Assembly: GCA_947629445.1 (NCBI GenBank)
Contig: CANRDU010000001.1
Coordinates: forward strand, 68,642 to 132,641
Source: an uncultured Bacilli bacterium
GTDB taxonomy: Bacteria > Bacillota_I > Bacilli_A > RF39 > UBA660
Direction: 5' to 3'
DNA length: 64,000 nucleotides
Positions 1 through 64,000 of this stretch are shown one piece after another. Positions within the stretch are counted from its first letter, which is position 1. Each line of letters starts with the position of its first letter. A program made the position numbers and the translations under genes. The notes beneath the pieces are model-generated. The model did not search any database. It worked only from the letters and a program-made list of their open reading frames with translations, and was not told where the DNA came from.

Positions 1-1245
1 AGCTAAGATAATATCCACATTATCAGGAATCTCCCAGCCCGCAATGGTTCTAGGATTATCTACAATACCATTAATAAAAACTTGCATATTAGGCGTTAGT
101 TTATCAAACTCATCTAATAGTAGAACGCATCTTTCATGACTTTCACGGCATCTATTAGACATTTCCAGCAATTTCGTATACCATTCTGGTTCTGCCGTTG
201 CTGTTCTTCCTTTTTCATTGTGCTCAACAGTCCTATTTCCATCCTGAGTAATTATTTTATCGCCTGGAATAATACTGGTCTTACCAGTAAATGCATCCGG
301 AGTAAACGTCGACATATTAAATGATAAACAGTTTGGATTAATGCTTTTCGCAATTTGCGTTTTACCGATTCCCGGATGTCCAACTAGATAAGGTATTCTA
401 GTTCCCCCTATCAAAATTCTTCTTATTTTCTGTTCAAGTGTAAGTTTTTCTTTTTTATCACCAAAAGGATTTGTAAATGCTTTCTTTTTTTCTTGTTTCT
501 TTTGTGGTTGTACCCCCAATTCTTTCATAAACTCATCGCTTGCTAGAAAACTTGCTAATGCTGATTGACTATACGAACAATGGAAAGCATCCACTAAGAA
601 TAATCTATTTTCACAAATAGCAATCCCACTTTTTTTATCCACTATCCATGTAAGTGGTGCGACTTCTCCTACAAAAGTCGCTTCAGGATTAAAACTATCG
701 TCAAAAGAACCATCACTTTTTCGAGTCATAAAGACATATTCTCTCCAATTCACTTCGTCTTGAAATACTCGTAGTTGTGTTTTGGTCCCATCCTCAGCCA
801 AAAATATTGTTATTTTGCGACCACTTTCCTCTAGTTTTCCCATTTTGGAAGCCTGATTGACTAATTCTAGTGTATCCTTAGAAACGAATCTTCCATTGGT
901 TAAGCCTCTACCATATTGAATGGTAAGGGTATCTTCATCCTCAGAAATAACTTGGCTGTTATCCCTAATTTCTGCAAAATTAATAATTGGTAAAACTTCA
1001 CATTTTCCCTCCGACCATTCGATTCTATATGAGGTTAAACGGTCCACGTAAACAATACCTTTTTTGTCAAAAGAATCATAATCCTGCAAAATTATAAAAG
1101 GGAATGTTCCTAGTCCATTCGTCTTTACCCAGAACCAATTTGCTAGTATATTCATGCTAAAAACTGGTTTAGTTAAAACACTGTTTACAATTTTATGAAT
1201 ATTCTCATCCTCTAGTAATCTCTTGCTTAAAATACTAAACGCCAT
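1..1245 (-). CDS. AAA+ ATPase (MoxR/AAA_5-like) with uncharacterised N-terminal domain; 3'-truncated by window edge
   Basis: Not in the ORF track. Hand translation from ATG 1245 (SD GGAGG at 1251-1256) is open to base 1. Walker A GHPGIGKT at 358-381; Walker B VLLLDEFDK near 100-130. Confidence 0.85.
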   Translation of the reverse strand, partial: MAFSILSKRLLEDENIHKIVNSVLTKPVFSMNILANWFWVKTNGLGTFPFIILQDYDSFDKKGIVYVDRLTSYRIEWSEGKCEVLPIINFAEIRDNSQVISEDEDTLTIQYGRGLTNGRFVSKDTLELVNQASKMGKLEESGRKITIFLAEDGTKTQLRVFQDEVNWREYVFMTRKSDGSFDDSFNPEATFVGEVAPLTWIVDKKSGIAICENRLFLVDAFHCSYSQSALASFLASDEFMKELGVQPQKKQEKKKAFTNPFGDKKEKLTLEQKIRRILIGGTRIPYLVGHPGIGKTQIAKSINPNCLSFNMSTFTPDAFTGKTSIIPGDKIITQDGNRTVEHNEKGRTATAEPEWYTKLLEMSNRCRESHERCVLLLDEFDKLTPNMQVFINGIVDNPRTIAGWEIPDNVDIILA

Positions 1246-1382
1246 AATATACCTCCAATATCATAATAACATAAATTCAAAAGACTAGTTAATCTTTATA
1301 GGATAAAATCAACTATCATTTACACCTTTCTAAGCAATGCTTTCCTATTACTAATATTATTATAACTCTTTTTCTCTTCTTT

Positions 1383-2936
1383 TTATAATAATGCTTTCAG
1401 TTTTTCTCTATCGATTGCCATTAAGAATAATCCTAATTTTGGCCCCTGGTCTGAACCTAACAGCATATTATATAAAATTTGGAAATATCTTTTTTGAGCT
1501 TGTTTTAACTCTTTATCAACTAAAATACCATCTTTTACAACATCGTATAGTGCTGCTTGTAGGTCGCTTGTGGTGTTATAAGTTTGATTTAACAATTGTT
1601 TTGTGGCATTTAACCACTCTTTTTCTAAAATATTTAACGATTCATAATATTGATTATTTCTTTCTGTTAAAAGATTAACTTGATAGTCAGCGCCATAATT
1701 ATTTACCCAATTTGTTGCCAATTCTAATCTTTGTTGAAATTCTTTCGTATTAACATCAATTTCTTCCTTGCTTAATAACTCTTTTAATAAATCAATATCA
1801 AAATTAACAATGGGAAGGAAGGTAACTAAATAACTAAAATTAGGATTGTTTAAGTATTCTTCTGTTACATTTGTTAAATCTAAAATACTTCTATTTTTAT
1901 CATCAATATTACCATTAAAATATAGTTTTACCCATCTATCAAATTCACTATAATATCTAATAACATCATTATCAAGCGCTATATCAAAGGCATGCATATT
2001 ATCAAATCTTGCATAAAACCACCAGATAATATTTTTATCATATACTTTTAATAAGTCCGTAATAGTAAGAACATTTCCTGTTGAAGAGGACATTTTAGCT
2101 CCCCCACCTTTTATCCCAATAAAATTGTAAGGAATATATACTGGAGGCTCATAATGGAATATTTCTCTAGCAACTCTTTCCGATACTGCTTTACTACCAT
2201 TCGCTGCAGAATGATCTATTCCACCCGATTCAAAGGTAACTTGTTCAATCATCCACCTCATTGGCCAATCCACTTTCCATTGCAATTTTATATTAGTAGC
2301 ATTATGGATATCGAGTTTATCAGTATGACCACAAGCACAAGAATATTCGACCTCACCAGTATTAGAATCATAACTTAATATTTTAGTGGAATCTTTCCTA
2401 CACTGAGGACAGTAAATACTAATAGGATAATAATTTCTTCTTTCCTCTTCCGTAGAATCTTGGGTTCTAAAATCATCAATAATTTGAAATATTTTATCTC
2501 TATTATCCATTGCCACTTTAATATATTCATTATATCTTCCGCTTTGATATTCTTTTGCTTGGTAAATGCATTCCACTTCCACATCCATTGCTTTTAATTC
2601 ACCCAAAAACCTATTTTCCATATAGGAAGCATAAGACTCATTTTTCGTAAAAGGACTAGGTATTTCCGTATATGGCATTCCGATATATTTATCATAACTT
2701 GAATCAATATTACCAGGTACTTTCCTAAATCTATCAAACTCATCAAAAGATAAAATATATCTTACTTTTTTTCCTAATTTTTTTAATTCTTTGGCAACTA
2801 GATATGGGGTAGCAATTTCCCTAAAATTTCCAATATGGACAAATCCACTTGGACTTACGCCACTAGCGACAGTATAGACTTCTTCATTTGGTCTTTCCTC
2901 AATAATTTTTAAAGCAACTTCTTTTGCCCAATTCAT
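1383..2936 (-). CDS. lysS: Lysyl-tRNA synthetase, class I
   Basis: SGVSPSGFVHIGN (HIGH-like), WKVDWPMRW, GGIDH and KMSSS motifs of class I LysRS. Start placed at ATG 2936 (MNWAK), 9 nt after SD AAAGGA. Confidence 0.95.
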   Translation of the reverse strand: MNWAKEVALKIIEERPNEEVYTVASGVSPSGFVHIGNFREIATPYLVAKELKKLGKKVRYILSFDEFDRFRKVPGNIDSSYDKYIGMPYTEIPSPFTKNESYASYMENRFLGELKAMDVEVECIYQAKEYQSGRYNEYIKVAMDNRDKIFQIIDDFRTQDSTEEERRNYYPISIYCPQCRKDSTKILSYDSNTGEVEYSCACGHTDKLDIHNATNIKLQWKVDWPMRWMIEQVTFESGGIDHSAANGSKAVSERVAREIFHYEPPVYIPYNFIGIKGGGAKMSSSTGNVLTITDLLKVYDKNIIWWFYARFDNMHAFDIALDNDVIRYYSEFDRWVKLYFNGNIDDKNRSILDLTNVTEEYLNNPNFSYLVTFLPIVNFDIDLLKELLSKEEIDVNTKEFQQRLELATNWVNNYGADYQVNLLTERNNQYYESLNILEKEWLNATKQLLNQTYNTTSDLQAALYDVVKDGILVDKELKQAQKRYFQILYNMLLGSDQGPKLGLFLMAIDREKLKALL

Positions 2937-2952
2937 TTTTCTCATTCCTTTC

Positions 2953-2996
2953 AAATAAAAAGTGACTTAAAACACGTTGATTGTCCTAAGTCACTT
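2953..2996 (-). terminator. Intrinsic terminator/attenuator hairpin directly upstream of the lysS RBS
   Basis: AAGTGACTTA-GGACA-ATCAACG-TGTTT-TAAGTCACTT followed by TTTATTT on the minus strand. Confidence 0.8.
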
Positions 2997-3027
2997 ATCT
3001 TTTAATATAAATAAATTTCGATAAAAT

Positions 3028-3114
3028 CTATTTGGAAGATACGCTAAAACAACCAATAGTAATTATTGATTTCTTGTTCTTCTTTAAAGACTTCTTCATT
3101 TGGTTATTTAACAT
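3028..3114 (-). CDS. Putative Lys-rich leader peptide of lysS (MLNNQMKKSLKKNKKSIITIGCFSVSSK)
   Basis: SD GAGGGAG at 3121-3127, ATG 3114, six Lys codons within nine; lies between a sigmaA promoter and the terminator. Confidence 0.5.
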   Translation of the reverse strand: MLNNQMKKSLKKNKKSIITIGCFSVSSK

Positions 3115-3136
3115 AAAAATCTCCCTCTCGATTAGC

Positions 3137-3165
3137 ATTCTATCATACTTTCCTTCATTTGTCAA
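3137..3165 (-). promoter_or_regulatory. sigmaA promoter for leader-lysS
   Basis: TTGACA-17 nt-TAGAAT with extended -10 TG. Confidence 0.75.
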
Positions 3166-3389
3166 AATCAATCTTGATATCCATAGGGGCTCAAATACAT
3201 TCTTCGAAATTTCCATAATTTCTTACCACGTGTAACTTTATTTTTACTTATATTTTTTCAAGTATACTATCCATCTGATACGTTGAAGTTTTAGTTTCAA
3301 GGAAATGTACGACAATACTTTAGGCAACAGAAATCATTAGTAATAAATTATCAGCTAATATAAGTATAGCATAACAAGAATGATATCCC

Positions 3390-4703
3390 TTATGGTTCTA
3401 TTCTACTTGGACCTCTAAATAGGAACATTGTTTCTTTGAGAGATCCTGTTTCAAGAAGTAACATTGTTATTCTATCTACACCTAAAGCAAAGCCTCCATG
3501 AGGTGGGCAACCATATTTAAAGAATTCTAAATAAAATTTAACATCCTCAGATAAGCCTTTTTCTTTTGCTTGTTCACATAGGATTTCATATCTATGTTCT
3601 CGGAGTGCTAAAGTAGTTGTTTCGCAACCTTTCCAAATAAGGTCTGCTCCTTGTGGTATTCCATTTTCTCTCTTATGATAAAAGGCTCTTTTTTTAGCAC
3701 TAAAATCTGTTATAAATACAAATTCATGTCCATATTTTTCTTTAATATATTTGGATGCTAACTTTTCCGATTCTGCATTCATATCTCCAACATCTTCATA
3801 GTTCATTTTAAATCCATATTCTTTTTCCAATACATTATATAATTCTTCTAATCGAATTCTAGGAAATGGCTTTGTTGGTATAATGACATCAACATGAAAT
3901 AATTCCTTAATGTGTTCTCCGTATTTTTCTTTTACTGCCGATAAACCAGCAATAAAAAGGTTTTCTTCAAAGTCCATTAATTCTTCTAAAGATTCCATAT
4001 AACTCATCTCAATATCAAAGGATGTAAAATCAGTGGTATGTCTATAAGAATTTGAATTTTCTGCTCTAAATGCAGGGGCTACTTCAAACACGCGTTCAAA
4101 TCCACTACACATCGCCATTTGCTTATAAAATTGTGGACTTTGCGCTAAATATGCCTTTTTATCAAAATATTGTACTTCAAATACATCAGATCCCGATTCA
4201 CTTGCTGCACTAATAATTTTAGGGGTGTGGATTTCAATAAAATTATTATTTACAACAAATTCTCTCATGGCATTCATAAGACATGTCTGTACTTTAAACA
4301 TAAGAAGATTTTTTTCGCTTCTTAAATCTAAAAATCGATAGTTTAATCTAGTATCCAATAGTGCGGACTTGCTATCTTTATAGTTTAAAGGCAATTCCTC
4401 TAAACATTTACTAGTTACAACAATATTACTTGGGATTAACTCCATTCCCTTAAGTTTTACTTTTTCATTTTTTAATAATGTTCCAACAATTTTTACTGTA
4501 CTTTCACAAGTTAAATTGGAAACAATTTCATTTAGTTTACAATTATTTGTATTTTTTTCAATTGTTACTTGAACTTTACCCGTAGTATCTCTAACTACCA
4601 AAAATTGAACATATTGTAAATCCCGAATACTGTCAACAAAACCTTCAATCGTAATTTCTTGCCCAAAGTATTCACCTAAGTTTTTAAAATATACTTTTTT
4701 CAT
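3390..4703 (-). CDS. aspS: Aspartyl-tRNA synthetase, short archaeal-type
   Basis: OB-fold (IRDL), LAQSPQFYKQM, FRAE and GCPPHGGFALGVDR motifs; no GAD insertion. Start at ATG 4703 after SD AGGAGG. The upstream T-box specifies Asp. Confidence 0.9.
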   Translation of the reverse strand: MKKVYFKNLGEYFGQEITIEGFVDSIRDLQYVQFLVVRDTTGKVQVTIEKNTNNCKLNEIVSNLTCESTVKIVGTLLKNEKVKLKGMELIPSNIVVTSKCLEELPLNYKDSKSALLDTRLNYRFLDLRSEKNLLMFKVQTCLMNAMREFVVNNNFIEIHTPKIISAASESGSDVFEVQYFDKKAYLAQSPQFYKQMAMCSGFERVFEVAPAFRAENSNSYRHTTDFTSFDIEMSYMESLEELMDFEENLFIAGLSAVKEKYGEHIKELFHVDVIIPTKPFPRIRLEELYNVLEKEYGFKMNYEDVGDMNAESEKLASKYIKEKYGHEFVFITDFSAKKRAFYHKRENGIPQGADLIWKGCETTTLALREHRYEILCEQAKEKGLSEDVKFYLEFFKYGCPPHGGFALGVDRITMLLLETGSLKETMFLFRGPSRIEP

Positions 4704-4724
4704 TCTTTTCCTCCTATCAAATAT

Positions 4725-4970
4725 ATAATAAAAAACAGTTATATTATCCACAAAGGGACGAATAACTGTTATAATCCGCGGTACCACCCAATTTATTATA
4801 TATAAATAGAATTTAAATATAATCACTCTAGTAATATAACGGTTTACATCCGACTTATTCTACTATTATTTCAAATAAGTAGCTCATAGGTGTCTTTCAT
4901 TTTTAATTTATACTATCTTTCACCAAACGATAACTCTCTACAATAAATTATAAAATTACTCTTCCTAGTC
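4725..4970 (-). promoter_or_regulatory. T-box riboswitch (Asp, specifier GAC)
   Basis: Minus strand: GGAAGAGTA start, AGAGA box, GGTGAAA, specifier loop GAAA-GAC-A...GAGC (GAC at 4892-4894), T-box TGGGTGGTACCGCG (4776-4790), terminator AACAGTTAT...ATAACTGTT-TTTT (4730-4770). Confidence 0.92.
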
Positions 4971-5028
4971 ATTGCCGATGAACGAATTGTACCACAAACT
5001 TGTATTTATTGCAAGATTTCCACTTTTT

Positions 5029-5685
5029 CTATTTTGATTTATTATTGCGTTTTAATTCTTTTACTGCTATTCCTGTTTTTTCATCAAAGTTTCCAATACT
5101 TTCACTAGGTAAAGTGGTTTCTAAATCCATTTCACATAATTTCCTATAATTTTCATAAAATGCCAAATCAAAAGGACTATATCTACTACCGGAATGTGTA
5201 AAACAAACATTTAGAAAATCATATTTACGACTGGTTCTTTTTATGTTTATAATCAGCTTACCTACTATAGGATCTAATGACATAATCAATCTATTACCCG
5301 TTTCAAAAGGTTCGTTATCACTATGCCATTCCACGTATTTTCCATTACAAAGATCTTGGAAATAAGGATGTTCTACTAACTCTTCGTTATATTCCTGGTT
5401 TCGCTCATGAAGTGTTTTTAATGATTCGAAAGTTTCTTCTCTTTCATTTACTTGAAATATTTGATGATTGGATAATCTAAAATATAACTTTTGAAATAAA
5501 TCATATATAGTTCCATCTTCCTTATCTATGATAAAACATTCATCCTGACTATCAAAATTCTCCGTATTTATCAAATTCCAATATAAATCACCATTTCCTC
5601 CAAAGGAAATCGTTAAGGCTATAGGACCTTTTATCATTTTTAGTTCATAAAAACCTAAATAATCCTTCTCTCTTGTTATTTTCAT
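5029..5685 (-). CDS. Hypothetical protein (FGGNGDLYW motif)
   Basis: 218-aa ORF with SD-like GAGG upstream; no family recognised. Confidence 0.75.
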   Translation of the reverse strand: MKITREKDYLGFYELKMIKGPIALTISFGGNGDLYWNLINTENFDSQDECFIIDKEDGTIYDLFQKLYFRLSNHQIFQVNEREETFESLKTLHERNQEYNEELVEHPYFQDLCNGKYVEWHSDNEPFETGNRLIMSLDPIVGKLIINIKRTSRKYDFLNVCFTHSGSRYSPFDLAFYENYRKLCEMDLETTLPSESIGNFDEKTGIAVKELKRNNKSK

Positions 5686-5975
5686 ATTTTCTACACCTCT
5701 ATATTTTGTCTTTCATAAAGTCATTAATCCCCTAGACATTTGAGCCGTATATCAAAATTACCTAGAAAATTACCCTTTTATATCAATATTCGAAAAAATT
5801 CGAAGAAAAATGTTACTGGTATCCTAAGGAAAGCAGTATGACAAATTTTTGGTTATATAATAGTTAATAATACACGATTAACTAACCATAGTATAACACA
5901 AAATTAAAATATTACATATTTTGTTGAAAATCTCAGTTTTAATGCTATAATAAACAGCCAAGGGAGGTTTTTAAC

Positions 5976-6500
5976 GTGAAAATCATAACAGAAAACGCAG
6001 TCTATGTCCAGAAAAATGATATCGCTTATTTAACTCATACAGGTTTCTCGATTCCTGCTTCGATATTTGTAAAAGTTTTTGGAAATGGTATAGTAATAAT
6101 TGATGATAGTAATAGATATGAATTTGAAAAATTTGAAGATAACAGTGAAATTGCATTTTTTAAAGGACTTGATTGGATAGTTGATTATAATTCCGTAAAA
6201 GATTTATCTGATGATGAAATTATAAAAATGGGGTTAAGCATTACTCAAACAAGAAATCAAATTGCTCTACAATTTAATTCAATGTCCGAAGATGAACGCA
6301 AAAAAAATCTTGATATGGTCACCAAATGCGAATTACTGGATTTTAAAATGTATTCACTAAGAGATATCTTAAGGTTTAAACAAGGGCATTTGAAAATGAC
6401 TTTACCAGAAGGTGTTGATTATCCAGAGGGGTTTGTTCCAAAAGGCGAAACAGGAATACAAAAAATAATGAGAAGAATTTTTCCTAAAAGAAAACATTAA
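5976..6500 (+). CDS. Hypothetical protein
   Basis: 174-aa ORF, GTG start with SD GGGAGG, TATAAT upstream, terminator downstream. Confidence 0.8.
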   Translation: MKIITENAVYVQKNDIAYLTHTGFSIPASIFVKVFGNGIVIIDDSNRYEFEKFEDNSEIAFFKGLDWIVDYNSVKDLSDDEIIKMGLSITQTRNQIALQFNSMSEDERKKNLDMVTKCELLDFKMYSLRDILRFKQGHLKMTLPEGVDYPEGFVPKGETGIQKIMRRIFPKRKH

Positions 6501-6507
6501 AATAACT

Positions 6508-6546
6508 ACACATGCATATTGGTAACCAATATGCATGTGTGTTTTC
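6508..6546 (+). terminator. Intrinsic terminator
   Basis: Perfect 15-bp inverted repeat ACACATGCATATTGG-TAA-CCAATATGCATGTGT followed by GTTTT. Confidence 0.8.
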
Positions 6547-6688
6547 TAAATTGACAAAATAAAACTACTTTCAATTTAAAATTGATGGGTGGTTTTTTAT
6601 ATTCAACTCGTATTTTCGAGTATCAATCAAGATGGCATCCTAAGGGAGGGAGTTCAACAACTTTATAATTTTTTTATACATCTATACA

Positions 6689-8122
6689 TCATCTACTTAA
6701 AGGCTTATCTTTGGAATGTTCCATATCCATTGACAAAAGTAATGATTTTAAATTAATTGACTCATGCCAATTAAAATTATAATCATTATTATTACCATTT
6801 GAACAATCATATAACTCAATTTTTCCCTTTTCTCCTAGGAACCATCTACCATGTACAAAAGAATTCCTTATATGTTTAGCATCATAATCTGTACCGGCTA
6901 CATTTATTGTTTCATCATCAACAAGTGAATCTGCTATATATCCTAAATATAAAGAAATTGGATACATTATTCTAGAATTATAATCCCTAAATAATAGAAT
7001 AGTACTTACTGGTATAACACCATTCTCAACTTCAAATGATTCTATTAATGTATTATATCTTTGCTTGTCAAAATTGTTATATTCTTCAGAACTAGTACAA
7101 ATAGGTTCATATATCTTTCCACTAGTGATATTACTAAGTTTATTTAATATCTCATTATAACTTAAATTTGGATCCGTCATAAACCAAGCTGCAAATATTT
7201 GTTCAAACTCAAATTGATTACTGTGATACATTCCTAAAGGTATGACGTCATTTAATGCGTTTTCTATAACTATTTTTAAACCCTTAGGGTCATATTTCGT
7301 TAAATCTATATTACATAAATTAGATAATATTTCATATGCCTTATCAATTTGTTCTTTCTTTAAAGGAAAAGTTACCATTGAATAATCCAAATAACCATGA
7401 TTTTTAAAAATCTCCTGTACTTTTTTTATTATTTCTGCAGCTGTGTTAAATTGATATGGATTCTTAAAATCAAAATTATATAATTCAGTTAGTATTGTAG
7501 AATCCATCTTTTTATTACAATAAAAGCGGATGAATTTTAACTTTGAAATTTCCAATTTTGAATATGGATGATTAAAATCAAAATCATCAAAATCTATCAT
7601 AGCCATGAACATATTACGACTTTTTTTAATTAGTTCTATTTCTATGCAACCTAACTGCTCAAAATTCATTTTTACATGAAATGGTATTGGTTTTGTATTT
7701 TTTAAATCTATTTCTAAATATTTGCCATTAACGGATATATTATATAGTTGTTTATCTTTATCACTATGATTAAATGCATTTCTTATGAATTTAATTATTT
7801 GTTTTTTACTAAAGTATTTAGCATCTTCAGGATTTACAAATATGTTTTCTTTTATTAAGTCAAAATCAAGTTCGTTCTCACTGAGATAGTCTATATTCAC
7901 ATCTTCTATAAAAGAGAGCATTCTTAATTCTGTTATGAATTCATATACTCTAATAATTCTTCTAAAATAGTTATCATTAGATTCATCAATTCTATTACTT
8001 CCTATCATGTAATATTTAAAAACATCCCCTATTTTCGTATTAGGATTATTTCTAATCAGTTCACATAATATCGCATAATCTCTTAAACATTTAGCTATCT
8101 CATTTTTTTTCAAACTTATCAT
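6689..8122 (-). CDS. Protein with two RxxxxH (HEPN-like) motifs; putative ribonuclease
   Basis: IRNAFNH in the N-terminal part and IRNSFVHG in the C-terminal part; SD AGGAG upstream. Confidence 0.6.
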   Translation of the reverse strand: MISLKKNEIAKCLRDYAILCELIRNNPNTKIGDVFKYYMIGSNRIDESNDNYFRRIIRVYEFITELRMLSFIEDVNIDYLSENELDFDLIKENIFVNPEDAKYFSKKQIIKFIRNAFNHSDKDKQLYNISVNGKYLEIDLKNTKPIPFHVKMNFEQLGCIEIELIKKSRNMFMAMIDFDDFDFNHPYSKLEISKLKFIRFYCNKKMDSTILTELYNFDFKNPYQFNTAAEIIKKVQEIFKNHGYLDYSMVTFPLKKEQIDKAYEILSNLCNIDLTKYDPKGLKIVIENALNDVIPLGMYHSNQFEFEQIFAAWFMTDPNLSYNEILNKLSNITSGKIYEPICTSSEEYNNFDKQRYNTLIESFEVENGVIPVSTILLFRDYNSRIMYPISLYLGYIADSLVDDETINVAGTDYDAKHIRNSFVHGRWFLGEKGKIELYDCSNGNNNDYNFNWHESINLKSLLLSMDMEHSKDKPLSR

Positions 8123-8247
8123 ATAAAGTCTCTCCTAAAATAAACATTAACGCTAATTGGTTTTTGACAATGTGCAAGTATGTTTTCTTAATTGACAAAA
8201 TATATCGATTTAACCTATAAAAATTATATCATAAATTAGAATATTTT

Positions 8248-8291
8248 AAAACCCGAACCATAAAAGTCCGAGTTTGGTATCAATTTGGTGC
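8248..8291. repeat. 44-bp direct repeat, copy 1 (tRNA 3' end plus terminator hairpin)
   Basis: 39/44 identical to 18121-18164. Confidence 0.85.
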
Positions 8292-8370
8292 GAGAAAGGA
8301 GATTTGAACTCCCACAGCCATTAGCCACTACCACCTCAAAGTAGCGCGTCTACCATTCCGCCATCCTCGC
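8286..8370 (-). tRNA. tRNA-Leu(GAG)
   Basis: Cloverleaf with acceptor GCGAGGA/TTCTCGC, anticodon loop TT-GAG-GT, long variable arm, TTCAAAT T-loop and encoded CCA. Confidence 0.95.
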
Positions 8371-8508
8371 ATTAATAATATTATTCTATCACAATTTAAT
8401 AAAATAAAAAAGTATGTTTTGAAAAAAGAAAATAAATCTCCATCATAAAATTATCTTTATATCAAAAATCATAAAGATATGCTATAATACCAAAAAGGAG
8501 TTAAGATA

Positions 8509-8766
8509 ATGAGACGTATTTTACAAAATAGAATTTATAGGCATTTTAAAGGAGATTATTATATTGTTGCTGATTTTGCTAAACACTGTGATGACTTAAC
8601 AGACTATGTAGTGTATCGAAAATTATATGATGATGGAGCTCTTTGGATTCGCCCTTTGTCAGAATTTCAAGAAGAAGTAGATCATGCAAAATATCCTAAT
8701 GTGAAACAAAAATATAAATTTGAATTGCAAACGGTAAAAAGCGTTCGAGATCAATTTTCCAAATAA
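8509..8766 (+). CDS. DUF1653 domain protein
   Basis: YRHFKG..Y and VVYRKLY....WIRPLSEF signature; SD AGGAG. Confidence 0.85.
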   Translation: MRRILQNRIYRHFKGDYYIVADFAKHCDDLTDYVVYRKLYDDGALWIRPLSEFQEEVDHAKYPNVKQKYKFELQTVKSVRDQFSK

Positions 8767-8792
8767 AAAAAGAAATTGTTATTCAATTTCTT

Positions 8793-11700
8793 TTATTTTC
8801 TACGAATACCCTTTCTAATACCCCAAATAAACTCTAAACTAATTAATAAGCAAGCTGTTACAACAATGCCAATAAGCGCTAATAAATCTTCGTTTTTCAT
8901 AGCCTCTTCGGCTTTCTTTTTCTTTTCAAGTTGCTCTTTGCTTAACTCAGTAGTATTGCTGCTTACTACAGAATTAGAATTATCCTCTTGCTGATAATTA
9001 GAATCATTATTATCATTATCAACTACGGAATTACTATTAGTATTTATATTACTATCGGTATTACTGTTCGTATTCGTATTACTGTTGCTATGCGTATTGC
9101 TATTTGTACTAGTATTACTGTTTGTCTTAGTATTACTGTTAGTTTTAGTGTTACTATTCGTTTTGGTATTACTGCTACTATGTGCATTGCTATTTGTTTT
9201 AAAATTACTGCTGCTATGTGTATTACTATTTGTACTCGTATTACTATTGGTCTTAGTGTTGCTGCTTGTGTTAGTATTAGAATTTTTATCATTCTTATCA
9301 TTAGGATTTGTACTTGATGAGGTTCCTCTTATTACTTTAATTGTCATTTCATAGGCCTCATGATTCATATCTCCATTGAAACGAACTGTTAAATAATTAT
9401 CGCCTTCTACTAATGCAATATCTTCATCTTTCCACTGCCATCCACTTGGTAAATGAATATCTCTTAAACTTGTTGTATCTTTTGATATAGTGATTTCTGA
9501 AGATACCATTACAGATGGTTGCTTTGCTTTTTTTACTTCAAAAGTACCTACTAATTCTCCAGTATATATACCAATACCCTTTATAGTAATTTGCTTTTCT
9601 CCTGCATCGTTATTTTCAGGCCAAATGATTTCATAATCAAAATCTTCTACGAGGGTGTGCCCTTCATTATTTTTAACTGTTACACTTGGTCTTTGAATAT
9701 CCCCAGTATAGTATAAATCACTATCCTCTATCGTTACGTCATACCCATGAGTAATGTCTATTGGATCAGATGTAGAATCTACTAAAGAAAGTATAACTAC
9801 AACTTCACTAGTATTGTTATCACTATCCGTTACGATGATAGTTATATAGTATGTTCCTTCTTTTAACCAACTTCCATCCCAATCCGTTTGAATAGATACT
9901 TTCTCACTATTCAGTTCAATTGGACCATCTTCCTCATCGTAAATAGAAATGATATTTTTAAAGTAATCTAAATTCTTAGGTTCTTCTTTGGAAATATCAA
10001 ATTGAAATTTTGTTTGATTTCCTGTTATTTTAATTTCAGGTCTGTTTCCATTATCTTGCGTTACTAAAATCTTCATCTCATAAACTTCATAATTAACCTT
10101 ATCATGATATATAGCAATCGCTTCCACAGTTTTCCCTGCTTTAAGAGAAGTTTTTGGGTTTTGCCATGACCAACCTTCTGGTAATCCCAATACCTCTCCT
10201 AGTGTATCTTGATCAACAGTTGCTTGCATTTTTCGTTCTGGCATAGTATCTGGTCGTTCGGCTTTGGCAATCTTAAAGTTTTTTTCTACTGTTCCTTTAT
10301 AAATACCTAAACCTGTTATTTTGATGATACCTGTTCCAGCATTTACATTATTTTCATAGGTGATGCTATAGTCTTCATCTTTAATTAATTCCCTATCGCC
10401 GTCTTTTACGGTTATAGAAGGTTCATGGGCATGACCATTATAAATATATCCACTAGAAATATAACTAACAGATAAATCCTCCATAGATTTCGTCTTATTT
10501 ACTTTATTTTCATACAAATTAATGATGGCGGCAGAAGCATAATTTCCCCCTTTTGTTTCTAGTCCTGTAAGGCGAATGTAATTTGCTTGTATTGGTGTTT
10601 CAAAGAAATAGGATTTAATAGTATTATCGTTAGCCCATTCAATGTCATTCGCAACTACATTCCAATTTTCACCATCCATACTAGTTTCAATTTTTGCTTT
10701 GGTAATTCTACCATTCGCCGAACCATCCTGTCTTGGCAAATATTCTAACTTAGAAATTTCAGCTCCATCAGTAATTTCAATTTGAATCCATTTTTCATTG
10801 TCAGAGCCATCCCATTTTGTGTGCCATATTGTTCTGTTATGACCATCGATAGCCTTACTAGGATCTTCTCCTCCTTGATTAGAAGAAGCGGTTGCTTTCA
10901 ATCTAGAAATAGGAATATAAGACCTTGTCTCATCATATTCAGCATCTAATTCAAAATTTAAAGATACGGAAGGTCCTGGAAGAGTTACTCCTGTATAAGA
11001 ATTTCTAACAAGAATGGTTTTGTTGCCAGATAAATCTGGTAGTTTTTCTGAGAATTTCGTCCATTTGCTAACATCTTCATTCTCACGGAAAACACTGAAA
11101 GGTGAAGATGTTTGTACTTTCCATTCCATCGTTGATGTTACTCCCATTACCTTATTTTCCCATTCATTGGCATATAAGTTAGTTGGAATACTTGCCTCTT
11201 TTAAATCAATGATAAAACAGTTTTTAATATCATCGCGATCAGATGTTCCCACAATGTGAACAACAATATCATCATCAGCATCTAATTCTTGAATACGATT
11301 ACTTAAATCAATAAAAGTAGAACCACTTGGAACTCTTGTCCAAGTACGTTCACCATTATAGTTAAGACTAAATTCTATTTCTACTGGTGTCGTAGCATAA
11401 GATCCTACCAAACGAAGTTGATTTGGATAATCTCCATCAAAAGAGAAGTCAACAACTTTATCACTTGTTTGACCTAATAAGCTTTTCGCCATATCTCTCG
11501 TTACTCCGGATTGAAGATAAACCCCATCTTTTACTTGGCTCATCTCTGTTAATACAGATTGTTTCGTGTTGAGATATAGCGCACGATTATCTAAAGAAAT
11601 CTCAGCTTCAATAAGTCTTAATAAATCCACCATTGGAAGTGGCCACTCTTTCATGTTTTCCATAATACGAGTAGCTAAAGTATAATAGTCAGATGCTGTT

Positions 11701-13709
11701 TTCGTTTGATCTTCTAAATATGTTTGAATAAGTCCATACCAAGCATCTAAATTATAAGGTTGAATAGTTAAAGCTTCTTCATAGGTATCAATTTTTCTTT
11801 CAATGTCATTTTCCAAAACGTCTGCTAATAACACTCTCATGAATGACTCTTCAAAGTCATCAAAATTATCAAGTGCTCGTTGAATTAAAATGATATAACT
11901 AACATTGTAGTAAGAATGCCATTTATTTGCTTTAGAACCCCAGTTTAAAGGGAATCTCTCCCCTTTTTCAGAAGCTGCCCAACCAGAAGCGGCATTACCA
12001 ATTCCCCAAGTAGTCGTATAAGTTCCATCTTCATTTTTCGTAAATGTTGGAGATAAGTAAGCAGCATGTCCTGGTTGACCAATAACGGCTGTTGGAATTC
12101 CATAAGACGCTAAAAGGTTTGCACCCGTCTTTGATAGTGCACCACATACACCATCTTCTTCCCAAACAATCCATAATCTTGGTTTAGCGGTTGTATTGGT
12201 TCCTACACCAAATTCTTCTAAATGGTACTCATCATTACAACTTGCTCCACGGGTATAGCCTTTCTCATTTTTATTACGGTAATCTGTAGCGCAGTAGTGA
12301 GAGTCTTCTTCATAATATTGTGGATCATAATAATTCCATCCCTGATAATAAGCAATATAAGTATAGGGATTCAAAGAAGAATGGGCTTTCGTACGATTAC
12401 TATATTTCGTCGTTCCCTTTGGATTATGAGCCATTGTCTTATCATCTAATACTGGTTGAGTATTGGTACTATACCAGTTTAGCCATGGAATTTCTTCGTC
12501 ACTAAGTTGATTATCCACTACCCAACGTAATTGCTCAACAGTTAGAGTTTCAAAATAATCTGTTTCAAATTCTACTTTGTTAGCTAATCCATCTAAATAT
12601 AATTGCTTTAATACTTTATACCTCTCAACAGGATCTGAACATACCCTTTCATTATGTTCTCCAGATACCCAAAAGCATACATCACTAGAATGTGTTAAAG
12701 AAATAGCAAGCATCAATCTCAAGTATAAATCACCATGGTCTTTATCTTCTAAATCAGAAGCATATTTGGTATATAAACTAGATAATACATTTAAAGATCT
12801 TACATAAGAACCAACTGGTGTTCCTCCTAATAAATATTCCTTTAAAATTTCATAATCATTAAATAACCATTTTAAAGTGTTAGCTTGATTCTCTTCTCCA
12901 GTAGCATAGGCTTGTAAAATGTTATAACCGATTCTTTTTACCAATGTTCTTTGAAGAAGAATCTGTGTTAATTCCTCACTAGCAAAGATTTCCTTATTCG
13001 TTTTCTTAGATAAAATTTCATCATATTCAGAAGTTGTTTTAATATATTCTACTTTACTACTTTCTTTAGGAGAATAAGTCTCACTATTATATAACATCGC
13101 ATCTGCATAAACCGCATGATCAGATGATTGATCACGGTTATCATATGCATAAAGTTTTAAATAACGATATCCTTGCAAATCGAGAACTACTTTTTCTGCA
13201 TTCATTTCTCCTTTTAAAATTCCGGTTGTTTTAAGTACTGTCCACTCTTGATTATCATTCGATACAGAAATGGTAAATTGTACTCCATTACCACTAGAAC
13301 CTCTACTAGCATCTACTCCCACATAAGCAGAAAAAGTATTAAAAGGAAGTCCCTCTAAGTCATACACAACCGTGCTCGTTGCATGGGCAAAAACACCTTT
13401 TAAAAAGAATGTTTCTTCACCATCTACAATAAGAGAAATTAAGTTTCCTGATTCATTGATATCCTTGCGAAGTGCCCTAGAATCTCTCCAACCACTCGTT
13501 GCAGATAACCATGTTAAATCAGAAAGATAAGCATGTGTAGCACTAGCATCAATAGAGGTAGCATTTATAGAAGCCTCTTCTTTTTTCATAGCGGCATAAA
13601 GACTCGTTGCTACCATTGAAAGTGGCACTTCAAAGTTCATTAAAGTAATGACAAAACTGAGTGTCACCAATAAGATTTTTTCACAAAGTTTGTGAATATT
13701 CTTTCTCAT
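8793..13709 (-). CDS. Large membrane-anchored surface protein: signal peptide, NPCBM/NEW2 domain, unknown Cys/His core, F5/8 type C (CBM32-like) domain, Ig-like repeats, N/S/T linker, C-terminal TM
   Basis: YLSDL.W...KGVFAHA..YVGVD..HAVYADA (NPCBM); ATASS..KAIDG..TIWHT..YLPRQDG (F5/8C); YNG..HEP..NAG repeats; DEEDG Ig-like module; hydrophobic C-terminus with RKGIRRK tail. Confidence 0.85.
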   Translation of the reverse strand: MRKNIHKLCEKILLVTLSFVITLMNFEVPLSMVATSLYAAMKKEEASINATSIDASATHAYLSDLTWLSATSGWRDSRALRKDINESGNLISLIVDGEETFFLKGVFAHATSTVVYDLEGLPFNTFSAYVGVDASRGSSGNGVQFTISVSNDNQEWTVLKTTGILKGEMNAEKVVLDLQGYRYLKLYAYDNRDQSSDHAVYADAMLYNSETYSPKESSKVEYIKTTSEYDEILSKKTNKEIFASEELTQILLQRTLVKRIGYNILQAYATGEENQANTLKWLFNDYEILKEYLLGGTPVGSYVRSLNVLSSLYTKYASDLEDKDHGDLYLRLMLAISLTHSSDVCFWVSGEHNERVCSDPVERYKVLKQLYLDGLANKVEFETDYFETLTVEQLRWVVDNQLSDEEIPWLNWYSTNTQPVLDDKTMAHNPKGTTKYSNRTKAHSSLNPYTYIAYYQGWNYYDPQYYEEDSHYCATDYRNKNEKGYTRGASCNDEYHLEEFGVGTNTTAKPRLWIVWEEDGVCGALSKTGANLLASYGIPTAVIGQPGHAAYLSPTFTKNEDGTYTTTWGIGNAASGWAASEKGERFPLNWGSKANKWHSYYNVSYIILIQRALDNFDDFEESFMRVLLADVLENDIERKIDTYEEALTIQPYNLDAWYGLIQTYLEDQTKTASDYYTLATRIMENMKEWPLPMVDLLRLIEAEISLDNRALYLNTKQSVLTEMSQVKDGVYLQSGVTRDMAKSLLGQTSDKVVDFSFDGDYPNQLRLVGSYATTPVEIEFSLNYNGERTWTRVPSGSTFIDLSNRIQELDADDDIVVHIVGTSDRDDIKNCFIIDLKEASIPTNLYANEWENKVMGVTSTMEWKVQTSSPFSVFRENEDVSKWTKFSEKLPDLSGNKTILVRNSYTGVTLPGPSVSLNFELDAEYDETRSYIPISRLKATASSNQGGEDPSKAIDGHNRTIWHTKWDGSDNEKWIQIEITDGAEISKLEYLPRQDGSANGRITKAKIETSMDGENWNVVANDIEWANDNTIKSYFFETPIQANYIRLTGLETKGGNYASAAIINLYENKVNKTKSMEDLSVSYISSGYIYNGHAHEPSITVKDGDRELIKDEDYSITYENNVNAGTGIIKITGLGIYKGTVEKNFKIAKAERPDTMPERKMQATVDQDTLGEVLGLPEGWSWQNPKTSLKAGKTVEAIAIYHDKVNYEVYEMKILVTQDNGNRPEIKITGNQTKFQFDISKEEPKNLDYFKNIISIYDEEDGPIELNSEKVSIQTDWDGSWLKEGTYYITIIVTDSDNNTSEVVVILSLVDSTSDPIDITHGYDVTIEDSDLYYTGDIQRPSVTVKNNEGHTLVEDFDYEIIWPENNDAGEKQITIKGIGIYTGELVGTFEVKKAKQPSVMVSSEITISKDTTSLRDIHLPSGWQWKDEDIALVEGDNYLTVRFNGDMNHEAYEMTIKVIRGTSSSTNPNDKNDKNSNTNTSSNTKTNSNTSTNSNTHSSSNFKTNSNAHSSSNTKTNSNTKTNSNTKTNSNTSTNSNTHSNSNTNTNSNTDSNINTNSNSVVDNDNNDSNYQQEDNSNSVVSSNTTELSKEQLEKKKKAEEAMKNEDLLALIGIVVTACLLISLEFIWGIRKGIRRK
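9030..9290 (-). repeat. Degenerate 18-bp tandem repeat encoding the NTKTNS/NTHSSS hexapeptide linker
   Basis: Periodic gtattactgttt/gtattactattt units within the CDS. Confidence 0.8.
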
Positions 13710-13824
13710 ATTATTTACTCCTCCCCATTCTTTTCAATCTCTATAAAAACTCCTTTTGGTCGTTTGTACGCCTATTATATCACTTTTTTTGAAATTCTCA
13801 ATATTTTCTAATAAGACTTTGTTA

Positions 13825-13860
13825 AAAACAAAAAACTCGGTGACTAATCACTCGAGTGTT
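13825..13860 (-). terminator. Terminator of the ARH-MazG-like-Nudix operon
   Basis: ACTCGAGTGA-TTAG-TCACCGAGT followed by TTTTTGTTTTT on the minus strand. Confidence 0.65.
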
Positions 13861-13914
13861 ATATTTCTTTTCCATAGAAAACAGTATTTCGATATCTTAT
13901 AAATTACCACAACT

Positions 13915-14382
13915 TTATCTTGTTAAATTTTCAACAAAATGATAAATCTTATCTGGATTCATAATTGCTTGCTTGATTCCGTTCGGATATATTTCATAAG
14001 AGTCTATCTTATCTACATCAATCCAATGAAACTGAATCCAATCTCCCTCAATGCCATGGAATTGTTCACTAGTGATATCCCCTGGGAATATTCCTTGATA
14101 AATCAAATTGATTTGTTGATTAAAGTATCCTTTGTCTTCCACAAATTCTTCGCTGATAGCAAGAAAAGAATAACTCAACCCTTCAAAGCCTAATTCTTCT
14201 TTTATTTCTCTTTTTAATGCCTCTAAACTTTCTTCCTTTTGGTTAACTTTTCCACCAGGTAGCAGAAAAAAATGTCTTCCTTCACAGTTGAATAAAAGCA
14301 CTTTGGTTTTATCTTTATTAAAGATTAGACAAGATACTCGATATAAGAATTGAAAATCATCTTTTATATATTTTATGTCCAT
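13915..14382 (-). CDS. Nudix hydrolase
   Basis: Nudix box GGKVNQKEESLEALKREIKEELG. Confidence 0.9.
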   Translation of the reverse strand: MDIKYIKDDFQFLYRVSCLIFNKDKTKVLLFNCEGRHFFLLPGGKVNQKEESLEALKREIKEELGFEGLSYSFLAISEEFVEDKGYFNQQINLIYQGIFPGDITSEQFHGIEGDWIQFHWIDVDKIDSYEIYPNGIKQAIMNPDKIYHFVENLTR

Positions 14383-14460
14383 ATTTCCCCCTCATCAATT
14401 TTTTTCGATTGACATACTATCCAATACCATACAACAAAATTTTGAATAAAATGGGAACCA

Positions 14461-14784
14461 TTATTTTTTCAATACTTTTTCTAAAAATATTTTCTTTTCA
14501 AAAGTTCCCCTTTTATCCCCTTTTTCTTTGGCAATCGCAATTACTTCCTCTAAAGTTGAATTCTCTAATTGAGCTAAATATCTGATAATTTCTAACATAT
14601 CTGCCAATTCTTCAACTCTATCCCTCCCAGATGCATCCATAACTTCGTGATATTCCTCATTTAATTTTCTTTCTAGTTCTATTTTATATTCTTCATCTGT
14701 TAAAATTCTAGTGATTGGTTCTTCACCATTGGACCTAATAATTTCAGGTATCCTATCTCTTACCAATTTATGATATCTTTGCAT
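14461..14784 (-). CDS. MazG-like/PRA-PH nucleoside triphosphate pyrophosphohydrolase
   Basis: KLVRDRIPEII...KLNEE..E...EELAD...KRG.F signature. Start at MQRY (SD AAGGA). Confidence 0.85.
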   Translation of the reverse strand: MQRYHKLVRDRIPEIIRSNGEEPITRILTDEEYKIELERKLNEEYHEVMDASGRDRVEELADMLEIIRYLAQLENSTLEEVIAIAKEKGDKRGTFEKKIFLEKVLKK

Positions 14785-14866
14785 CTTATGTTTCCTTTCC
14801 TTTATACGAATACATTTCATAAAAACTTATCTATTTCTATTACATTTTGGGATGCATTATTCACAG

Positions 14867-15949
14867 TTATTTTTCTCTTAATGACAAATCTCTATTACAG
14901 TAGGCATATTTACTAAGCCAATACGCATCATTATTCTCATGATATTCTCCAACGGGAACTTTGGTTGCTAAATCACTCGCTAATTCTAATATTTCATCTT
15001 TTAATTCAATATGATCTTTATATTCAGAAGGTATTTTTTCATATCCTAGATATGCTCCCATGATATTACCTGCTATCGCCCCTGTAGAATCAGAATCACC
15101 ATCATGATTTACCGAACAGACAATAGCATCTTTGAAATTATTAGAATATTTCAAGCAAGAATAGATAGCTATCGCAAAAGCCTCTTCGGCAACCCAACCT
15201 TCCCCAAGTTCTGAAATTGCTTCTATATCTTTCTTATTTTCTTCTGATAGTTTTATCGCTTTATTAACTAACCCTACAAAATAATGCTTATTTTCTCTAT
15301 CAAAAATATCAAAATTTTCTTCGTATTGTTTCATGGATTTCTCTAATGCTTCTTTGATAGTTAAATCCGTTCTTGATAAATACCATATTAATGTTGAAAA
15401 TACATAAGATGGAATGATTCCCAGAGGATGTCCATGTGTTATCGCACTCGCTTCTGCTCCAAACTTCCCTGCTATTTTTGAATCTGCCATATATAGACCA
15501 AGGGGTGCCACTCTCATTATTCCTCCACACCCTTTACTATTGTTGATAGGTTTTTCAATGGTTCCCTTAATACCGGAAGATAATGCACTAATACAAGTAT
15601 TTCCTGGAGCACGTGCAACATTTAACTCTTTTAAATTCTTAATCCAAGAAATAGACGAATGATTATCAGTATTATTTTGCGTATCTAACCAATCTAAATA
15701 TGCTAGATATATCGCATCTACTGGTAACATGGCGATTCCTCTCATAGCCGCTCTTGTTTCTCTAAATAATAAAGCATTTGCTGTGAATAAAGTCATTTGG
15801 GTATCATCTGATATTATTCCTTTATCACCCCTAAAGGAAGTGATTTCTTTATCCTTTATCCCTCTTTTAAATTCTATTTGATAGCCTAGGGCATCTCCAA
15901 TAGCGCCCCCAATTAATGATCCACAAATTTTATCTTTTTTATGATTCAT
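14867..15949 (-). CDS. ADP-ribosylglycohydrolase (DraG/ARH family)
   Basis: GAIGDALG, SDDTQMT, GCGGIMR, THGHP and NHDGDSDSTGAIAG motifs. Confidence 0.93.
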   Translation of the reverse strand: MNHKKDKICGSLIGGAIGDALGYQIEFKRGIKDKEITSFRGDKGIISDDTQMTLFTANALLFRETRAAMRGIAMLPVDAIYLAYLDWLDTQNNTDNHSSISWIKNLKELNVARAPGNTCISALSSGIKGTIEKPINNSKGCGGIMRVAPLGLYMADSKIAGKFGAEASAITHGHPLGIIPSYVFSTLIWYLSRTDLTIKEALEKSMKQYEENFDIFDRENKHYFVGLVNKAIKLSEENKKDIEAISELGEGWVAEEAFAIAIYSCLKYSNNFKDAIVCSVNHDGDSDSTGAIAGNIMGAYLGYEKIPSEYKDHIELKDEILELASDLATKVPVGEYHENNDAYWLSKYAYCNRDLSLREK

Positions 15950-16337
15950 ATAAGTACCTACTTTCTCTATCTTTCTCTTAAAACATCTAACTATATCATT
16001 ATTTTAAATTCTTACTAATTACCCATGATAAATAATTATTTTCATTATCTAAAGTATATGGATAATCGAGTAAGGGTTTAAAACCTTTTATTTTTTCTAT
16101 GGTCTCTTTAGAATATTACTATTTAGATAATAAAAACATCTGATTTCAACAATCGTTGATTTCAGATGCAATCCATAAGGGATAACATCTGATTCCACCA
16201 ATCAAATGTATCCTTTTTTATTTTATGCAAGTCTCCTTGACACATTCATCATAACATAAAAACGACTTTTTGACAAGTCGCCTTTATGATACAATTCCAT
16301 AATCATTAAACTATCTAACTTTTGGAATTTCATTCAT

Positions 16338-16725
16338 CTAATTTTTTTTAAGATTGTCTACTTTGCGTTTTTTATATTTCAAATAATAAGAACAAAACAC
16401 TACCACCAATAAACATAAATAAGTAAGTCAACATGAAATCACCTGTATCAGGAACTTGCACATCTTCGTTTCCCACAAGGTTTCCTTCTGCTGTAGCAAT
16501 TACAAATGGTGATAAACTATTGACAGTAATTTCTACTTTACCATCTTTTACTTCTTTTGTAAATTCTTCATAGCCTGTATCTTTTTTATGTAATACTACT
16601 ACTTTTTTACCATTATATTCATTACCAACGGTAAAATATAATTTTACTCCTTTAGCGGGAAATCCAGCAAAGAAAAAAAATCCGTAGAAAACAGACTTTC
16701 ATCTAAAGCATTACTAAATAAAGTT
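16338..16725 (-). pseudogene. Decayed C-terminal fragment of a sortase-anchored surface protein
   Basis: Hand translation ...TVNSLSPFVIA...VQVPDTGD (VPDTG at 16441-16455), then a hydrophobic stretch. The basic tail KYKKRK is in another frame, there is a frameshift at a poly-T run, and no start codon. Confidence 0.65.
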
Positions 16726-16811
16726 GTTAATTAAACTATACTTTTATCAAGGCTACTACTTATAACAGAAAACTTAGTATCTATTTGATACAATAATCCT
16801 TGGTTTTATCA

Positions 16812-17957
16812 TCAATTACCAGTAGAATGGTTTCTGCTTTTTTCTAGTTTTCTTTGTAATCTTAATTGCTTTACTTCTTCTTTTTTTACTTCATCTGTAT
16901 CAATTTGACTAGCTAATGCATTGACCATTCTTTGATGTAATTCAGTTTCTTCAGGAGTATATTTCGTAACGCAATCATGATGAACAGATTGAATTAATTT
17001 TTGCATTGACACTGTATCTATCTTTTCCTTTTTGCTTGCTCGAAAAAAATATCCAACATAGCATATTAAATTTTTAGATCCACCAGCTTTTATATATTCA
17101 TTTATAAATTGTCTTAAGCCTGGATCTGAATAATCTACACCATATATCATTGGAATATCTATATTTCTTTCAAATTCTTTAGCAAATAAGAATGCCCTAC
17201 GAGGACCAATTCTATTTCCACCTCTTTCAATTATTCTATACATAACACAATTAAGTATTCCTTCTTTTTGGTAAGCCCATTTTTTCGCATGATTAATTGT
17301 TGCTTCTAACTCATTATCACTTGGTAAAACAATTCCATTTTCCTTTAATAATTGAACTACATCTTCAATATGCATTCCTTCTAGATTTTTATCTTTTACT
17401 TTAAAATGCGTATAGGCATCCAATCCTTCTGACTCTTGAACAATTCCATCGGAAGTCAAATGTAAATGTGCACTGCTACCATCAAGTTCAACATATACTA
17501 AATGGCTATATCTTGGCTTTTGAAACAAACTTCTTTCTTCCCAAGGTAACGAGTTAATAAATGTTTTCGCATTATAAAATTCATCCCAATCTAAAACTCT
17601 TACATCGGAATCTTCGTCCAATTGTTCATTTATATATCCATTGCTATTAAACATAACATCATCAATTTTAATATTTTCTTGACTAGAAGTAGGCATTAGT
17701 CTATTTATTTCATAATCTGGATATCTTAATTCATACCAAACTGCCATTTTTTCAATGAGATTTCTCATTTCCATCGGTTGATGATATTCTCCGATATCTG
17801 TGTAATGCCCTTTCACCATATTTTCAAAATACCAATCTATAAACTCATTTACTTTATCATCTAAAGCAATAGGAACTATTTTACTTTGTTCTTGTCCTTT
17901 TCTTAATAAGTTTATATGCATGAATTTCCAATTAATTTTTTTCTTCGGTAATAGCAT
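16812..17957 (-). CDS. Hypothetical protein
   Basis: Long ORF; start moved to MLLPKK after SD GGAGG. Confidence 0.75.
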   Translation of the reverse strand: MLLPKKKINWKFMHINLLRKGQEQSKIVPIALDDKVNEFIDWYFENMVKGHYTDIGEYHQPMEMRNLIEKMAVWYELRYPDYEINRLMPTSSQENIKIDDVMFNSNGYINEQLDEDSDVRVLDWDEFYNAKTFINSLPWEERSLFQKPRYSHLVYVELDGSSAHLHLTSDGIVQESEGLDAYTHFKVKDKNLEGMHIEDVVQLLKENGIVLPSDNELEATINHAKKWAYQKEGILNCVMYRIIERGGNRIGPRRAFLFAKEFERNIDIPMIYGVDYSDPGLRQFINEYIKAGGSKNLICYVGYFFRASKKEKIDTVSMQKLIQSVHHDCVTKYTPEETELHQRMVNALASQIDTDEVKKEEVKQLRLQRKLEKSRNHSTGN

Positions 17958-18120
17958 ATAACAAAACCTCCATTTGTAAGAATATTTTACCATATTTCTT
18001 TAAGAAATTTTCATAGTTTACTAATTAATAAAATACACACGCATATGCTTATCTATATGCAGTGTGTTTCCTAAATTACCATAATCCATTCCAATTACGT
18101 AGTATTTATATCCTAATTTT

Positions 18121-18164
18121 AAAACTCGAACTAGAAAAGTCCGAGTTTGGTATCTATCTGGTGC
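18121..18164. repeat. 44-bp direct repeat, copy 2 (tRNA 3' end plus terminator hairpin)
   Basis: 39/44 identical to 8248-8291. Confidence 0.85.
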
Positions 18165-18232
18165 CGCAAGCAAGAATCGGACTTGCATTAAAGCCTTACC
18201 ATGGCCTCGTAATACCACTATACTATTGCGGC
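18159..18232 (-). tRNA. tRNA-Thr(GGT)
   Basis: Acceptor GCCGCAA/TTGCGGC, anticodon arm AGGCC-AT-GGT-AA-GGCTT, CCA end; T-loop reads TCCGATT. Confidence 0.88.
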
Positions 18233-18233
18233 A

Positions 18234-18307
18234 TGGTGCCGGATGTAGGAATCGGACCTACAGCTAATCATTACGAGTGACTTGTTTTACCATTAAACTA
18301 AACCGGC
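18234..18307 (-). tRNA. tRNA-Thr(CGT)
   Basis: Acceptor GCCGGTT/ATCCGGC, anticodon arm AGTCA-CT-CGT-AA-TGATT, CCA end; T-loop reads TCCGATT. Confidence 0.88.
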
Positions 18308-18393
18308 AACAACTTCATTTTATCATAAAAAAAGTATGCTGTAAACTTTTTTCATGAAATTATTTTGGATTTAAATTTTTTTCTAGAAACGTA

Positions 18394-18465
18394 TTTACAA
18401 CACATATTATAGAGTGCTATAATGAAAGAGAGCCTAGGAGGAGTTCTCCTAGATTTTTTGTTTTT
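18394..18465 (+). promoter_or_regulatory. pyrG promoter and leader terminator
   Basis: TTTACA-18-TATAAT (18394-18423), then hairpin CTAGGAG-GAGTT-CTCCTAG plus ATTTTTTGTTTTT before the RBS. Confidence 0.65.
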
Positions 18466-18478
18466 ATGGGAGGTTATT

Positions 18479-20086
18479 ATGACAAAATATGTATTTGTAA
18501 CAGGTGGTGTATGTTCTGGATTAGGCAAAGGCATTACAGCATCTTCTATTGCTCTTCTTTTAAAAGCCAAAGGCTACAAGGTATTCATGCAAAAATTTGA
18601 TCCTTACATGAACGTAGACCCAGGAACGATGTCTCCTATCCAACATGGAGAAGTTTTTGTAACAGCAGATGGCTGCGAAACAGATCTAGATTTAGGACAT
18701 TATGAACGGTTTATTGACGAAGAATTGAATTATACCTCAAATATTACAAACGGTAAAATTTATTCTAGTGTCATCGAAAAAGAACGACGTGGAGATTATT
18801 TAGGAGCTACCATTCAAATTGTTCCTCATATCTCAAATGAAATAAAAAATAAAATTTATGAGGCAGGAGTATCTAGTAAGGCAGATATCGTTATTACCGA
18901 AATTGGTGGAACTGTTGGAGATATCGAATCTTCTGTAATGATGGAATCTCTTCGGCAATTTCGAATGGAGCAAGGGGTGGAAAATAGCTTATTCGTTCAT
19001 ACCACTTTAGTTCCTTATCTTTTTGGTTCTAATGAATTAAAAACAAAACCAACTCAGAACAGTATTATTGACCTACGACGTTTAGGAATTCAACCAGATA
19101 TTATCGTTACTCGTTCTAATATGGAGTTAGGAGATGCGATTAAAAATAAGATTTCTCTTTTTGGTAGCATTCCAAAGGAAAATATTATTGAAGCCATCGA
19201 TGTCAATAATATCTATCAAATTCCTATCAATTTTCATAAGCAAAATATTGAAGATATTATTCTCAATCAATTTAAACTTCCTATTCAACCTAGTAACTTA
19301 AAATATTGGGAAGATTTAATTGATACCGTATCCAATTTAAAGAAAGAAATAGAGATTTCTCTTGTTGGTAAATATGTCGAGTTACATGATGCCTACCTAT
19401 CTGTCATGGAGGCCTTAAAACATGCAGGATATAAACACAACCGCAAAGTAATTATCAACTGGGTAAACTCAGAATCTCTTGAAAAAGAAAATGCAAACTT
19501 AGATGAAATTTTCAAAAACTCAAAAGGTATCCTAGTTCCTGGCGGCTTTGGTCAACGAGGAATCGAAGGTAAAATTAAAGCTTGTGAATACGCTAGAACT
19601 CATAATATTCCTTACTTAGGTCTTTGTTTAGGAATGCAAATCGCCGTTATTGAATTTGCTCGTCACGTATGTCAAATAGAAGATGCTTCTTCTAGAGAAT
19701 TTAAAGAAACTTGTAAGAATCCTATTATTGACCTCATGGCTGAACAAAAAACCATTATTAATATGGGAGGAACTTTAAGACTTGGAAATTACGAATGCAG
19801 CATTCAAAAAAATACCTTAACCCATAAAATTTATAAAGCGGATAAAATCTTGGAAAGACATCGACATCGTTATGAGTTTAATAATAAATATAAAGAAGAA
19901 CTAGAAAAACATGGTCTTGTTTTTTCAGGAATTAACGAACCAAGTAATCTAGTAGAAATCATTGAATATCCAAAACATCCTTTTTTCGTAGCTTGTCAAT
20001 TTCATCCAGAATTCAAATCAAGACCGACAAGACCACATCCACTTTTTGATGCTTTCTTGAAAGCCGCTATAGATTACAAAAAATAA
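18479..20086 (+). CDS. pyrG: CTP synthase
   Basis: TKYVFVTGGVCSGLGKG, VPGGFG, LGLCLGMQ, RHRHRYE and QFHPEF motifs; SD GGGAGG. Confidence 0.98.
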   Translation: MTKYVFVTGGVCSGLGKGITASSIALLLKAKGYKVFMQKFDPYMNVDPGTMSPIQHGEVFVTADGCETDLDLGHYERFIDEELNYTSNITNGKIYSSVIEKERRGDYLGATIQIVPHISNEIKNKIYEAGVSSKADIVITEIGGTVGDIESSVMMESLRQFRMEQGVENSLFVHTTLVPYLFGSNELKTKPTQNSIIDLRRLGIQPDIIVTRSNMELGDAIKNKISLFGSIPKENIIEAIDVNNIYQIPINFHKQNIEDIILNQFKLPIQPSNLKYWEDLIDTVSNLKKEIEISLVGKYVELHDAYLSVMEALKHAGYKHNRKVIINWVNSESLEKENANLDEIFKNSKGILVPGGFGQRGIEGKIKACEYARTHNIPYLGLCLGMQIAVIEFARHVCQIEDASSREFKETCKNPIIDLMAEQKTIINMGGTLRLGNYECSIQKNTLTHKIYKADKILERHRHRYEFNNKYKEELEKHGLVFSGINEPSNLVEIIEYPKHPFFVACQFHPEFKSRPTRPHPLFDAFLKAAIDYKK

Positions 20087-20110
20087 AAGGGTTTCCCCTT
20101 TTATTTTTTT
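20082..20110. terminator. Bidirectional terminator between pyrG and the AraC gene
   Basis: AAAATAAAAGGG-TTT-CCCTTTTATTTT inverted repeat. Confidence 0.75.
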
Positions 20111-20630
20111 ATGCCGCTTTTTTGGAATCTGGATGAATTAAAAGTTTTTGTTTTGGGCGGTCCTCCTTACGAATAGTTTCCTCAACCTGTTTCATAGGTT
20201 CCCCTACGATTTGATTTCGTAAGTTGTGTAAAAATTTCAAATCTTCTTCTATTTGTTGTAATCTTGTCTTTTCCATATTCTCCTCCTCTACTCGGGGGAT
20301 GAGATAACCACTTTTTCTAAATTGTAATGGACTTACTCCCACCATTTTATAAAATGTTTCTGAATAATATTCTAAAGAATGAAACCCATGTTTTAAAGCA
20401 ATTTTCAAAATTTTATCATCAGTATTTACTAAATCCTGAATACTAGCATTTATTTTTTGAAAATTACGATACTGCGTAATCGTAAGTCCTACTGTTTTTT
20501 TAAACATCTTCATTAAGTAGTGCCTATTAAAATGAAAGGTAACTGCTAAATCTTCGATAGATACCTCTTCACCTTGATTGGCATCTAGATAATCTACTAT
20601 GTTTTCAACAACCGTCTTCCTATTCTCCAT
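20109..20630 (-). CDS. AraC-family transcriptional regulator (HTH only)
   Basis: LAVTFHFNRHYLMKMFKKTVG and IALKHGFHSLEYYSETFYKMVGVSPLQFR double HTH; no N-terminal sensor domain. Confidence 0.88.
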   Translation of the reverse strand: MENRKTVVENIVDYLDANQGEEVSIEDLAVTFHFNRHYLMKMFKKTVGLTITQYRNFQKINASIQDLVNTDDKILKIALKHGFHSLEYYSETFYKMVGVSPLQFRKSGYLIPRVEEENMEKTRLQQIEEDLKFLHNLRNQIVGEPMKQVEETIRKEDRPKQKLLIHPDSKKAA

Positions 20631-20744
20631 ATTATCCCCCTTGATATTCCGTATTATATTTGAAAATTAGAACAAATTCTTAAACATTTGTGGCATATTT
20701 TATCAAAAAAAGCATATTTTTGCAAATTTCCAATAAAAAAAGGG

Positions 20745-22025
20745 CTAATCTACCCTCTTTGCCATAACATATGGATAAGATACTTTCTCAAGAATTACCT
20801 CTACATTTTGATGTAATTCTTCTTTCTTTCCTGTAGACTTAATCGCTAGATAATTGCCAGTATGTCCCATTAGAAATCCATCCTCATATTTTTCAGGAAT
20901 AAAAAGAAGTTTCTTCCCTATAAATTTTTCCATATATTCTATTTCTAATTTTTTACTAATTTCTAACATTCTTTGAACACGTTCTTTTTTTATCTTCTCA
21001 CTAACATGATTAGGAAGTTCTTCTGCTTTTGTCCCTTTTCTTAAAGAAAATGGGAATACATGAATTTTACTAAAACGAATTTTTAAAATCGTATCAATAG
21101 TTTCTTGGAATAATTCTTCCGTTTCCCCTGGGAACCCGACAATCAAATCCGTTGTAAGAGATATATCCGGTCTAATCTTTCTAATTTCTTCTACTTTATG
21201 AAGAAAATAAGACTTATCATATTTTCGATTCATACTTTTTAAAATAGTATCCGATCCACTTTGAATAGGTATATGTAAATGATCAACAATAACAGGATAT
21301 TCTTTTAAAACTCGCAAGAATTCTTGATCTAATTCCGTAATTTCAATGGAGGAAATACGTAAACGTTCTAACCCTTCTATTTTTACAATTTCTTCTAATA
21401 GTTTTGGAAAAGAATAATCCTTCAAATCAGCACCATAATGTCCCGTATGAATTCCTGTTAACACAATCTCGCGATGTCCCTGTTTTACTAACGAAGCAAT
21501 CTCCTGAATAGCAACAGTAGGTTCTTTACTTCTAACTTTTCCCCTCGTATAAGGAATAATACAGTAAGAGCAGTAATTTTCACAACCATCTTCTATTTTT
21601 ACGAAAGCACGAGTACGATTAAAATTATTTAATACCATGGTTTCAAAAGGACAACTCATAATATTTTCAACCGCAATAATGGGTTGATGATTCTTACGAT
21701 ACTGTTCAATAAAAGATACAATCTCACTTTTATAACGATTTCCAAGTAAAATAGATACTCCCTCTAAATGAGCCTTTTCTGGCTCTGCTTGAACCATGCA
21801 TCCACATACGATAATAATCGCCTCTTTATTTTTTCTAAGACATTGTCTTACTACCTTTAAAGATTTATGAGCACTCGTATCCGTGACGGTACAAGTATTA
21901 ATAATGTAAATATCAGCAATTCCTTCTTCTTGTTCTTGATATCCTGCATTTTCTAATGCATCTTTCATTACATTAGATTCATAGGTATTTACCTTACAAC
22001 CTAAAGTATATATTTGAAATGTCAT
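20745..22025 (-). CDS. mtaB: tRNA t6A methylthiotransferase
   Basis: TLGCKVNTYES, INTCTVT and radical SAM motif GCENYCSYC; near rsmE. Confidence 0.93.
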   Translation of the reverse strand: MTFQIYTLGCKVNTYESNVMKDALENAGYQEQEEGIADIYIINTCTVTDTSAHKSLKVVRQCLRKNKEAIIIVCGCMVQAEPEKAHLEGVSILLGNRYKSEIVSFIEQYRKNHQPIIAVENIMSCPFETMVLNNFNRTRAFVKIEDGCENYCSYCIIPYTRGKVRSKEPTVAIQEIASLVKQGHREIVLTGIHTGHYGADLKDYSFPKLLEEIVKIEGLERLRISSIEITELDQEFLRVLKEYPVIVDHLHIPIQSGSDTILKSMNRKYDKSYFLHKVEEIRKIRPDISLTTDLIVGFPGETEELFQETIDTILKIRFSKIHVFPFSLRKGTKAEELPNHVSEKIKKERVQRMLEISKKLEIEYMEKFIGKKLLFIPEKYEDGFLMGHTGNYLAIKSTGKKEELHQNVEVILEKVSYPYVMAKRVD

Positions 22026-22062
22026 ACTATCACTCCTAAAAAAATAAGCCTAATAAATAGGC

Positions 22063-23439
22063 TTATAAACTATCACGAAAATCTTTTAACGCTTGTAGCA
22101 AATCTTCATTTTTCGATAAATCATGGCTACTGAAAGTATCCTTTTTTGCTTTTTGGTCTTCCGCTGCCATTGCCTTAGAACCTATCATATCACTTTTACC
22201 TAGTTCTGGCAACTCTTCTATTGTATTAAGAGACTGTTTTTTTTCATCATCACGATTAAATTTTTTAACACTAGAGTATTCTGCTTCTGGCTCTACTATA
22301 CGACCAAACACGGGAGAAATCACTTCTGTCTTTTTAAACCTTCCTTCATCTGGAATACTATTTCTTAAGGCTTCTCTTACTGCCTGTCTAGCTTTTTCTT
22401 CTGTTTCTTGTTCCTGACGGCTTTTTTCCTTACCCAACGTTTCAATTTCTTCCGTATCCATTTCAAAGAGAGATTCCACTGGCGTTTCTGTAATCGTATC
22501 CATAATAGAATCTAGTGTTTCTATCTTTGGAGTAGCTTCTGCTATAGTAGGAATTTCTTCAATGGTTTCTTCTGAATCAGGTTCAAAAATAGATTCTACC
22601 TCTTCTATTTTTTTCTCTTTAGACTCTTCTGCTGTTGGACGTCCTATTTGCTCAATTAATTCTACCATCTTTTGATTTTGAGGACTTTTTTCTTTAGATT
22701 GTTCTGGTAAGAAATCAGATACTGTCGCTAAAGGTTTAGATTCTAATTCATCCTCAAAATTATTATCCCTATTTTTTACGACATCTACTAATTCTTGATA
22801 ACTAATAATAGATTGAGCTTCTTGCTCTTGTTCAAACTTACGAACAACTTCTTCAGGAGTCATTTCTTGTTTTTCTTTTAATTCATAAAGAGCATCTTTA
22901 ATGGCATCATTATCAATTTCTTCCATGGCTTCTTTAATCGCTTCTTCATGTTCTTGATCAATTCTCTTTTCGATTTCTTTCTCATCGACGTTCTCTAAAG
23001 CAGCCACTTGTTCTTCTGTGTATTCTTCCTCCACTACTTCTTCGGCTTCTTCTGAGTCTTCTTCCTCATTTTTTGAAATTACCTCTTTTGGTTCTTCCTT
23101 TTTTTCTTTTTTCTCTATTTCTATTTTTTCAGATTTTTCTTTTTTTTCGGTTTTTTCACTTTTCCCCGTTTTTTCAATTTTTTCTTCTTTTTCTGTTTTT
23201 TCTACTTTTTCCTTATTACTTGGTTTCTTCTTTTTTGTCACTGGCTTATCGATAATATTTTTCGATTTTACCTTAGCCAATTCTTTTTTATCCAAATCTT
23301 CTTCATAAATTGGAATCTTCTTTTTGCGAAATCCCTTAATAATAGAAATAACGAGCGCTAAAAAGATAATGACAAGAATGGCAATTATACCAATAAATAC
23401 ATAAGTATTACCAACTATTGCGTCTAAAATTTTTCCCAT
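22063..23439 (-). CDS. Hypothetical membrane-anchored, highly acidic protein
   Basis: N-terminal TM helix followed by long E/K-rich low-complexity regions. Confidence 0.75.
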   Translation of the reverse strand: MGKILDAIVGNTYVFIGIIAILVIIFLALVISIIKGFRKKKIPIYEEDLDKKELAKVKSKNIIDKPVTKKKKPSNKEKVEKTEKEEKIEKTGKSEKTEKKEKSEKIEIEKKEKKEEPKEVISKNEEEDSEEAEEVVEEEYTEEQVAALENVDEKEIEKRIDQEHEEAIKEAMEEIDNDAIKDALYELKEKQEMTPEEVVRKFEQEQEAQSIISYQELVDVVKNRDNNFEDELESKPLATVSDFLPEQSKEKSPQNQKMVELIEQIGRPTAEESKEKKIEEVESIFEPDSEETIEEIPTIAEATPKIETLDSIMDTITETPVESLFEMDTEEIETLGKEKSRQEQETEEKARQAVREALRNSIPDEGRFKKTEVISPVFGRIVEPEAEYSSVKKFNRDDEKKQSLNTIEELPELGKSDMIGSKAMAAEDQKAKKDTFSSHDLSKNEDLLQALKDFRDSL

Positions 23440-23443
23440 AGTA

Positions 23444-24157
23444 TCACTCCATAAATTCGTACCGGATTATACTTGATAAAAAGATGGGTACTGTCTCTAC
23501 CCTCATAATCTGCGTACCTAAACTAACTCTCATAAACCCCTTTTTTTCAAAGTATTGTTCTTCTTCTTCTGAAAAGCCACCCTCCGGACCTATCATCAAG
23601 TTTATTGTATCATACATATCATGATTTTTCAAAAGTTTTTTAATAGTTTTTTCTTTTTCTATCGTGCTACAGAGTAACTTTAATCCCTCTAAATTTTCCA
23701 AGTTCTCCCTATTCCTTTCTATACGAACAATAGGAATCGTAGTACGCATAGATTGCTCTGATGCCTCTTTACATATCCTTGACCATCTTTCTATCTTGGA
23801 AGACTCCTTACTTGGTTCTACCTTTACAATTGAACGTTCCGTCGAAGAGAAGACGAATTCATCCACCCCTAACTCTGTTCCTTTTTGGAGAATTATATCC
23901 ATTTTTTGTTCTTTTAAAAAGGGTAAAATTAGTACTATTTTGGGGAACTTGGCATCTTCTTGTAAACACTGTTTTAAAACTTTTATGACGATTTCTTTGT
24001 TTACATATTCTATACAGCACAAATAGACACAACCATCGTATACCACTTCTATTTGATCTCCGGAATTCATCCGCATAACCGTACGAATATGATGATAATC
24101 TTCTTCCTGTAAAAAGAATTCTTGTTCTCTTTTTTCTTTTGCAAAGTATCTCTGCAT
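23444..24157 (-). CDS. rsmE: 16S rRNA m3U1498 methyltransferase
   Basis: MQRYF, HHIRTVMRM, QKGTELGV, EASEQS, IGPEGGF and RVETVP motifs. Confidence 0.95.
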   Translation of the reverse strand: MQRYFAKEKREQEFFLQEEDYHHIRTVMRMNSGDQIEVVYDGCVYLCCIEYVNKEIVIKVLKQCLQEDAKFPKIVLILPFLKEQKMDIILQKGTELGVDEFVFSSTERSIVKVEPSKESSKIERWSRICKEASEQSMRTTIPIVRIERNRENLENLEGLKLLCSTIEKEKTIKKLLKNHDMYDTINLMIGPEGGFSEEEEQYFEKKGFMRVSLGTQIMRVETVPIFLSSIIRYEFME

Positions 24158-24181
24158 AATTCCTCCTAATAAGAAAGAAGC

Positions 24182-24883
24182 TTACGCTTCCTCTTTTATT
24201 TTGCTTACTCCAGTTAATTTTTCCTTATCGATTAAATCATTAACTGTTTCGCGACTTACAATATTTTTATCTACTAGTAACTGTAGCGTTTCTTGATTAA
24301 GTTTCTCTCGATCATCAATGTCTTTATATTCTTCTAGCAAGCTATCAAAATCTTGAAACATTTCTACAGAATCAGAACAAATTTGTGATAATACCGGAGT
24401 ACTGTTTAAAATTTTAGTAGTTAATTTTGACGTTTTTATTTGATCTATTCGGAATACTGGTAAGCTTAAAAAATAAAGAGTTACAAAAAGAAAGATAAAG
24501 TTTTCTACTAAGCCTACTAAAGCACCTAATATTTTAGAAGGAATCCCTAAAACAATCGTCATTTTTAATAATCTTTCAAAAACATTCGTAGTAGCTTTTA
24601 TAATTCTCAATATAGATACAAAAAAGACAAATAGGATAAAAAAAGCAATAACCTCATATAAAATTAGATTGAGGGAAGTAAGACCTTCTAATTTTCCTGA
24701 AAACTGAAAGAATGGCAAATATTGATAGAAGAAATTTGATACGATTCCTTTCAACAAAAATGATAATACAATCACGGCAAGAGACCCTATCGTATCCACT
24801 AATTGACTAGTAAATCCCTTCTGAAAGCCAACCGCTAATCCAAATAATAACATTAAGACAATAATGACATCTACAATATTCAT
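24182..24883 (-). CDS. cvpA: CvpA family membrane protein
   Basis: MNIVDVII..GFQKGF and KILGALVG motifs with multiple TMs; SD AGGAGG; divergent from rnhC. Confidence 0.85.
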   Translation of the reverse strand: MNIVDVIIVLMLLFGLAVGFQKGFTSQLVDTIGSLAVIVLSFLLKGIVSNFFYQYLPFFQFSGKLEGLTSLNLILYEVIAFFILFVFFVSILRIIKATTNVFERLLKMTIVLGIPSKILGALVGLVENFIFLFVTLYFLSLPVFRIDQIKTSKLTTKILNSTPVLSQICSDSVEMFQDFDSLLEEYKDIDDREKLNQETLQLLVDKNIVSRETVNDLIDKEKLTGVSKIKEEA

Positions 24884-24992
24884 AAATCCTCCTATTCCTA
24901 CTTTGATTATATCACATTCCCTAAAAAAAGCAATGTGGATAACATTCCAAACTTTTGTAAAATATGTTACAATACAAGTAGGAAGTGATTTC

Positions 24993-25943
24993 ATGACAAT
25001 TACATTAAAAGTAAGTGAAAATACCAAACAAGAAATGCAAGAATTCTTTGAAGAATACAAACGAGAAAAGACTCCACCATATGCGATATTTCAAGCAGAT
25101 GATGCCGACTGTGTCGTAACATTATACGAATCTGGTAAAGCTGTTTTTCAAGGGATGAGTGCAGATATTTCGGCTCAACTTTGGATTGAACGCGAAAGAC
25201 ATTTAAATCCTACTAAAAAAGTAGATGTCAAAAATAGTGAAACGGAGAAAAAAGAGAAAAAGGAACTCTATATCGATCCTAAGATTTATCATTCGAATAG
25301 TATTGGTTCCGATGAGGTTGGAACAGGAGATTATTTTGGACCTATCGTTGTAACAAGTGCTTATGTTGCCAAGGACCAAATTCCCTGGTTAGAAGAATTA
25401 GGTGTGAAAGATTCTAAAAAACTAACAGATGAGAAAATTATGGAAATTGTACCCCAGATTATCAAAAAGATTCCTTATAAAAGCATTATTCTTACCAATA
25501 AGGAGTACAATGAACGCTATAGCAAAGATATGAATATGAACAAACTAAAAGCTATTCTCCATAACAAAGTACTTCTCCAATTAACCTCAGAAATTAAAGA
25601 TTATGATTACGTAGTTGTCGATGAATTCGCCAAACCATATGTCTATTTTCACTATCTAAAAGAAAGCAACCAAGTATTTCGAAAGATTACTTTTTTAACC
25701 AAGGGCGAAGATAAATCCCTTGCCGTTGCCTGTGCTTCTTTAATCAGTCGTTATATCTTTCTACAACAATTTGAAAAATTATCAAGAGAATTAGATATGT
25801 TTCTTCCAAAAGGAGCTTCCACTACAGTAGATGAAGCAGGAATGAAAATTATTCATAAATATGGAAAAGAAAAATTAAAAGAAATTGCCAAATATAATTT
25901 TAAAAATACAGAAAAAATCATCAATCAAAAAGAAAAGGAATAA
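24993..25943 (+). CDS. rnhC: Ribonuclease HIII
   Basis: N-terminal TBP-like domain (YESGKAVFQG), IGSDEVGTGDYFGP, GVKDSKKL and VACASLISR motifs. Confidence 0.95.
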   Translation: MTITLKVSENTKQEMQEFFEEYKREKTPPYAIFQADDADCVVTLYESGKAVFQGMSADISAQLWIERERHLNPTKKVDVKNSETEKKEKKELYIDPKIYHSNSIGSDEVGTGDYFGPIVVTSAYVAKDQIPWLEELGVKDSKKLTDEKIMEIVPQIIKKIPYKSIILTNKEYNERYSKDMNMNKLKAILHNKVLLQLTSEIKDYDYVVVDEFAKPYVYFHYLKESNQVFRKITFLTKGEDKSLAVACASLISRYIFLQQFEKLSRELDMFLPKGASTTVDEAGMKIIHKYGKEKLKEIAKYNFKNTEKIINQKEKE

Positions 25944-25956
25944 TTCCTTTTCTTTT

Positions 25957-27474
25957 TTATTTCGTTACCATAAATCCTGTAGCAATCCATCTTGTCTTAT
26001 GTAGTAAATCGCCATCGATAGGATCATTAATTAATTTACCATTCTCAACAAAGTTAGAAGAAGTACCACCATCTAAGTTTGCCGCATTAACAGCTCCATA
26101 ACGGTCCATAATCTCCATCATTTCAACCATATTAGCGCCTTTCGTACGAGCAGCATTACTGTCAACTACTAAGAATAAAACGATACCATCTGCTCTTTGA
26201 CCGATGGCAGTTCGAGCAGCGCCTCCCCAGCCACCATTTCCTTTCGCATAAGCAAGTTTTCCATTAACAATTAAGAATGGTCCCCAAGATACCGCATCAC
26301 GAACTCCCATCTCAATCGCTTCTTTCGCGGTTGTATTTTTAAGAAGTACTAACTTATTTTCACGAGTAAAACCAATAATTCCTCCTATACCTTTGCTTCC
26401 ATATTCATTATTGGTAATAATTTTTCCATCGGCAATCGTAATTCCCAATGGTTGTCCACCAGTACTAGAGTGTCCTGGATCTCTAAATCCGGAACCATTA
26501 ATCGCTATTAAAGCATCTTTATCTTTTACCATATCCGTCAAATATTGCCCTTTTGAACCAAGATATTTTGTTGTTACTACTTTAACTTTGGATGGATCAT
26601 AAATTACTCCTAGATAAGCATTACATCCATTTACTTGAAAACGAATAATTTTATAGATATCTTCTGGGTTATGCGTTAAAACAGCTTCTTCATATTCGTT
26701 TTCATAAACTGGTTTTTCTTCTTCCTGTTTTTCTTCCTTTTCCTCTATTTCAATTAAATCAGGATTCGTCGATTCATCTCGTTCTTTGATATAGTTTCTA
26801 GAAAATACTTCCTCAATTTCGGCTTCACTATAAAACCATTTACAATAATATTCATGATTCATCGTTGCCATTGCTGTTGTGACTAACCAGTCTTTAAAAC
26901 TCGTATTAGGTCCATACAACAAAGTTAGAACAACAACACAACCTGTTACGTAACATCCCATAAAGACAGTATATAAACATTTCGCCCATAACTTTTTTGG
27001 ACGAATCGTCCTTGCTTTTCTTCTACGAATATATAAATATATTCCCACTAAAAATAATCCTATGCAAAGTCCCAAAGTAACGATAGCTACATTTTCTAAA
27101 AAAGATGTTACTAACGCATTACTATGAGAAGCGACAATCAAAGCAGAAATTAATCCAGGAATAAATAGTAAACTAATAATCATACAGAGTTTTCCATATC
27201 TTTTTTGTTTGCTTTTAATAGAATATTGTGGTTTCCTATTTTTTTCTTCTTCTATTTGAATGTTCTTATTCTTCTCTACTCGACTTTTCTTTTCCACTTC
27301 TTTTTTACCTTCCTGTTTATCTTCTTTTTTTTCTTTTTTTGCTGGATAACTAGGAATGGGTGCAGATTCTAATGTGTCGGGATCCTCATAGACAGGAACA
27401 ACCATCTCATCTTCACTATAATCAGGAATAACTTCCTCTCTTATCCTTTTTTCCTTTTTTTCATCATTGTTCAT
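25957..27474 (-). CDS. Membrane-anchored phosphodiester glycosidase (NAGPA/DUF2233) family protein
   Basis: AINGSGF, GPFLIVNG, RTAIGQ and NLDGGTSS motifs; charged N-terminus plus TM helices. Confidence 0.85.
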   Translation of the reverse strand: MNNDEKKEKRIREEVIPDYSEDEMVVPVYEDPDTLESAPIPSYPAKKEKKEDKQEGKKEVEKKSRVEKNKNIQIEEEKNRKPQYSIKSKQKRYGKLCMIISLLFIPGLISALIVASHSNALVTSFLENVAIVTLGLCIGLFLVGIYLYIRRRKARTIRPKKLWAKCLYTVFMGCYVTGCVVVLTLLYGPNTSFKDWLVTTAMATMNHEYYCKWFYSEAEIEEVFSRNYIKERDESTNPDLIEIEEKEEKQEEEKPVYENEYEEAVLTHNPEDIYKIIRFQVNGCNAYLGVIYDPSKVKVVTTKYLGSKGQYLTDMVKDKDALIAINGSGFRDPGHSSTGGQPLGITIADGKIITNNEYGSKGIGGIIGFTRENKLVLLKNTTAKEAIEMGVRDAVSWGPFLIVNGKLAYAKGNGGWGGAARTAIGQRADGIVLFLVVDSNAARTKGANMVEMMEIMDRYGAVNAANLDGGTSSNFVENGKLINDPIDGDLLHKTRWIATGFMVTK

Positions 27475-27551
27475 ACATCACACCTACTTACCATAAACAG
27501 TATAACAAAAAAAGAGTGAAAAAGGAACCACTAGGCAAAAAAAAGAACAGT

Positions 27552-28871
27552 TTAATTCTGTTCCTTTTCTTTCAATAATTTCATATATTCGTCTTGCAAT
27601 AGATAAATTTCTTTACTACTCATAAAAAGTATGGCTGCATTATCATATGGAAGAAGTTTGTCTGCCATTCCTTGTTCGATATATTCAGCACCCTCTATTT
27701 TATCAATCAGGGTATAAGCATTTACCCCAGGATACTCTTCAGGCAACTCCCTATCATAGTTAATATCCATGATAAAGGCTTTATCAGCAAGGGATAGTGC
27801 ACTAGCAAACTCATCTGCAAATTCTTGCACTCTTGAAAAAGTATGGGCTTTAAAGACCGCTACAATCGTCTTGTCCGGATACTTTTGGCGAGCAGCTTTA
27901 ATAGTTACCCTCACTTCTGTTGGATGGTGAGCATAATCATCAATTAAAACATTATTCCCAATAAAAGTTTCTTTGAAACGACGAGAAGCCCCTGTAAAAG
28001 TTTTTAAACTTTTCGCAACTTCTTTTGCCTCTAATCTCTCATAATGACACACACCAATCGCTGCTAAAGCATTTAAAAGCATATGCTTTCCAAAGAGTGG
28101 TAAATCAAAATGTCCATAGTATTCTTCTTCAATAAAGACATCAAAACTAGTTCCATCATTACGATATTCAATATTACGAGCTTGTATGTCATTATCATCA
28201 TCCACACCATAATAATAAACCGGTTTACTAATTTCTAGAGAATGGGTATAGGGATCATCCCCACAGATAATAACCATTTTGCCAGCTTTATTAGCAAATT
28301 CTTGATAAGCACTAATCACATCATCAATATTTTTAAAATAATCTGTATGATCTAATTCAATATTCGTAATTACCACATATTCTGGCTCATAAGCCAAGAA
28401 ATGTCTTCGATATTCACAAGACTCTAAAATAAATCTTCTAGATTCTTTATTCGCATAACCATGACCATCTCCAATGATATAATTGCAACCTCCCATATCT
28501 TGCATAATATGGGCTAACATCGAAGTTGTCGTTGTTTTACCATGGCATCCTGCAATACAAATGGTATCAAATTTCTTAGTAAGTTTTCCTAACATTTCAT
28601 GATATTCATAATTTCTAAGATCCATAGCAAATACTTTTTGCATCTCTGGATGTTCATCACGAATTGCCGGAGAACGAACAACAATGGTATCGTTATCTAG
28701 AGCATCATTTGGTCCATTGTAAATAGTGATTCCTCGTTCTACCAAACTATCCTCTGTAAAACGGTGTTCACTAGCATCGTCATATCCAATTACTTCATAG
28801 CCTAAATCAGAAAGTAAAAGTGCGAGTGCACTCATTCCTGCCCCTTTTATTCCTATCAAATAATATTTCAT
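27552..28871 (-). CDS. murC: UDP-N-acetylmuramate--L-alanine ligase
   Basis: IGIKGAGMS, GCHGKTTTT, ESCEY and DDYAHHPTE motifs. Confidence 0.95.
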   Translation of the reverse strand: MKYYLIGIKGAGMSALALLLSDLGYEVIGYDDASEHRFTEDSLVERGITIYNGPNDALDNDTIVVRSPAIRDEHPEMQKVFAMDLRNYEYHEMLGKLTKKFDTICIAGCHGKTTTTSMLAHIMQDMGGCNYIIGDGHGYANKESRRFILESCEYRRHFLAYEPEYVVITNIELDHTDYFKNIDDVISAYQEFANKAGKMVIICGDDPYTHSLEISKPVYYYGVDDDNDIQARNIEYRNDGTSFDVFIEEEYYGHFDLPLFGKHMLLNALAAIGVCHYERLEAKEVAKSLKTFTGASRRFKETFIGNNVLIDDYAHHPTEVRVTIKAARQKYPDKTIVAVFKAHTFSRVQEFADEFASALSLADKAFIMDINYDRELPEEYPGVNAYTLIDKIEGAEYIEQGMADKLLPYDNAAILFMSSKEIYLLQDEYMKLLKEKEQN

Positions 28872-28881
28872 ATGAACTCTC

Positions 28882-29565
28882 CTAACCTATATATTGTACT
28901 AATAGTGGTCCTAAAACTAACAACAACATTAAAGGAACCATAAGTAAAACGGATACAATACTAATCTTATTTGGAATTTGATTCATTTTTTCACGAATAG
29001 TTAAAGTTCTCTTCTCTCTTAAAAATTCAATTTGACTATACATATTTTCTAGAATACTACCTCCAAATTGACTAGCTTCTGTAATGCTTAAAAGGATATT
29101 ATTAATCGCTTCTGATGGAATTCTAGCCTTCATATCCCTCAAAGCCTCTACTAGACTTTTTCCATACTTCGTTTCTTTTAATGTCTTTGCAAATTCTCTA
29201 CTTAGCTCAGAATCTACATTGGAAACAGTAATTTCTAATGCTCTTTCTAGATTCCTACCCGATTCTAATGAAAGTGTTAATACTTCAAAAAAGCCTAAAG
29301 CATCTTTTTCTAGTTTCTCACTTCGTTTTTGAATAGGATAAGTAATCAGTAAATAGTATAACAAATAATAATATAAAATAGCAACAAATGGGATGACAAA
29401 ATAAGACATATCTGTTAGGTAGTAAAGACCAAATATTAATATTAAGGTAGTTAATAATCTAACAGATAGAAATTTAGTAGCCGTAAATTTTGTATCGGTG
29501 CCCAAATAAGCAATTTGTCTCTCTAATTTTTCTACACCTGTCAATTTCCTTTTTCCTTGCCTCAT
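28882..29565 (-). CDS. tadC: Tad pilus assembly protein TadC (T2SS-F family)
   Basis: LSLESGRNLERAL and SQFGGSI T2SSF pattern; last gene of the tad locus. Confidence 0.8.
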   Translation of the reverse strand: MRQGKRKLTGVEKLERQIAYLGTDTKFTATKFLSVRLLTTLILIFGLYYLTDMSYFVIPFVAILYYYLLYYLLITYPIQKRSEKLEKDALGFFEVLTLSLESGRNLERALEITVSNVDSELSREFAKTLKETKYGKSLVEALRDMKARIPSEAINNILLSITEASQFGGSILENMYSQIEFLREKRTLTIREKMNQIPNKISIVSVLLMVPLMLLLVLGPLLVQYIG

Positions 29566-29568
29566 GAA

Positions 29569-31077
29569 TTACATCCTCACTTTCATAACGATTCTAATTA
29601 GATAAATATATAAAATATATACAAGAATAATAATGATTAACATTAACATTCCTAATGTCGTCGTTACTAATGGTAAAAAATAATCTGGACTAACAACACT
29701 AATTCCTACCACAAAAATGGCTGGTAATATCATTAAAATATAACTTACTAATTTCGCACTACTAGTCAAAGCACGCATCTCTAAACGTAATTTTTTCTTA
29801 TTCATTAAAGTCTTTTCAATAGAAGTAAATACTTTAATAATATTTCCACCTGTCTGATTTAGAATAGATAAGGAAGATGTTAAATACGCTACCTCTGTAA
29901 TTTCAATTCTTTTTGCGAATCTTCCAAATACTTCTTCTACCGATAGTCCCATAGATAATTCTTTGTGCATACGTGCAAACTCTTCATGGATGTCGCCTTC
30001 TAATTCTTGAGAGACAATCTCAACCGCTTGTGGGATACTATGTCCTGATTTAAAAGCGTTATTCATAATGATGATAGCCTGTAATAAGTCATTTTCAACA
30101 TGATTACGATAAAAACGATAACGAATAAAATAGATGAAATCTGGTAAGAAGTAACCAATTAAAATCGCTGCAAACATCTCTACTAACGATAGTACTTCTA
30201 ATCTTAAGGTAGAGGCAACAATCAATAAGGCAAAGAACAAAACACTCGTAAGCATCTTTTCCGCAAATATATTGACACTCGATGATTTCATAAAGGCAAT
30301 CTGATATTTTTCATATCTCCTACTATAATATACAATTCCATTATAATGTTTCAATGACTTTGCAAGTCCTTCTACCATTCCCTCTTTAAATTCTGATAAC
30401 CGTTCAAAAACATTACCTGTTCTACCATTTGGTTGTAAAGAATATTTTCCCAATCTCTTTTCTAATAAAAGAGTTCGATAATAACGAATAACTAATAAAA
30501 TAAGTAAGCAGAATACGGATATAACAACACACTGTCCTAAAAATATTTCCTCTCTTCTACTATCTACTACTTGATAAGTAACCGTACGAATCGTCGTATT
30601 TCCTGCTTCATCACTAACCCGAAAAGTTACATTTTTACTTCCAAGTGTCTCCCAATCAATGGTATCGGCATCTGTCTCCACTTTAAAAGTGATATTTCCA
30701 CTTTGAGAATCTGTTGCCTTAACCCCTTTCATAATATCTACACGAGAGCCCGCTTCTACGGTAAAAGAATTCTTATCAATCTCAATGACTGGAGCTTCTT
30801 TATCAACATTATAAATTCCTGTTTTAAAAGTTTCCGTTTGCTCTGTTGCGTCATAATTGACAAACTCTATGCGATATTGTCCGGTTTCTTTTAAAACGAT
30901 ACGCACAGCAGAATTATCATCAATATAAATAGGTTCTTCACTTTCATCATTTTTAATGATGGTGTAAGAATAGTGAGTAATGCCTTCTTTTGGTTGGTAA
31001 TCAACAACGATATCATCCCGTGTAAACTCTTCTTGACTAGCTACACTAATATAATATCCATCTTCTTCTAATAGCAT
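29569..31077 (-). CDS. tadB: TadB (T2SS-F family) fused to N-terminal Ig-like (DUF5011-like) domains
   Basis: C-terminal NAFKSGHSIPQA...QTGGNI; N-terminal DKEAPVI..GVKATDSQSG..VSDEAGN; SD GGAGG before MLLEE. Confidence 0.78.
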   Translation of the reverse strand: MLLEEDGYYISVASQEEFTRDDIVVDYQPKEGITHYSYTIIKNDESEEPIYIDDNSAVRIVLKETGQYRIEFVNYDATEQTETFKTGIYNVDKEAPVIEIDKNSFTVEAGSRVDIMKGVKATDSQSGNITFKVETDADTIDWETLGSKNVTFRVSDEAGNTTIRTVTYQVVDSRREEIFLGQCVVISVFCLLILLVIRYYRTLLLEKRLGKYSLQPNGRTGNVFERLSEFKEGMVEGLAKSLKHYNGIVYYSRRYEKYQIAFMKSSSVNIFAEKMLTSVLFFALLIVASTLRLEVLSLVEMFAAILIGYFLPDFIYFIRYRFYRNHVENDLLQAIIIMNNAFKSGHSIPQAVEIVSQELEGDIHEEFARMHKELSMGLSVEEVFGRFAKRIEITEVAYLTSSLSILNQTGGNIIKVFTSIEKTLMNKKKLRLEMRALTSSAKLVSYILMILPAIFVVGISVVSPDYFLPLVTTTLGMLMLIIIILVYILYIYLIRIVMKVRM

Positions 31078-31087
31078 GTTTTCCCTC

Positions 31088-32413
31088 CTATTCTCCAAAA
31101 ATATCGGTTAAATCTGAAATTCCCATTGCTTTCATACGATCATAAACTTTTGGAATGCCTGGCTCTAATATAAATTCACCTTTTACTTCTAAGTTTTCCG
31201 TTAATCCTTGTTTATGGAAAGCAAATATTTCTTTTAAGGTAACAACTCCCTCCGTCATACCTGTTACCTCACAAATACTAGTGACACGTCTTCTACCATC
31301 GCTAAGTCTTTCAATTTGAACAACAATATCAATAGCATCTTTAATATATTCACGAATAGCACGAACAGGAATTTCCATACCTGCCATAAGTACCATTGTT
31401 TCTAATCGATTTAAAGCATCACTTGGGCCATTGGCATGCATTGTCGTCAAAGAACCTTCATGACCAGTATTCATGGCCTGTAGCATGTCAAAAGCTTCTT
31501 CCCCACGAACCTCACCAACAACAATACGATCAGGTCTCATACGAAGAGAATTGATTACCAAATCGCGGATGGTAACCTCACCTTCTCCTTCATAATTGGC
31601 ACTTCTCGTCTCAAGGGGAATGACATGAGATTGCTTTAGTGTCAACTCGGCTGCATCTTCAATCGTAACGATTCTCTCACTTGCTCCAATAAAAGAAGAT
31701 AAAATATTAAGAAGAGTCGTCTTTCCGGCACCAGTTCCACCACAAATTAAAATATTTAATTTTGCCTTTACACAAGCTTCCAAAAATCTCGCCATATAAG
31801 GAGTAAGAGCTCCATTCCTTAAAAAATCATCAATATTGGCAAGTTCACTTTTAAATTTACGAATCGTAAGTACTGGTCCTCTCAATGATAATGGAGGTAA
31901 AACCGCATTCAAACGAGAACCATCTTGAAGACGAGCATCTACCATAGGATTGGTCGTATCGATAGTTCTTCCTAGTGGCTGAATCAATCGTTGGATAGTA
32001 CGTACAATATGTTCATCATTGATAAAAGATACACTTTCATCTTTTATAATTTTTCCTTCTAATTCGATATATACTTCATCTTTCCCATTAACCATAATTT
32101 CCGTAATATCTTTATCTTCTAATAATTCCGTCAAAGGTCCATAGCCATTGACTTCATTATCAATTAAATTATATAAATAACTTCTCTCAACAATACTTAA
32201 ATCGTATCCTTCCATCGCCTCATCTACTTCTTCGCGAATAGCAAGAGAAGTCATCGTAGTATCTTTTAAGTGTTTGTCAATTAATCCTTCAATAATCTTA
32301 TTTCTAAGTTGATCTAATAGTTCTTTGTTGGAAAATGTTTCATAATCTGTCATTGGAATATCGCTATCTGACTTTAGAGCAACTTCAAATTCTTCTACAA
32401 ACTTTTTTCCCAT
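31088..32413 (-). CDS. cpaF: Tad pilus ATPase CpaF/TadA
   Basis: [24 protein letters not shown] and AMNTGHEGS motifs. Confidence 0.95.
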
Positions 32414-32414
32414 A

Positions 32415-33167
32415 CTAATCCTCCCTCAATAGTGATTGTGCGATAGATTGATATACTTTAATAGCACGTTTAGAAGATTTTCTAACCTTCTTATCTAACA
32501 AAAATACAATACCATTCATTACATATTTATCATATTTTTTCTGATAAAAAGATTGTGGTATGCGATAGTCAACCTCTCTTTTAATAAGATTTTTAATATC
32601 CGCAATAGAGTATTGACCCGTTTCTTTTTTCGTAGAGTCGTTTAAAACAACAACCATTTTGTCAGATTCCATATCTTCAAAAACAGAAGACATAGAACGC
32701 ATTGCTCTTAAATTCATACATTCATTGTTAATCACATAATAAATACTATCACTATAATCAAAGGCAACTAAATTAAGAGGTGAAAGCAAGTGATTCGTAT
32801 CAATTAAAATAATGTCATATTTTAAGGATACTTTGGAAAGTAAATACGTTAAAAAGCCAGTCTCTATTTTATTCGCATACCTAGGATCCTTTGGAGCCGG
32901 TAAAACATCAATTCCATCCGTATAAGGATAAATATAATCTTCTACTTGTTCAAAGGTATGATTTCTAATATCTTCATAACAATTATATAAATCTTTTTCG
33001 TGTTCCAAGTCTAGACGTGCTGCAACATCTCCAGCGGTTACATCTAAATCTATTACGAGTACACTTTTTTTCATTAATTTTAAAACTGCAGCTAAATTAA
33101 GGGTAAAAGTCGTTTTCCCTGTTCCACCCTTTACAGAAGTAATTGTGCATATTTTTGCTTTTTTCAT
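32415..33167 (-). CDS. CpaE/TadZ-like MinD/ParA ATPase
   Basis: Deviant Walker A KGGTGKTT, IDLD and DIILIDT; located in the tad locus. Confidence 0.8.
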   Translation of the reverse strand: MKKAKICTITSVKGGTGKTTFTLNLAAVLKLMKKSVLVIDLDVTAGDVAARLDLEHEKDLYNCYEDIRNHTFEQVEDYIYPYTDGIDVLPAPKDPRYANKIETGFLTYLLSKVSLKYDIILIDTNHLLSPLNLVAFDYSDSIYYVINNECMNLRAMRSMSSVFEDMESDKMVVVLNDSTKKETGQYSIADIKNLIKREVDYRIPQSFYQKKYDKYVMNGIVFLLDKKVRKSSKRAIKVYQSIAQSLLRED

Positions 33168-33177
33168 AATCTAACCC

Positions 33178-33549
33178 CTATTCCTTTACTATTTGAAATT
33201 TTCCATCTTTTTTTTCGCCTTCACAAGAAAGAACCACTTTCTCTTTCTTTAAAAAAGCTATATCATAATTTTTTTGTACTTCCATCTTCACTTTATTTTC
33301 TTCTACCACTATGTCGATATTAGCCTTAGATATTTCTGGAAAACTTTCCTGAAACATATCAATCATATCTTCCTTAACCGTATCTCGTCCCCAATAATCT
33401 ACCCCATATCGAACAACTTCTTCCAAAGTTTTTTCTATCTGTTTCTTTTCTAATTGAATAGTTCCTAACTGATAAAAGACAATAAATACCATGAGAAGAA
33501 CAGGAAGAATAAACAGAAACAGTACTAACGTTTGACCCCTATTATTCAT
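33178..33549 (-). CDS. TadE/G-like pseudopilin
   Basis: Prepilin site RG/QTLVLF followed by a hydrophobic helix. Confidence 0.75.
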   Translation of the reverse strand: MNNRGQTLVLFLFILPVLLMVFIVFYQLGTIQLEKKQIEKTLEEVVRYGVDYWGRDTVKEDMIDMFQESFPEISKANIDIVVEENKVKMEVQKNYDIAFLKKEKVVLSCEGEKKDGKFQIVKE

Positions 33550-33550
33550 A

Positions 33551-33889
33551 CTATCCCTCATACAATGTCTTTACCGCATCCACCTGGTATTGACTTCCTA
33601 ATATTTTATTAAGTCCCGGCGTGTAAAGAGTAATATCTTGCTTCAAGCGAATAGTGGTATAAGCCTTTTCTTGATTGACATCCATTTCTAATTTGTTCTC
33701 TTTTAAGTAATTTTCTAATTCTTCCTTCTCATCTTCATGATACAAATCCACTATGAAATCTAATTGATTTTCTATTTTATATCGGTGATACAAAATGTTG
33801 CCAAAATCAAACACTGCCATGATAATTACTAGTAGGACTGGCAAAATAAGTAAAAACTCAATCAACGCTTGCCCCCGATGATTTCTCAT
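33551..33889 (-). CDS. tadE: TadE-like pseudopilin
   Basis: RG/QALIEFLLILP signature. Confidence 0.85.
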   Translation of the reverse strand: MRNHRGQALIEFLLILPVLLVIIMAVFDFGNILYHRYKIENQLDFIVDLYHEDEKEELENYLKENKLEMDVNQEKAYTTIRLKQDITLYTPGLNKILGSQYQVDAVKTLYEG

Positions 33890-33989
33890 CTTATCACACC
33901 CCTCTATTATATACAACATTATACCAAAAACTTGGTTGAAAAGATAGACATTGATAAAAAAATGATAATAAAAATTATCATTTTCTTTC

Positions 33990-34181
33990 TTATTCTTCGC
34001 AATAGCCTTCCCCAGGCTTTTCCCCTTCTACATAAGTCTTATCTAGTAGTTCACAAGAAGATTTGGTCATAGTATCTTTTAAATAGCCTCCTAATAAACG
34101 AATAATACCAATCGCTATTACACTGATAATGGCAATAATTAATAAATATTCTACTAAAGCTTGACCACGACTATTTTTCAT
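33990..34181 (-). CDS. Flp family type IVb pilin
   Basis: RG/QALVEY plus hydrophobic helix, 63 aa; SD GGAGG. Confidence 0.85.
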   Translation of the reverse strand: MKNSRGQALVEYLLIIAIISVIAIGIIRLLGGYLKDTMTKSSCELLDKTYVEGEKPGEGYCEE

Positions 34182-34203
34182 AGAACCGCCTCCGACTATA
34201 AAA

Positions 34204-34232
34204 AGTATATCCCTATTTCCTATTTTTGTCAA
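34204..34232 (-). promoter_or_regulatory. sigmaA promoter of the flp/tad operon
   Basis: TTGACA-17-TATACT. Confidence 0.7.
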
Positions 34233-34264
34233 TGAATTTATGTTATAATGAATTTGGTGATTCT

Positions 34265-34582
34265 ATGAAACTAGAAGGAAAAACGAAGAAATGGGAAGTG
34301 ATTCCTTGTCATAAATTTTGGCTACGCCTTAAAGGAAACATGGGAAAAAAAGAAATTGCTAGTATTCTTCTATTTCCAAGATGTAATTCTATTCATACCT
34401 TTTTTATGCGAAGTAAAATTGATGTGGTAATGTTAGATAAGGAAAATCAAGTATTATACGTTTCGAATTATCTCCCTCCTTATCAAATTCTTTTTCCTAA
34501 AAAGAATGTCTATGCTACATTAGAATTTCCACCAGGAGAAAATATCTATCAAAAAGGAGACTTTATTTCTTATCAAAAATAA
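34265..34582 (+). CDS. DUF192 family protein
   Basis: RLKG, LLFPRCNSIHTFFM..IDVVMLD and LEFP motifs; divergent from flp. Confidence 0.85.
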   Translation: MKLEGKTKKWEVIPCHKFWLRLKGNMGKKEIASILLFPRCNSIHTFFMRSKIDVVMLDKENQVLYVSNYLPPYQILFPKKNVYATLEFPPGENIYQKGDFISYQK

Positions 34583-34606
34583 AGAAAGTAGACAATGTCT
34601 ACTTTT

Positions 34607-35116
34607 TTATTGATTATTTGTATTTTGAAATAAAGAATCTAAACTTTGTTGAACCATCGTTTGTTGAGATACTTGGGTTGGATTCATATTGGCTTGTGGA
34701 AATAACACATTATTGTTTTCCATGGAGGGTGAATTTGATCCTCCATTCATTGGTTCTAAAGATGGTGCTTGTGGTGAAGATTCCTCCCGCAGTGGAATAA
34801 AACTAAAACCAGTGGTTGCAGCCGTTACATTTTCTGCTTGATTTAACAATCCAAGAGTTGGATTTTCCTCATTTGCAAGGGGAATAGCGGTATTCATTAC
34901 TCCCCCATTTGTTCCTTGATTTAGAAGGTCTAAAGTTGGATTTTGCATATCGGGAGATACAAAGTCATTATTACTAGCATTTAATAAGTCTAAGGTTGGA
35001 TTCTGCTCCTTGGGCTTGCTATTATTTTCATCTCGCAAAATATTAGTCCCAAAAATACTGGCAGCCATATCTACATCGCTTGTATTTGTATTCCAATTTT
35101 CACCTGTTTGATTCAT
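34607..35116 (-). CDS. Hypothetical N/Q-rich protein with three NPTLxLLN repeats
   Basis: 169-aa low-complexity ORF. Confidence 0.65.
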   Translation of the reverse strand: MNQTGENWNTNTSDVDMAASIFGTNILRDENNSKPKEQNPTLDLLNASNNDFVSPDMQNPTLDLLNQGTNGGVMNTAIPLANEENPTLGLLNQAENVTAATTGFSFIPLREESSPQAPSLEPMNGGSNSPSMENNNVLFPQANMNPTQVSQQTMVQQSLDSLFQNTNNQ

Positions 35117-35200
35117 TCTATCCCAACTTTCTACACACAGTATAGCAATTTTCTTTATAAAAAGGAAGATTTTTCTAAAGAAAAAAGATTTCTTTACATT

Positions 35201-37093
35201 TTATTTTTCCAAGGTATTCAAAGGTTTACTCATATCGTAAAGTTCACTTGGAAGAGGTTCAAAGATTTCTTCCTTCTTCGAATCATCATGCGATAAATAT
35301 TTTCCTAAAACTCTCTTAAGTTCTAATTTATCAATAGGTTTTGCCAAATAATCATCAAAACCATTTCGCAAATATTTCTCTTTCATACCCTCAATGGCAT
35401 TTGCTGTAAGCACAACTACCGGTACCTGAAAATGAGGATCCTTTTTCAATTCCTGAAGAGTTTCGGTTCCTGACATACGAGGCATCATATCATCCATTAA
35501 GATTAAATCATATTGTTTGCCATCCCTAATTTTTTGGATGCAATCTTCCCCACTTTCACATTCTTCTACTGTCACCTGAAATGGAGATAATAGCCTAGTT
35601 GCTACTTTTAAATTAATCTTATTATCATCCACTACTAATACTCGTCTACCACTAATATCAAAAGTTTCTATCACTTGATATTCTTTTTTAGGAAGTACCG
35701 TATGACGAATGGTTTGTTTTAAATATACCGTAAACTTAGATCCTTCACCATACTTACTTTGAACGATAATCTTTCCACCCATCATCTCGACCAGACGTTT
35801 GGTAATCGCAAGACCTAATCCCGTTCCTTCCAACGTAGTATTTCTGTCCTCTTCCAATCTTTCGAATTTTTGAAAAATACTATCTATTTTATCTGGCTTG
35901 ATTCCTCTTCCGGTATCTTCTACGGAAATAACTAGTTTACTAATATCCTGATTGTTGACACAACCAACTTCAAACACAATCATTCCCCTATCCGTATATT
36001 TTACAGCATTCGTTAAAATATTCATAATAATTTGCTTAATCTTACCGATATCTCCATATAAAACATCAGGAATATCAGGTGCAAACTTCGTTTTCAATTC
36101 AACTGGTTTTTCGCCAATTCGGGGAATCATTAATTTTGCTAAATTCTCTAAGTGTTCTTTTAAGCAATATTCTGACTCTATAATTTCCATCTTATTTGCT
36201 TCTATCTTGGAAATATCTAGAATACCATTTACTATCTCCAATAAGTTTTGAGATGCCATAACAATATCTTTGGCATCATTTTTAGCAGCATCTAAAGATT
36301 CTTCCTCTAAAATAGATTCACTAAATCCGACAATGGCATTTAATGGAGTACGGATTTCATGAGACATATTCGATAAGAAGTCAGATTTCGCATGATTAGC
36401 TTTTTCTGCTGCCTCTTTGGCAATATTCAATTTCTCAATAATTTTTAAATCCGGATTTTCAATCGTGAAATACATAACAAATAAAACAAAAGACTGAACT
36501 ACGGTGGTAATTGTTATTTGCGGAAATATTTTTTGAATAACCGCTCCAATAGACATTCCAATAATAAAAATAATTAATGGCACACACTTCTTCGTTTGTA
36601 ATTGTTTAAAATTAACCGTCATTTTCACTAAAGTATAGATAATTAAAAGAGAACTACAAAAATATAGGAAATTAACAGCAGGTCCCGTACAATAATCATC
36701 ATAATTTGTAACATATTCAATTGGTAATATGAAAATCAAAAGAGTCAAAAAGGTACCTAAAAGAATATTGATAGTCATCTTTTGATTGCTAGATTTTTTT
36801 TCTTTCGTTTTTGGATTTGCACAAATATGATATACATAATATGTCATTACTATTCCAAACCAAAGGACATAACTCAAGTATACCTTCGTTAATAAAGTAG
36901 TCAATATATTCGTTACTGATAAGTAAAAGCAACAAAGTTTTAAAATAATTTCCACAACTAATCCAAAAAGATTCATTTTTATCAAAATGGAAAATATTTT
37001 TATTTCTTCACTCTCAATATGTCTTTGTCTAAAATAAACAATAGCTAGTGCCTCCATATAAAGAAGACTAAGTATCAAGATTAATAAGGTCAT
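35201..37093 (-). CDS. Hybrid sensor histidine kinase/response regulator
   Basis: Multi-TM N-terminus, H-box FLSNMSHEIRTPLN, N-box NAVKYT, G-boxes DTGRG/GTGLG and receiver LVVDDN..MDDMMP..KP. Confidence 0.95.
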   Translation of the reverse strand: MTLLILILSLLYMEALAIVYFRQRHIESEEIKIFSILIKMNLFGLVVEIILKLCCFYLSVTNILTTLLTKVYLSYVLWFGIVMTYYVYHICANPKTKEKKSSNQKMTINILLGTFLTLLIFILPIEYVTNYDDYCTGPAVNFLYFCSSLLIIYTLVKMTVNFKQLQTKKCVPLIIFIIGMSIGAVIQKIFPQITITTVVQSFVLFVMYFTIENPDLKIIEKLNIAKEAAEKANHAKSDFLSNMSHEIRTPLNAIVGFSESILEEESLDAAKNDAKDIVMASQNLLEIVNGILDISKIEANKMEIIESEYCLKEHLENLAKLMIPRIGEKPVELKTKFAPDIPDVLYGDIGKIKQIIMNILTNAVKYTDRGMIVFEVGCVNNQDISKLVISVEDTGRGIKPDKIDSIFQKFERLEEDRNTTLEGTGLGLAITKRLVEMMGGKIIVQSKYGEGSKFTVYLKQTIRHTVLPKKEYQVIETFDISGRRVLVVDDNKINLKVATRLLSPFQVTVEECESGEDCIQKIRDGKQYDLILMDDMMPRMSGTETLQELKKDPHFQVPVVVLTANAIEGMKEKYLRNGFDDYLAKPIDKLELKRVLGKYLSHDDSKKEEIFEPLPSELYDMSKPLNTLEK

Positions 37094-37141
37094 ATCTCTA
37101 CACCTCTATTCTCCTTCATTATACAAAAAAAGTTATTCATT

Positions 37142-39040
37142 TTAAAATAACTTTTTCTCAATTTTCTTCACTTTGACAGATTGTTTACCATAATATTCGC
37201 TTGGTATTATACATTTTTCAGAAATTCCTTCCTCTTTCAAAGCTACTAAATTTCTTTTAGCCGTAAAAAGAGTCGGAAATCCTTCTTCATGAGAATGAAC
37301 TCTAAAATATAATCTACCTCTTAACACGTCTGGAAACTTGCTATAGCATCTCTGTTCCGCTGATAATAGAGTTTTTTCTTCATTTACTCTTTTAAAATAT
37401 TGGGTCTCAATATGAGCAACATAAATAGGTTGCTCTCCTTCTTCTATGACAACGACTTCACAAGACATAATATTTTTCGTATCTTTTAAAATCTCATCAG
37501 CAATTTGGAAAGTCTTAATTTTAGGATCATTTTTACCAATTCTTCCTTTAATATATACTTTATTCCACTCGTCAACATATCCGTAAACCCCTAAATCTCC
37601 CCATATTCTACCATAAGCATCTGTAATAAAATATTGTGACGTTGCTTCTGGGTCATTATGGTATTCCTTCATCGCAGTTGGTGAATTTGCGACCAGTCTT
37701 CCCATCTCTCTTGGCTCGCAGTAAGTACCATCAGCTAGATTAAGAACAGCAACATCGGCAAAATCGTAGTAGTCCAATCCCATTGGTTCATGAATTTTTC
37801 TTACTTTTTGTAATGGGTTTTGATAGCCTCTATAAAGAGATAGGAAAATACTACCGTGTTCACTATCACCACCACCAATAGTCATTTTGGCAACAGAAAC
37901 CGGTGTATGTGTCATAGCAATTCCCGCCTTAACATCACGAAGCCATCTATTTAATGCTTTTTCCTCTCCCGCAGCAAGCGGTTCTCCACCTTCTGATGGT
38001 ACATAGAGGTATGGTAAAGTTAAGCCTTTAAATTCTGGATTAGTATAGGTCTCTTTCATAGCCCTCATCCAATAAGTCCTAGTAGCAATGACAAGACCTC
38101 CATTATTAATTTTTAAACTATATAAGAAATAGTTCTCGTCTACAATTGGTTCTAAAGCAACCGTACCTCCTTGTAATAAGGTATCAGAAACTCCTGACAT
38201 CATCGTAGTATCTGCATGAGGACCAATAGCAGCCATAGTAGTTGTCTTATCCATTCGTGGAATACCCGCTACCTCTGGATCGTGATATCGCCCCATAATA
38301 ATATAGGTTTCGTTTCTTTGCACAACGCCTTTATGAATACCTTTTTTAGTAGAACCACTCGTATAGGTAATCGCTAACGGATCTCCTAATTTTCCGTGAC
38401 CATTTAGTTCTCCTCGATAACTAACTCCATTTTCCAAAAAGGTATCTACATCTTCTACATTCGAAAATTCAGAAAGGGCTTTATGAAGTTCTTCTTCATT
38501 CAACTTAAAGAAACGCTCTGTAATCTCTGCATATGGATTTCCAAGTTTATCCCACTTGCTAACTGGCAATAAAATAATTTTTTTCTTCTCTGTACTTTTA
38601 TGAAGAGCTTCTTTCATTGTTGCAAAATCCCAATCGTCTACCAAAACAATATCAGCATTTGCAGAATGAATAATCTGGGCAATATAATCTTGATTAAAAT
38701 CCGCTGCTATCAAATTGATTTTAGCCCCTATTAAACTAGCTGCCGCCACTAATGCTGGATAATCAGGTGTCTGCCTTAAGCAAGCAACAAACTCATCACC
38801 TTTTTTAATTCCATAAGTTTTTAAAGCTCTCGCATAATCCTCAACCATTTTGAAAAACTCACCATAAGTAATTTTCGTCCCACGATAGAAAAGTGCTACT
38901 TTTCCTAAATTCTTACGATTTCTCATATAAACATCTTCATACCAGGAATGATTGTGGTATTTTAAAATGCTTTTTTTTACTTCTTCCCTAGACATTTTTT
39001 TCAAATAAAATTCCCCCTTGTCATGCCAGTATTCTAACAT
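37142..39040 (-). CDS. AMP-binding (acyl-CoA ligase-like) enzyme
   Basis: YTSGSTKKG P-loop-like motif, GDLG.YGYVD and YIKGR; exact start uncertain. Confidence 0.82.
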   Translation of the reverse strand: MLEYWHDKGEFYLKKMSREEVKKSILKYHNHSWYEDVYMRNRKNLGKVALFYRGTKITYGEFFKMVEDYARALKTYGIKKGDEFVACLRQTPDYPALVAAASLIGAKINLIAADFNQDYIAQIIHSANADIVLVDDWDFATMKEALHKSTEKKKIILLPVSKWDKLGNPYAEITERFFKLNEEELHKALSEFSNVEDVDTFLENGVSYRGELNGHGKLGDPLAITYTSGSTKKGIHKGVVQRNETYIIMGRYHDPEVAGIPRMDKTTTMAAIGPHADTTMMSGVSDTLLQGGTVALEPIVDENYFLYSLKINNGGLVIATRTYWMRAMKETYTNPEFKGLTLPYLYVPSEGGEPLAAGEEKALNRWLRDVKAGIAMTHTPVSVAKMTIGGGDSEHGSIFLSLYRGYQNPLQKVRKIHEPMGLDYYDFADVAVLNLADGTYCEPREMGRLVANSPTAMKEYHNDPEATSQYFITDAYGRIWGDLGVYGYVDEWNKVYIKGRIGKNDPKIKTFQIADEILKDTKNIMSCEVVVIEEGEQPIYVAHIETQYFKRVNEEKTLLSAEQRCYSKFPDVLRGRLYFRVHSHEEGFPTLFTAKRNLVALKEEGISEKCIIPSEYYGKQSVKVKKIEKKLF

Positions 39041-39156
39041 ACATTTAGATAAGTTGCAACTTATATTTTTGTAAATAAAAAGTTATTTATAGAGAAAATA
39101 TGGATTTCAAATTCTTTTTTTGTTATAATCATACTAGAATTGAAGGAGGCTGTAAG

Positions 39157-39423
39157 ATGGGACTTTTAGATCATATGCTAAACAATGTAGTAGGTAGTAT
39201 GAGCCGTGCGGTTGGAAATGCTGTTGGTGATGCTGTTGGAAATATGGCTGGAGAAGGTATCAATTCGGTTACAACCGATTTAAAAATTAAAAATGAAGAG
39301 AAATTAATGGATTTAGCAGAACGTCAAAAAGAAGAACATCTTCCAATGAATTGTCCACATTGTGGGGCACCCACCAATAAACATTTGGTTTGTGAATACT
39401 GTCATTGTAAAGTGGTAGAATAA
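39157..39423 (+). CDS. Small protein with C-terminal zinc ribbon
   Basis: CPHCGA...CEYC; SD GGAGG before MGLLD; terminator AAATACGGAT-ATT-ATCCGTATTT follows. Confidence 0.8.
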   Translation: MGLLDHMLNNVVGSMSRAVGNAVGDAVGNMAGEGINSVTTDLKIKNEEKLMDLAERQKEEHLPMNCPHCGAPTNKHLVCEYCHCKVVE

Positions 39424-39470
39424 ATACGGATATTATCCGTATTTTTTTCAGCAAAAAAAGTGATTTCAAA

Positions 39471-42400
39471 TCACTTTTTCTTATTGGCATATAATCTATT
39501 TTTTAATAAAATTACTAATGTTATTATACCAACTCCCAACGTTGCAAATCCTAAAAGATAGAACCATGGATTTTCTTTCTTTTCCATTGATTTTTGCTCG
39601 TTTACGGATTCTGATGAATTGTCATGACTGTTAGAACTTGTATTACTATTGATATGAGTATTACTATTCGTACTAGTACTTTCATTACTACTAGAATTAC
39701 TACTAGTATTCATCTCTGGATTGGAATTGGTGTTACTGCTAGTATCCATATCTGAATTGGAATTGGTATTACTATTTGTATTCAAAGAAGTATTAGAATC
39801 ACTTGTTGTGGAACTATTAGATGGTTTCTTACTGGTATTACTAGATGGCTTAGTATTGGTATGCGTATTGGTATTACTGTTTTGATTACTAGTATTATCA
39901 CTTGTCGATGGCTTTGTTTGTTCTGGCTTTGTCTTTTCTTCTGCCAGTTTCGTCACTACCACTACTACTTCCATCGCAATGTGATTATTATCGCCATCGT
40001 AAATCGCAGTTAACGTATTTTTTCCTTCTACTAAAGGAATATTTTCATCTTCCCAATGCCATCCTTCTGGAAGTTCTACTTCTTTAGCTATTTTCGTATT
40101 AGAAGATACTTCTATGTTGGATTTTGGCATATCTTTTGGTCCTACTTTTTCAATCGTAAAGTTAAGTATTTGAATGCCAACATACTTTCCTATTCCTGTA
40201 ATAGTAATCGTAGCGGTTCCAGCATTTTTGTTATTGTCATAAGAAACGGTATAATCAACATTTTCTTCTAATACCTTACCATCCTCATAAACGGTAACTT
40301 TTGGAGTATATTCTTCGCCATTATAGACAAAATTATCTTCTTCTACTTCTATCTGTAAACCACTAATATTTATTTTCTTCTCTTCTTCGATGATAATCAC
40401 AATATTTGCCTGAGAAATATTTCCATGAGAATCGGTTACTGTAACGGTGATAAGCCAAGTTCCTAACTGCCACTTAAGATCACTTTCTATCTTTACAGCC
40501 TCATCCTCTATATCAATGATGCCATCTTCCTCATCCGTTATTTGAATAAATGGTTTAAAGTATTCTAAAGTAACTTCTTCATCATGAATATTAAAATGAT
40601 ATTCCTTATTTTCAATCGAAATGACAGGAGATTTTCCCTTATCTTCCTCTGGAATGGAAGCAGCCTCCCGAATAACCGTTACTTCCGTTTCATATCGTTC
40701 ATGATTGATATCTCCAATAAAGAAAATAACGACTTTATTTTCTCCTTCTTGAAGTTCGATGCTCTCATCTTTCCATTGCCACTCATTTGGAAGATTAATT
40801 TGCTCTAATCTTGTCGTGTCATGAGAAACATGCATTTCTAAGGAAACCATTTCTTTTGGCTGCGTCGCTTTCTGAATAGTATAACTACCCGTTAGCGTTC
40901 CCTGATAGATATTCTTACCAGTAATCGTTACTGTATGTTTTCCCGCATTCACGAGTTCGCTAAATTCAATATCATAGTCGATTCCTTGCGTTAATTCGTG
41001 ATTTTGATGTTCTTTATCTCTAACAATAACAGGGATAGATAACTCATCTCCTGTGTAGAAAAGATTATCATCTTCAATCACTATTTCAAAATTTTCTTCC
41101 GTAAGTTCAATGGAATCGGTTGTCTTATCTACTAGAATGACATTCAAAGTATATTCTACTTCATTTTGATCACTATCTGTTACATGAATCGTAATTTGAT
41201 AAGTTCCCTCTACTTGCCAGTTAATATTAGAAGATACTTGTACTTTTGTAGAATCATTAATATCGATAGTTCCATCTTCTTCATCGGTGATGGTAATCAT
41301 CTTTTTAATTTCTTCTAAAGTTTTCACTTCTTCACCAGTGAATTCAAATTCTAAGAACTCTTTGTTATCTTGAATCGTTATGACAGGATGATATCCACGG
41401 GCTTTCGTAACGGTAATTTCTAATTCTACATTTTCATAATTATCATAATCATGGTAAATAGCTGTTGCCGTAATCGTTTCACCTGAAACAAGTGGTGTAT
41501 CACCATTTTTCCATGACCACCCTTCTGGTAGTTCTACGTCTGATAATTTTTCTTTAGTAGCATCTACCATCATCTTGGCATTTGGTGTATTATGTGGTTT
41601 CTCTGCTTTAGCAATGGTAAATGTTTTTTGAATAGTTCCATCATACTTTCCTAGACCAGTAAGTTCGATAGTGGCTTCCCCAGCACTAATGTTGTTACTA
41701 TATGACACAGAATAATTGGTATTTTCAATCAGTTCTGTCTCATCGTCTTTTACTGTCAAAACTGGTTTATGTTCACTACCATTATACGTATAGCCATCTT
41801 TGATATAACTTATCGTTAAATCTTCTACAGGAATAGTATCTTGCACACTCGTTTGATATAAATTAATCATTGCCGCTGATGCATATCCACTAACAGACTC
41901 TAATGCTTGAATTCTCACATATTTTGCATTCATCGGAGTCGTTAATGTATACGACTTGGTAGAATCATCGTTCGCCCAAGAAAGTTCATCAGCGATAGTC
42001 GTCCATTTCTTACCATCTATACTAATTTCAATTTTTGCTTTTGTAATACGCCCTGTTTCATTAAAATCTTGACGTGGCACATAATCGATTTTCGATAGTG
42101 GAATTGATCGATTCGTACTAACGATAATCCATGGCTTTTCCGTATTACTTTTCTTGCTTAACCAGAAACTATAAGCATTTCCATCAATAGCTTTTTCTTT
42201 AGATTCTGTTTCATTCGCATCACTAGAAGTTTCAACTGATAAGCGAGAGGTTGGTACATAGATTGTTTCTTCGTTATGTTCATCTGGCTCAAAAGTAAGG
42301 AAAACAAATTCACTTGGAAATCTCTGAGCCGTATAACCGTCACGAACTAAAACCATTGTCTGCTTATCATCATGAACAGTAGGCTCAGCATCTTTAAACT

Positions 42401-45050
42401 TCTGCCACTTTACAGAATCAGGATCTAAGAATAGTTCTACAATATCATCAAAATTTTCCAGTACATACCATTCCATAGAATCGGTAACTCCTGTAACACG
42501 ATTTTCTAAACTATTCGCATAAATATTGTGTGGAATATTTCCTGGTTGTAAATCAATAAAGAATAAATTATCGACATCATTTCGATCATTTACGAGAAGA
42601 TGAACAACAATATCATCATTGACATTTAATTCATCAATACGATCACTTAAATCAACGACAGTTTCCCCATCCGTTACTTGTGTCCATTCAGTAGTATCAC
42701 TAACTCTTTGATGTTCTGCATCATATTCATAGTTTAAAGTATATTCAAATCTTATCTTCTCTTCAGCAGCTTTATTTAGAAGCATCAACTTATTCGCATT
42801 TTCTCCATCGAAAGAGAAAGTAGCGGTATCATTATTCGCCTTTATGCCAAGCAGATATTTGGCAATATCGCGAATGGCAGATGCTTGAAAATAATCTTCA
42901 TCTTTCACATTTTTTAATTCATTTAAAGTATCATTTAACAGTTTCGCATAAGCTGGACTATTATGAACAATTTTAGCATCAATTAACTTGAGTAAATCAT
43001 ACATTGGAAGAGGATATTCTTTAAAAATAACGAGAATTCTCTTAGCTAATTCAAAATAGTCATCATCTTCTTTGGAAGGATCATTCAAATAAGTTTGAAT
43101 TAATTGATACCAAGCATCTAAGTTGTATGGCTGTTCTTTAATGGCTTGCTCATAAGCTGCAATTTTATCTTTGAAAGAAGTTCTCACTTCCCCTAGTAAA
43201 TTATACAAAAATGCTTTTTTATAGTTATCCCAATCATCTACAGCTCTTTGAGCTAAAAGGAGATAGGCTCCATTATTGCTGTCGGTCCAAGTACCTTCTC
43301 TTCGCGTTCCCCAGTTGAGCATCATACGTTCTCCCTTATAGGAAGCAGCCCAACCAGCAGCAGCATTACCAATTTGCCATTCTCTTCTTTTCTCGCCCTT
43401 CCACTCTGTTTCTTTAGAAACGAAGTAGGCTGCATGTCCTGGTTGTGATACTAACGTAGAAGGTCTTCCATAAGACATTTCGATATTTGATCCTGTTCCG
43501 GCTAGAGAACCACAAACACCATCTTCTTCCCATATGGTCCAAAGACGAAGTGGCGAACCTGGTTTTGTCTCTAAATCAAAATATCCTAGTCCATACTTCT
43601 CATTACAATTAACGCCTCTTTTATAACCCGGACTATTATTCTTATTCTGGTTAACCCCTTCTGCACAATGGGTAGAATTTTCTTTATAATATTCTGAATC
43701 TTCATAATTCCATCCACTAGCATAATAAATGTAAGTATATGGATTGGTATATCCATCTTTATTGTATGGGGTTTTTCCAGCTTTTGTCATCTGTGTATAC
43801 CAATTCAACCATGCAACTTCTATATCACTAATACGATTATTAACAACCCAACGCATCTCTTCTATTTCTAGATTGGTAAAAATATCTTTCTCAAAATAGG
43901 TTGAAACATCATCATAAGTATACCCAGTTGTAAGTAAATTTTTAATAACTTCATATCTATCTAAAGCATCTGATGGTGTTCTAACAGGTTCTACTGGTTT
44001 TTCTGCTGTCTGCCAGAAATTAACATCGGTACTATAAGTAAGAGAAATAGCCATCATCATCTTCTCATAGACATCACCATACTCTTCATCATTCAAATCT
44101 TCCTTATGAGCTTCATATAACTCTTTAAATACATTGAGAGCTTGAATGTAATTATCCCCTTCAGGTGTTCCCCCTAATAGATATTTCTCCATCAACTCTC
44201 CATCGTTAAATAGCCAATAGATAAAGTCATACGTAGATTTATCTTGATTGACATAAGCTTGTAACATACTATAGCCAATACGACTAACCAATGTTCTTTG
44301 TAATAATTTTAATTTTAATTCCTTGTTAGCTAAAATTTCTGCATTGGTATATGGTAATAATTCTTGGTCGTATGTTTCTACCGTTTTAATCCACTCCACA
44401 TTAGGGTTTTCCTTAGGTGAATAAATCTTACTATCATATAGCATAGCATCCACCCAAACAGAGTGATCATAAGAATTGTCTCCATTACTATCCGCATATA
44501 ATTTTAACCACTTATAATCTTCCAAAGCAACCGTGATTTTAGCAGCATCATTATTTCCTTTTAAAGCTTGCGTAGATTCTAATTGTACCCAATCTTTATC
44601 GGTAATAGATTCATAAGTATCATTTTTCGCACCATAGACAAAGAATTTAACCCCAGTACCATTAGAACCTTTACTAGAATCGACTCCCGCATAGGTAGTA
44701 AACGTATCATAGTTGAAACTTCTTAAATCATAAACAAGGGTAGAAGAAGCATGGGCGAAAATAGCGTTCATAGAATAGATTTTCTCACCATTGATTAATA
44801 TAGAAATCATCCCACCAGCATCATTCTTATTAATCTTCACATCTCCATATCCCGTTTTAGCATAATGCCATTTCAGATTGGATAAAAAAACATATCCTTC
44901 CTCACTAGTATTCTTATTGGTTTCTTTTGCATCTGATCCAATCTCTGCTGCAACAAGCGGAATTGGGACACTAACAACTAGTAAAGAAACGCTTAAAAAA
45001 CTTAATGTTATTTTTCGAATAATTTCTTTTATATGTCTTAATTTTTTCAT
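39471..45050 (-). CDS. Large membrane-anchored surface protein, paralogue of 8793-13709
   Basis: Same order of NPCBM, Cys/His core, F5/8C, Ig-like repeats, N/S/T linker and TM, with one extra repeat unit. Confidence 0.85.
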   Translation of the reverse strand: MKKLRHIKEIIRKITLSFLSVSLLVVSVPIPLVAAEIGSDAKETNKNTSEEGYVFLSNLKWHYAKTGYGDVKINKNDAGGMISILINGEKIYSMNAIFAHASSTLVYDLRSFNYDTFTTYAGVDSSKGSNGTGVKFFVYGAKNDTYESITDKDWVQLESTQALKGNNDAAKITVALEDYKWLKLYADSNGDNSYDHSVWVDAMLYDSKIYSPKENPNVEWIKTVETYDQELLPYTNAEILANKELKLKLLQRTLVSRIGYSMLQAYVNQDKSTYDFIYWLFNDGELMEKYLLGGTPEGDNYIQALNVFKELYEAHKEDLNDEEYGDVYEKMMMAISLTYSTDVNFWQTAEKPVEPVRTPSDALDRYEVIKNLLTTGYTYDDVSTYFEKDIFTNLEIEEMRWVVNNRISDIEVAWLNWYTQMTKAGKTPYNKDGYTNPYTYIYYASGWNYEDSEYYKENSTHCAEGVNQNKNNSPGYKRGVNCNEKYGLGYFDLETKPGSPLRLWTIWEEDGVCGSLAGTGSNIEMSYGRPSTLVSQPGHAAYFVSKETEWKGEKRREWQIGNAAAGWAASYKGERMMLNWGTRREGTWTDSNNGAYLLLAQRAVDDWDNYKKAFLYNLLGEVRTSFKDKIAAYEQAIKEQPYNLDAWYQLIQTYLNDPSKEDDDYFELAKRILVIFKEYPLPMYDLLKLIDAKIVHNSPAYAKLLNDTLNELKNVKDEDYFQASAIRDIAKYLLGIKANNDTATFSFDGENANKLMLLNKAAEEKIRFEYTLNYEYDAEHQRVSDTTEWTQVTDGETVVDLSDRIDELNVNDDIVVHLLVNDRNDVDNLFFIDLQPGNIPHNIYANSLENRVTGVTDSMEWYVLENFDDIVELFLDPDSVKWQKFKDAEPTVHDDKQTMVLVRDGYTAQRFPSEFVFLTFEPDEHNEETIYVPTSRLSVETSSDANETESKEKAIDGNAYSFWLSKKSNTEKPWIIVSTNRSIPLSKIDYVPRQDFNETGRITKAKIEISIDGKKWTTIADELSWANDDSTKSYTLTTPMNAKYVRIQALESVSGYASAAMINLYQTSVQDTIPVEDLTISYIKDGYTYNGSEHKPVLTVKDDETELIENTNYSVSYSNNISAGEATIELTGLGKYDGTIQKTFTIAKAEKPHNTPNAKMMVDATKEKLSDVELPEGWSWKNGDTPLVSGETITATAIYHDYDNYENVELEITVTKARGYHPVITIQDNKEFLEFEFTGEEVKTLEEIKKMITITDEEDGTIDINDSTKVQVSSNINWQVEGTYQITIHVTDSDQNEVEYTLNVILVDKTTDSIELTEENFEIVIEDDNLFYTGDELSIPVIVRDKEHQNHELTQGIDYDIEFSELVNAGKHTVTITGKNIYQGTLTGSYTIQKATQPKEMVSLEMHVSHDTTRLEQINLPNEWQWKDESIELQEGENKVVIFFIGDINHERYETEVTVIREAASIPEEDKGKSPVISIENKEYHFNIHDEEVTLEYFKPFIQITDEEDGIIDIEDEAVKIESDLKWQLGTWLITVTVTDSHGNISQANIVIIIEEEKKINISGLQIEVEEDNFVYNGEEYTPKVTVYEDGKVLEENVDYTVSYDNNKNAGTATITITGIGKYVGIQILNFTIEKVGPKDMPKSNIEVSSNTKIAKEVELPEGWHWEDENIPLVEGKNTLTAIYDGDNNHIAMEVVVVVTKLAEEKTKPEQTKPSTSDNTSNQNSNTNTHTNTKPSSNTSKKPSNSSTTSDSNTSLNTNSNTNSNSDMDTSSNTNSNPEMNTSSNSSSNESTSTNSNTHINSNTSSNSHDNSSESVNEQKSMEKKENPWFYLLGFATLGVGIITLVILLKNRLYANKKK

Positions 45051-45137
45051 AGTTACACCCCTACTTACATTATATAAAAAAGGTTTCCTATATTCAAGAT
45101 AAAAGTTAGTAATTTATGCTCATTTGTCAAGTAAAAA

Positions 45138-46202
45138 TTATCTTGTATAACGGGATATATTCAGAATAATTCCCATACTACATAAAGTAATGAGTAAACT
45201 AGAGCCCCCGTAAGATAGAAATGGTAAGGTTACCCCTGTTACAGGAATCAAACCAACTACTACCATCAAATTCATAATTGTTTGAAAAGAAAAGCAAAAC
45301 ATAATACCAAACGCTAAATATTTGCCAAAAGTATCTTTCGTATGAAGAGCGATTTTAAAACCGTTTATAATAATCGTCAAAAATAAAGTGGCAACAAAAA
45401 GCATACCTACGAAACCAAATTCTTCACTAATAATCGAAAAAATAAAATCTGTTTGTGGTTCTGGTAAGTAGAAATGTTTCTGAATAGAATTGCCAAAGCC
45501 CATCCCGAATAAACCACCAGGCCCAATCGCATAAAGAGATTGAATGATTTGAAAACCACTTCCGAGTGGATCACTCCAAGGGTTTAAAAAAGATAAAATG
45601 CGGGCAAGCCGATATGGAGCAATTAAAATTAGGACAACAATTCCTCCTACTCCTACCACTGCCATTTTGATTAGAAAACGAATATCCATTCCCGCAACGA
45701 ATAAAATTCCTAAAATAGACATAACAAGAATGGTACCAGTACCAAAATCTGGTTGTAACATAATGAGTCCAAATAGTCCTAAAGTAAATAATAAAATGGG
45801 AAGATATTTTTTATGATGAGAAAGATATTTAGAAGTAAAAATAATAAGTCCTAACTTGGTAAACTCACTTGGCTGAATACCAAATGAACCTATTCCGAAC
45901 CAGCTTCTGCTTCCGTTTCGAACACTACCAATTCCGGGAATCAAAACAAGAACTAGTAGTAAAACACAAAGAAAAATAATCTTATTTGCCTGTTTATAAT
46001 AGTAGTAATAATCAATTTTACTAATGAAATACATAAGAATAATCCCGATAATAAAAAAGATAGATTGGTTTTTGACATATCGAAAAGGATCTTGATATTT
46101 ATATTCTGCCCAAATAGAAGAAGCGGAATATATCATGATTAGTCCAAATACGGCTAATAAAAGAATACTGATGACAAGCATCCACTCTACTTTTCTTTTC
46201 AT
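45138..46202 (-). CDS. spoVE: SEDS-family glycosyltransferase, SpoVE-like
   Basis: LIMIYSASSIWA, GSRSW, IQPSEF, QPDFGT, LPEPQTDFIFS and PFLSYGGSSL motifs; position after mraY as for Bacillus spoVE. Confidence 0.82.
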   Translation of the reverse strand: MKRKVEWMLVISILLLAVFGLIMIYSASSIWAEYKYQDPFRYVKNQSIFFIIGIILMYFISKIDYYYYYKQANKIIFLCVLLLVLVLIPGIGSVRNGSRSWFGIGSFGIQPSEFTKLGLIIFTSKYLSHHKKYLPILLFTLGLFGLIMLQPDFGTGTILVMSILGILFVAGMDIRFLIKMAVVGVGGIVVLILIAPYRLARILSFLNPWSDPLGSGFQIIQSLYAIGPGGLFGMGFGNSIQKHFYLPEPQTDFIFSIISEEFGFVGMLFVATLFLTIIINGFKIALHTKDTFGKYLAFGIMFCFSFQTIMNLMVVVGLIPVTGVTLPFLSYGGSSLLITLCSMGIILNISRYTR

Positions 46203-47188
46203 ATCCATACTCCAAATAAAAGCGAAATTAAACTAGCAAATAATCCTACTATCCAAAATAATTTTACTACTTCTCGCTCCGGTAAATATGCTTCAAAAGT
46301 ATGATGAATAGGAGTCATTGGGAAAATCCGTTTATGGGTAAATTTATAATAAACCCTCTGCATAATACAGGTTATTGTCTCTATCACAAAAACAATACCA
46401 ATCAAAATTAACAACAACTCATGCCTAGTTAGAATAGCAACCATTCCTAAAGTAGCTCCTAGGGATAAAGAACCCGTATCTCCCATAAACACTTTAGCGG
46501 GATTGGCATTAAAGAAAAGAAATCCAATCAGGGTTCCTACTAACGTAAATAAAAAGATAGAAATTTCTTGATAGCCTTCTAACCAACCCGTCATCGTCGT
46601 AATAATTCCTAATGTAAAAAAAGCAATCATAGATAATCCAGCCGCTAGTCCATCTAACCCATCTGTTAAATTTACAGCGTTACTACTAGAAACCAATACT
46701 AACAAAATAAATAAACCATATAACCACCCAATATTGATTTTCACTCCCAACGTATGAATCCAAATAAGTGGTTCATTACCTGCTAACATAAAAATCGTAA
46801 AGAGCGCAATCGCCAATAACAACTGTAAAAATAATTTCATATGCTCGGATAATCCACGATTATTCTTACGATAAATGATGAGATAATCATCAACTAAACC
46901 AATCACAGCATACCCAACAAAGGCAAATAAAATCATAAAAAGATTATAGGTCATTTGAATACGTTTAGAAAAAAGAAGTATACAAAGATAAAGAAGTGTT
47001 GGCAAAATGAAAATTAACCCACCCATAGTAGGAACATCTTTTTTATTTTGATGTTTTCTTTCTAAGTAAATGCTTAGGCTTTGATTACATTTTCTCTCAT
47101 GCAAAATGGGTAGTAAAATAAATCCTGCTAAAAGCGATAAAAATAATCCAGTCATCATGGAAATAATACATTTAATGAATAGTAGCAT
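46199..47188 (-). CDS. mraY: Phospho-N-acetylmuramoyl-pentapeptide transferase
   Basis: PTMGG, DDY, NAVNLTDGLDGL, VFMGDTGS and PIHH motifs. Confidence 0.95.
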   Translation of the reverse strand: MLLFIKCIISMMTGLFLSLLAGFILLPILHERKCNQSLSIYLERKHQNKKDVPTMGGLIFILPTLLYLCILLFSKRIQMTYNLFMILFAFVGYAVIGLVDDYLIIYRKNNRGLSEHMKLFLQLLLAIALFTIFMLAGNEPLIWIHTLGVKINIGWLYGLFILLVLVSSSNAVNLTDGLDGLAAGLSMIAFFTLGIITTMTGWLEGYQEISIFLFTLVGTLIGFLFFNANPAKVFMGDTGSLSLGATLGMVAILTRHELLLILIGIVFVIETITCIMQRVYYKFTHKRIFPMTPIHHTFEAYLPEREVVKLFWIVGLFASLISLLFGVWI

Positions 47189-47226
47189 GCTATCACCCAT
47201 TCAAATATATTCCACAAAAAAAAGAG

Positions 47227-47727
47227 TTATTCACTCTTTTTAGGATGAGCCTTCTTTGGCTTTTCTTTTACATCTTCATAAATTTCTTCTACGACTTCTT
47301 CAACCTTTGTCTTTTCTTCCACTTCGATAGGCTTCGTCTCTTCTACCTGTGGTTTTGCTTCCTCAACAGGTTGTACTTCTTCTACTTTCGTAACTTCTTC
47401 GATAACATTCTCATTATTCGGTTCTTCTAAAAACTTTTCACTTTCATAAGGAACCATAACGGTATAATAATGAGTATTTTGAAGTACCATAACAATTAAA
47501 AGTCCAACAATGAAAATACCGAGCAGTACATAATCAAAGAAATCTTTCGTATCTTTTTCAAATAAACGATAATAGAAATTTTCAAAAACATTCATTCTTT
47601 CTTCTTTTTGTTCTATTCCAATGGTAGTCTCAGCCGCCAAAATCGGAATGGATACTGTTTTTGCCTCTACTACTTGAAATTTGGCAAAACAAAATAAACT
47701 CAAAAATATAAACAAAATTTTTCTCAT
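47227..47727 (-). CDS. Hypothetical membrane protein with E/V-rich tail
   Basis: Signal-like N-terminus, one TM helix and an acidic tail; SD GGAG. Confidence 0.7.
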   Translation of the reverse strand: MRKILFIFLSLFCFAKFQVVEAKTVSIPILAAETTIGIEQKEERMNVFENFYYRLFEKDTKDFFDYVLLGIFIVGLLIVMVLQNTHYYTVMVPYESEKFLEEPNNENVIEEVTKVEEVQPVEEAKPQVEETKPIEVEEKTKVEEVVEEIYEDVKEKPKKAHPKKSE

Positions 47728-47811
47728 AACCAATACTCTCCCTAATACTCTAAGTCCATTATACAAAATTTTTTTTAGCATTTTCAATACTTTTACTAAA
47801 TATTTTCAAAT

Positions 47812-48825
47812 TTAAAACTCATTTTCACTATCATATTCGTCAAATACATTTCCGATAACTTCTTCAATAATATCCTCTAAAGTTACAATTCCTACCCAAA
47901 TACCATCTTTCATGACTTTGGCAATAGGCTCATATTTTTGATTTAACAATAAAAAAGCATCATCAATAATCATATCATGAGGAATAACCTCTATCTTTCG
48001 TACATAGTTTTTTAACTCAAAATTCGGATTACGATGAATTAAAAAGTCCTTAATATTAATAATCCCAATTACTTCCCCATTTTCCGTAACAGGAAACCGA
48101 GTATACTTCGTACTACGAATAATCTCCATAATACGATTTCTACTATCATGAAGATCAATCGTTACTACGTTTTCCCTTCTAGTCATGGCCTTTTCAACAG
48201 TCGTGTCATTAAATTCAAACACACGAAGAAGCATCTTTTTCTCTAAATCTTCCAAATTTGCTTCCACAATTGTTCCTTTCAGTTCTTCTTCTTCCTCTTC
48301 TTTCTTACGATAAATACGCAATATCTTTAGAAGAAAATTGGTAGATGCTCCTAAAATCATAATGAATGGTTTAAAAAAAGTAATAATGAGATAGAGAGGA
48401 TTGACCATTACAAATGCTATTTTTTTAGAATTGGCAAGACCTATTTGCTTAGGAACTAATTCTCCTAGTACTAAAGTAAAGTACGATAAGATAATGGTAA
48501 TAATGACAATTAAAATATTGGTTAATGCTTCTGTACTAAGCCAAGAAATATGAATAGTATCCGCTATCTCACTTGCAAATCCCTCTGCAGCAAACGCACT
48601 TGCTAAAAATCCAGATAAAGTAATAACGATTTGAATAGCTGATAAAAACGTACTGGAATCATTTAAAAGCGCAACGATTTTTTTGGCTTTCTTTTTATTT
48701 CTTTTTAATTCCTTATTTAACTCATAGCGGTTTAAAGAAAGGAAAGCCATCTCGGTTGCTGAAAAAACACCGTTTATGATAATTAACAGAAATAATATTA
48801 GAACTTTTACTATCATTTTATTCAC
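47812..48825 (-). CDS. Hemolysin/CNNM (DUF21) plus CBS-pair protein
   Basis: FSATEMAF, LGELVPK, AMTRR..YTRFPV and GIVTLEDIIEEVIG..DEYD motifs. Confidence 0.9.
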   Translation of the reverse strand: MNKMIVKVLILFLLIIINGVFSATEMAFLSLNRYELNKELKRNKKKAKKIVALLNDSSTFLSAIQIVITLSGFLASAFAAEGFASEIADTIHISWLSTEALTNILIVIITIILSYFTLVLGELVPKQIGLANSKKIAFVMVNPLYLIITFFKPFIMILGASTNFLLKILRIYRKKEEEEEELKGTIVEANLEDLEKKMLLRVFEFNDTTVEKAMTRRENVVTIDLHDSRNRIMEIIRSTKYTRFPVTENGEVIGIINIKDFLIHRNPNFELKNYVRKIEVIPHDMIIDDAFLLLNQKYEPIAKVMKDGIWVGIVTLEDIIEEVIGNVFDEYDSENEF

Positions 48826-48851
48826 CTATTTTGATTATAACATACATTTCT

Positions 48852-49877
48852 TTATTTTTCATTAAGGTATAGACGAATCGTTTCTCCATCAGCAATTTTA
48901 ATACCGGCTTTAGGAGATTGATAAGTAACCGTACCTGTTCCCTCATATTCTACTTTAAAGGATTTTAAATTCTTCATAGCATCTTTTAGTTCCATACCTG
49001 TAACATCTGGTACTACACTATAAGTTTTATCCAAATAGACAAACTCTTTTTCAATTTCTCCTTCTTGTTCTTCAATTCCTAAAATGGGAATCGCAGAAAG
49101 TAGAATATTTTTAGCAATGGGAGCAGCTACTGTTCCTCCATACTGCGTAACTCCCTTAGCATTATCAACTGCTACATAAATAACAATCTTAGGATCATTA
49201 GCCGGTAAAAAACCAATGAAAGACGTGATATAGTTTCCCGTTAAATAACTTCCATTTTCCGCTTTTTGTGCGGTACCGGTCTTTCCCCCTACTCGATAAT
49301 TGGGAATATATGCATTATGTCCTGTACCTCTAGCAACAACACTTTCTAGAGCATATCGTACCTTACTACTAGTTTCTTCACTAATCACTTTGCGTACAAT
49401 TTTTTCTTCGGTTTGTAAAATAACTTGATTCGTTTCTGGATCGTTAATACTTTTGACAATATAAGGTTTATATAAAATACCTCCATTGATAGCGGCACTT
49501 ACCGCCACTACTTGTTGAATAGCAGTTACTGCAACTCCCTGTCCAAAAGCAGTCGTAGCCGTTTCCAAATCTCCAATTTGATCAACATCAAATAAGATAC
49601 CACTAGATTCTCCAGAAAGTTCTATGCCTGTTTTTTCCCCAAATCCAAAATTGCGAATGTAGGAAAATAATTTTTCTTTTCCAAGTCGTAGTCCTAAGTT
49701 GACAAAGCCAGTATTGCAGGAATTTTCTACCACCTCTAAATAAGTCTCTGTTCCATGTCCCCCATGTTTCCAACAGTGCAAAGTAGCACCTTCCACCATA
49801 ATCGCTCCAGAATCATGAAAACTTTCATTCTCTAAATCCACTGTTTTTTCCTCTAAAGATGCTGCTAACGTAATAAT
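48852..49877 (-). CDS. spoVD: spoVD 3' segment (transpeptidase remainder plus PASTA), separated from the 5' segment by the intervening element
   Basis: In frame from attR: IITLAASLEEK..CWKHGGHG..SCN..AFGQG..GGKTGTAQK..PASTA, closely resembling Bacillus SpoVD. Confidence 0.88.
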   Translation of the reverse strand: MITLAASLEEKTVDLENESFHDSGAIMVEGATLHCWKHGGHGTETYLEVVENSCNTGFVNLGLRLGKEKLFSYIRNFGFGEKTGIELSGESSGILFDVDQIGDLETATTAFGQGVAVTAIQQVVAVSAAINGGILYKPYIVKSINDPETNQVILQTEEKIVRKVISEETSSKVRYALESVVARGTGHNAYIPNYRVGGKTGTAQKAENGSYLTGNYITSFIGFLPANDPKIVIYVAVDNAKGVTQYGGTVAAPIAKNILLSAIPILGIEEQEGEIEKEFVYLDKTYSVVPDVTGMELKDAMKNLKSFKVEYEGTGTVTYQSPKAGIKIADGETIRLYLNEK

Positions 49878-49913
49878 TTTAAACGTTGCTCCCTTTTTTA
49901 TACAAAAAAAAGA

Positions 49914-50213
49914 TTAAATGTAATCTTTTTTCAGCCAATAACGCAATAGTTTTTCCTGTTCTTCCTTACTGATACATTGATAATAAAGCATAGATAAGAT
50001 ATCTTTACATTCTTCCGATAAATTTTGATCTTTCAAATTTTTATCTTCTTCTATATAAAATTCCTTTGTAGAATCTGCTGCTAATGTTATCAATTGACTC
50101 ACCAATTCATCAGAAATTTTTTCCTGAAAAGATTCCTCACAATAAGCTAAAACCGTTAAGAGTTCTTTTGCTAAATCACTATCAAATTCTTCTTCCAATT
50201 CTATCTTCTCCAC
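49914..50213 (-). CDS. Small acidic hypothetical protein (element cargo)
   Basis: 99 aa; overlaps the end of the upstream cargo gene. Confidence 0.65.
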   Translation of the reverse strand: MEKIELEEEFDSDLAKELLTVLAYCEESFQEKISDELVSQLITLAADSTKEFYIEEDKNLKDQNLSEECKDILSMLYYQCISKEEQEKLLRYWLKKDYI

Positions 50214-51096
50214 CTTCTAAAAAAATATTTTGTAATTTATCAAACGCCGATTTTATTTTTTGAAAAGTTCGAGTTATCGCTAACTCACCAATTTCTTCTT
50301 TTCCGAAAACTTTACCTAAGTTTCTCTTTTGCATCCGGGCAAACTTTTCATATTTTTCTTGAGAAAAAATTTCTCTACCAAAATAAAATTTTTCGGAAGG
50401 ATCTGGCATAGCTAAAACAGGAATGTTTCTATCTCCTACCATCTTACGGACAAAATTTACCCGAGAACGAGGAACACAAATACACTGAATAGATTCTAAG
50501 GGCATGCCACCATATATTCCAATTTCAGAAATATCAGAAGCAATATTCACTACTTTTTGCTTTCGGATTTCTTCTTCTGAGGTTGCAATCATCACCCCAA
50601 AAGAGGATTTCGCCTTTCCTTCCTTGGAAAGTATCATGGAGTAATTTTCAGAAATATCATACACATCTGAAAAACTAACAAATGGTCTTTTGCCTTGAAT
50701 GCGGCTCCAAGATTCTCCCGTTTCAACGGCAATCCCCATCTCTTGTAAAGTGTTCACACTATTTAACCCATATTGTAAAATTCCAGGAAGTGCATTTGCC
50801 CTAGTTCCATGGAAAAATTTCACTTGATGATCTACAAAAAATTGAAAGGTTTCTGGTTCTGATAATAATAATCTTGCCATTCCTAGACGTCTTTCAATTT
50901 CAATATAAGGGCTATTCCTTCTTTCCATATTACTAGAAACACTATATTGTTGCCATATTCCTCGATATAATATTTCTTTTAATTTTTCAAGAGTTTCTTC
51001 ATCTTGCGCTAATCTCAAAAAGGCATTACAAAGCATCTCATATTTAGGATAATCTGCATTCAACTGTTCTAAAGAATAACTAGAATACTGCATCAC
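50182..51096 (-). CDS. Hypothetical protein with ADP-ribosyltransferase-like motifs (element cargo)
   Basis: FFHGT..LPGILQYGL, FVSFS and SEI motifs in ART-like order. Confidence 0.55.
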   Translation of the reverse strand: MMQYSSYSLEQLNADYPKYEMLCNAFLRLAQDEETLEKLKEILYRGIWQQYSVSSNMERRNSPYIEIERRLGMARLLLSEPETFQFFVDHQVKFFHGTRANALPGILQYGLNSVNTLQEMGIAVETGESWSRIQGKRPFVSFSDVYDISENYSMILSKEGKAKSSFGVMIATSEEEIRKQKVVNIASDISEIGIYGGMPLESIQCICVPRSRVNFVRKMVGDRNIPVLAMPDPSEKFYFGREIFSQEKYEKFARMQKRNLGKVFGKEEIGELAITRTFQKIKSAFDKLQNIFLEGGEDRIGRRI

Positions 51097-51120
51097 ATCA
51101 CCTATTTTCTATTAATGATA

Positions 51121-51150
51121 ATTATACGCTAGGAAAGAAATATTTGTCAA
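51121..51150 (-). promoter_or_regulatory. sigmaA promoter of the cargo operon
   Basis: TTGACA-18-TATAAT. Confidence 0.7.
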
Positions 51151-51168
51151 CAAAAGGTCTTTTCACTC

Positions 51169-52893
51169 TCAAGATAAAAGATAGACATTATAAAGAAAGC
51201 GGTTAGAAAGATGATTCTTTCTTTTTCTTTCTACTGTATCACAAACTTGATTTTCTAGATAGAGGATAGCATCTCCATTTAAAGTATCGAGATTGATATG
51301 TTCTTCGTTTGTTGATTTATCTTCTCCCAATAAATTAACAAAGATATCTAATTTTAAATAATAGCGATTTTCTTTTATTTTTGATACGATGATACGCTTG
51401 ATAAAAGTTCGAATAAAGTCTTCTAGTAAATTTTTTTCTAGTTCTTCTTCAATTATAGAGGTAATTTCTTTTCTTTTGGAAGAATGATTGGAAAACTTTT
51501 GGATTCTATTTTGTAATTCTTGTTTTTCTTTATAGAGATTTTCCTTTTCCTTTTCATATTCCTCCCACTGACTTTTTAATGATTCTCTTTGAATATCACC
51601 ATGAAAGGCAAAATCTAGAAGCATCGCTTTTTTTTCTTCAATAATTTGGATTTTATGTTCTAACAAAGTCAACGTTTTTTCATATTCTTCTATATCTATA
51701 TTTTCATATCGTTTTAATAAATCATTCATCAATTTCTCCTTCGAAGGAAGAATTTTATTCATAATAAGAGAAGAAATATGATACAAATCTATTTCAGCAA
51801 TAATGGGAGAAATACAAGCAGATTTACGATACTGTAAATATAAACCGCAACTCCAAGTAGGACGATTTTTTCTTTTACTATTATAAGACCTTTGAAAATT
51901 AGTAGCATGTTCCCTACAATAAATTTTGGAACTAAAAGGATACTTTACTCCCCCTGACCAGTGATGATTATTCCAATACCGCTTTGTACGTTTTTTTAAT
52001 ACCTCATTGGCTTTTTCCCAAAGTTCTTCCGATAAAATAGCAGGAACACTGCCATCTTCACACTTGTATAAAATTTGTTCATTTCTATCATTTTTCTTTC
52101 TTCTTTTCGTTCGATAATCCATAACTTCATAAGTCTTTGCGCGATAATAACCCTTATACTTAGGATTTTCTATCATTCGTTTTAAAGAATCTTTATCATA
52201 TAAATTTCCTTTCCTATTATGATACCCCATTTCGAATAATTTTTTGGAAAGTTTTTGAAAGCCATATTGACCACTGGCATATAACGTAAACAAAGTTCTT
52301 ATAAAAGCAGCTTCACTCTCCTCTACAATTAATTTGCATTTTTCTTTTCTATAACCTGTAATATTAGAGGATCCTAGTACATGACCTTTTAAAATGGCCT
52401 CTCGATGACCAAATTTAATTCGTGTTGATAATTTTCTAGATTCTTCTTGGGCTAAATTAAACATAATATTTAAAATCAATTCGGAATTAGAATCAAATGT
52501 ATGTAAATTTTGATTTTCAAAATACACCCCTACTCCACAATGTTTTAAAATTCTAATATAATGAATACTATCCTCTAAGTCACGAGCAAAGCGAGATACT
52601 TCTTTGGTAATAATTAAATCAAATTTATTAGTTTGAGCATCATGAATCATTTTTTGAAAACTAGTTCTTCCCTTTACTCTAACGCCTGTTTTTCCCTCCT
52701 CTACATATCCTCCCATGAAAGTCCAATTCGGTTTAGAACGGATATAATTTTCATAATATTCAGACTGGTTAGATAGCGAGTTTTTCTGTGCATCGGATTC
52801 CGTCGATACCCGTCCGTAGTAGCATACTCGAAGAGGAATATTATAAATTTTTTCTCCTGCCAAAAGAGATTGTACAATTTCATCATAACGCAT
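51169..52893 (-). CDS. Large serine recombinase (SpoIVCA/CisA-like architecture)
   Basis: YGRVST catalytic Ser, KEVSRFARD, AQEESRKLS, recombinase domain, zinc ribbon (CREH..C..C) and coiled coil. Confidence 0.95.
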   Translation of the reverse strand: MRYDEIVQSLLAGEKIYNIPLRVCYYGRVSTESDAQKNSLSNQSEYYENYIRSKPNWTFMGGYVEEGKTGVRVKGRTSFQKMIHDAQTNKFDLIITKEVSRFARDLEDSIHYIRILKHCGVGVYFENQNLHTFDSNSELILNIMFNLAQEESRKLSTRIKFGHREAILKGHVLGSSNITGYRKEKCKLIVEESEAAFIRTLFTLYASGQYGFQKLSKKLFEMGYHNRKGNLYDKDSLKRMIENPKYKGYYRAKTYEVMDYRTKRRKKNDRNEQILYKCEDGSVPAILSEELWEKANEVLKKRTKRYWNNHHWSGGVKYPFSSKIYCREHATNFQRSYNSKRKNRPTWSCGLYLQYRKSACISPIIAEIDLYHISSLIMNKILPSKEKLMNDLLKRYENIDIEEYEKTLTLLEHKIQIIEEKKAMLLDFAFHGDIQRESLKSQWEEYEKEKENLYKEKQELQNRIQKFSNHSSKRKEITSIIEEELEKNLLEDFIRTFIKRIIVSKIKENRYYLKLDIFVNLLGEDKSTNEEHINLDTLNGDAILYLENQVCDTVERKRKNHLSNRFLYNVYLLS

Positions 52894-52897
52894 AGTT

Positions 52898-53053
52898 TTA
52901 TACCCTCTGCAAAGAGGATTTTATTTTCTGAAGTAACTCATCCTCTACCCTAAAAAAAGTTTTTTCATCAATAACGTTTTTCTGAAATAAATGACTATTC
53001 ATGATTCTTTGAATTTGCAATTCTAATATTTTATTTTTAATCACTTTTATCAC
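52898..53053 (-). CDS. Small (48-51 aa) ORF upstream of the recombinase; candidate recombination directionality factor
   Basis: Hand translation (VIK)VIKNKILELQIQRIMNSHLFQKNVIDEKTFFRVEDELLQKIKSSLQRV; GTG starts at 53053 or 53044 (SD GGTGA); stop 4 nt before the recombinase ATG. Confidence 0.6.
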   Translation of the reverse strand: MIKVIKNKILELQIQRIMNSHLFQKNVIDEKTFFRVEDELLQKIKSSLQRV

Positions 53054-53059
53054 CCATAA

Positions 53060-53089
53060 ATCCTATGCTTTATTCTAAAATAGATGACT
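53060..53089 (-). promoter_or_regulatory. Putative sigmaE-like promoter inside attL
   Basis: GTCATCT...CATAGGAT, with 16 nt between TCAT and CATA. Confidence 0.45.
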
Positions 53090-53107
53090 AAAAAAGGGCT
53101 CTACATT

Positions 53108-53989
53108 TTTAAAAGTAGACCCTGGTTCATACGTCATCCATATCGGCAAATTACGATTAATCTCTTCACTTGTATAATCTTGATAGTTAGAAGGAGAAAA
53201 GTTAGGTCGAGAGGCAATCGCTAATATAGCCCCACTATTCGGATCCATAGCAAGCGCAAAAGCTTGATCAGCTTGATACATAGACATCACATTATCCAGT
53301 TCTCTTTCTACTGCTTCTTGTAGTTCAAAATCAATCGTTAACGTGATATTCATGCCATCTTGAGGCTGTTCATAAATTTGACTTAACTGTAATTTATTAC
53401 CCTTAGCATCACTAAAATATTTAATAGCACCGTAACTACCTGTTAGATATTCATCATAAATTAATTCTAAACCACTTAACCCTTGATTATCGATTCCCAC
53501 AAAACCTAATGTTTGAGCTAGATAGGTATCATATGGATAATTTCTTTTCGATTCTTTTACTAAATAAACGCCAGATAGTTTTAAAGCCGATATTCTATCA
53601 GCAATCTCGTTGGATAATCTTCTTCCTTCTGGGTGGACTCTTTCAATAGAAGTTTTTTTCGTAACATGCTTTAACATCTCTTCATAAGAGACAGATAAAA
53701 TTTCTGATAATGTTTTGGCTGTATATTCTTTATCTTCTATTTGATTCGGAATTAAAACAAGAGAAGTAGTCGTAATATTACCAGCAAGAACAATACCATT
53801 TCTATCATAAATTTTTCCTCTATTCGCTTCCAAAGGAAGATTTCTACTCCAAAGACTAGTAGCATAATGATTGAGTTTTTCATAACTAATTACTTGAATA
53901 TAAAATACTTTGCCAATAATCACAACAAATAAAAAAAGAATTACCACTAATACAAACTTCATACGAGCATTCATTTTCTTAACAAACAT
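53108..53989 (-). CDS. spoVD: spoVD 5' segment (TM, PBP dimerisation domain, up to EPGSTFK); reads 10 codons into the element to a stop at 53075
   Basis: RGKIYDRNG, GLSGLE and RNLPIWMTYEPGSTFK motifs. Confidence 0.9.
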
Positions 53990-54037
53990 GGTATCACCAC
54001 CACATTATATGAAAAAAAAAGAACGTTTTTTCGTTCT

Positions 54038-56020
54038 TTATCTTCTGGTGGATATATCTTCGTCCATCATATCTGCAACATATTTTAACTTTTTCTTGAT
54101 TTTTTCAGATTCCGTCAAATGTTCTATTTTATCCCTCTCAAAAATTGGTTTTTCACGTCTATGCCTGCGATACGAACGTGTTTTTACTACGACGATAGCT
54201 AGTCCTAAATTTTTAGCGCTTTCAATATCTTTCTCACTAAAAGCATCATAAGTATAAATACCAAACATTTTTGGCATTACTAAACGATTATTTACTTCAT
54301 CTTCTCGTCTAGTATTTCTTTGCGCTATCACGATTTCATTATAATCATCACTATCATCCAACAATTGCTTTGGACTCATTAAAAAATTTCGATAATTACT
54401 AGCAACAAGATTATATACACGGTCATAACTAGAATAAGAATCCAATGGGAAAATATGTAAAACCTGTGAAACCGGAAGATCAAAATAAATGAAAGTATAA
54501 TATTCCTTAGGAGAATAAAATAATTTAAATTTAGAAGGTCCATCAATAGAATAAGAAGCAGCATCTACATCACACCAAAGATCATCTTTTTGTAAAACTT
54601 CATCTTTACGATTGGTTATGCATTTAATTAAAGCATAATAAAGTTCTTCCTTTACAACGTAAATGGGAACCCCATATTTTAAAGAAGATGCTTCATCATA
54701 AAAGGGAAGAATACTTTGTTCATTCAATAGAGAATCTCCCAATCTTTGATAACAGTGATTTCTTGCCCTTCTCATATCATCATAGAATTCTTCTTGAATA
54801 GGATATTTTTTCAAAGCCTCATGTAGTCTCATTTTTTCAGAATGAGGTAGAGAATCCAAAGAAAGTATTCTCCTATAAAGTTCTAATTTTTGAGGACTTA
54901 GAATTTCCTCTACTCTACTTGCATAATTACATAATTCTTGCATATCTAGAAATAAGTTATGAGGAACTTCTTCAAAATGATAATCTACTATCATATTCGC
55001 AATCCATATACTTGATTCTCTTTGTAAGTAATGTAATAATGGAACTTTGAAATTTTTTTGAGAAACTAATTCTTGTATCTCTTCTAATAAAATATCTTCA
55101 TTCGCTGAATCGCCAAAGAAAGAAAAATATTTAGAAAGATTTTGCTCATACCACATCTGGATATCAGAGTGAATAATATCGTCATATAATCTTTCCATCT
55201 GCCTTAAAAGTCCTGTTCCTTCATGGAAACTAGCCATCCTACTTTCATAATATTTTTTTCGAAGTGTTTCCATATAGGAAACATCATGATTCAGTTTCAT
55301 TTTTTCTACTAATAAACGATAAGATTTGACACTATCCATGGTAACCATTTTTTGTAAAAAAGCAGATTCTTCTAATAAATGCTTAGGAATGTGAATAGAT
55401 CTTTCCACTAAACTATCTAGGTTTTCATATGAAAAATTATTAATAGTAATCAATTTAGAGAGTGCCTGCTCAGAAACAACTTTAGGGCCATAAAGTACAA
55501 AAGGCAATAGTTCTTTTCTATTCAACTGAAAGTTATCAATAAGTCCACAGATTTCTTCTTCTTCAAATGCTCTCATCAATTCTATTAATCTTTTTCTTCC
55601 AAATTGTTCTTCCACATATCTCAAAAATAAAGTAGCTTCTTCTAGTGAAAACGAAGAAATACTTTCAAAATTATTGTGTGGTCCAAATTTATAGACTAAT
55701 TTTAGAAAAGACTTCTTTTTTAATAGAGGTATTAAAGCTGGACAATGGTTACTTAAAATACTTCTAACCTTTTCTCCCGCATGTAGGGATTTTTCCAAAT
55801 ACAGGATTCCTTCTTCATCTAATACACTCAGTATAGTATCAATATCTTCATAGGCGACAAAGTGGGAAAATTGACTAGTCGTTGAACGTTGAATAAAAAC
55901 TCTCTTCAAGGTACTATCCTGTATCATCATTTTAAATTCCTCTACATTTTTTTCAAGGGTTTGAAAAAGAAGGTCTAATAAATTAGAATAAGCATCATTA
56001 TTACACGCAGTATTTGTCAT
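54038..56020 (-). CDS. Hypothetical protein
   Basis: Long ORF; SD GAGGGG before MTNT; terminator at about 54012-54040. Confidence 0.78.
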   Translation of the reverse strand: MTNTACNNDAYSNLLDLLFQTLEKNVEEFKMMIQDSTLKRVFIQRSTTSQFSHFVAYEDIDTILSVLDEEGILYLEKSLHAGEKVRSILSNHCPALIPLLKKKSFLKLVYKFGPHNNFESISSFSLEEATLFLRYVEEQFGRKRLIELMRAFEEEEICGLIDNFQLNRKELLPFVLYGPKVVSEQALSKLITINNFSYENLDSLVERSIHIPKHLLEESAFLQKMVTMDSVKSYRLLVEKMKLNHDVSYMETLRKKYYESRMASFHEGTGLLRQMERLYDDIIHSDIQMWYEQNLSKYFSFFGDSANEDILLEEIQELVSQKNFKVPLLHYLQRESSIWIANMIVDYHFEEVPHNLFLDMQELCNYASRVEEILSPQKLELYRRILSLDSLPHSEKMRLHEALKKYPIQEEFYDDMRRARNHCYQRLGDSLLNEQSILPFYDEASSLKYGVPIYVVKEELYYALIKCITNRKDEVLQKDDLWCDVDAASYSIDGPSKFKLFYSPKEYYTFIYFDLPVSQVLHIFPLDSYSSYDRVYNLVASNYRNFLMSPKQLLDDSDDYNEIVIAQRNTRREDEVNNRLVMPKMFGIYTYDAFSEKDIESAKNLGLAIVVVKTRSYRRHRREKPIFERDKIEHLTESEKIKKKLKYVADMMDEDISTRR

Positions 56021-56094
56021 AAATAATCCCCTCTCATTCACGCTCCAATATGTTATCAATAGAATAATATTTTGTCAAGAAAAAAGGAAAAGAA

Positions 56095-56703
56095 TTATTC
56101 ATTTTCCTCTTCTAAATTCTCCTTCATTAACGATTCTACAGCATGATATAACTTTTGATTTGCTTCTTCTAATGGCATATCCCCTACCTGAAATGGTTTT
56201 CCAAAACGAATGGTTAAGTTTTTACTACGAAATCGATAATCTCCTGTTATGCCAAAGGGAACAATCCATGCATTAGTTTTACTTGCCATAGATACTGCCC
56301 CAAATTTAAATGGTAGTAAAAATTGGTCTGTTTTATTTCTCGTTCCTTCAGGGAATAATCCAACGGCCCCTTTATCTTGTAAAACAGAGAGCGCTAAAGA
56401 AGTGGCATGGTCATCTTTTCTACTTCGATCAACCGAGATGCAACCAGTTCCTTTAAAAAACCAAGCGACCTTTTTATTATCAAAGTATTCTCTTTTTGCC
56501 ATATAATGAATGCCACGCTTCGTTGCGATAATCGTTAAACATTGATCATATAAATGTTTATGATTTCCACAGATAACAATTGGACATTCTTTTGGGATAT
56601 TTTCTTTGCCTATAATCCTAGGATGATAATAAAACTTAAAGATAGGGCTTAATAAGAATTTCCCTAATCGATATAAAAATGGTACTTTACTCGTCATCAT
56701 CAT
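56095..56703 (-). CDS. plsC: 1-acyl-sn-glycerol-3-phosphate acyltransferase
   Basis: NHKHLYD (HxxxxD), FPEGTR and FKFGA motifs. Confidence 0.9.
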   Translation of the reverse strand: MMMTSKVPFLYRLGKFLLSPIFKFYYHPRIIGKENIPKECPIVICGNHKHLYDQCLTIIATKRGIHYMAKREYFDNKKVAWFFKGTGCISVDRSRKDDHATSLALSVLQDKGAVGLFPEGTRNKTDQFLLPFKFGAVSMASKTNAWIVPFGITGDYRFRSKNLTIRFGKPFQVGDMPLEEANQKLYHAVESLMKENLEEENE

Positions 56704-58429
56704 CCACCCCTATATCACTTTGTAATTTTTGAAAATCTACTTTTCCTAGTTTTGTCTTCGGCAACTGTTTGCGGAAAACAAATTCGGCTGGAATCATATA
56801 CTTCGCTAAATTCTTTTTACAATATGCTTTAATTTCTGATTTCACAAACAAGACATGAAAACCCTCTTTTAATACAATGAAGGCTTTTCCTACTTCTTGT
56901 TTATAAGGGTGTGGAATCCCAATAACCGTACATTGTAATACCGCTGGATGAGATTCAATAACTTCTTCTACATGCGATGGGAAAACATTGTACCCACTCG
57001 TTATAATCATACGTTTTTTTCTGCCTTTATAGAAAATAAAGCCATCGGTATCCATATATCCTAAATCCCCTGTATGTAGCCATACATGACCATCCTCCTT
57101 ATGAACTTGAAGGACAGCATTGGTCTCATTTTCGTTATTTAAATATCCCATCATTAATCCTTTAGAATTAACAACAATTTCCCCTACTTCCCCATAAGGA
57201 AGTGTTTTAAGAGTGGCGGGATCAATAATTTTAATATAATTTCCAGCAAGAGGAATACCAATAGATCCACTCTTATTAATATCATCACAAGCAAGCGTAA
57301 CGGCTGCTAATGCTTCCGATAATCCATATCCTTGCGTAATTTTTGCTTTAGAATGATGACGTTTTAGATACTCATTAAATTCATCCTCTAATGCTTTTGG
57401 AAGAATATCTCCGCCACTAACAACATATTTTAGGAAAGACAAATCTAAGTTCTTAACATTATTACATCGCAATAAAGCTTCATATAAGGTAGGTACACCA
57501 AGCACACAAGTCGGTCTTGTCTTTTTAAAGAGAATGTCAAACTTTCGTGCGTCGAATTGTGGTATCAAAATACTGTAACATCCAAGCGCTAGAGGAGTAT
57601 GCATCAAAACACTAAGTCCAAATCCATGAAAATTAGGCATGATGGCTAAACAACAATCTCCGGCATGTAAATTCTTCATTTGAATTTGTTCTTGTCTAGC
57701 AGCTAACATAAAAGATCGATTTTGAATAACGACATTCTTAGGAGTTCCTGTGGTCCCCCCACTACTAAGAATAACAGCGGGAGTATTCTTTCCATATTTT
57801 TGCTTTAATGGAATCTCTTTTTTAAATCTCGAAAGTTTCATAAATTTAGAAAAACTCATAAATAATTTTTTCTTTGGAATTTTTTTATACTTATGGAAAG
57901 TCTTAATTCGATACCCCAATCTCATAACAGGATTTAAAGAGTCTGCTGGGGATGCAAAAATAACCTTTTTTACATTAGTATCATAAATGATATCCTCTAT
58001 TTTTTCATAGAACATATCCGCCATAATTAAATATTTACTATTGGTAGAATTAATACTTCTTTTAATTTCTTCGGATGCTGATAGTGGATGTAACATACTT
58101 GCTATTGCGCCATTTTTATTTAAAGCATAAAAAGCAATTAATGCTTCTGGAATATTGGGAAGGCAAATCGTTACAATATCCCCTTTTTTTATTCCTAGTT
58201 GTTGAAAGGAAATACTTGCCCTATCGATTAAATTTAGAAATTTTTGAAATGTAAACTTTTTCCCCATATACTGAATCGCTGTATAGTTTCCAAAACGCTT
58301 CGTACTTCTTCGTACCTGTTCATAAAGCGTAATATTCGGTATTTTTATATGTCGTTCTTCGTATGTATAATATTTTTCCCAGGGAGCGGGAATTTTCTTT
58401 TTCCTTTTAAATAAAGATAAAATAGTCAT
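56687..58429 (-). CDS. Long-chain fatty acyl-CoA synthetase
   Basis: SSGGTTGTPK, QGYGLSE, TGDLG and PKTKLGK motifs. Confidence 0.92.
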   Translation of the reverse strand: MTILSLFKRKKKIPAPWEKYYTYEERHIKIPNITLYEQVRRSTKRFGNYTAIQYMGKKFTFQKFLNLIDRASISFQQLGIKKGDIVTICLPNIPEALIAFYALNKNGAIASMLHPLSASEEIKRSINSTNSKYLIMADMFYEKIEDIIYDTNVKKVIFASPADSLNPVMRLGYRIKTFHKYKKIPKKKLFMSFSKFMKLSRFKKEIPLKQKYGKNTPAVILSSGGTTGTPKNVVIQNRSFMLAARQEQIQMKNLHAGDCCLAIMPNFHGFGLSVLMHTPLALGCYSILIPQFDARKFDILFKKTRPTCVLGVPTLYEALLRCNNVKNLDLSFLKYVVSGGDILPKALEDEFNEYLKRHHSKAKITQGYGLSEALAAVTLACDDINKSGSIGIPLAGNYIKIIDPATLKTLPYGEVGEIVVNSKGLMMGYLNNENETNAVLQVHKEDGHVWLHTGDLGYMDTDGFIFYKGRKKRMIITSGYNVFPSHVEEVIESHPAVLQCTVIGIPHPYKQEVGKAFIVLKEGFHVLFVKSEIKAYCKKNLAKYMIPAEFVFRKQLPKTKLGKVDFQKLQSDIGVDDDDE

Positions 58430-58430
58430 A

Positions 58431-59000
58431 TTATCCCTCCAATTTTTCTGTGATAATCTTTTCTAATTTTTTATTTTCTACTTCTAATGATTCTAGTACT
58501 ACCAATGGTTTTAAAAAAGTAATACAAAGTCCTCTATGAAATGGTTTATAGTTTCCTTTAATGACAAAGGGAATAATGGGGGTAGAAGTATCCTTAGCCA
58601 TCTTTACTGCCCCAAATTTAAATGGTAAAATGGTATCCTCTGTCCGGTTAATTGTTCCTTCTGGAAAAATACCAATTACATGTTCTTGATGTAAATGTTC
58701 TATCGCATTTTTCATGGCATCAGGATTCTTCTTAGAGCGATCAACCGGAATAATCGCCATATGTTTAAAAATAATTTTTTTAATTCCCTTCATCAAAGAA
58801 TGTTTTGCTAAAAAACGAACAGTCCTTTTCGTCGAAGACATAATTAACAAACAATCAAAATTATTGGTATGATTTCCTGCCAAAATAAATCCTCCTTTTT
58901 TAGGAATATTTTCTAATCCATTAAAGGTCGGACGATAAACAACCTTAAAAAGAAAGCAAACAGCAGGTCTTACTATACGGTAAAAATATGGTCTTTCCAT
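58431..59000 (-). CDS. plsC: 1-acyl-sn-glycerol-3-phosphate acyltransferase (second copy)
   Basis: NHTNNFD, FPEGT and FKFGA motifs. Confidence 0.9.
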   Translation of the reverse strand: MERPYFYRIVRPAVCFLFKVVYRPTFNGLENIPKKGGFILAGNHTNNFDCLLIMSSTKRTVRFLAKHSLMKGIKKIIFKHMAIIPVDRSKKNPDAMKNAIEHLHQEHVIGIFPEGTINRTEDTILPFKFGAVKMAKDTSTPIIPFVIKGNYKPFHRGLCITFLKPLVVLESLEVENKKLEKIITEKLEG

Positions 59001-59060
59001 AAATCACATCCTAATATCATTTTATCATGCTTTTTATATATTCGCAAAATAAAAAAAGAA

Positions 59061-59897
59061 TCATTGATTCTCTTCTTTTTTCATATTCTTCGTATACTTT
59101 TTTTGTTTATTTTCTTTATAAACAGTATCCCCTATTACTTCGCTATAAATAATCTTTCTAAGTTCCCTTAACGTATCTAATCTCTCTTCCCTTTTATGAA
59201 TCATCGTAGGTAGAAACTCAGAAGGTCCTAATTCCCCTAAGGAATGAACCTTTTGTTCTTCTTCATCATCTAATTCTGGTTGCATAGTCTCTTGTACTAC
59301 CATTTTCTTAGTGGCATTTTCTTCTATTCTTTTATATTTCCTTTTATAAGATACTGCTGTTATCACTTGCAAAGAACAAGTACAAGCAAAAACACTATAG
59401 AATAACCAGCTTGGAACATAGGAGGAAATAAGTCCTAAACCAATTAACGGGAATAAGAAACCTGTCTTAATTTTACCAACAAATAAAGATTTTGGATCTT
59501 GTTGCTTTAACTTTGCCTGCGTATTAATGGAAGCAATTATTCCTTCTAATAATAAATTAAAAAGTAATATAGGATGAGCAAAACTATTCGCAAGCAGAAG
59601 CGTTCCCGCAAACAACTTATCACAGAAAGCATCTAAATCTTTTCCCAGTTCGGATGTGAAATGAAAAGTACGAGCAATAAAACCATCTACTAGATCTGTA
59701 GCTGAAAAAAGAACAATAAAGCCAATCAGTAAGGGAAGATTAGCACAAAAAGCTGCTGGTAATATTAAAAAAGGCGCTAATAATCTCGTAGATGTTAAAA
59801 TATTTGGTATTTGATACTTTCTTCTACCTTTGGTCTTTAAATCTTGTAAAGCTTCCTGAATCATTTTTTTATAACGACCCCATTCTTCTTTTATCAT
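59061..59897 (-). CDS. CDP-alcohol phosphatidyltransferase (PgsA-like) with soluble C-terminal extension
   Basis: IPNILT and TDLVDGFIAR..SELGKDLDAFCDK motifs. Confidence 0.88.
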   Translation of the reverse strand: MIKEEWGRYKKMIQEALQDLKTKGRRKYQIPNILTSTRLLAPFLILPAAFCANLPLLIGFIVLFSATDLVDGFIARTFHFTSELGKDLDAFCDKLFAGTLLLANSFAHPILLFNLLLEGIIASINTQAKLKQQDPKSLFVGKIKTGFLFPLIGLGLISSYVPSWLFYSVFACTCSLQVITAVSYKRKYKRIEENATKKMVVQETMQPELDDEEEQKVHSLGELGPSEFLPTMIHKREERLDTLRELRKIIYSEVIGDTVYKENKQKKYTKNMKKEENQ

Positions 59898-59968
59898 ATT
59901 TTCTCCTCCTGCCAGTGAACTATTGTATAATACATTTTTAAAGTTGTCAAACTAAATAAAAAGAAAGC

Positions 59969-62170
59969 TTATGCTTCCTTTTCTGGTTCTTCTTCTTTCT
60001 TACTATCATCTGTATCATCTGTACTTTGTAAGGTTAACTTGAGGATATCTTTCGTATCCAGCTTTGTCCCTGGCTTGATACTTTGATTGGTTACAAAGCC
60101 ATGTCCTTCTATTGAATAAGGAATATTAGCAAGAGTGGCATACGTAACAACATCATTCTTAGACCAACCAACTAAATCCTCTAGGGTAACCGTATTTCCA
60201 TTGGTTACTAAAAACACTTTATCTTTCGTAATGATACTAGCACCTTTCTTAGGGTACTGATTCACAACCGTATGTCCATCGCCAATGGTAATAACTTCTA
60301 CTCCTTCTTTGCTAAGAATACTTTTTGCTCGATCCACTTCCATGTTGATATAGGAATCTAAAGAATAACTTTTAACATCCATCTCATCAACGGACTCTGC
60401 AAATATATTCTTATATTTAGCAATATTACGAAGTACTTCTTTTACTGGTGTTGCTAAAATGGTACTGGTGGAAGTAGATGGTTTTTTCATCGCTGCATAA
60501 ACAATAATTTGAGGATCATCTTTTGGAAACATTCCCGCAAAAGAAATTAGATAATTACTATCTCCCTGCAAGTAATGTCCGTCTTCCCATATTTGAGCAG
60601 TACCAGTCTTTCCAATAATATCAAATCCTTCAATTCCATAATACCGTCCTACGGCAAATGAACTATTTACCGCCTTATACATTAAGTCTCGCATTTGTAA
60701 AACGCTTTCCTTTTGTACTAATTGTCCGGTTTTAATGATTTTACTTTCTATTTCTGTACCGGTTTCCTTATTTACAATTTTCTTAATGATATGTGGTTTT
60801 ACCATCACTCCGTCATTCGCAATAATAGATAAAGCTTGAAGAATTTGGATAGCCGTAACAGAGAATCCCTGTCCATAACTAACAGATAACCAATCTAGTT
60901 CAATATTTTCATTGAAATCTACGTTTCCTGTTGCCTCTTTACTAAGTTCACTTACTTCCGTACTTAACTCAATTCCCGTTTCAGAACCAAAGCCAAATTT
61001 CTTTAAGCATCCCTTTAATTCTGACGGTGAGAGATACTCTTTGGCAACATGCATAGCTCCTACATTACTAGAGTATTGGTATCCAGTATCATAACTAATC
61101 TTTCCCCATCCATACCGATTCCAATCATATACTCGATTTGGTCCTACTTTATAAGAACCAGATTGATATTCCTTCGTTCCATCATAATTTCCCGTATCAA
61201 TAGCACATAAATACGTAAATGTTTTCATAACAGAACCTGGTTCATATGGTTCAGAAATTAAATGATTTTTATAGTCCATATTTTGAGGAAGAGAATTAGG
61301 ATTAAAAGTAGGACTAGTTGCACTTCCTAAAATTTCTCCTGTTTTAGCATCCATGATGGCAATTAACATCCACTCTGGTTTGTATTGATCTGAAGTTTCT
61401 TTCACTGCTGCTTCTAGAAAACGTTGAATAGTAGAATCAAGAGTAAGATAAATATCACTTCCATCAATAGCTTCCACTCTAGTTTCTGGAGTATCTGGAA
61501 TTTGATATCCATATAAATCTTTTTGATAAGTTAGACTTCCATTGATACCTTTTAACAAATCTTCCTTGGCTAACTCTACTCCCATTTCCCCTTCAATAGC
61601 ATCAGAATCTCTTCTTTTCGCATACCCTATAATATAGGAAGCGAAAGTTCCATTTGGATAAAAGCGTTGAGTAGACTCAATAAAATCTAAGCCAGGGAGT
61701 TCTAAATTTTCGATTTCTAACTTGGTTAATTCGGTAATTTTAGATCCATATACTCCAAATTCTACTTGATAAGCACCCTCAACTTGTAATCTAGCAAGGA
61801 GATATTCATAAGGAGCATCTAATACTTTAGATAACGCTTGTGCCGTAGCTTCCTTATCCACGACGTGCTGCGGATTATCGATATCCGTAGTTCTAGAAGG
61901 ATCCAGATAGGCAATTAAGGTATAGGAAGACACATTGAGCGCTAAAGCTCTACCATCACGGTCATAGATAGTTCCTCTTTTCGCCAATAATTCTTTATCT
62001 ACTGTAATTCTATCTTGAGAAAATTGTTTTAGATTTACACCATCTATCTCCTTAGCCAATGATAAATACGTAAATCTTCCCATTAAAAGCAAAATAAAAA
62101 AGAGAAAAATTAAAAGTACATATTTTGGCTCACGCCAACTTTTTACGACTGTATGTTTTTCTCTTTTCAT
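59969..62170 (-). CDS. pbpB: Class B penicillin-binding protein (PBP2B/FtsI-like, two PASTA domains)
   Basis: RGTIYDRDG, EPGSVMK (SxxK), SSN and KTGTAQ motifs; follows ftsL. Confidence 0.9.
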   Translation of the reverse strand: MKREKHTVVKSWREPKYVLLIFLFFILLLMGRFTYLSLAKEIDGVNLKQFSQDRITVDKELLAKRGTIYDRDGRALALNVSSYTLIAYLDPSRTTDIDNPQHVVDKEATAQALSKVLDAPYEYLLARLQVEGAYQVEFGVYGSKITELTKLEIENLELPGLDFIESTQRFYPNGTFASYIIGYAKRRDSDAIEGEMGVELAKEDLLKGINGSLTYQKDLYGYQIPDTPETRVEAIDGSDIYLTLDSTIQRFLEAAVKETSDQYKPEWMLIAIMDAKTGEILGSATSPTFNPNSLPQNMDYKNHLISEPYEPGSVMKTFTYLCAIDTGNYDGTKEYQSGSYKVGPNRVYDWNRYGWGKISYDTGYQYSSNVGAMHVAKEYLSPSELKGCLKKFGFGSETGIELSTEVSELSKEATGNVDFNENIELDWLSVSYGQGFSVTAIQILQALSIIANDGVMVKPHIIKKIVNKETGTEIESKIIKTGQLVQKESVLQMRDLMYKAVNSSFAVGRYYGIEGFDIIGKTGTAQIWEDGHYLQGDSNYLISFAGMFPKDDPQIIVYAAMKKPSTSTSTILATPVKEVLRNIAKYKNIFAESVDEMDVKSYSLDSYINMEVDRAKSILSKEGVEVITIGDGHTVVNQYPKKGASIITKDKVFLVTNGNTVTLEDLVGWSKNDVVTYATLANIPYSIEGHGFVTNQSIKPGTKLDTKDILKLTLQSTDDTDDSKKEEEPEKEA

Positions 62171-62198
62171 ATCATCACCATAATTATTATAACATATT

Positions 62199-62489
62199 TT
62201 ATTTGTTGATAACAATGATGTTTTCGTTATTATAAGCAAGACCTAATTCTTTAATAACACTACTAACATTTTCATAAGAAGTTAATTCATTTACCTGCAT
62301 CGTTAAGGATTCATTTTTCTTTTCTTGAACCTCTATATTGTAATTTACTTTTTCAATATTCATTTTTAAATTACTAATTTGAGCTCCAAAAAAGATTTTA
62401 CTAGCAAATAAGGCGATAAAAGCAATAACTCCCAATGTATAAATCATTTTCTCTTTTCTGGTAATTCTTGCTTTTCTTGCTTTTTTCAT
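62199..62489 (-). CDS. ftsL: Cell division protein FtsL-like
   Basis: Basic N-terminus, TM helix and coiled coil; between rsmH and pbpB. Confidence 0.75.
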   Translation of the reverse strand: MKKARKARITRKEKMIYTLGVIAFIALFASKIFFGAQISNLKMNIEKVNYNIEVQEKKNESLTMQVNELTSYENVSSVIKELGLAYNNENIIVINK

Positions 62490-62494
62490 TATTA

Positions 62495-63403
62495 TCAACC
62501 TAATCTTTCTATTATTCTTAACTTCGCACTACGAGCACGAGGATTTTCTTCTAACTCTTCTTTACTTGGGGTTATTGTCTTGACGATTTTGTATTTTGGA
62601 AGATATTCTTCGGGAACAACTGGTAGTTGTTTCAAGGAGGCATCTAATTCTGTTACCTCTTTAAAAATTTCCTTACAAATTTTATCTTCCAACGAATGAA
62701 AAGTAATCACACAAATACGACCACCTACTGATAGCAAATTTAAAGCTTGTCTTAAACTTTCCTCAAAAGCATTCAATTCATCATTGACTTCAATACGAAT
62801 GGCTTGAAATACTTTTCTAGCAGGATGTTTTTCACGACGGTACTTTTCCGGTACAGACTTTTTTATCACTTCTACTAACTCTAGGGTAGTATGGATTGGT
62901 CTACTTTCTATGATGCCTCTTGCAATACTTGGTGCATATTTTTCCTCGCCATAATTTCTAAAAATACTAACTAAGTCATCATAGTCGTAATGATTTACTA
63001 CTTCTTCCGCTGTTAAAAACTGATTTTGATTCATTCGCATATCCAAAATAGCATCCTGATGGAAACTAAATCCCCTTTCTGCTTCATCTAATTGAGGACT
63101 AGACACCCCTAAATCATAGAGGATACCATCTACCTTATCTATTTTACGATGCGCTAATTCTTCTTTTATATAACGAAAATTAGAGGGAATAATGTCAAAA
63201 TTTTGAGCAATTTCTTCTAATCTTCTTTGGCTATTTTTAATTGCCTCTTCATCTTGATCAAAGGCAAAGAGGAAGCCCCTTTTCACTCTTTTTAAAATTT
63301 CACTACTATGTCCTCCGTAACCTAACGTGCAATCAACGATAATACTATCTTCCCGCAAATTTAAATAATGGATACATTCTTCTAGCAATACGCTTTTATG
63401 CAT
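62495..63403 (-). CDS. rsmH: 16S rRNA m4C1402 methyltransferase
   Basis: HKSVLL, DCTLGYGGHS, DLGVSSPQLD, FHSLED and NPRARSAKLR motifs. Confidence 0.97.
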   Translation of the reverse strand: MHKSVLLEECIHYLNLREDSIIVDCTLGYGGHSSEILKRVKRGFLFAFDQDEEAIKNSQRRLEEIAQNFDIIPSNFRYIKEELAHRKIDKVDGILYDLGVSSPQLDEAERGFSFHQDAILDMRMNQNQFLTAEEVVNHYDYDDLVSIFRNYGEEKYAPSIARGIIESRPIHTTLELVEVIKKSVPEKYRREKHPARKVFQAIRIEVNDELNAFEESLRQALNLLSVGGRICVITFHSLEDKICKEIFKEVTELDASLKQLPVVPEEYLPKYKIVKTITPSKEELEENPRARSAKLRIIERLG

Positions 63404-63411
63404 AATTCCTC

Positions 63412-63846
63412 CTAATTATTTAAACTGGTTGCAAATAAGTTATCGGCAATCTCAGACAAGTTTTCTTCATTGGTTGTAATGAAGTTTTCCCAGCGGTCTT
63501 TACTCCAAACTTCAAGTCTCTCATCTACCCCAATGATAATGCAATCTTTTTCTAAATTAGCATATTCCATTAGAGGAACAGGTATATTTACTCTTCCCTG
63601 TTTGTCGAGTTCACATATAGTAGCGCCCGATAAAAATATTCTCATGAAGTAACGGCGGTCTTTCGTGTCAGGTAATCGCTTATACTTTTGGATAATTGCA
63701 TCCCATTCCGTCTTGGGGTAAATAAATAAACATCCCTCAAGCCCACGGGTAACAATGAACTCATCACCTAAATCTTCTCTTACTCTAGAAGGGATAATGA
63801 GTCTTCCTTTCATATCTATGGCATGATGATACTCACCCATAAACAT
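63412..63846 (-). CDS. mraZ: Transcriptional regulator MraZ
   Basis: FMGEYHHAIDMKGR and ELDKQGR repeats; SD GGGGTGA. Confidence 0.96.
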   Translation of the reverse strand: MFMGEYHHAIDMKGRLIIPSRVREDLGDEFIVTRGLEGCLFIYPKTEWDAIIQKYKRLPDTKDRRYFMRIFLSGATICELDKQGRVNIPVPLMEYANLEKDCIIIGVDERLEVWSKDRWENFITTNEENLSEIADNLFATSLNN

Positions 63847-63856
63847 AAGAATCACC

Positions 63857-63921
63857 CCACTTTTAACCACTTTCATCCACTGTGTACCACCATTATACCC
63901 CATCTTCTGTTTTCTTGTAAA
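63857..63921 (-). promoter_or_regulatory. mraZ promoter with four MraZ-binding GTGG boxes
   Basis: GTGG at 10-bp spacing (plus-strand CCAC at 63857, 63867, 63877, 63887); TTTACA-18-TATAAT upstream. Confidence 0.85.
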
Positions 63922-64000
63922 TACTTTTTCCCCTATTTTATGAAAAAATGTCAACTAAATTTGTCAAAAAAAGAGGATATACCCTCTTTTAAAATAGACA

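Follow-up and report, generated by a model that had tools for sequence, protein, structure and literature searches.

The gene for the surface protein P0001 lies in the window (the whole stretch of 64,000 nucleotides that was analysed), and its product, judging from the sequence, probably represents a new enzyme family that would cut host glycoproteins. We give a probability of about 60% to the reading that it is a thiol hydrolase in the transglutaminase-like superfamily, guided by its lectin modules and acting on such proteins. The family is widespread and unannotated, and its layout is that of a glycan-targeted enzyme, but with a putative thiol triad at the centre. The first-pass annotation had suggested a glycan-targeted Cys-His enzyme between two carbohydrate-binding modules, an idea that is now supported by hhalign alignments to the Transglut_core family (PF01841) and by the predicted secondary structure.

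Layout of the protein and distribution of its family

The features on which the analysis is based are listed here, with the source of each assignment in brackets.

8793..13709, minus strand: whole gene of the surface protein P0001, 1638 aa (ORF list and translation)
13774..13801, minus strand: promoter-like TTGAGA-16-TATAAT with a TG extension, ~65 nt upstream of the ATG (consensus scan 11/12, a pattern match only)
13590..13709, minus strand: signal-peptide-like segment, residues 1-40, with a basic start and then hydrophobic (read from the translation)
13092..13532, minus strand: NPCBM/NEW2 (CBM51-type) module, residues 60-206 (Pfam PF08305, E 6e-28)
12465..13034, minus strand: all-helical N-terminal lobe of the core, residues 226-415 (AF2 model, pLDDT 95-99; conservation)
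11910..12212, minus strand: transglutaminase-like alpha+beta sub-domain, putatively catalytic, residues 500-600 (hhalign against Transglut_core; DSSP of two models)
12144..12146, minus strand: codon TGT of Cys522, proposed nucleophile, first residue of a helix, in WEEDGVCG (residues 516-523)
12066..12068, minus strand: codon CAT of His548, proposed general base, first residue of a strand, in the Q-P-G-H of GQPGHAAY (residues 544-551)
11994..11996, minus strand: codon AAT of Asn572, proposed third triad residue, in W568-x3-N572, just past the hairpin partner strand
11475..11897, minus strand: C-terminal lobe of the core, helical and TPR-like, residues 605-745 (AF2 model)
10920..11447, minus strand: middle domain, residues 755-930, probably beta-rich, with an invariant FSFDG at its start (conservation)
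10530..10898, minus strand: F5/8 type C (CBM32-type) module, residues 938-1060 (Pfam PF00754, E 2.4e-27)
9315..10502, minus strand: repeat stalk with internally repeated units, residues 1070-1465 (internal repeats in the second BLAST segment)
8910..9314, minus strand: Asn/Ser/Thr-rich low-complexity linker (composition)
8796..8891, minus strand: C-terminal hydrophobic helix and basic tail (LLALIGIVVTACLLISLEFIW GIRKGIRRK), predicted membrane anchor (read from the translation)
39471..45050, minus strand: paralogue, 1859 aa, with the same head architecture (BLAST, translation)
43512-43514, minus strand: Cys513 of the paralogue, in WEEDGVCG (codon mapping)
43434-43436, minus strand: His539 of the paralogue, in SQPGHAAY (codon mapping)
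43365-43367, minus strand: Asn562 of the paralogue, in WQIGNAAAGW (codon mapping)

The unannotated core, of ~550 aa, has the NPCBM module on one side and the middle (beta) domain followed by the CBM32-type module on the other; in the PDB sequence search these two modules gave matches to CBM51 and CBM32 modules, respectively. Foldseek ranks TPR proteins highest for the C-terminal lobe of the core (probability up to 0.97, with E above 0.1), and TPR matches at the sequence level are weak (Pfam, PDB phmmer). The middle domain matches Pfam DUF4073 weakly (E 5e-4, below the cut-off), the stalk region contains Big_3 or Bact_surface_Ig-like domains in relatives, and the DNA coding for the linker is made of 18- and 54-nt tandem repeats (9058-9279, Tandem Repeats Finder). 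The protein contains eight cysteines, at positions 9, 345, 357, 473, 491, 522, 831 and 1620; the paralogue, 44% identical to it over 1443 aa, contains only three in total.

The first-pass annotation had singled out the span 12055-12500, that is residues 404-552, which includes Cys and His and excludes Asn. It had placed the Cys of WEEDGVCG at 12144-12146 and the His of GQPGHAAY at 12066-12068, and both placements held. A third motif, given as W.IGN..GW, is indeed present, but in the form WGIGNAASGW, where three residues and not two precede GW, and it is therefore written W.IGN...GW. The three motifs were said to be kept in the paralogue, and there they were found as WEEDGVCG, SQPGHAAY and WQIGNAAAGW. 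Also correct was the remark that neither a GH nor HExxH is recognisable between the carbohydrate-binding modules: Pfam gave no significant match in that region, and HExxH occurs nowhere in either paralogue.

The family comprises 501 representatives at 50% identity and is one of gut Firmicutes, with cultured Clostridium strains among its members; 431 loci were found in species-representative genomes, from the guts of rabbit, mouse, chicken, horse and human. The gene is 1400-1900 codons long and occurs in as many as three copies in genomes of only 1.3-1.8 Mb. In relatives of up to 4068 aa the NPCBM-core-CBM32 arrangement is kept as a unit, and a second catalytic Pfam domain was absent in eight unusually large or rearranged relatives. 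One of these eight has a Peptidase_M26_N region. Concerning the genomic context, the neighbours of the gene in the 64-kb window are housekeeping genes (NUDIX, ADP-ribosylglycohydrolase, CTP synthase, tRNA synthetases), and the neighbours at two Clostridium loci are unrelated. Clustering of 651 ORFs from 78 loci revealed no neighbour cluster beyond 8 of the 78 loci, and an operon-based clue is therefore ruled out.

Remote similarity of the core to transglutaminase-like enzymes

By hhalign, the Cys-helix and the His-strand of the core align with Transglut_core in such a way that the Cys and the His coincide with its catalytic ones, with overall P values between 3e-5 and 3e-4 over 38-48 columns and a probability of 40-74% (thus below 75% throughout, the confident stretch spanning Cys and His and excluding the third residue). 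The first local alignment gave P 1.8e-4, the local alignment with 255 sequences P 3e-5 to 1e-4 (probability 58-74%), and a separate hhalign run P 3e-4 (probability 40%). This similarity is far above all controls: P was 0.33-0.76 for the reversed control, 1.5e-3 for the best of 40 block shuffles and at least 0.007 for other segments of the core, and known members of the clan aligned with each other at P 0.02-0.12. As for the third residue, W568-x3-N572 parallels the W-x3-D of transglutaminase cores. The papain/transglutaminase-type Cys-His pair proposed at first reading has a spacing of ~26 residues, which fits transglutaminase-like cores and not papain itself.

The three residues are almost invariant across the family: of 255 members, 253 keep Cys, all keep His and 252 keep Asn (one has Asp), and Gln545 and Pro546 are each kept in 254/255. 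Candidate carboxylates are less strict (D319 225/245, E392 226/246, E584 210/253), being replaced in 8-17% of members by, for example, P, A or G. Besides the Cys-His-Asn trio there are ~30 near-invariant positions over ~500 clusters; those in the N-terminal helical lobe include D319, R363, Y364, E392, R395 and W409, and the aromatic residues W409, Y454 and Y605 are strictly invariant.

Structure prediction and a Foldseek search had been recommended for the core. AF2 returned a confident model (pLDDT 92, pTM 0.92 for the core; pLDDT 85.6 for the sub-domain modelled separately) with a Cys-helix, a His-strand and an Asn-hairpin. According to DSSP, and with both AF2 models in agreement, a helix (core positions 313-326) opens with Cys522 and a strand (339-349) with His548, and Asn572 comes directly after strand 355-362, in the same hairpin as the His strand. 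The models thus match the transglutaminase-type topology, with Cys at the N-terminus of a helix and a hairpin whose two strands carry His and Asn; from this topology and the homology we infer that Cys and His lie close to each other. Foldseek matched nothing of transglutaminase- or papain-like structure: when the full core was searched against the PDB, the top 50 matches were all helical-repeat proteins, mostly TPR, and with the sub-domain against the PDB and BFVD nothing was found with E below 0.3.

Neither Pfam nor NCBIfam has a match to the core with any of the queries used (full-length protein, core, sub-domain and 21 members of the family), and with the same queries the PF01841 HMM found nothing up to E 10; a six-frame scan of the source genome with this HMM matched two other genes only, on contigs C13 and C17. 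Searching PDB sequences (phmmer with the protein, hmmsearch with the sub-domain profile) returned only CBM matches, weak TPR matches and noise. Transglut_core3 has only one true member in 250 genomes and was therefore left out of the comparison. In the literature searched, including a catalogue of papain-like proteins (PMC10318531), no description of an NPCBM-core-CBM32 family was found.

Other assignments of the core were tried and rejected. NlpC/P60 and Peptidase_C39-like thiol peptidases gave weak hhalign values (P 0.02-0.03 for NlpC/P60, with only 7-12 columns around His aligned; P 0.12-0.26 for Peptidase_C39_2). In clan CD (caspase, clostripain) and in sortases the order of the residues is the opposite, His preceding Cys. 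The nucleophile elbow of GATases and alpha/beta-hydrolases requires G-x-C-x-G, not the G-V-C-G-A found here, and the sheet predicted here is three-stranded and antiparallel.

Proposed action on host glycoproteins and rival explanations

We propose that the protein would work as a membrane-anchored surface enzyme, whose long stalk would hold the head away from the cell. The head is a fixed three-part unit made of the CBM51-type lectin (NPCBM), the core and, past the short middle domain, the CBM32-type lectin; the core, in turn, may be a helical clamp (N-terminal and TPR-like lobes) around a very divergent transglutaminase-like sub-domain (papain-fold, clan CA). Both lectin modules would bind host glycans that end in Gal or GalNAc, for example those of mucin or blood-group type, and the thiolate of Cys522, with His548 activating and Asn572 orienting, would then attack an amide carbonyl of the glycoconjugate to form a thioester, to be resolved by water. 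The likeliest substrate would be a peptide bond of a host protein with dense glycosylation, in which case the enzyme would be a glycoprotease of the thiol type; the second choice would be an amide close to the glycan (PNGase-like or de-N-acylase activity).

Current explanations of how host glycoproteins are broken down in the gut invoke glycosidases and zinc glycoproteases. If active, the enzyme would represent a new catalytic type in mucus and glycoprotein turnover and possibly a new tool for glycoproteomics, and its activity would explain why such small genomes maintain up to three copies of so long a gene. The more specific statement, that the NPCBM-core-CBM32 head would establish an enzyme class not recognised before, and that this lectin-guided extracellular Cys-His-Asn amidase of transglutaminase ancestry would be the first thiol-type mucin/IgA-hinge glycoprotease, or else a bacterial PNGase-like or de-N-acylating glycoamidase, by which gut Firmicutes process host glycoconjugates, is tentative, and we would put it at little better than one chance in three.

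The same thiol triad might cleave an amide of the glycan itself (Asn-GlcNAc, or the N-acyl group of GalNAc, GlcNAc or sialic acid), which we regard as unlikely. There is a precedent in the eukaryotic PNGase, to our knowledge the only transglutaminase-fold enzyme acting on glycoconjugates; moreover, two lectin modules permanently enclose the putative catalytic core, and the invariant W409, Y454 and Y605, together with polar residues around the core, are of the kind seen in sugar-binding sites. However, the Zn-binding CxxC pairs of Png1 are missing (none of the eight cysteines forms a CxxC), phmmer, hmmsearch and Foldseek revealed no resemblance in sequence or fold to the PDB entries of PNGase, and the Gal/GalNAc preference does not discriminate N- from O-glycans, Gal or GalNAc termini being what CBM51 and CBM32 typically recognise. 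Slightly less probable still is a carbohydrate-active enzyme with a GH/PL site formed by carboxylates, Tyr and Arg in the helical lobes, where Cys, His and Asn would be structural. The layout CBM51-X-CBM32, as seen from the PDB matches, is the classic one of clostridial glycosidases, many D, E, R, Y and W are conserved in the helical lobes, and the order of a helical and then a beta domain recalls some lyases. This explanation has to contend, however, with the lack of any GH/PL family match in Pfam or NCBIfam and of any solved GH/PL fold among the Foldseek matches, and with the 8-17% of members in which the candidate carboxylates are replaced, while Cys, His and Asn are essentially invariant.

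The homology itself, being to the transglutaminase-like superfamily, could also point to a transamidase forming isopeptide cross-links between host glycoproteins and the bacterium or its proteins, and the long stalk, the membrane anchor and the lectin modules, all typical of adhesins, to a non-catalytic adhesin. We consider either outcome very improbable. Characterised bacterial members of the superfamily are mostly hydrolases (LapG/BTLCP, pseudomurein endoisopeptidases, protein-glutaminase), and Asn as the third residue is the arrangement of papain-type hydrolases; as for adhesion only, an invariant Cys-His-Asn trio with ~30 further near-invariant positions over 500 clusters is rare in pure adhesins.

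Comparison with known systems

The predicted thiol hydrolase resembles Transglut_core (PF01841, clan Peptidase_CA) in the order Cys...His...(Asp/Asn) with ~26 residues from Cys to His, in the 'G-x-C' that starts the helix and the 'G-I-P-x-x-x-V' that leads into the His strand, and in W-x3-[D/N] on the next strand. It differs because its third residue is Asn, the papain-type alternative of the same clan, whereas transglutaminase cores have Asp, because Q-P-G-H is unique to it, and because a helical lobe of 190 aa and a TPR-like lobe enclose its core, which is always flanked by CBM51 and CBM32, extracellularly and on a stalk; moreover, the PF01841 HMM and Foldseek fail to detect it.

Eukaryotic PNGase (Png1/NGLY1, Rad4/PNGase family PF03835) is a thiol amidase of the transglutaminase fold, with a Cys-His-Asp triad, which acts on a glycoconjugate and needs glycan recognition (PMC10318531). 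The protein described here would likewise be a thiol amidase acting on a glycoconjugate, but Png1/NGLY1 is cytosolic, binds Zn and has neither CBM51 nor CBM32, while the present protein has no CxxC pairs. A transglutaminase core plus a Zn-binding CxxC pair, together with N-glycan release, is what defines the Png1 type.

BTLCP/LapG/Peptidase_C93 proteins can be likened to our protein as extracytoplasmic transglutaminase-fold thiol proteases that are specific for large surface proteins, and are set apart from it as small, periplasmic, single-domain proteins of Proteobacteria with a Cys-His-Asp triad, Ca2+ dependence and no lectin modules.

The parallel with M60-like glycopeptidases, drawn in the first-pass annotation, is fair for the architecture, but it is an analogy only, with no homology and no HExxH. 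The M60-like or zincin O-glycopeptidases of gut and clostridial bacteria (for example of ZmpB/ZmpC type) are likewise large proteins, secreted or anchored at the surface of bacteria that live in association with mucus, with a catalytic domain flanked by CBM32- or CBM51-type lectins; the protein described here has no metallopeptidase Pfam match, and its proposed nucleophile is a thiol.

Architecture of the surface protein

A 4917-nt open reading frame on the minus strand (8793..13709) encodes a protein of 1638 residues that carries two carbohydrate-binding modules. As the first-pass annotation had held, the stretch between them is unannotated: it has no significant Pfam match, and the whole protein has no NCBIfam match. 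The HExxH motif is indeed absent from this protein, as it is from its paralogue (39471..45050, minus strand; 1859 residues, 44% identity over 1443 residues, only three cysteines in total). In the translation WEEDGVCG and GQPGHAAY were found with Cys and His at the codons previously assigned to them; the third motif is also present, although its spacing had been given one residue short (W.IGN..GW; the true pattern is W.IGN...GW). All three are retained in the paralogue, in agreement with the earlier claim.

Features of the 1638-residue protein (residues; codons on the minus strand of the window)
60-206: NPCBM, CBM51-type (Pfam)
226-415: all-helical lobe (AlphaFold2 model)
between the helical lobes: long loop, then a small alpha+beta element (AlphaFold2 model)
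516-523: WEEDGVCG; Cys522, codon 12144-12146 (-)
544-551: GQPGHAAY; His548, codon 12066-12068 (-)
third motif: WGIGNAASGW; Asn572, codon 11994-11996 (-)
605-745: TPR-like helical lobe (AlphaFold2 model)
938-1060: F5/8 type C, CBM32-type (Pfam)

The N-terminus is signal-peptide-like. At the C-terminus an Asn/Ser/Thr-rich linker leads into a hydrophobic helix that ends in a basic tail. The region from CBM32 to the linker contains modules that repeat internally, and in relatives it matches Big_3 or Bact_surface_Ig-like. The linker is encoded by tandem repeats at 9058-9279 (18 nt, about 12 copies, and 54 nt, about 4 copies; 66-67% matches), and its length probably differs among strains. The adjoining genes are housekeeping genes, and a promoter-like site with a near-consensus extended -10 was found by pattern match some 65 nt ahead of the start codon. 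From the signal-like N-terminus, repeats, linker, anchor helix and housekeeping neighbours we therefore regard the product as a stand-alone, membrane-anchored, stalked surface protein, whose distal head comprises NPCBM, core, middle domain and CBM32.

Directly upstream, on the same strand (13915-15949), a NUDIX hydrolase (13915-14382), a 119-residue ORF without Pfam match (14461-14820) and an ADP-ribosylglycohydrolase (14867-15949) may form an ADP-ribose processing trio. For the minus-strand ORFs 6689-8122 (477 residues) and 16812-17993 (393 residues) Pfam gave no match at E 1e-3.

Relationship of the core to transglutaminase-like enzymes

Direct HMM searches with the protein, the core and family members gave no match in the core; a six-frame scan of the window's own genome with Transglut_core (PF01841) matched two other genes and not 8793..13709, and phmmer and hmmsearch against PDB sequences returned only CBM, TPR and noise matches. 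For profile-profile comparison a Transglut_core alignment was assembled from 30 loci of related genomes. Its alignment with the family sub-domain spans 38-48 columns and pairs Cys522 and His548 with the Cys and His of the transglutaminases, respectively. The P-value was 1.8e-4 with 120 family sequences, 3e-5 to 1e-4 with 255 (probability 58-74%) and 3e-4 in a separate comparison (40%), these hhalign probabilities all being under the conventional 90-95% level. Controls were far weaker.

Control comparisons (hhalign P)
reversed template: 0.33-0.76
best of 40 block shuffles: 1.5e-3
NlpC/P60: 0.02-0.03
Peptidase_C39_2: 0.12-0.26
known clan members against each other: 0.02-0.12
five other core segments against Transglut_core: 0.007 or higher

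W568-x3-N572 of the core corresponds to W-x3-D of transglutaminase sequences, and in the hhalign extension the two were not in register. The transglutaminase-like nature first proposed for the core is supported by the register of Cys and His together with these controls, and we read the core as a real but distant member of the superfamily in which Asn would replace Asp.

The structure prediction and Foldseek search suggested in the first-pass annotation had a divided outcome. An AlphaFold2 model of residues 210-760, from an alignment of 72 sequences, was confident (pLDDT 92, pTM 0.92), and residues 449-612 were modelled separately (pLDDT 85.6). In both models a helix begins at Cys522 and a beta strand at His548, and Asn572 immediately follows the partner strand of the His548 hairpin, a predicted arrangement with the topology of transglutaminase-type papain-fold thiol enzymes. 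Foldseek, however, returned only helical-repeat matches, mostly TPR, for the whole core, and nothing for the sub-domain against PDB and BFVD. No description of the core was found among Pfam and NCBIfam models, solved structures or papers in the literature searched; in our view it forms a new and highly divergent family inside a known superfamily, and its context (extracellular, lectin-flanked, probably aimed at host glycans) is also new.

Distribution and conservation of the family

A word-based search gave no fewer than 468 clusters at 90% identity, almost all of them with NPCBM plus F5/8C and with generic names only, and an exhaustive profile search 501 representatives at 50% identity, 286 of them below 1e-10. 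Most of the 431 loci from a scan of species-representative genomes belong to gut MAGs of rabbit, mouse, chicken, horse and human, with assignments to Bacilli or 'Tenericutes', Lachnospiraceae, Mediterraneibacter or Faecalimonas. Among cultured bacteria, Clostridium sardiniense DSM 2632 and Clostridium spp. B9, LIBA-8841 and SGI.024 are examples of carriers. Presence in the window's genus is patchy (8/20 genomes, 1-3 copies per carrier).

Cys522 is kept in 253/255 members, His548 in 255/255 and Asn572 in 252/255. The corresponding figures are 254/255 each for Gln545 and Pro546, 247/247 for Trp409, 248/248 for Tyr454 and 253/255 for Tyr605; Asp319 (225/245), Glu392 (226/246) and Glu584 (210/253) are kept less strictly. 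Giant relatives, of up to 4068 residues, retain NPCBM-core-CBM32 as a unit and contain no further catalytic Pfam domain. Of the gene families neighbouring 78 loci, none is shared by more than 8 of these. These loci hold 91 family copies, and gene pairs about 5.5 kb apart occur in two same-genus genomes (G004:C3:103471-109327 and G013:C3:99347-105197); local duplication is therefore common.

Although the window's own assembly is only 1.32 Mb (79% complete), it has within 31 kb two family genes, one of 1638 and the other of 1859 codons, a heavy outlay on surface proteins that would act on host glycoproteins. Several mouse-gut MAG records (loci L054, L055, L056, L057 and others) titled 'Candidatus Saccharibacteria' or 'Muribaculaceae' carry copies with 50-56% identity to the Firmicutes-type query; mislabelled bins or horizontal transfer could be responsible.

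Proposed function

The best-supported reading is that of a candidate lectin-guided extracellular thiol hydrolase: the CBM51 and CBM32 modules would dock on host glycans and the Cys-His-Asn site would cut an amide bond of the bound glycoconjugate. Less probable alternatives are a glycoamidase, PNGase-like or de-N-acylating, a glycosidase or lyase that would use residues other than Cys-His-Asn, and a transamidase or pure adhesin. Within the thiol hydrolase reading we favour a peptide bond of a heavily glycosylated host protein. One relative (P0235, 1802 residues) has upstream of its core a Peptidase_M26_N region (E 6.7e-15), the N-terminal region of IgA1-specific metalloendopeptidases, a weak hint at immunoglobulin A or an O-glycosylated hinge as targets.

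The preference for a peptide bond has three grounds. Bacterial transglutaminase-like enzymes so far characterised are mostly proteases or isopeptidases; Asn as the third residue is the arrangement of papain-type hydrolases, as in the Cys-His-Asn of the core; and the NPCBM-core-CBM32 layout parallels, by analogy, that of the CBM-flanked M60-like glycoproteases.

Follow-up and report, generated by a model that had tools for sequence, protein, structure and literature searches.

The split gene and the genes of its insert

The window analysed here, 64,000 nucleotides of DNA from an uncultured Bacilli bacterium, carries on its minus strand a class-B penicillin-binding protein (PBP) gene that is cut by an insert of 3,230 bp directly after the Lys codon of its SxxK motif (Table 1). 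The 5' part ends in ...CCA GGG TCT ACT TTT AAA, followed by the element's aat gta gag ccc tttttt. The 3' part is preceded by aaaaaagggagcaacgTTTAAA and has no usable start codon at the junction, the first in-frame start being a GTG 12 codons downstream. Pfam recognises PBP_dimer and positions 2-47 of Transpeptidase in the 5' part, and Transpeptidase positions 46-298 plus PASTA in the 3' part. Joined in silico, the halves give an exact, in-frame and open frame of 635 aa that reads EPGSTFK-IITLAASLEEK, so that the split at SxxK and the in-frame 294+341 = 635-aa PBP claimed in the earlier note are borne out, as are the end sequences that it gave for both halves.

Table 1. Coordinates of the split spoVD gene, its insert and neighbouring features within the window
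Feature	Position	Strand	Description and basis
spoVD 5' part	53108..53989	-	294 codons (1-294): TM segment, PBP dimerisation domain, transpeptidase start through S-T-F-K; ORF list, Pfam
Element-encoded tail of truncated 5' product	53075..53107	-	NVEPFFSHLF + stop (stop codon at 53075); translation
spoVD 3' part	48852..49877	-	341 codons (295-635): remaining transpeptidase (SxN, KTG) + one PASTA; Pfam, translation
Small ORF	52898..53053	-	48-51 aa, candidate recombination directionality factor; ends 4 nt before LSR start codon
Large serine recombinase (LSR)	51169..52893	-	574 aa; Resolvase, Recombinase, zinc ribbon, coiled-coil region; Pfam, PHROG
Cargo gene orf304	50182..51096	-	predicted ADP-ribosyltransferase-like (DarT/Tpt1-like) fold; alignment, AF2 model, Foldseek
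Cargo gene orf99	49914..50213	-	overlaps orf304 end
Promoter of cargo genes	51121..51150	-	sigma-A-type, perfect TTGACA-18 nt-TATAAT
spoVD upstream motif	53987..54011	-	CATATAAT, 6 nt, GGTGAT, ACC-ATG
Hairpin closing gene upstream of spoVD	54018..54039	-	terminator-like
Small-ORF promoter/SD	53042..53067	-	CATAGGAT, 5 nt, GGTGA, 5 nt, GTG
attL	53090..53130	-	host arm CCAGGGTCTACT, core TTTAAAA (53107-53113), element arm ATGTAGAGCCCTTTTTT
attR	49860..49900	-	element arm AAAAAAGGGAGCAACG, core TTTAAAA (49877-49883), host arm TTATTACGTTAGC
mraY	46199-47200		neighbour of spoVD
FtsW/SpoVE-type gene	45138-46208		436 bits on spoVE model

By TIGR02214 (spoVD_pbp), the NCBI equivalog model for SpoVD, the interrupted gene is spoVD, the identity that the earlier note had assigned to it: with 709.2 bits the joined protein clears the trusted cut-off (688 bits), whereas the neighbouring pbpB-like PBP reaches only 359 bits. 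Its architecture is TM, PBP_dimer, Transpeptidase and a single PASTA, with SxxK, SxN and KTG at residues 291, 347 and 493, and it is located in the dcw cluster, next to mraY and a spoVE-like SEDS gene. Neither this MAG nor the relatives that share its split and are 92-97% complete have a second spoVD; a second, intact copy was an objection that the earlier note had raised to its own reading. Ahead of the gene, CATATAAT resembles the -10 box of mother-cell sigma factors and GGTGAT is a Shine-Dalgarno sequence; the arrangement CATAyAmT..GGTGAT is kept ahead of spoVD in most of about 60 species, split and intact alike. The upstream gene ends in a terminator-like hairpin, and spoVD would therefore start its own transcription unit. 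Both spoVD and spoIVA are sigma-E mother-cell genes in B. subtilis (PMC517825), and this precedent, together with the conserved sigma-E/K-like motif, leads us to predict mother-cell expression and a role in the cortex for the spoVD of this host.

With the element integrated, no working enzyme is to be expected from spoVD, since the 5' product stops 10 codons past SxxK and the 3' part is without a start codon, a membrane anchor and the nucleophile. One might propose that the halves function as a split protein with no DNA rearrangement at all, and in several relatives the element arm does give an ATG just before the junction (M-V-G-T-F-K). We regard this as extremely improbable: here no start codon stands ahead of the junction, the 3' part has neither signal peptide nor membrane anchor and would thus remain cytoplasmic, and where the ATG exists, the nucleophilic Ser has become Gly, Val or Ala.

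The insert holds four ORFs (a small ORF of 48-51 aa, a 574-aa LSR and two cargo genes) and no phage genes, the only match in a PHROG search of the four being the integrase. Nor does its LSR clade occur in IMG/VR or in 50,697 phage genomes, where the best match reaches 40% identity; the earlier description of a minimal, non-prophage element thus holds. Judged by its sequence, the recombinase is an intact LSR. Its catalytic Ser30 lies in the motif YGRVST, in which RVST is invariant, and it matches Resolvase (2e-25) and Recombinase (3.9e-18) in Pfam and the integrase in PHROG (2.7e-90); Zn_ribbon_recom scores 20.9 bits, under the 25.3 cut-off, and inspection reveals a heptad-rich stretch at residues 385-470. 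The dN/dS of the LSR is about 0.15 in close pairs, and its matches to XisF, CcrB and CcrC models are weak.

Every examined element, at every site, has a homologue of the small ORF (motif ..IIxNxxLYxKxxIDExTF..) immediately ahead of its LSR, and this pairing holds across LSR clades whose mutual identity is only 36%. The small ORF has no match in Pfam, PHROG, PADLOC or phage proteins, and no similarity to known directionality factors was found; we regard it as a candidate directionality factor. It shares its promoter/SD architecture with spoVD, and this CATAnnAT-SD motif stands ahead of only 10 ORFs genome-wide (0-2 in shuffled genomes), among them the small ORF, two CotJB genes, a CwlJ-like gene and a LysM gene. 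Among 46 site-A elements, the strict motif precedes the small ORF in only three and a relaxed form in 20. The -35 region of the motif is not conserved, and the predicted transcript would begin at the Shine-Dalgarno sequence.

The first cargo gene, orf304, is predicted to have a DarT-like fold. Its FHGT motif is invariant in an alignment, and the top 24 Foldseek matches of its AF2 model (pLDDT 68) are all DarT, DarTG or Tpt1/KptA, with a best E of 3e-4 and TM-scores of only 0.35-0.49. Sequence models do not place it among the DarT proteins: the PADLOC DarT match has an E of 0.042 and covers 39 residues only, and Pfam and NCBIfam return none. The second, orf99, always accompanies orf304 in relatives, has no family match in Pfam or NCBIfam, and may be a partner or antidote of orf304.

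Attachment sites and junctions

A 7-bp core (TTTTAAA on the plus strand) recurs at the two ends of the insert with a spacing of 3,230 bp. The attL junction occupies the identical position in 42 related loci and the attR junction is the same in 32, and the element-side arm encodes K-K-G-A-T-F-K. The predicted rejoined attB junction is GGGTCTACTTTTAAAATTATTACG, and the predicted circle junction is an imperfect inverted repeat, whose arms, AAAAAAGGGAGCAACGTTT and AAAAAAGGGCTCTACATTT, agree on inspection at 15/19 positions. Across 20 related elements, dyad symmetry of the reconstructed attP appears only when it is centred on the AA of the Lys codon (12.3/18 matches), other centres giving 3-6 matches of 18. 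The shared core, the inverted repeat about a central AA and the G-A-T-F-K of the element arm had all been claimed in the earlier note, and each was recovered here.

The source genome is a 49-contig MAG, 79% complete, and one might therefore suspect a mis-assembly or a chimeric contig, an artefact that the earlier note had itself named as a possible refutation. However, the same architecture with the same junctions is present at 99.5-100% identity in six other independent assemblies (Logan, ENA), which stem from other samples and pipelines, and dozens of species share this junction. The six assemblies exclude an artefact, and we give this explanation practically no weight.

Recurrence among relatives and integrity of the halves

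The survey of relatives suggested by the earlier note shows that spoVD is split in at least 19 of the 37 genomes of the host family, at four fixed sites (SxxK, SxN, GQG and about 7 residues beyond GQG), and that intact and split genes alternate among sister species. Some spoVD genes are in three pieces, with two elements in one gene. In the split genomes of the family, the LSR adjoins the 3' piece and is co-oriented with spoVD. All LSRs at least 44% identical to this one, from about 50 species, adjoin a spoVD part broken at the SxxK site (residues 291-297), as read from the 5' part or, where that lies off the contig, from the 3' part; three short contigs show neither.

The two halves are conserved across more than 50 species and do not appear to be decaying; decaying halves beside a second intact spoVD would, by the earlier note, have counted against its reading. 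The 58 5' parts are free of stops and frameshifts, and no decay is evident in the 28 3' parts, which come from different species, two script-flagged stops (in one part each) being presumed alignment-end artefacts. The divergence of LSR and host is decoupled (r = 0.21): hosts with a spoVD dS of 1-2.4 have LSRs with a dS of 0.1-0.4, and near-identical LSRs occur where the synonymous sites of spoVD are saturated. Many insertions may hence be recent, and the dN/dS of 0.04-0.09 between this spoVD and its nearest relatives, equal to that of intact genes, would then largely reflect the time before insertion.

The host, an uncultured organism, is predicted to sporulate. It encodes Spo0A, SigE-like and SigK-like sigma factors, SpoIVA, SpoVS, CotJB and a CwlJ-like hydrolase, and Spo0A, SigE, SigK, SpoVS, CotJB and the CwlJ-like gene are all intact. 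The spoIVA gene is split cleanly by another LSR element, a split common to six relatives. For growth the host has further PBPs of classes A and B; since division and elongation have PBPs of their own, the split spoVD should leave vegetative growth unaffected.

These data bear on the simplest alternative, plain insertional inactivation, in which a selfish element has landed in a dispensable spoVD that is dead or dying in a small-genome lineage losing sporulation. Related uncultured Bacilli orders have lost sporulation repeatedly, and RF39 is reported to have a reduced spoVD or none (PMC10868615); two family members (G022 and G026) lack any spoVD orthologue, and many insertions may be recent. 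Yet we consider inactivation very unlikely, given the lack of decay in 58 5' and 28 3' parts, sites fixed at invariant motif codons with junctions that stay exactly in frame, purifying selection that keeps the LSR and small ORF, the intact sporulation genes listed above, and a second mother-cell gene, spoIVA, that is split equally cleanly.

Proposed excision in the mother cell and comparison with known systems

We suggest that the best explanation, and a probable one, is that the 3.23-kb LSR element is excised in the sporulating mother cell and thereby rebuilds spoVD. We infer both that excision occurs and that it is specific to the mother cell. The sporulating mother cell would switch on the small ORF and the LSR, with transcription starting at the sigma-E/K-like promoter of the small ORF, reading through from that of spoVD, or arising in both ways. 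As directionality factor, the small protein would redirect the LSR towards recombination of attL with attR. The crossover, at the AA of the codon for the catalytic lysine in SxxK, would release the element as a 3.2-kb circle with attP and restore an uninterrupted spoVD, whose 635-aa product would serve cortex synthesis. In the forespore the chromosome would retain the element, which would thus be inherited.

All seven assemblies of this species have the element integrated. The excised form was not found, a scan of assembled metagenomes giving only intact sites of other species, and no full-length SpoVD above 86% identity is present among 5.8 billion proteins. It could be argued instead that the element excises and re-integrates during vegetative growth, as a population-level switch or a plain mobile element, with only an element-free subpopulation completing sporulation. 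The elements clearly do move between species, as the dS values above indicate, sister species alternate between intact and split spoVD, and an LSR with its directionality factor can run both reactions. Vegetative excision nonetheless seems to us unlikely: integration in seven of seven assemblies and the lack of an empty-site allele in public proteins speak against it, spores formed from cured cells only would quickly purge an element that about half of the family has, the small ORF bears the motif of mother-cell genes, and the characterised precedents are all confined to the mother cell (PMC4191935, PMC5025042, PMC5595907).

Such excision would also invite a broader idea, which we offer tentatively and think rather doubtful: spoVD and spoIVA may be dedicated landing pads for diversified, tiny, non-phage small-ORF/LSR elements. 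The doomed mother cell would be their exit, since excision there would rebuild the host gene and release circles, and mother-cell lysis would free these circles for horizontal spread. Such spread would explain near-identical LSRs in hosts with synonymously saturated spoVD. Where two elements share one gene, cortex synthesis would have to wait until both had been excised. If true, sporulation would do more than tolerate the insert: it would serve as the transfer stage in a new type of life cycle for mobile elements.

Confirmation of excision would add spoVD and spoIVA to the sporulation genes rebuilt by DNA rearrangement (sigK, spsM, spoVFB, spoVR, gerE and yabG), and would provide the first such case among the uncultured gut Bacilli with small genomes, which often go under the name Tenericutes or Mollicutes. 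Split genes get scored as absent or as pseudogenes, which affects predictions of which gut bacteria sporulate and may explain the reduced or absent spoVD reported for RF39 (PMC10868615). Serine integrases whose directionality factors are known are few and in demand for genome engineering (PMC12286644), and the elements would supply tools in the form of many natural combinations of an LSR, its small partner protein, attL and attR at known sites. With about half of one family's species split, at four invariant-motif sites and with some genes in three pieces, spoVD offers a natural system for studying the co-evolution of element and host. At 3.2 kb the element is near the smallest of its kind, and it carries cargo with a predicted DarT-like fold.

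The element would belong to an already-known class, the intervening elements of sporulation genes, with spoVD as a new target; no spoVD intervening element was found in the searchable full-text literature, in agreement with the earlier note, which knew of no characterised example. The general principle extends to Anabaena heterocysts, where excision of the nifD, fdxN and hupL elements rebuilds genes in a terminally differentiated cell, several elements are removable in the same cell, and XisF is a serine recombinase. Those elements belong to another phylum and developmental programme, and the spoVD LSR has only a weak NCBIfam XisF match (67 bits).

Among sporulation genes, a close parallel is skin in sigK, excised by SpoIVCA with the directionality factor Skr in B. 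subtilis and, as skinCd, by CD1231 with CD1234 in C. difficile (PMC6957869; PMC5025042). Size and cargo of skin elements vary by species, the recombinase alone being shared (bioRxiv 10.1101/2022.02.25.481979; PMC6957869; PMC5025042). Like skin, the spoVD element is an LSR element in a mother-cell sporulation gene with precise in-frame junctions. Unlike skin (14.6-48 kb), whose target is a sigma factor, it interrupts a sigma-E cortex transpeptidase, spans 3.2 kb with no phage genes, and has an excision that is predicted from sequence; different LSR clades occupy several distinct sites in spoVD, and one gene can hold two elements. SPbeta in spsM (SprA/SprB), in which the rdf has its own mother-cell promoter, vfbin in spoVFB and vrin in spoVR (PMC4191935, PMC5499854, PMC6957869), and the yabG element, as cited in PMC12286644, have a recombination unit of the order attL-rdf-int-attR; they are prophages or their remnants, whereas the spoVD element is without phage genes. 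Another close parallel is gin in gerE of Bacillus cereus ATCC 10987, which uses GirC and the 42-aa GirX and is likewise non-phage, LSR-based and targeted to a mother-cell gene, its tiny directionality factor having no conserved motif; it differs in its 28.6 kb, three recombinases, other target and 9-bp core, and in a function demonstrated in vivo and in vitro (PMC5595907). The small ORF directly 5' of the LSR gives the spoVD element the attL-rdf-int-attR layout of SPbeta, skin and gin (PMC6957869, PMC5595907).

The split spoVD gene and its recombination sites

The spoVD gene of the window is cut after the Lys codon of its SxxK motif by a 3,230-bp element carrying a large serine recombinase (LSR), and its two pieces give an open 635-aa frame when they are fused in silico at the heptamer that both junctions share. 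The Pfam transpeptidase positions are divided between the pieces, with 2-47 in the 5' piece and 46-298, together with the PASTA domain, in the 3' piece, and a single domain has hence been cut in two. Against the SpoVD equivalog model TIGR02214 (cut-off 688 bits) the joined protein scores 709.2 bits, compared with merely 359 bits for the second class-B penicillin-binding protein (PBP) of the window (59969-62239), which looks like the division PBP. Direct reading of the region, with its ORFs listed and its junctions and the join checked, found all the statements that the earlier note had made on the sequence to be correct.

The split is genuine and not an assembly artefact, a possibility that the earlier note had raised and that is excluded by the identical architecture, at 99.5-100% identity, of six further assemblies from other samples (DRR848771, SRR29273035, ERZ27249635, ERZ27249643, ERZ27249148 and ERR10663766). 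Nor is there any trace of the second intact copy that it had also considered: we found no other spoVD in the element's own genome (1.32 Mb in 49 contigs, 79% complete), where the other class-B PBPs are 27-29% identical, and no spare spoVD in relatives that share the split and are 92-97% complete. Elsewhere in the window, two exceptionally long ORFs (1,859 and 1,638 aa) occupy the minus strand at 39471-45050 and 8793-13709, one of them directly downstream of an ftsW/spoVE-like gene.

Features of the split genes, the spoVD element and the break sites in relatives (window coordinates unless a contig or residue is named)
Feature	Position	Strand	Remarks
spoVD 5' piece	53989..53108	minus	294 codons, ends ...E-P-G-S-T-F-K; class-B PBP
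Foreign tail of spoVD 5' piece	stop at 53075	minus	10 codons, then stop
Heptamer TTTAAAA (TTTTAAA on plus strand)	53107-53113 and 49877-49883		both junctions, 3,230 bp apart
Small ORF	52898-53053	minus	48-51 aa
LSR	51169-52893	minus	574 aa; Resolvase, Recombinase and zinc-ribbon domains; catalytic Ser30 in YGRVST
Promoter, sigma-A type	51150..51121	minus	perfect TTGACA-18-TATAAT, ahead of cargo pair
orf304 and orf99, cargo behind promoter	49914-51150	minus	304 aa and, overlapping, 99 aa
spoVD 3' piece	49877..48852	minus	341 codons, begins I-I-T-L-A-A-S
Site A	after K294 of SxxK		this window, G001, G002, G012, G014, G015, G017
Site B	after N349 of SxN		G008, G014, G027, junction checked
Site B	after N349 of SxN		G003, G025, G029, by match coordinates only
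Site C	~residue 415, between TAI and Q		G006, G007, junction checked
Site C	~residue 415, between TAI and Q		G016, G019, G031, by match coordinates only
Fourth site	inside GQG motif		G034
spoIVA 5' part	C23:5867..5427		
spoIVA 3' part	C23: ~1209..103		

The position of the junction is common to 42 attL and 32 attR sequences, the two ends of the integrated elements. In 20 reconstructed elements the circle junction, attP, has the consensus ATGGTAGGTACGTTy-AA-rAACGTAgcTACCAT, which is dyad-symmetric only around the Lys-codon AA, where 12.3 of 18 positions match (other centres give 3-6); the symmetry of attB, the rejoined spoVD site, is weak. For the window, the predicted attB contains CCAGGGTCTACTTTTAAAATTATTACGTTAGC and the predicted attP contains AAAAAAGGGAGCAACGTTTAAAAATGTAGAGCCCTTTTTT. 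A serine integrase whose central dinucleotide is non-palindromic would be expected to have att sites of this anatomy. The attR arm of the window encodes K-K-G-A-T-F-K, without a start codon. Several relatives (the attR side of loci L035, L036 and L037, and L048) have instead an attR element arm reading ...AAA ATG GTA GGT ACG TTC AAG, and this in-frame ATG would make M-V-G-T-F-K the start of their 3' spoVD piece, where Gly takes the place of the nucleophile Ser. In this way the SxxK codons of the host are mimicked by the attP arm. Mosaic arms also occur: in the relative G017 (L037) the attL element arm, AAGGGACGCCCTTTTTTAGTCAT, resembles the arms of the window (53090-53113), whereas its attR arm and its LSR match the G001 and G015 type, a pattern suggesting that elements have recombined, or that a tandem remnant is present.

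Element content, cargo and a candidate directionality factor

The four ORFs of the insert are all oriented like spoVD, and its G+C content is 30.6%, compared with 32% for the window. The integrase is its sole phage-like feature, which bears out the description of a minimal, non-prophage element in the earlier note. We considered a phage origin and rejected it, since 50,697 phage genomes contain nothing that matches the small ORF ahead of the LSR and the LSR clade of this site has no member in IMG/VR. MT837325, a 7.1-kb 'Bacteriophage sp.' record with an LSR 40% identical, was examined as a possible captured circle and set aside as unrelated, having neither spoVD pieces nor the small ORF.

Four bases separate the small ORF from the LSR. 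An ORF of 36-68 aa lies directly 5' of the LSR in every element and at every site, counting two that were initially outside the ORF list (site A of G014, and G034), and the motif ..IIxNxxLYxKxxI(D/S)ExTF..LL is common to all of them. The pair has stayed together even where the LSRs are no more than 36% identical, good grounds for seeing the two genes as functional partners. Known recombination directionality factors are notoriously diverse, and the absence of detectable similarity between the small ORF and anything in Pfam, PHROGs, PADLOC or the phage genomes hence says little either way. The order attL, small gene, integrase, attR is also the layout of sprB-sprA, skr-spoIVCA and girX-girC (PMC6957869, PMC5595907), and it is on this likeness and the conserved pairing that we read the small ORF as a candidate directionality factor.

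The cargo is a two-gene module of narrow distribution: a set of 5.8 billion proteins yields just 7 homologues of orf304, a family in which the motif FHGT is invariant. In an AF2 model of orf304 of medium confidence (pLDDT 68), the top 24 Foldseek matches are DarT, DarTG and Tpt1/KptA, and we tentatively suggest that the pair is probably of the ADP-ribosyltransferase type, a toxin or defence pair that may work as a toxin/antidote or defence module. In G015 (L036:9963-11001) the pair is not within the element but follows directly downstream of spoVD, and in G017 (L037) it occupies the element's other end; these differences in position mark it as a movable module outside the recombination unit.

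Distribution, spread and selection

The survey of intact and split alleles proposed in the earlier note was run by searching the joined SpoVD against 60 relatives. Among the 37 genomes of the host family, spoVD is split in at least 19, intact in 14, missing from 2 and ambiguous in 2, where its pieces lie at contig ends. The breaks occupy four fixed positions (table). Judged by their att sites, the elements aim at codons for invariant catalytic residues, which are found in every potential host. Sites A and B are both occupied in G014 and many other species, leaving spoVD in three pieces with two LSRs. Such loci (L038 of G014, L064, L051, L059, L075 and others) have pieces 1-294, 295 to ~349 and ~350-635, and their tandem elements occupy the SxxK and SxN codons, with a separate small ORF for each element and LSRs from different clades.

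Each site has its own LSR clade, with site-A LSRs 55-91% identical to one another and 35-41% identical to those of the site-B and site-C clades. When a site-A LSR profile was run over 185,579 species genomes, some 50 species had an LSR at least 44% identical to that of the window, and in all of these bar three short contigs it adjoins spoVD sequence interrupted at residues 291-297, either the end of a 5' part or, if the contig does not reach that far, the beginning of a 3' part. More distant LSRs of Clostridia (36-43% identical) have no spoVD fragment within 6 kb of any, which places the boundary of the site-A clade at ~44% identity.

The divergence of the LSR is uncoupled from that of the host (r = 0.21), with LSR dS of 0.1-0.4 in pairs whose host spoVD dS is 1-2.4. 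This decoupling indicates recent horizontal spread of the elements, with the same site entered every time, and the sequence comparison demonstrates active, site-specific integration. It also means that dN/dS between species mostly reflects time before insertion. The low values for both halves of the window's spoVD against its nearest relatives (0.04-0.09), and the equal medians for split-split and intact-intact pairs, hence count for less as proof that the split state is under selection, and are taken as supporting evidence only. The stronger argument is that no decayed copy occurs among dozens of independently colonised species. The decay of the halves that the earlier note had asked about has left no sign: stops and frameshifts are absent from 58 5' parts, and of 28 3' parts two are flagged with one stop each (L011, L067), which we take for alignment-end artefacts, namely a terminal stop and extension across the junction. 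In close pairs the LSR has a dN/dS of ~0.15, and the small ORF is maintained too. SNPs within the species (two synonymous and one non-synonymous in the 5' part, one non-synonymous in the 3' part, with the end of contig L132 treated as noise) are too few to inform.

Proposed mother-cell excision and known intervening elements

The host can probably sporulate, judging by a gene set that includes Spo0A, a full-length SigK-like protein (294 bits), a SigE-like protein, SpoVS, SpoIVA, two CotJB genes, a CwlJ/SleB-type hydrolase and a LysM protein, with a SpoVE-like SEDS gene beside spoVD in the window. Related records come from human, rabbit and ruminant guts and include Firmicutes bacterium CAG:884 and Candidatus Coprovivens. 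Upstream of spoVD stand a T-run, CATAyAmT, ~5 nt, GGTGAT and the start codon, an arrangement that most of ~60 species keep, whether their spoVD is in pieces or whole. The -10 consensus of sigma-E in B. subtilis is CATACAaT, and cotJ belongs to the sigma-E regulon of that species. A logo of the B. subtilis sigma-E promoter has been published, and cwlJ, spoVD and spoIVA are sigma-E genes there (PMC517825).

We searched the own genome for CATAnnAT, 4-8 nt, an SD, 3-9 nt and a start codon, and obtained 11 occurrences, 10 of them ahead of an ORF of at least 35 aa, against 0-2 in shuffled genomes. The ten ORFs include spoVD, the small ORF of the element, two CotJB genes, the CwlJ-like hydrolase and the LysM protein; the others are a MurE-like ligase, a CBS protein, a ClpC-like ATPase and one spurious ORF. 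The motif sites of the seven genes other than spoVD, the small ORF and the spurious ORF are at C9:44640, C33:134, C26:7983, C48:1277, C2:109856, C42:4426 and C31:8351. We suggest that the pattern marks a small, putative mother-cell regulon, from which the sigma-E/K promoter of the uncultured lineage could be defined. Sharing its motif with genes of the B. subtilis sigma-E type, the small ORF of the element looks co-regulated with mother-cell genes, like sprB and CD1234 (PMC4191935, PMC5025042). No terminator was found between the truncated spoVD and the small ORF and LSR, and read-through from the spoVD promoter into both is hence possible. A universal mother-cell promoter ahead of the small ORF was rejected, as the strict motif stands there in just 3 of 46 site-A elements; a relaxed form is present in 20 of the 46, G001-type elements have CATACGAT in this place, and the -35 region is not conserved.

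The own genome has a second split gene, spoIVA (C23:103-5867), broken between ...PRMVRTPW and YDDEIPF... by an insert of ~4.3 kb with an ABC-type ATPase and a different LSR (C23:1258-2850, 24% identical to the spoVD one). The Pfam ATPase domain is divided, with positions 1-129 in one piece and 122-237 in the other, which also has the middle and C-terminal domains. Six relatives (G009, G018, G024, G028, G029 and G030) share this break at residues 122-129, and in four of them spoVD is intact. That a single small genome should have two sigma-E mother-cell genes split by LSR elements is difficult to account for other than by a strategy of excision in the mother cell. Two further LSR genes of this genome (C27:6861-7252 and C40:381-638) adjoin ORFs of collagen-like GPT/GPV triplet repeats, possibly BclA-like exosporium proteins, and no split gene was recognised at either place.

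The search for excised junctions proposed in the earlier note, made with a degenerate attB/attP/attL/attR pattern over JGI metagenome contigs, returned three matches, all of them intact spoVD sites of other species. Among 5.8 billion proteins no intact allele of this species was found (the best full-length match, 86% identical, is from another species), and all seven assemblies of the species have the integrated state. This is what would be expected if excision is limited to short-lived mother cells, and is not evidence for excision. The excision element proposed in the earlier note is supported as the best reading. That a site-specific LSR element resides in a still-functional spoVD is close to certain; excision probably restores the gene for sporulation, and it is likely that this is confined to the mother cell. 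We note that spoVD has been reported as reduced or absent in RF39 (PMC10868615). Split genes may be the cause of that report, in which case predictions of sporulation capacity from MAGs would be biased.

The spoVD element belongs to the known class of intervening elements in sporulation genes, for which full-text literature searching found sigK, spsM, spoVFB, spoVR, spoIVFB, gerE, kamA and yabG described as interrupted genes. It found no such element in spoVD or spoIVA, in agreement with the earlier note, which knew of no characterised spoVD example. Within that class the element is distinguished by the gene it targets, by being minimal in size, by its several sites at catalytic codons and by how often it occurs in an uncultured gut lineage.

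Follow-up and report, generated by a model that had tools for sequence, protein, structure and literature searches.

The spoVD intervening element

The window, by which we mean the whole 64,000-nucleotide stretch of DNA analysed here, carries on its minus strand a spoVD-like gene for a class B PBP that is interrupted just past the catalytic STFK motif. Between the two halves of this gene lies an element encoding a large serine recombinase (LSR) and, directly in front of the recombinase, a small open reading frame (ORF) that is the subject of this study. The features of the locus are listed below in the direction in which spoVD is read.

53075..53989, minus strand: 5′ half of the spoVD-like PBP gene (Pfam PBP_dimer and the start of Transpeptidase), reaching 10 codons into the element
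53107..53113, minus strand: attL core TTTAAAA, at the junction of the spoVD 5′ half and the element
53089..53108, no strand assigned: terminal inverted-repeat arm P′, pairing with 49881-49900 (repeat I11, 20 nt, 80% complementary)
53060..53067, minus strand: CATAGGAT, a putative −10-like box resembling those read by the mother-cell sigma factors sigmaE/K, from the sequence
53049..53054, minus strand: Shine–Dalgarno (SD) sequence GGTGAT, 4 nt before GTG 53044, from the sequence
52898..53044, minus strand: small ORF, 48 aa plus stop (MIKNKILELQIQRIMNSHLFQKNVIDEKTFFRVEDELLQKIKSSLQRV), from the ORF listing, with its start taken from the conserved SD spacing
52898..53053, minus strand: the same ORF read from an alternative GTG start at 53053, giving 51 aa
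51169..52893, minus strand: large serine recombinase, 574 aa (Pfam Resolvase, Recombinase and a weak Zn_ribbon_recom match)
49914..51096, minus strand: cargo, comprising a 304-aa ORF (50182-51096) and an overlapping acidic 99-aa ORF (49914-50213), from the ORF listing
49881..49900, no strand assigned: terminal inverted-repeat arm P (inverted repeat I11), inside the element
49877..49883, minus strand: attR core TTTAAAA, at the junction of the element and the spoVD 3′ half
48852..49876, minus strand: 3′ half of the spoVD-like PBP gene (rest of Transpeptidase, and PASTA)

In the orientation of spoVD, therefore, the element reads attL, small ORF, LSR, 304-aa ORF and overlapping 99-aa ORF. When the two cores are joined computationally, 3,230 bp are removed and a single uninterrupted ORF of 635 aa results. 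The rejoined PBP carries PBP_dimer, Transpeptidase and PASTA domains in one chain, as expected of a gene split by a sporulation-gene intervening element. A perfect sigmaA consensus promoter (TTGACA-18-TATAAT, 51121-51150, minus strand) is found between the LSR stop codon and the 304-aa cargo gene; with this promoter of its own, the cargo is probably expressed separately in vegetative cells, independently of the excision genes.

We considered whether the interrupted gene might encode the essential division PBP and rejected this, as a second, intact bPBP of 756 aa is encoded within the same dcw cluster. The presence of this protein, which would cover vegetative growth, points to the split gene being the sporulation paralogue. 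The genome itself encodes Spo0A and SpoIVA. The two spoVD halves are 78–87% identical to their same-genus orthologues, compared with only 57–60% identity for the corresponding LSRs, and such conservation of the halves indicates that the split gene is still in use, implying that excision occurs.

The spoIVA gene of this genome is also split, at a locus outside the window (G000:C23:859-5846). Matches to Pfam SpoIVA_ATPase positions 1-129 and 121-237 lie ~4.2 kb apart on the same strand, and the intervening DNA encodes a different LSR, sharing 26% identity with the window LSR, together with an unrelated 61-aa ORF that overlaps the LSR start, two ORFs for membrane proteins and one resembling an ABC ATPase. 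In total, the 1.32-Mb MAG from which the window comes has seven LSR matches.

The small open reading frame

A preliminary description of the sequence had drawn attention to a small ORF between attL and the recombinase, and had noted an SD sequence, GGTGA, in front of it. Both are present: the ORF on the minus strand at 52898-53053 in its longer form, the SD sequence as GGTGAT (53054-53049), which is conserved in orthologues. The arrangement GGTGAT-N4-5-start is repeated in the closest orthologues (L049–L059, L012 and L013), with both motif and spacing also found in L025. In L049–L059 it takes the form GGTGAT-N5-TTG, with the TTG immediately following an in-frame stop codon, whilst other orthologues have GGTGAT-N5-ATG. 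Because the start codon in L049–L059 abuts an in-frame stop, the 48-aa form is better supported than the 51-aa form, and GTG 53044 is accordingly the best-supported candidate for the start of the product.

The TAA stop codon of the small ORF (52900-52898) is separated from the recombinase ATG (52893-52891) by a spacer of 4 nt (AACT). This distance had been given correctly in the preliminary description, where it was taken to suggest translational coupling. Coupling is not required, since the recombinase has its own SD sequence (GAGGG) within the 3′ end of the small ORF and since the gap between small ORF and LSR ranges from −20 to +40 nt among orthologues. The two genes are operonic, then, but not necessarily translationally coupled. 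A natural stop-codon read-through fusion is seen in L008 and L014.

Conservation and linkage to the recombinase

Relatives of the LSR in 101 related genomes, at identities from 60% down to ~30%, almost always have an ORF of 36–104 aa whose end falls 0–40 nt ahead of the LSR start, and these upstream ORFs share a gap-free core, I(I/L)N..L(Y/F)..N.I(D/S/T)...(Y/F)......LLK. Six-frame profile searching of the same 101 genomes gave 38 matches (E<=3.3e-4), and in all but one case (37/38) the match is co-oriented with an LSR gene and immediately precedes it; for matches outside the set used to build the profile, the figure is 10 of 11. An independent scan of GTDB species genomes found the small ORF of this family preceding every one of 65 LSR relatives at 34–78% identity, but not in front of four more distant relatives (25–27% identity). 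The gap-free 35-residue core is kept from 78% down to ~34% LSR identity. Conservation beside homologous recombinases, which had been proposed as a check on the original observation, is thus clearly seen.

Evidence for selection comes from orthologues L008–L011, where dN/dS is 0.06–0.12 at dS 0.36–0.65, indicative of purifying selection. The family is also large. A profile built from the syntenic ORFs recovered 315 clusters at 50% identity when searched against 1.84 billion proteins; at 90% identity the number of clusters was 1,506. Their members are almost all 40–90 aa in length, and none is named or has a Pfam domain. A word-indexed homologue search with the single 51-aa query returned nothing, homologues surfacing only with the profile.

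That the ORF is short, begins with GTG, lies ~55 nt from the attL core and is not called by gene finders in its own genome would all suit a fortuitous, untranslated reading frame in an AT-rich stretch of leader or att arm. Such a frame is hard to reconcile with the dN/dS values, the 35-residue core, the conserved SD sequences, the hundreds of called homologues and the confidently predicted fold described below, and this explanation can be regarded as effectively refuted. The small ORF is a genuine, conserved and selected gene.

Eight close relatives of the window element (L037–L044) are all inserted in spoVD at STFK and are all co-oriented with spoVD. Across the nine spoVD-splitting elements, the window element included, only the small ORF and the LSR are common, with cargo and gene order varying. 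Being encoded within the 3,230-bp element and conserved together with its LSR, the small ORF is placed as a gene of the recombination directionality factor (RDF) class would be.

The 304-aa and 99-aa cargo ORFs were considered as RDF candidates in turn. Both are absent from most related elements and in one genome (G015) both lie outside the element, and they were rejected on these grounds. The original remark that the element contains no other candidate was therefore not literally correct, as these two ORFs are inside it, but it holds in the sense that neither is conserved in related elements.

Predicted fold and relationship to SHOCT proteins

The small protein is basic (pI ~9.7). A helical segment had been predicted at the outset, and AlphaFold2 modelling using a 40-sequence alignment bears this out, giving a two-helix hairpin (helices 2–21 and 27–46) with a mean pLDDT of 94.1. 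Scans of the window ORF against Pfam, PHROGs and NCBIfam yielded no meaningful match; a GvpG match with an E value of 0.02 was dismissed. Nothing was found at E<0.1 when the family profile was compared with all PDB chain sequences, and Foldseek with the AlphaFold2 model returned no significant match, only generic helical hairpins (ESCRT-I and YqgQ, for example). Library scans revealed no recognisable DNA-binding motif in the 36–48-aa hairpin.

The preliminary description had also likened the helical segment to small SHOCT-like ORFs found before recombinases. In one respect this comparison is borne out, because bona fide SHOCT_2 (PF20612) small ORFs do occur upstream of more distant LSRs: in L035 and L036, in the Erysipelothrix phage phi1605 record (49 bits) and in the Clostridium phage CWou-2020b record (38.6 bits). 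In related genomes, four of the six above-threshold SHOCT_2 matches lie directly upstream of LSRs. These Firmicutes mini-proteins occupy the same position and orientation relative to the LSR as the window ORF, and the two families may share a helix-turn-helix hairpin pattern, L..LY/LD.G/N.I(T/D)..(E)F/Y......LL.

In another respect the likeness falls short. Unlike the SHOCT_2 mini-proteins, the window protein and its close relatives score below the Pfam gathering thresholds, which are 24 bits for SHOCT_2 and 27 bits for SHOCT (PF09851). The window ORF does not match Pfam SHOCT even at E<=10, sub-threshold matches are confined to four (SHOCT_2) and two (SHOCT) of 26 family members, and six-frame searches of the 101 genomes with PF20612 and PF09851 did not recover the window family, which thus falls outside both Pfam families. 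More sensitive comparisons, made with the SHOCT hairpin pattern L..LLD.G.IT.EEF...K..LL in view, do detect similarity: hhalign of the A2 profile against 18 true SHOCT segments gave a probability of 69% and an E value of 4.5e-5 over 27 columns in motif register, and the same profile cross-matches a SHOCT_2 protein at E 5e-5. We read this as distant SHOCT relatedness or convergence. Searches of the literature library used here identified no paper linking SHOCT to (serine) recombinases and no published function for SHOCT_2.

The large serine recombinase

The best solved-structure matches to the catalytic domain of the LSR are a Clostridioides difficile conjugative-transposon recombinase (3g13, E 8e-32) and TnpX. 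In the AlphaFold2 model of the LSR, a coiled-coil hairpin (H385-430/H436-486, tip 431-435) is followed by a four-strand C-terminal beta-domain (498-573). The enzyme is closest to the TndX/TnpX-like recombinases, with a C-terminal beta-domain. Since TndX/TnpX-type enzymes can excise without an RDF, an RDF role can be put forward for the small protein as the best candidate function only.

These same features raise the possibility that the window LSR is itself a bidirectional enzyme of the TndX/TnpX type that has no RDF, with excision timed by transcription of the operon and with the small protein doing something unrelated, for example in maintaining the element or interacting with the host. Besides the structural matches, the beta-domain that follows the coiled coil would favour such a reading: Shin et al. 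suggest that C-terminal LSR extensions may block the usual RDF site and propose that some LSRs extended in this way are RDF-free. An unrelated role, however, would leave unexplained why the small ORF is linked at close to 100% to one LSR clade, and diverges along with it, despite the differing cargo of the elements, and we consider this explanation improbable.

Residues ~424–456 of the LSR, at the coiled-coil tip (MLLDFAFHGDIQRESLK; ~51526-51624, minus strand), display a SHOCT-like helix-G/N-x-I-helix pattern. A database protein of 183 aa (P0006) joins a small ORF of the 68-aa type to sequence resembling the C-terminal beta-domain of the LSR (…IKLDIFIKTGE…) and is probably a deletion derivative in which the two genes have been fused.

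When the small-ORF profile was compared by hhalign with a 577-column LSR alignment, the coiled-coil tip was the top match, at a non-significant E value of 0.094; with the true SHOCT profile the tip was the single best match, again non-significant (E 0.054). The small hairpin could conceivably reproduce, as a separate protein, the tip of the LSR coiled-coil arm and act as a coiled-coil decoy. We rate this as a long shot. Were it true, the hairpins would be the first RDF family to keep its place beside the integrase gene throughout a large Firmicutes recombinase clade, SHOCT_2 partners included.

Expression of the small ORF and the recombinase

No terminator-like sequence and no sigmaA-type promoter site separates the small ORF from the spoVD 5′ half. 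With no terminator in the way, read-through from the spoVD promoter is the simplest source of a transcript. The B. subtilis spoVD gene is sigmaE-dependent.

A promoter closer to the small ORF may also exist. The putative −10-like box CATAGGAT has a possible −35 sequence, TCATCTA, 13 nt upstream, and an identical CATAGGAT is present in L012. Together, box and −35 sequence resemble the sigmaE consensus, ZHATAXX-14-CATACAHT. Much better candidates, TCATATT-14-CATACGAT, precede the small ORFs of L008, L009 and L011. Across the family, motif matching places CATAnnnT in 57 of 80 non-redundant upstream regions, an enrichment over the 20.2 +/- 4.0 seen in shuffled sequences.

In a large subgroup with small ORFs of 66 aa (L060–L113), the region upstream of the small ORF has a hairpin and T-run followed by conserved AAGTATTATTTT-N-TCATAGTTTTAAATAAAGGAG, with a −10 box of the CATA type ~15 nt ahead of the SD sequence. 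The block reads as a dedicated promoter-like unit.

Comparison with known systems

The skin element of B. subtilis is a 48-kb defective prophage, whilst the window element is 3.2 kb; skin interrupts sigK, and the window element spoVD. The skin unit attL-skr-spoIVCA-attR nevertheless has the same architecture as the window element: in both cases a small gene precedes the LSR gene, beside attL, and a mother-cell sporulation gene is split. The two differ in that skr and spoIVCA share 101 nt, read in different frames, whereas the window pair is separated by 4 nt. Skr, a protein of 64 aa encoded immediately upstream of and overlapping spoIVCA, is under sigmaE control and is a proven RDF (PMC6957869).

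A second parallel is with the gin element, which interrupts gerE in B. cereus. Its RDF, GirX, is only 42 aa long, has no known motif and is often left unannotated; it was identified as the only gene conserved among related elements and was then verified biochemically (PMC5595907). Like the window element, gin is a non-phage intervening element, and the argument that led to GirX, that of the only conserved gene, is the same as that used here. Whereas the window small ORF directly precedes its LSR, girX is found in another region, away from girC rather than immediately in front of it. The gin element is also much the larger, at 28.6 kb with three recombinases compared with 3.2 kb.

Two further RDFs, SprB of SPbeta (58 aa) and CD1234 of the C. 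difficile skin element (72 aa), are likewise small, and in both cases sigmaE/K-dependent expression restricts LSR excision to the mother cell. In these two systems the LSR genes are expressed constitutively. CD1234 is sigmaE-dependent, with a transcription start site 14 bp before the start codon (PMC5025042). Both SprB and CD1234 are acidic and encoded away from the integrase gene, whereas the window protein is basic and its gene adjoins that of the LSR. In SprB, the C-terminal helix alone is essential (PMC11722253), and that a single helix can carry the essential contacts suggests that a 48-aa hairpin is large enough to serve as an RDF.

A candidate recombination directionality factor

LSR-mediated excision normally needs an RDF, and the known RDFs are small proteins without shared sequence. 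A protein of this class binds its cognate LSR, typically where DBD2 meets the coiled coil, and is needed for attL x attR recombination while inhibiting attP x attB. The genes of known RDFs generally show no synteny with that of the integrase (PMC12286644), which speaks against the RDF reading of the window ORF. Taking the evidence above together, we suggest that the 48-aa hairpin is the dedicated small partner of the LSR, its function most likely being that of an RDF, a proposal in whose favour we see a slight balance of probability. Several points keep us from placing it higher: the catalytic domain of the LSR is nearest to those of the C. difficile conjugative-transposon recombinase and TnpX, a beta-domain of the kind that may block the RDF site follows the coiled coil, and obligatory co-expression of RDF and LSR would hamper integration. 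At odds with such obligatory co-expression, the elements have clearly colonised several sites.

If the hairpin is an RDF, events might run as follows. The small ORF and LSR would share an operon transcript co-directional with spoVD, which would begin either at the spoVD promoter and read through or at the sigmaE/K-like CATA-type promoter beside the att arm, so that both proteins would appear in the sporulating mother cell. The hairpin would there bind the LSR and permit recombination of attL with attR at the TTTAAAA cores; the 3,230-bp element would leave and an intact 635-aa spoVD would be rebuilt.

The LSR extension and the co-expression problem make a non-directional accessory or regulatory protein bound to the LSR the main rival to this proposal. 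Such a protein might regulate its own operon, be needed for assembly or stability in integration and excision alike, or modulate recombinase activity in general. The strictly kept upstream position and the co-expression suit a constitutive subunit or regulator better than they suit a switch, SHOCT domains are regarded as oligomerisation modules, and SHOCT_2 mini-proteins are found before the LSR arrays of the phi1605 and CWou-2020b records, where obligatory co-expression of an RDF would be awkward. Skr, on the other hand, is an RDF encoded in exactly the same position, the hairpin of 36–48 aa has no recognisable DNA-binding motif, and the elements need to be excised with nothing else conserved in them that could give directionality. 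We see the accessory role as possible, though on the unlikely side.

An RDF function for the hairpin family would have several consequences. Most serine-integrase toolkits lack their RDF half, and RDFs are hard to find, because they have no common sequence or fold and usually no synteny with the integrase. Should the family supply this LSR clade with its RDFs, hundreds of cognate integrase–RDF pairs could be picked out by position alone, and at 36–70 aa these RDFs would rank with the smallest known. An RDF role would further account for the way in which uncultured gut Bacilli with small genomes can keep spoVD (and, here, spoIVA too) in pieces that are reassembled at sporulation. Even without an RDF role, the protein stands as the unstudied, near-universal partner of a large recombinase clade. 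We are dealing with a new, unannotated family of small partner or RDF genes upstream of the LSR in sporulation-gene intervening elements, for which the RDF reading is plausible but unproven.

spoVD as an insertion target

A literature search for spoVD intervening elements returned nothing relevant. We inspected the spoVD site in 20 same-genus genomes. The gene is uninterrupted in six (635–642 aa), and in four more it is continuous at this site but truncated at ~422–428 aa. Eight, the window genome included, have it split at STFK, one of them (G014) being split further downstream as well, and in the remaining two it is split only at the downstream position. Within the genus the gene is split at three positions, namely at STFK, at around aa 420 and ~60 aa after STFK, which makes it a hot spot for insertion.

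A second group of elements, in which the small ORF is 68 aa long and the LSR ~40% identical, splits the same PBP elsewhere (L045–L048). Among the cargo carried at the aa-420 site by this group are Fic, AAA_14/DUF4143, Metallophos, DUF6904 and SEC-C.

Cargo also varies at the STFK site. In L041 (G015:C16), homologues of the 304-aa and 99-aa cargo ORFs are found at 8963-10130, directly downstream of the spoVD 3′ half and outside the element, which indicates that the cargo module moves independently of the recombinase unit. L040 (G017:C1; minus-strand offsets 2522, 3902 and 6088) is a tandem composite. It begins with an attL carrying a window-type P′ arm, after which both cargo ORFs, the 304-aa and the 99-aa one, are represented by homologues; then come an internal attP-like hybrid site, AGGCGTACCG-TTTGAAA-ATGTAGATACC, the small ORF and LSR, and an attR with a different type of arm. 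The whole looks like a cargo-only cassette beside an autonomous element.
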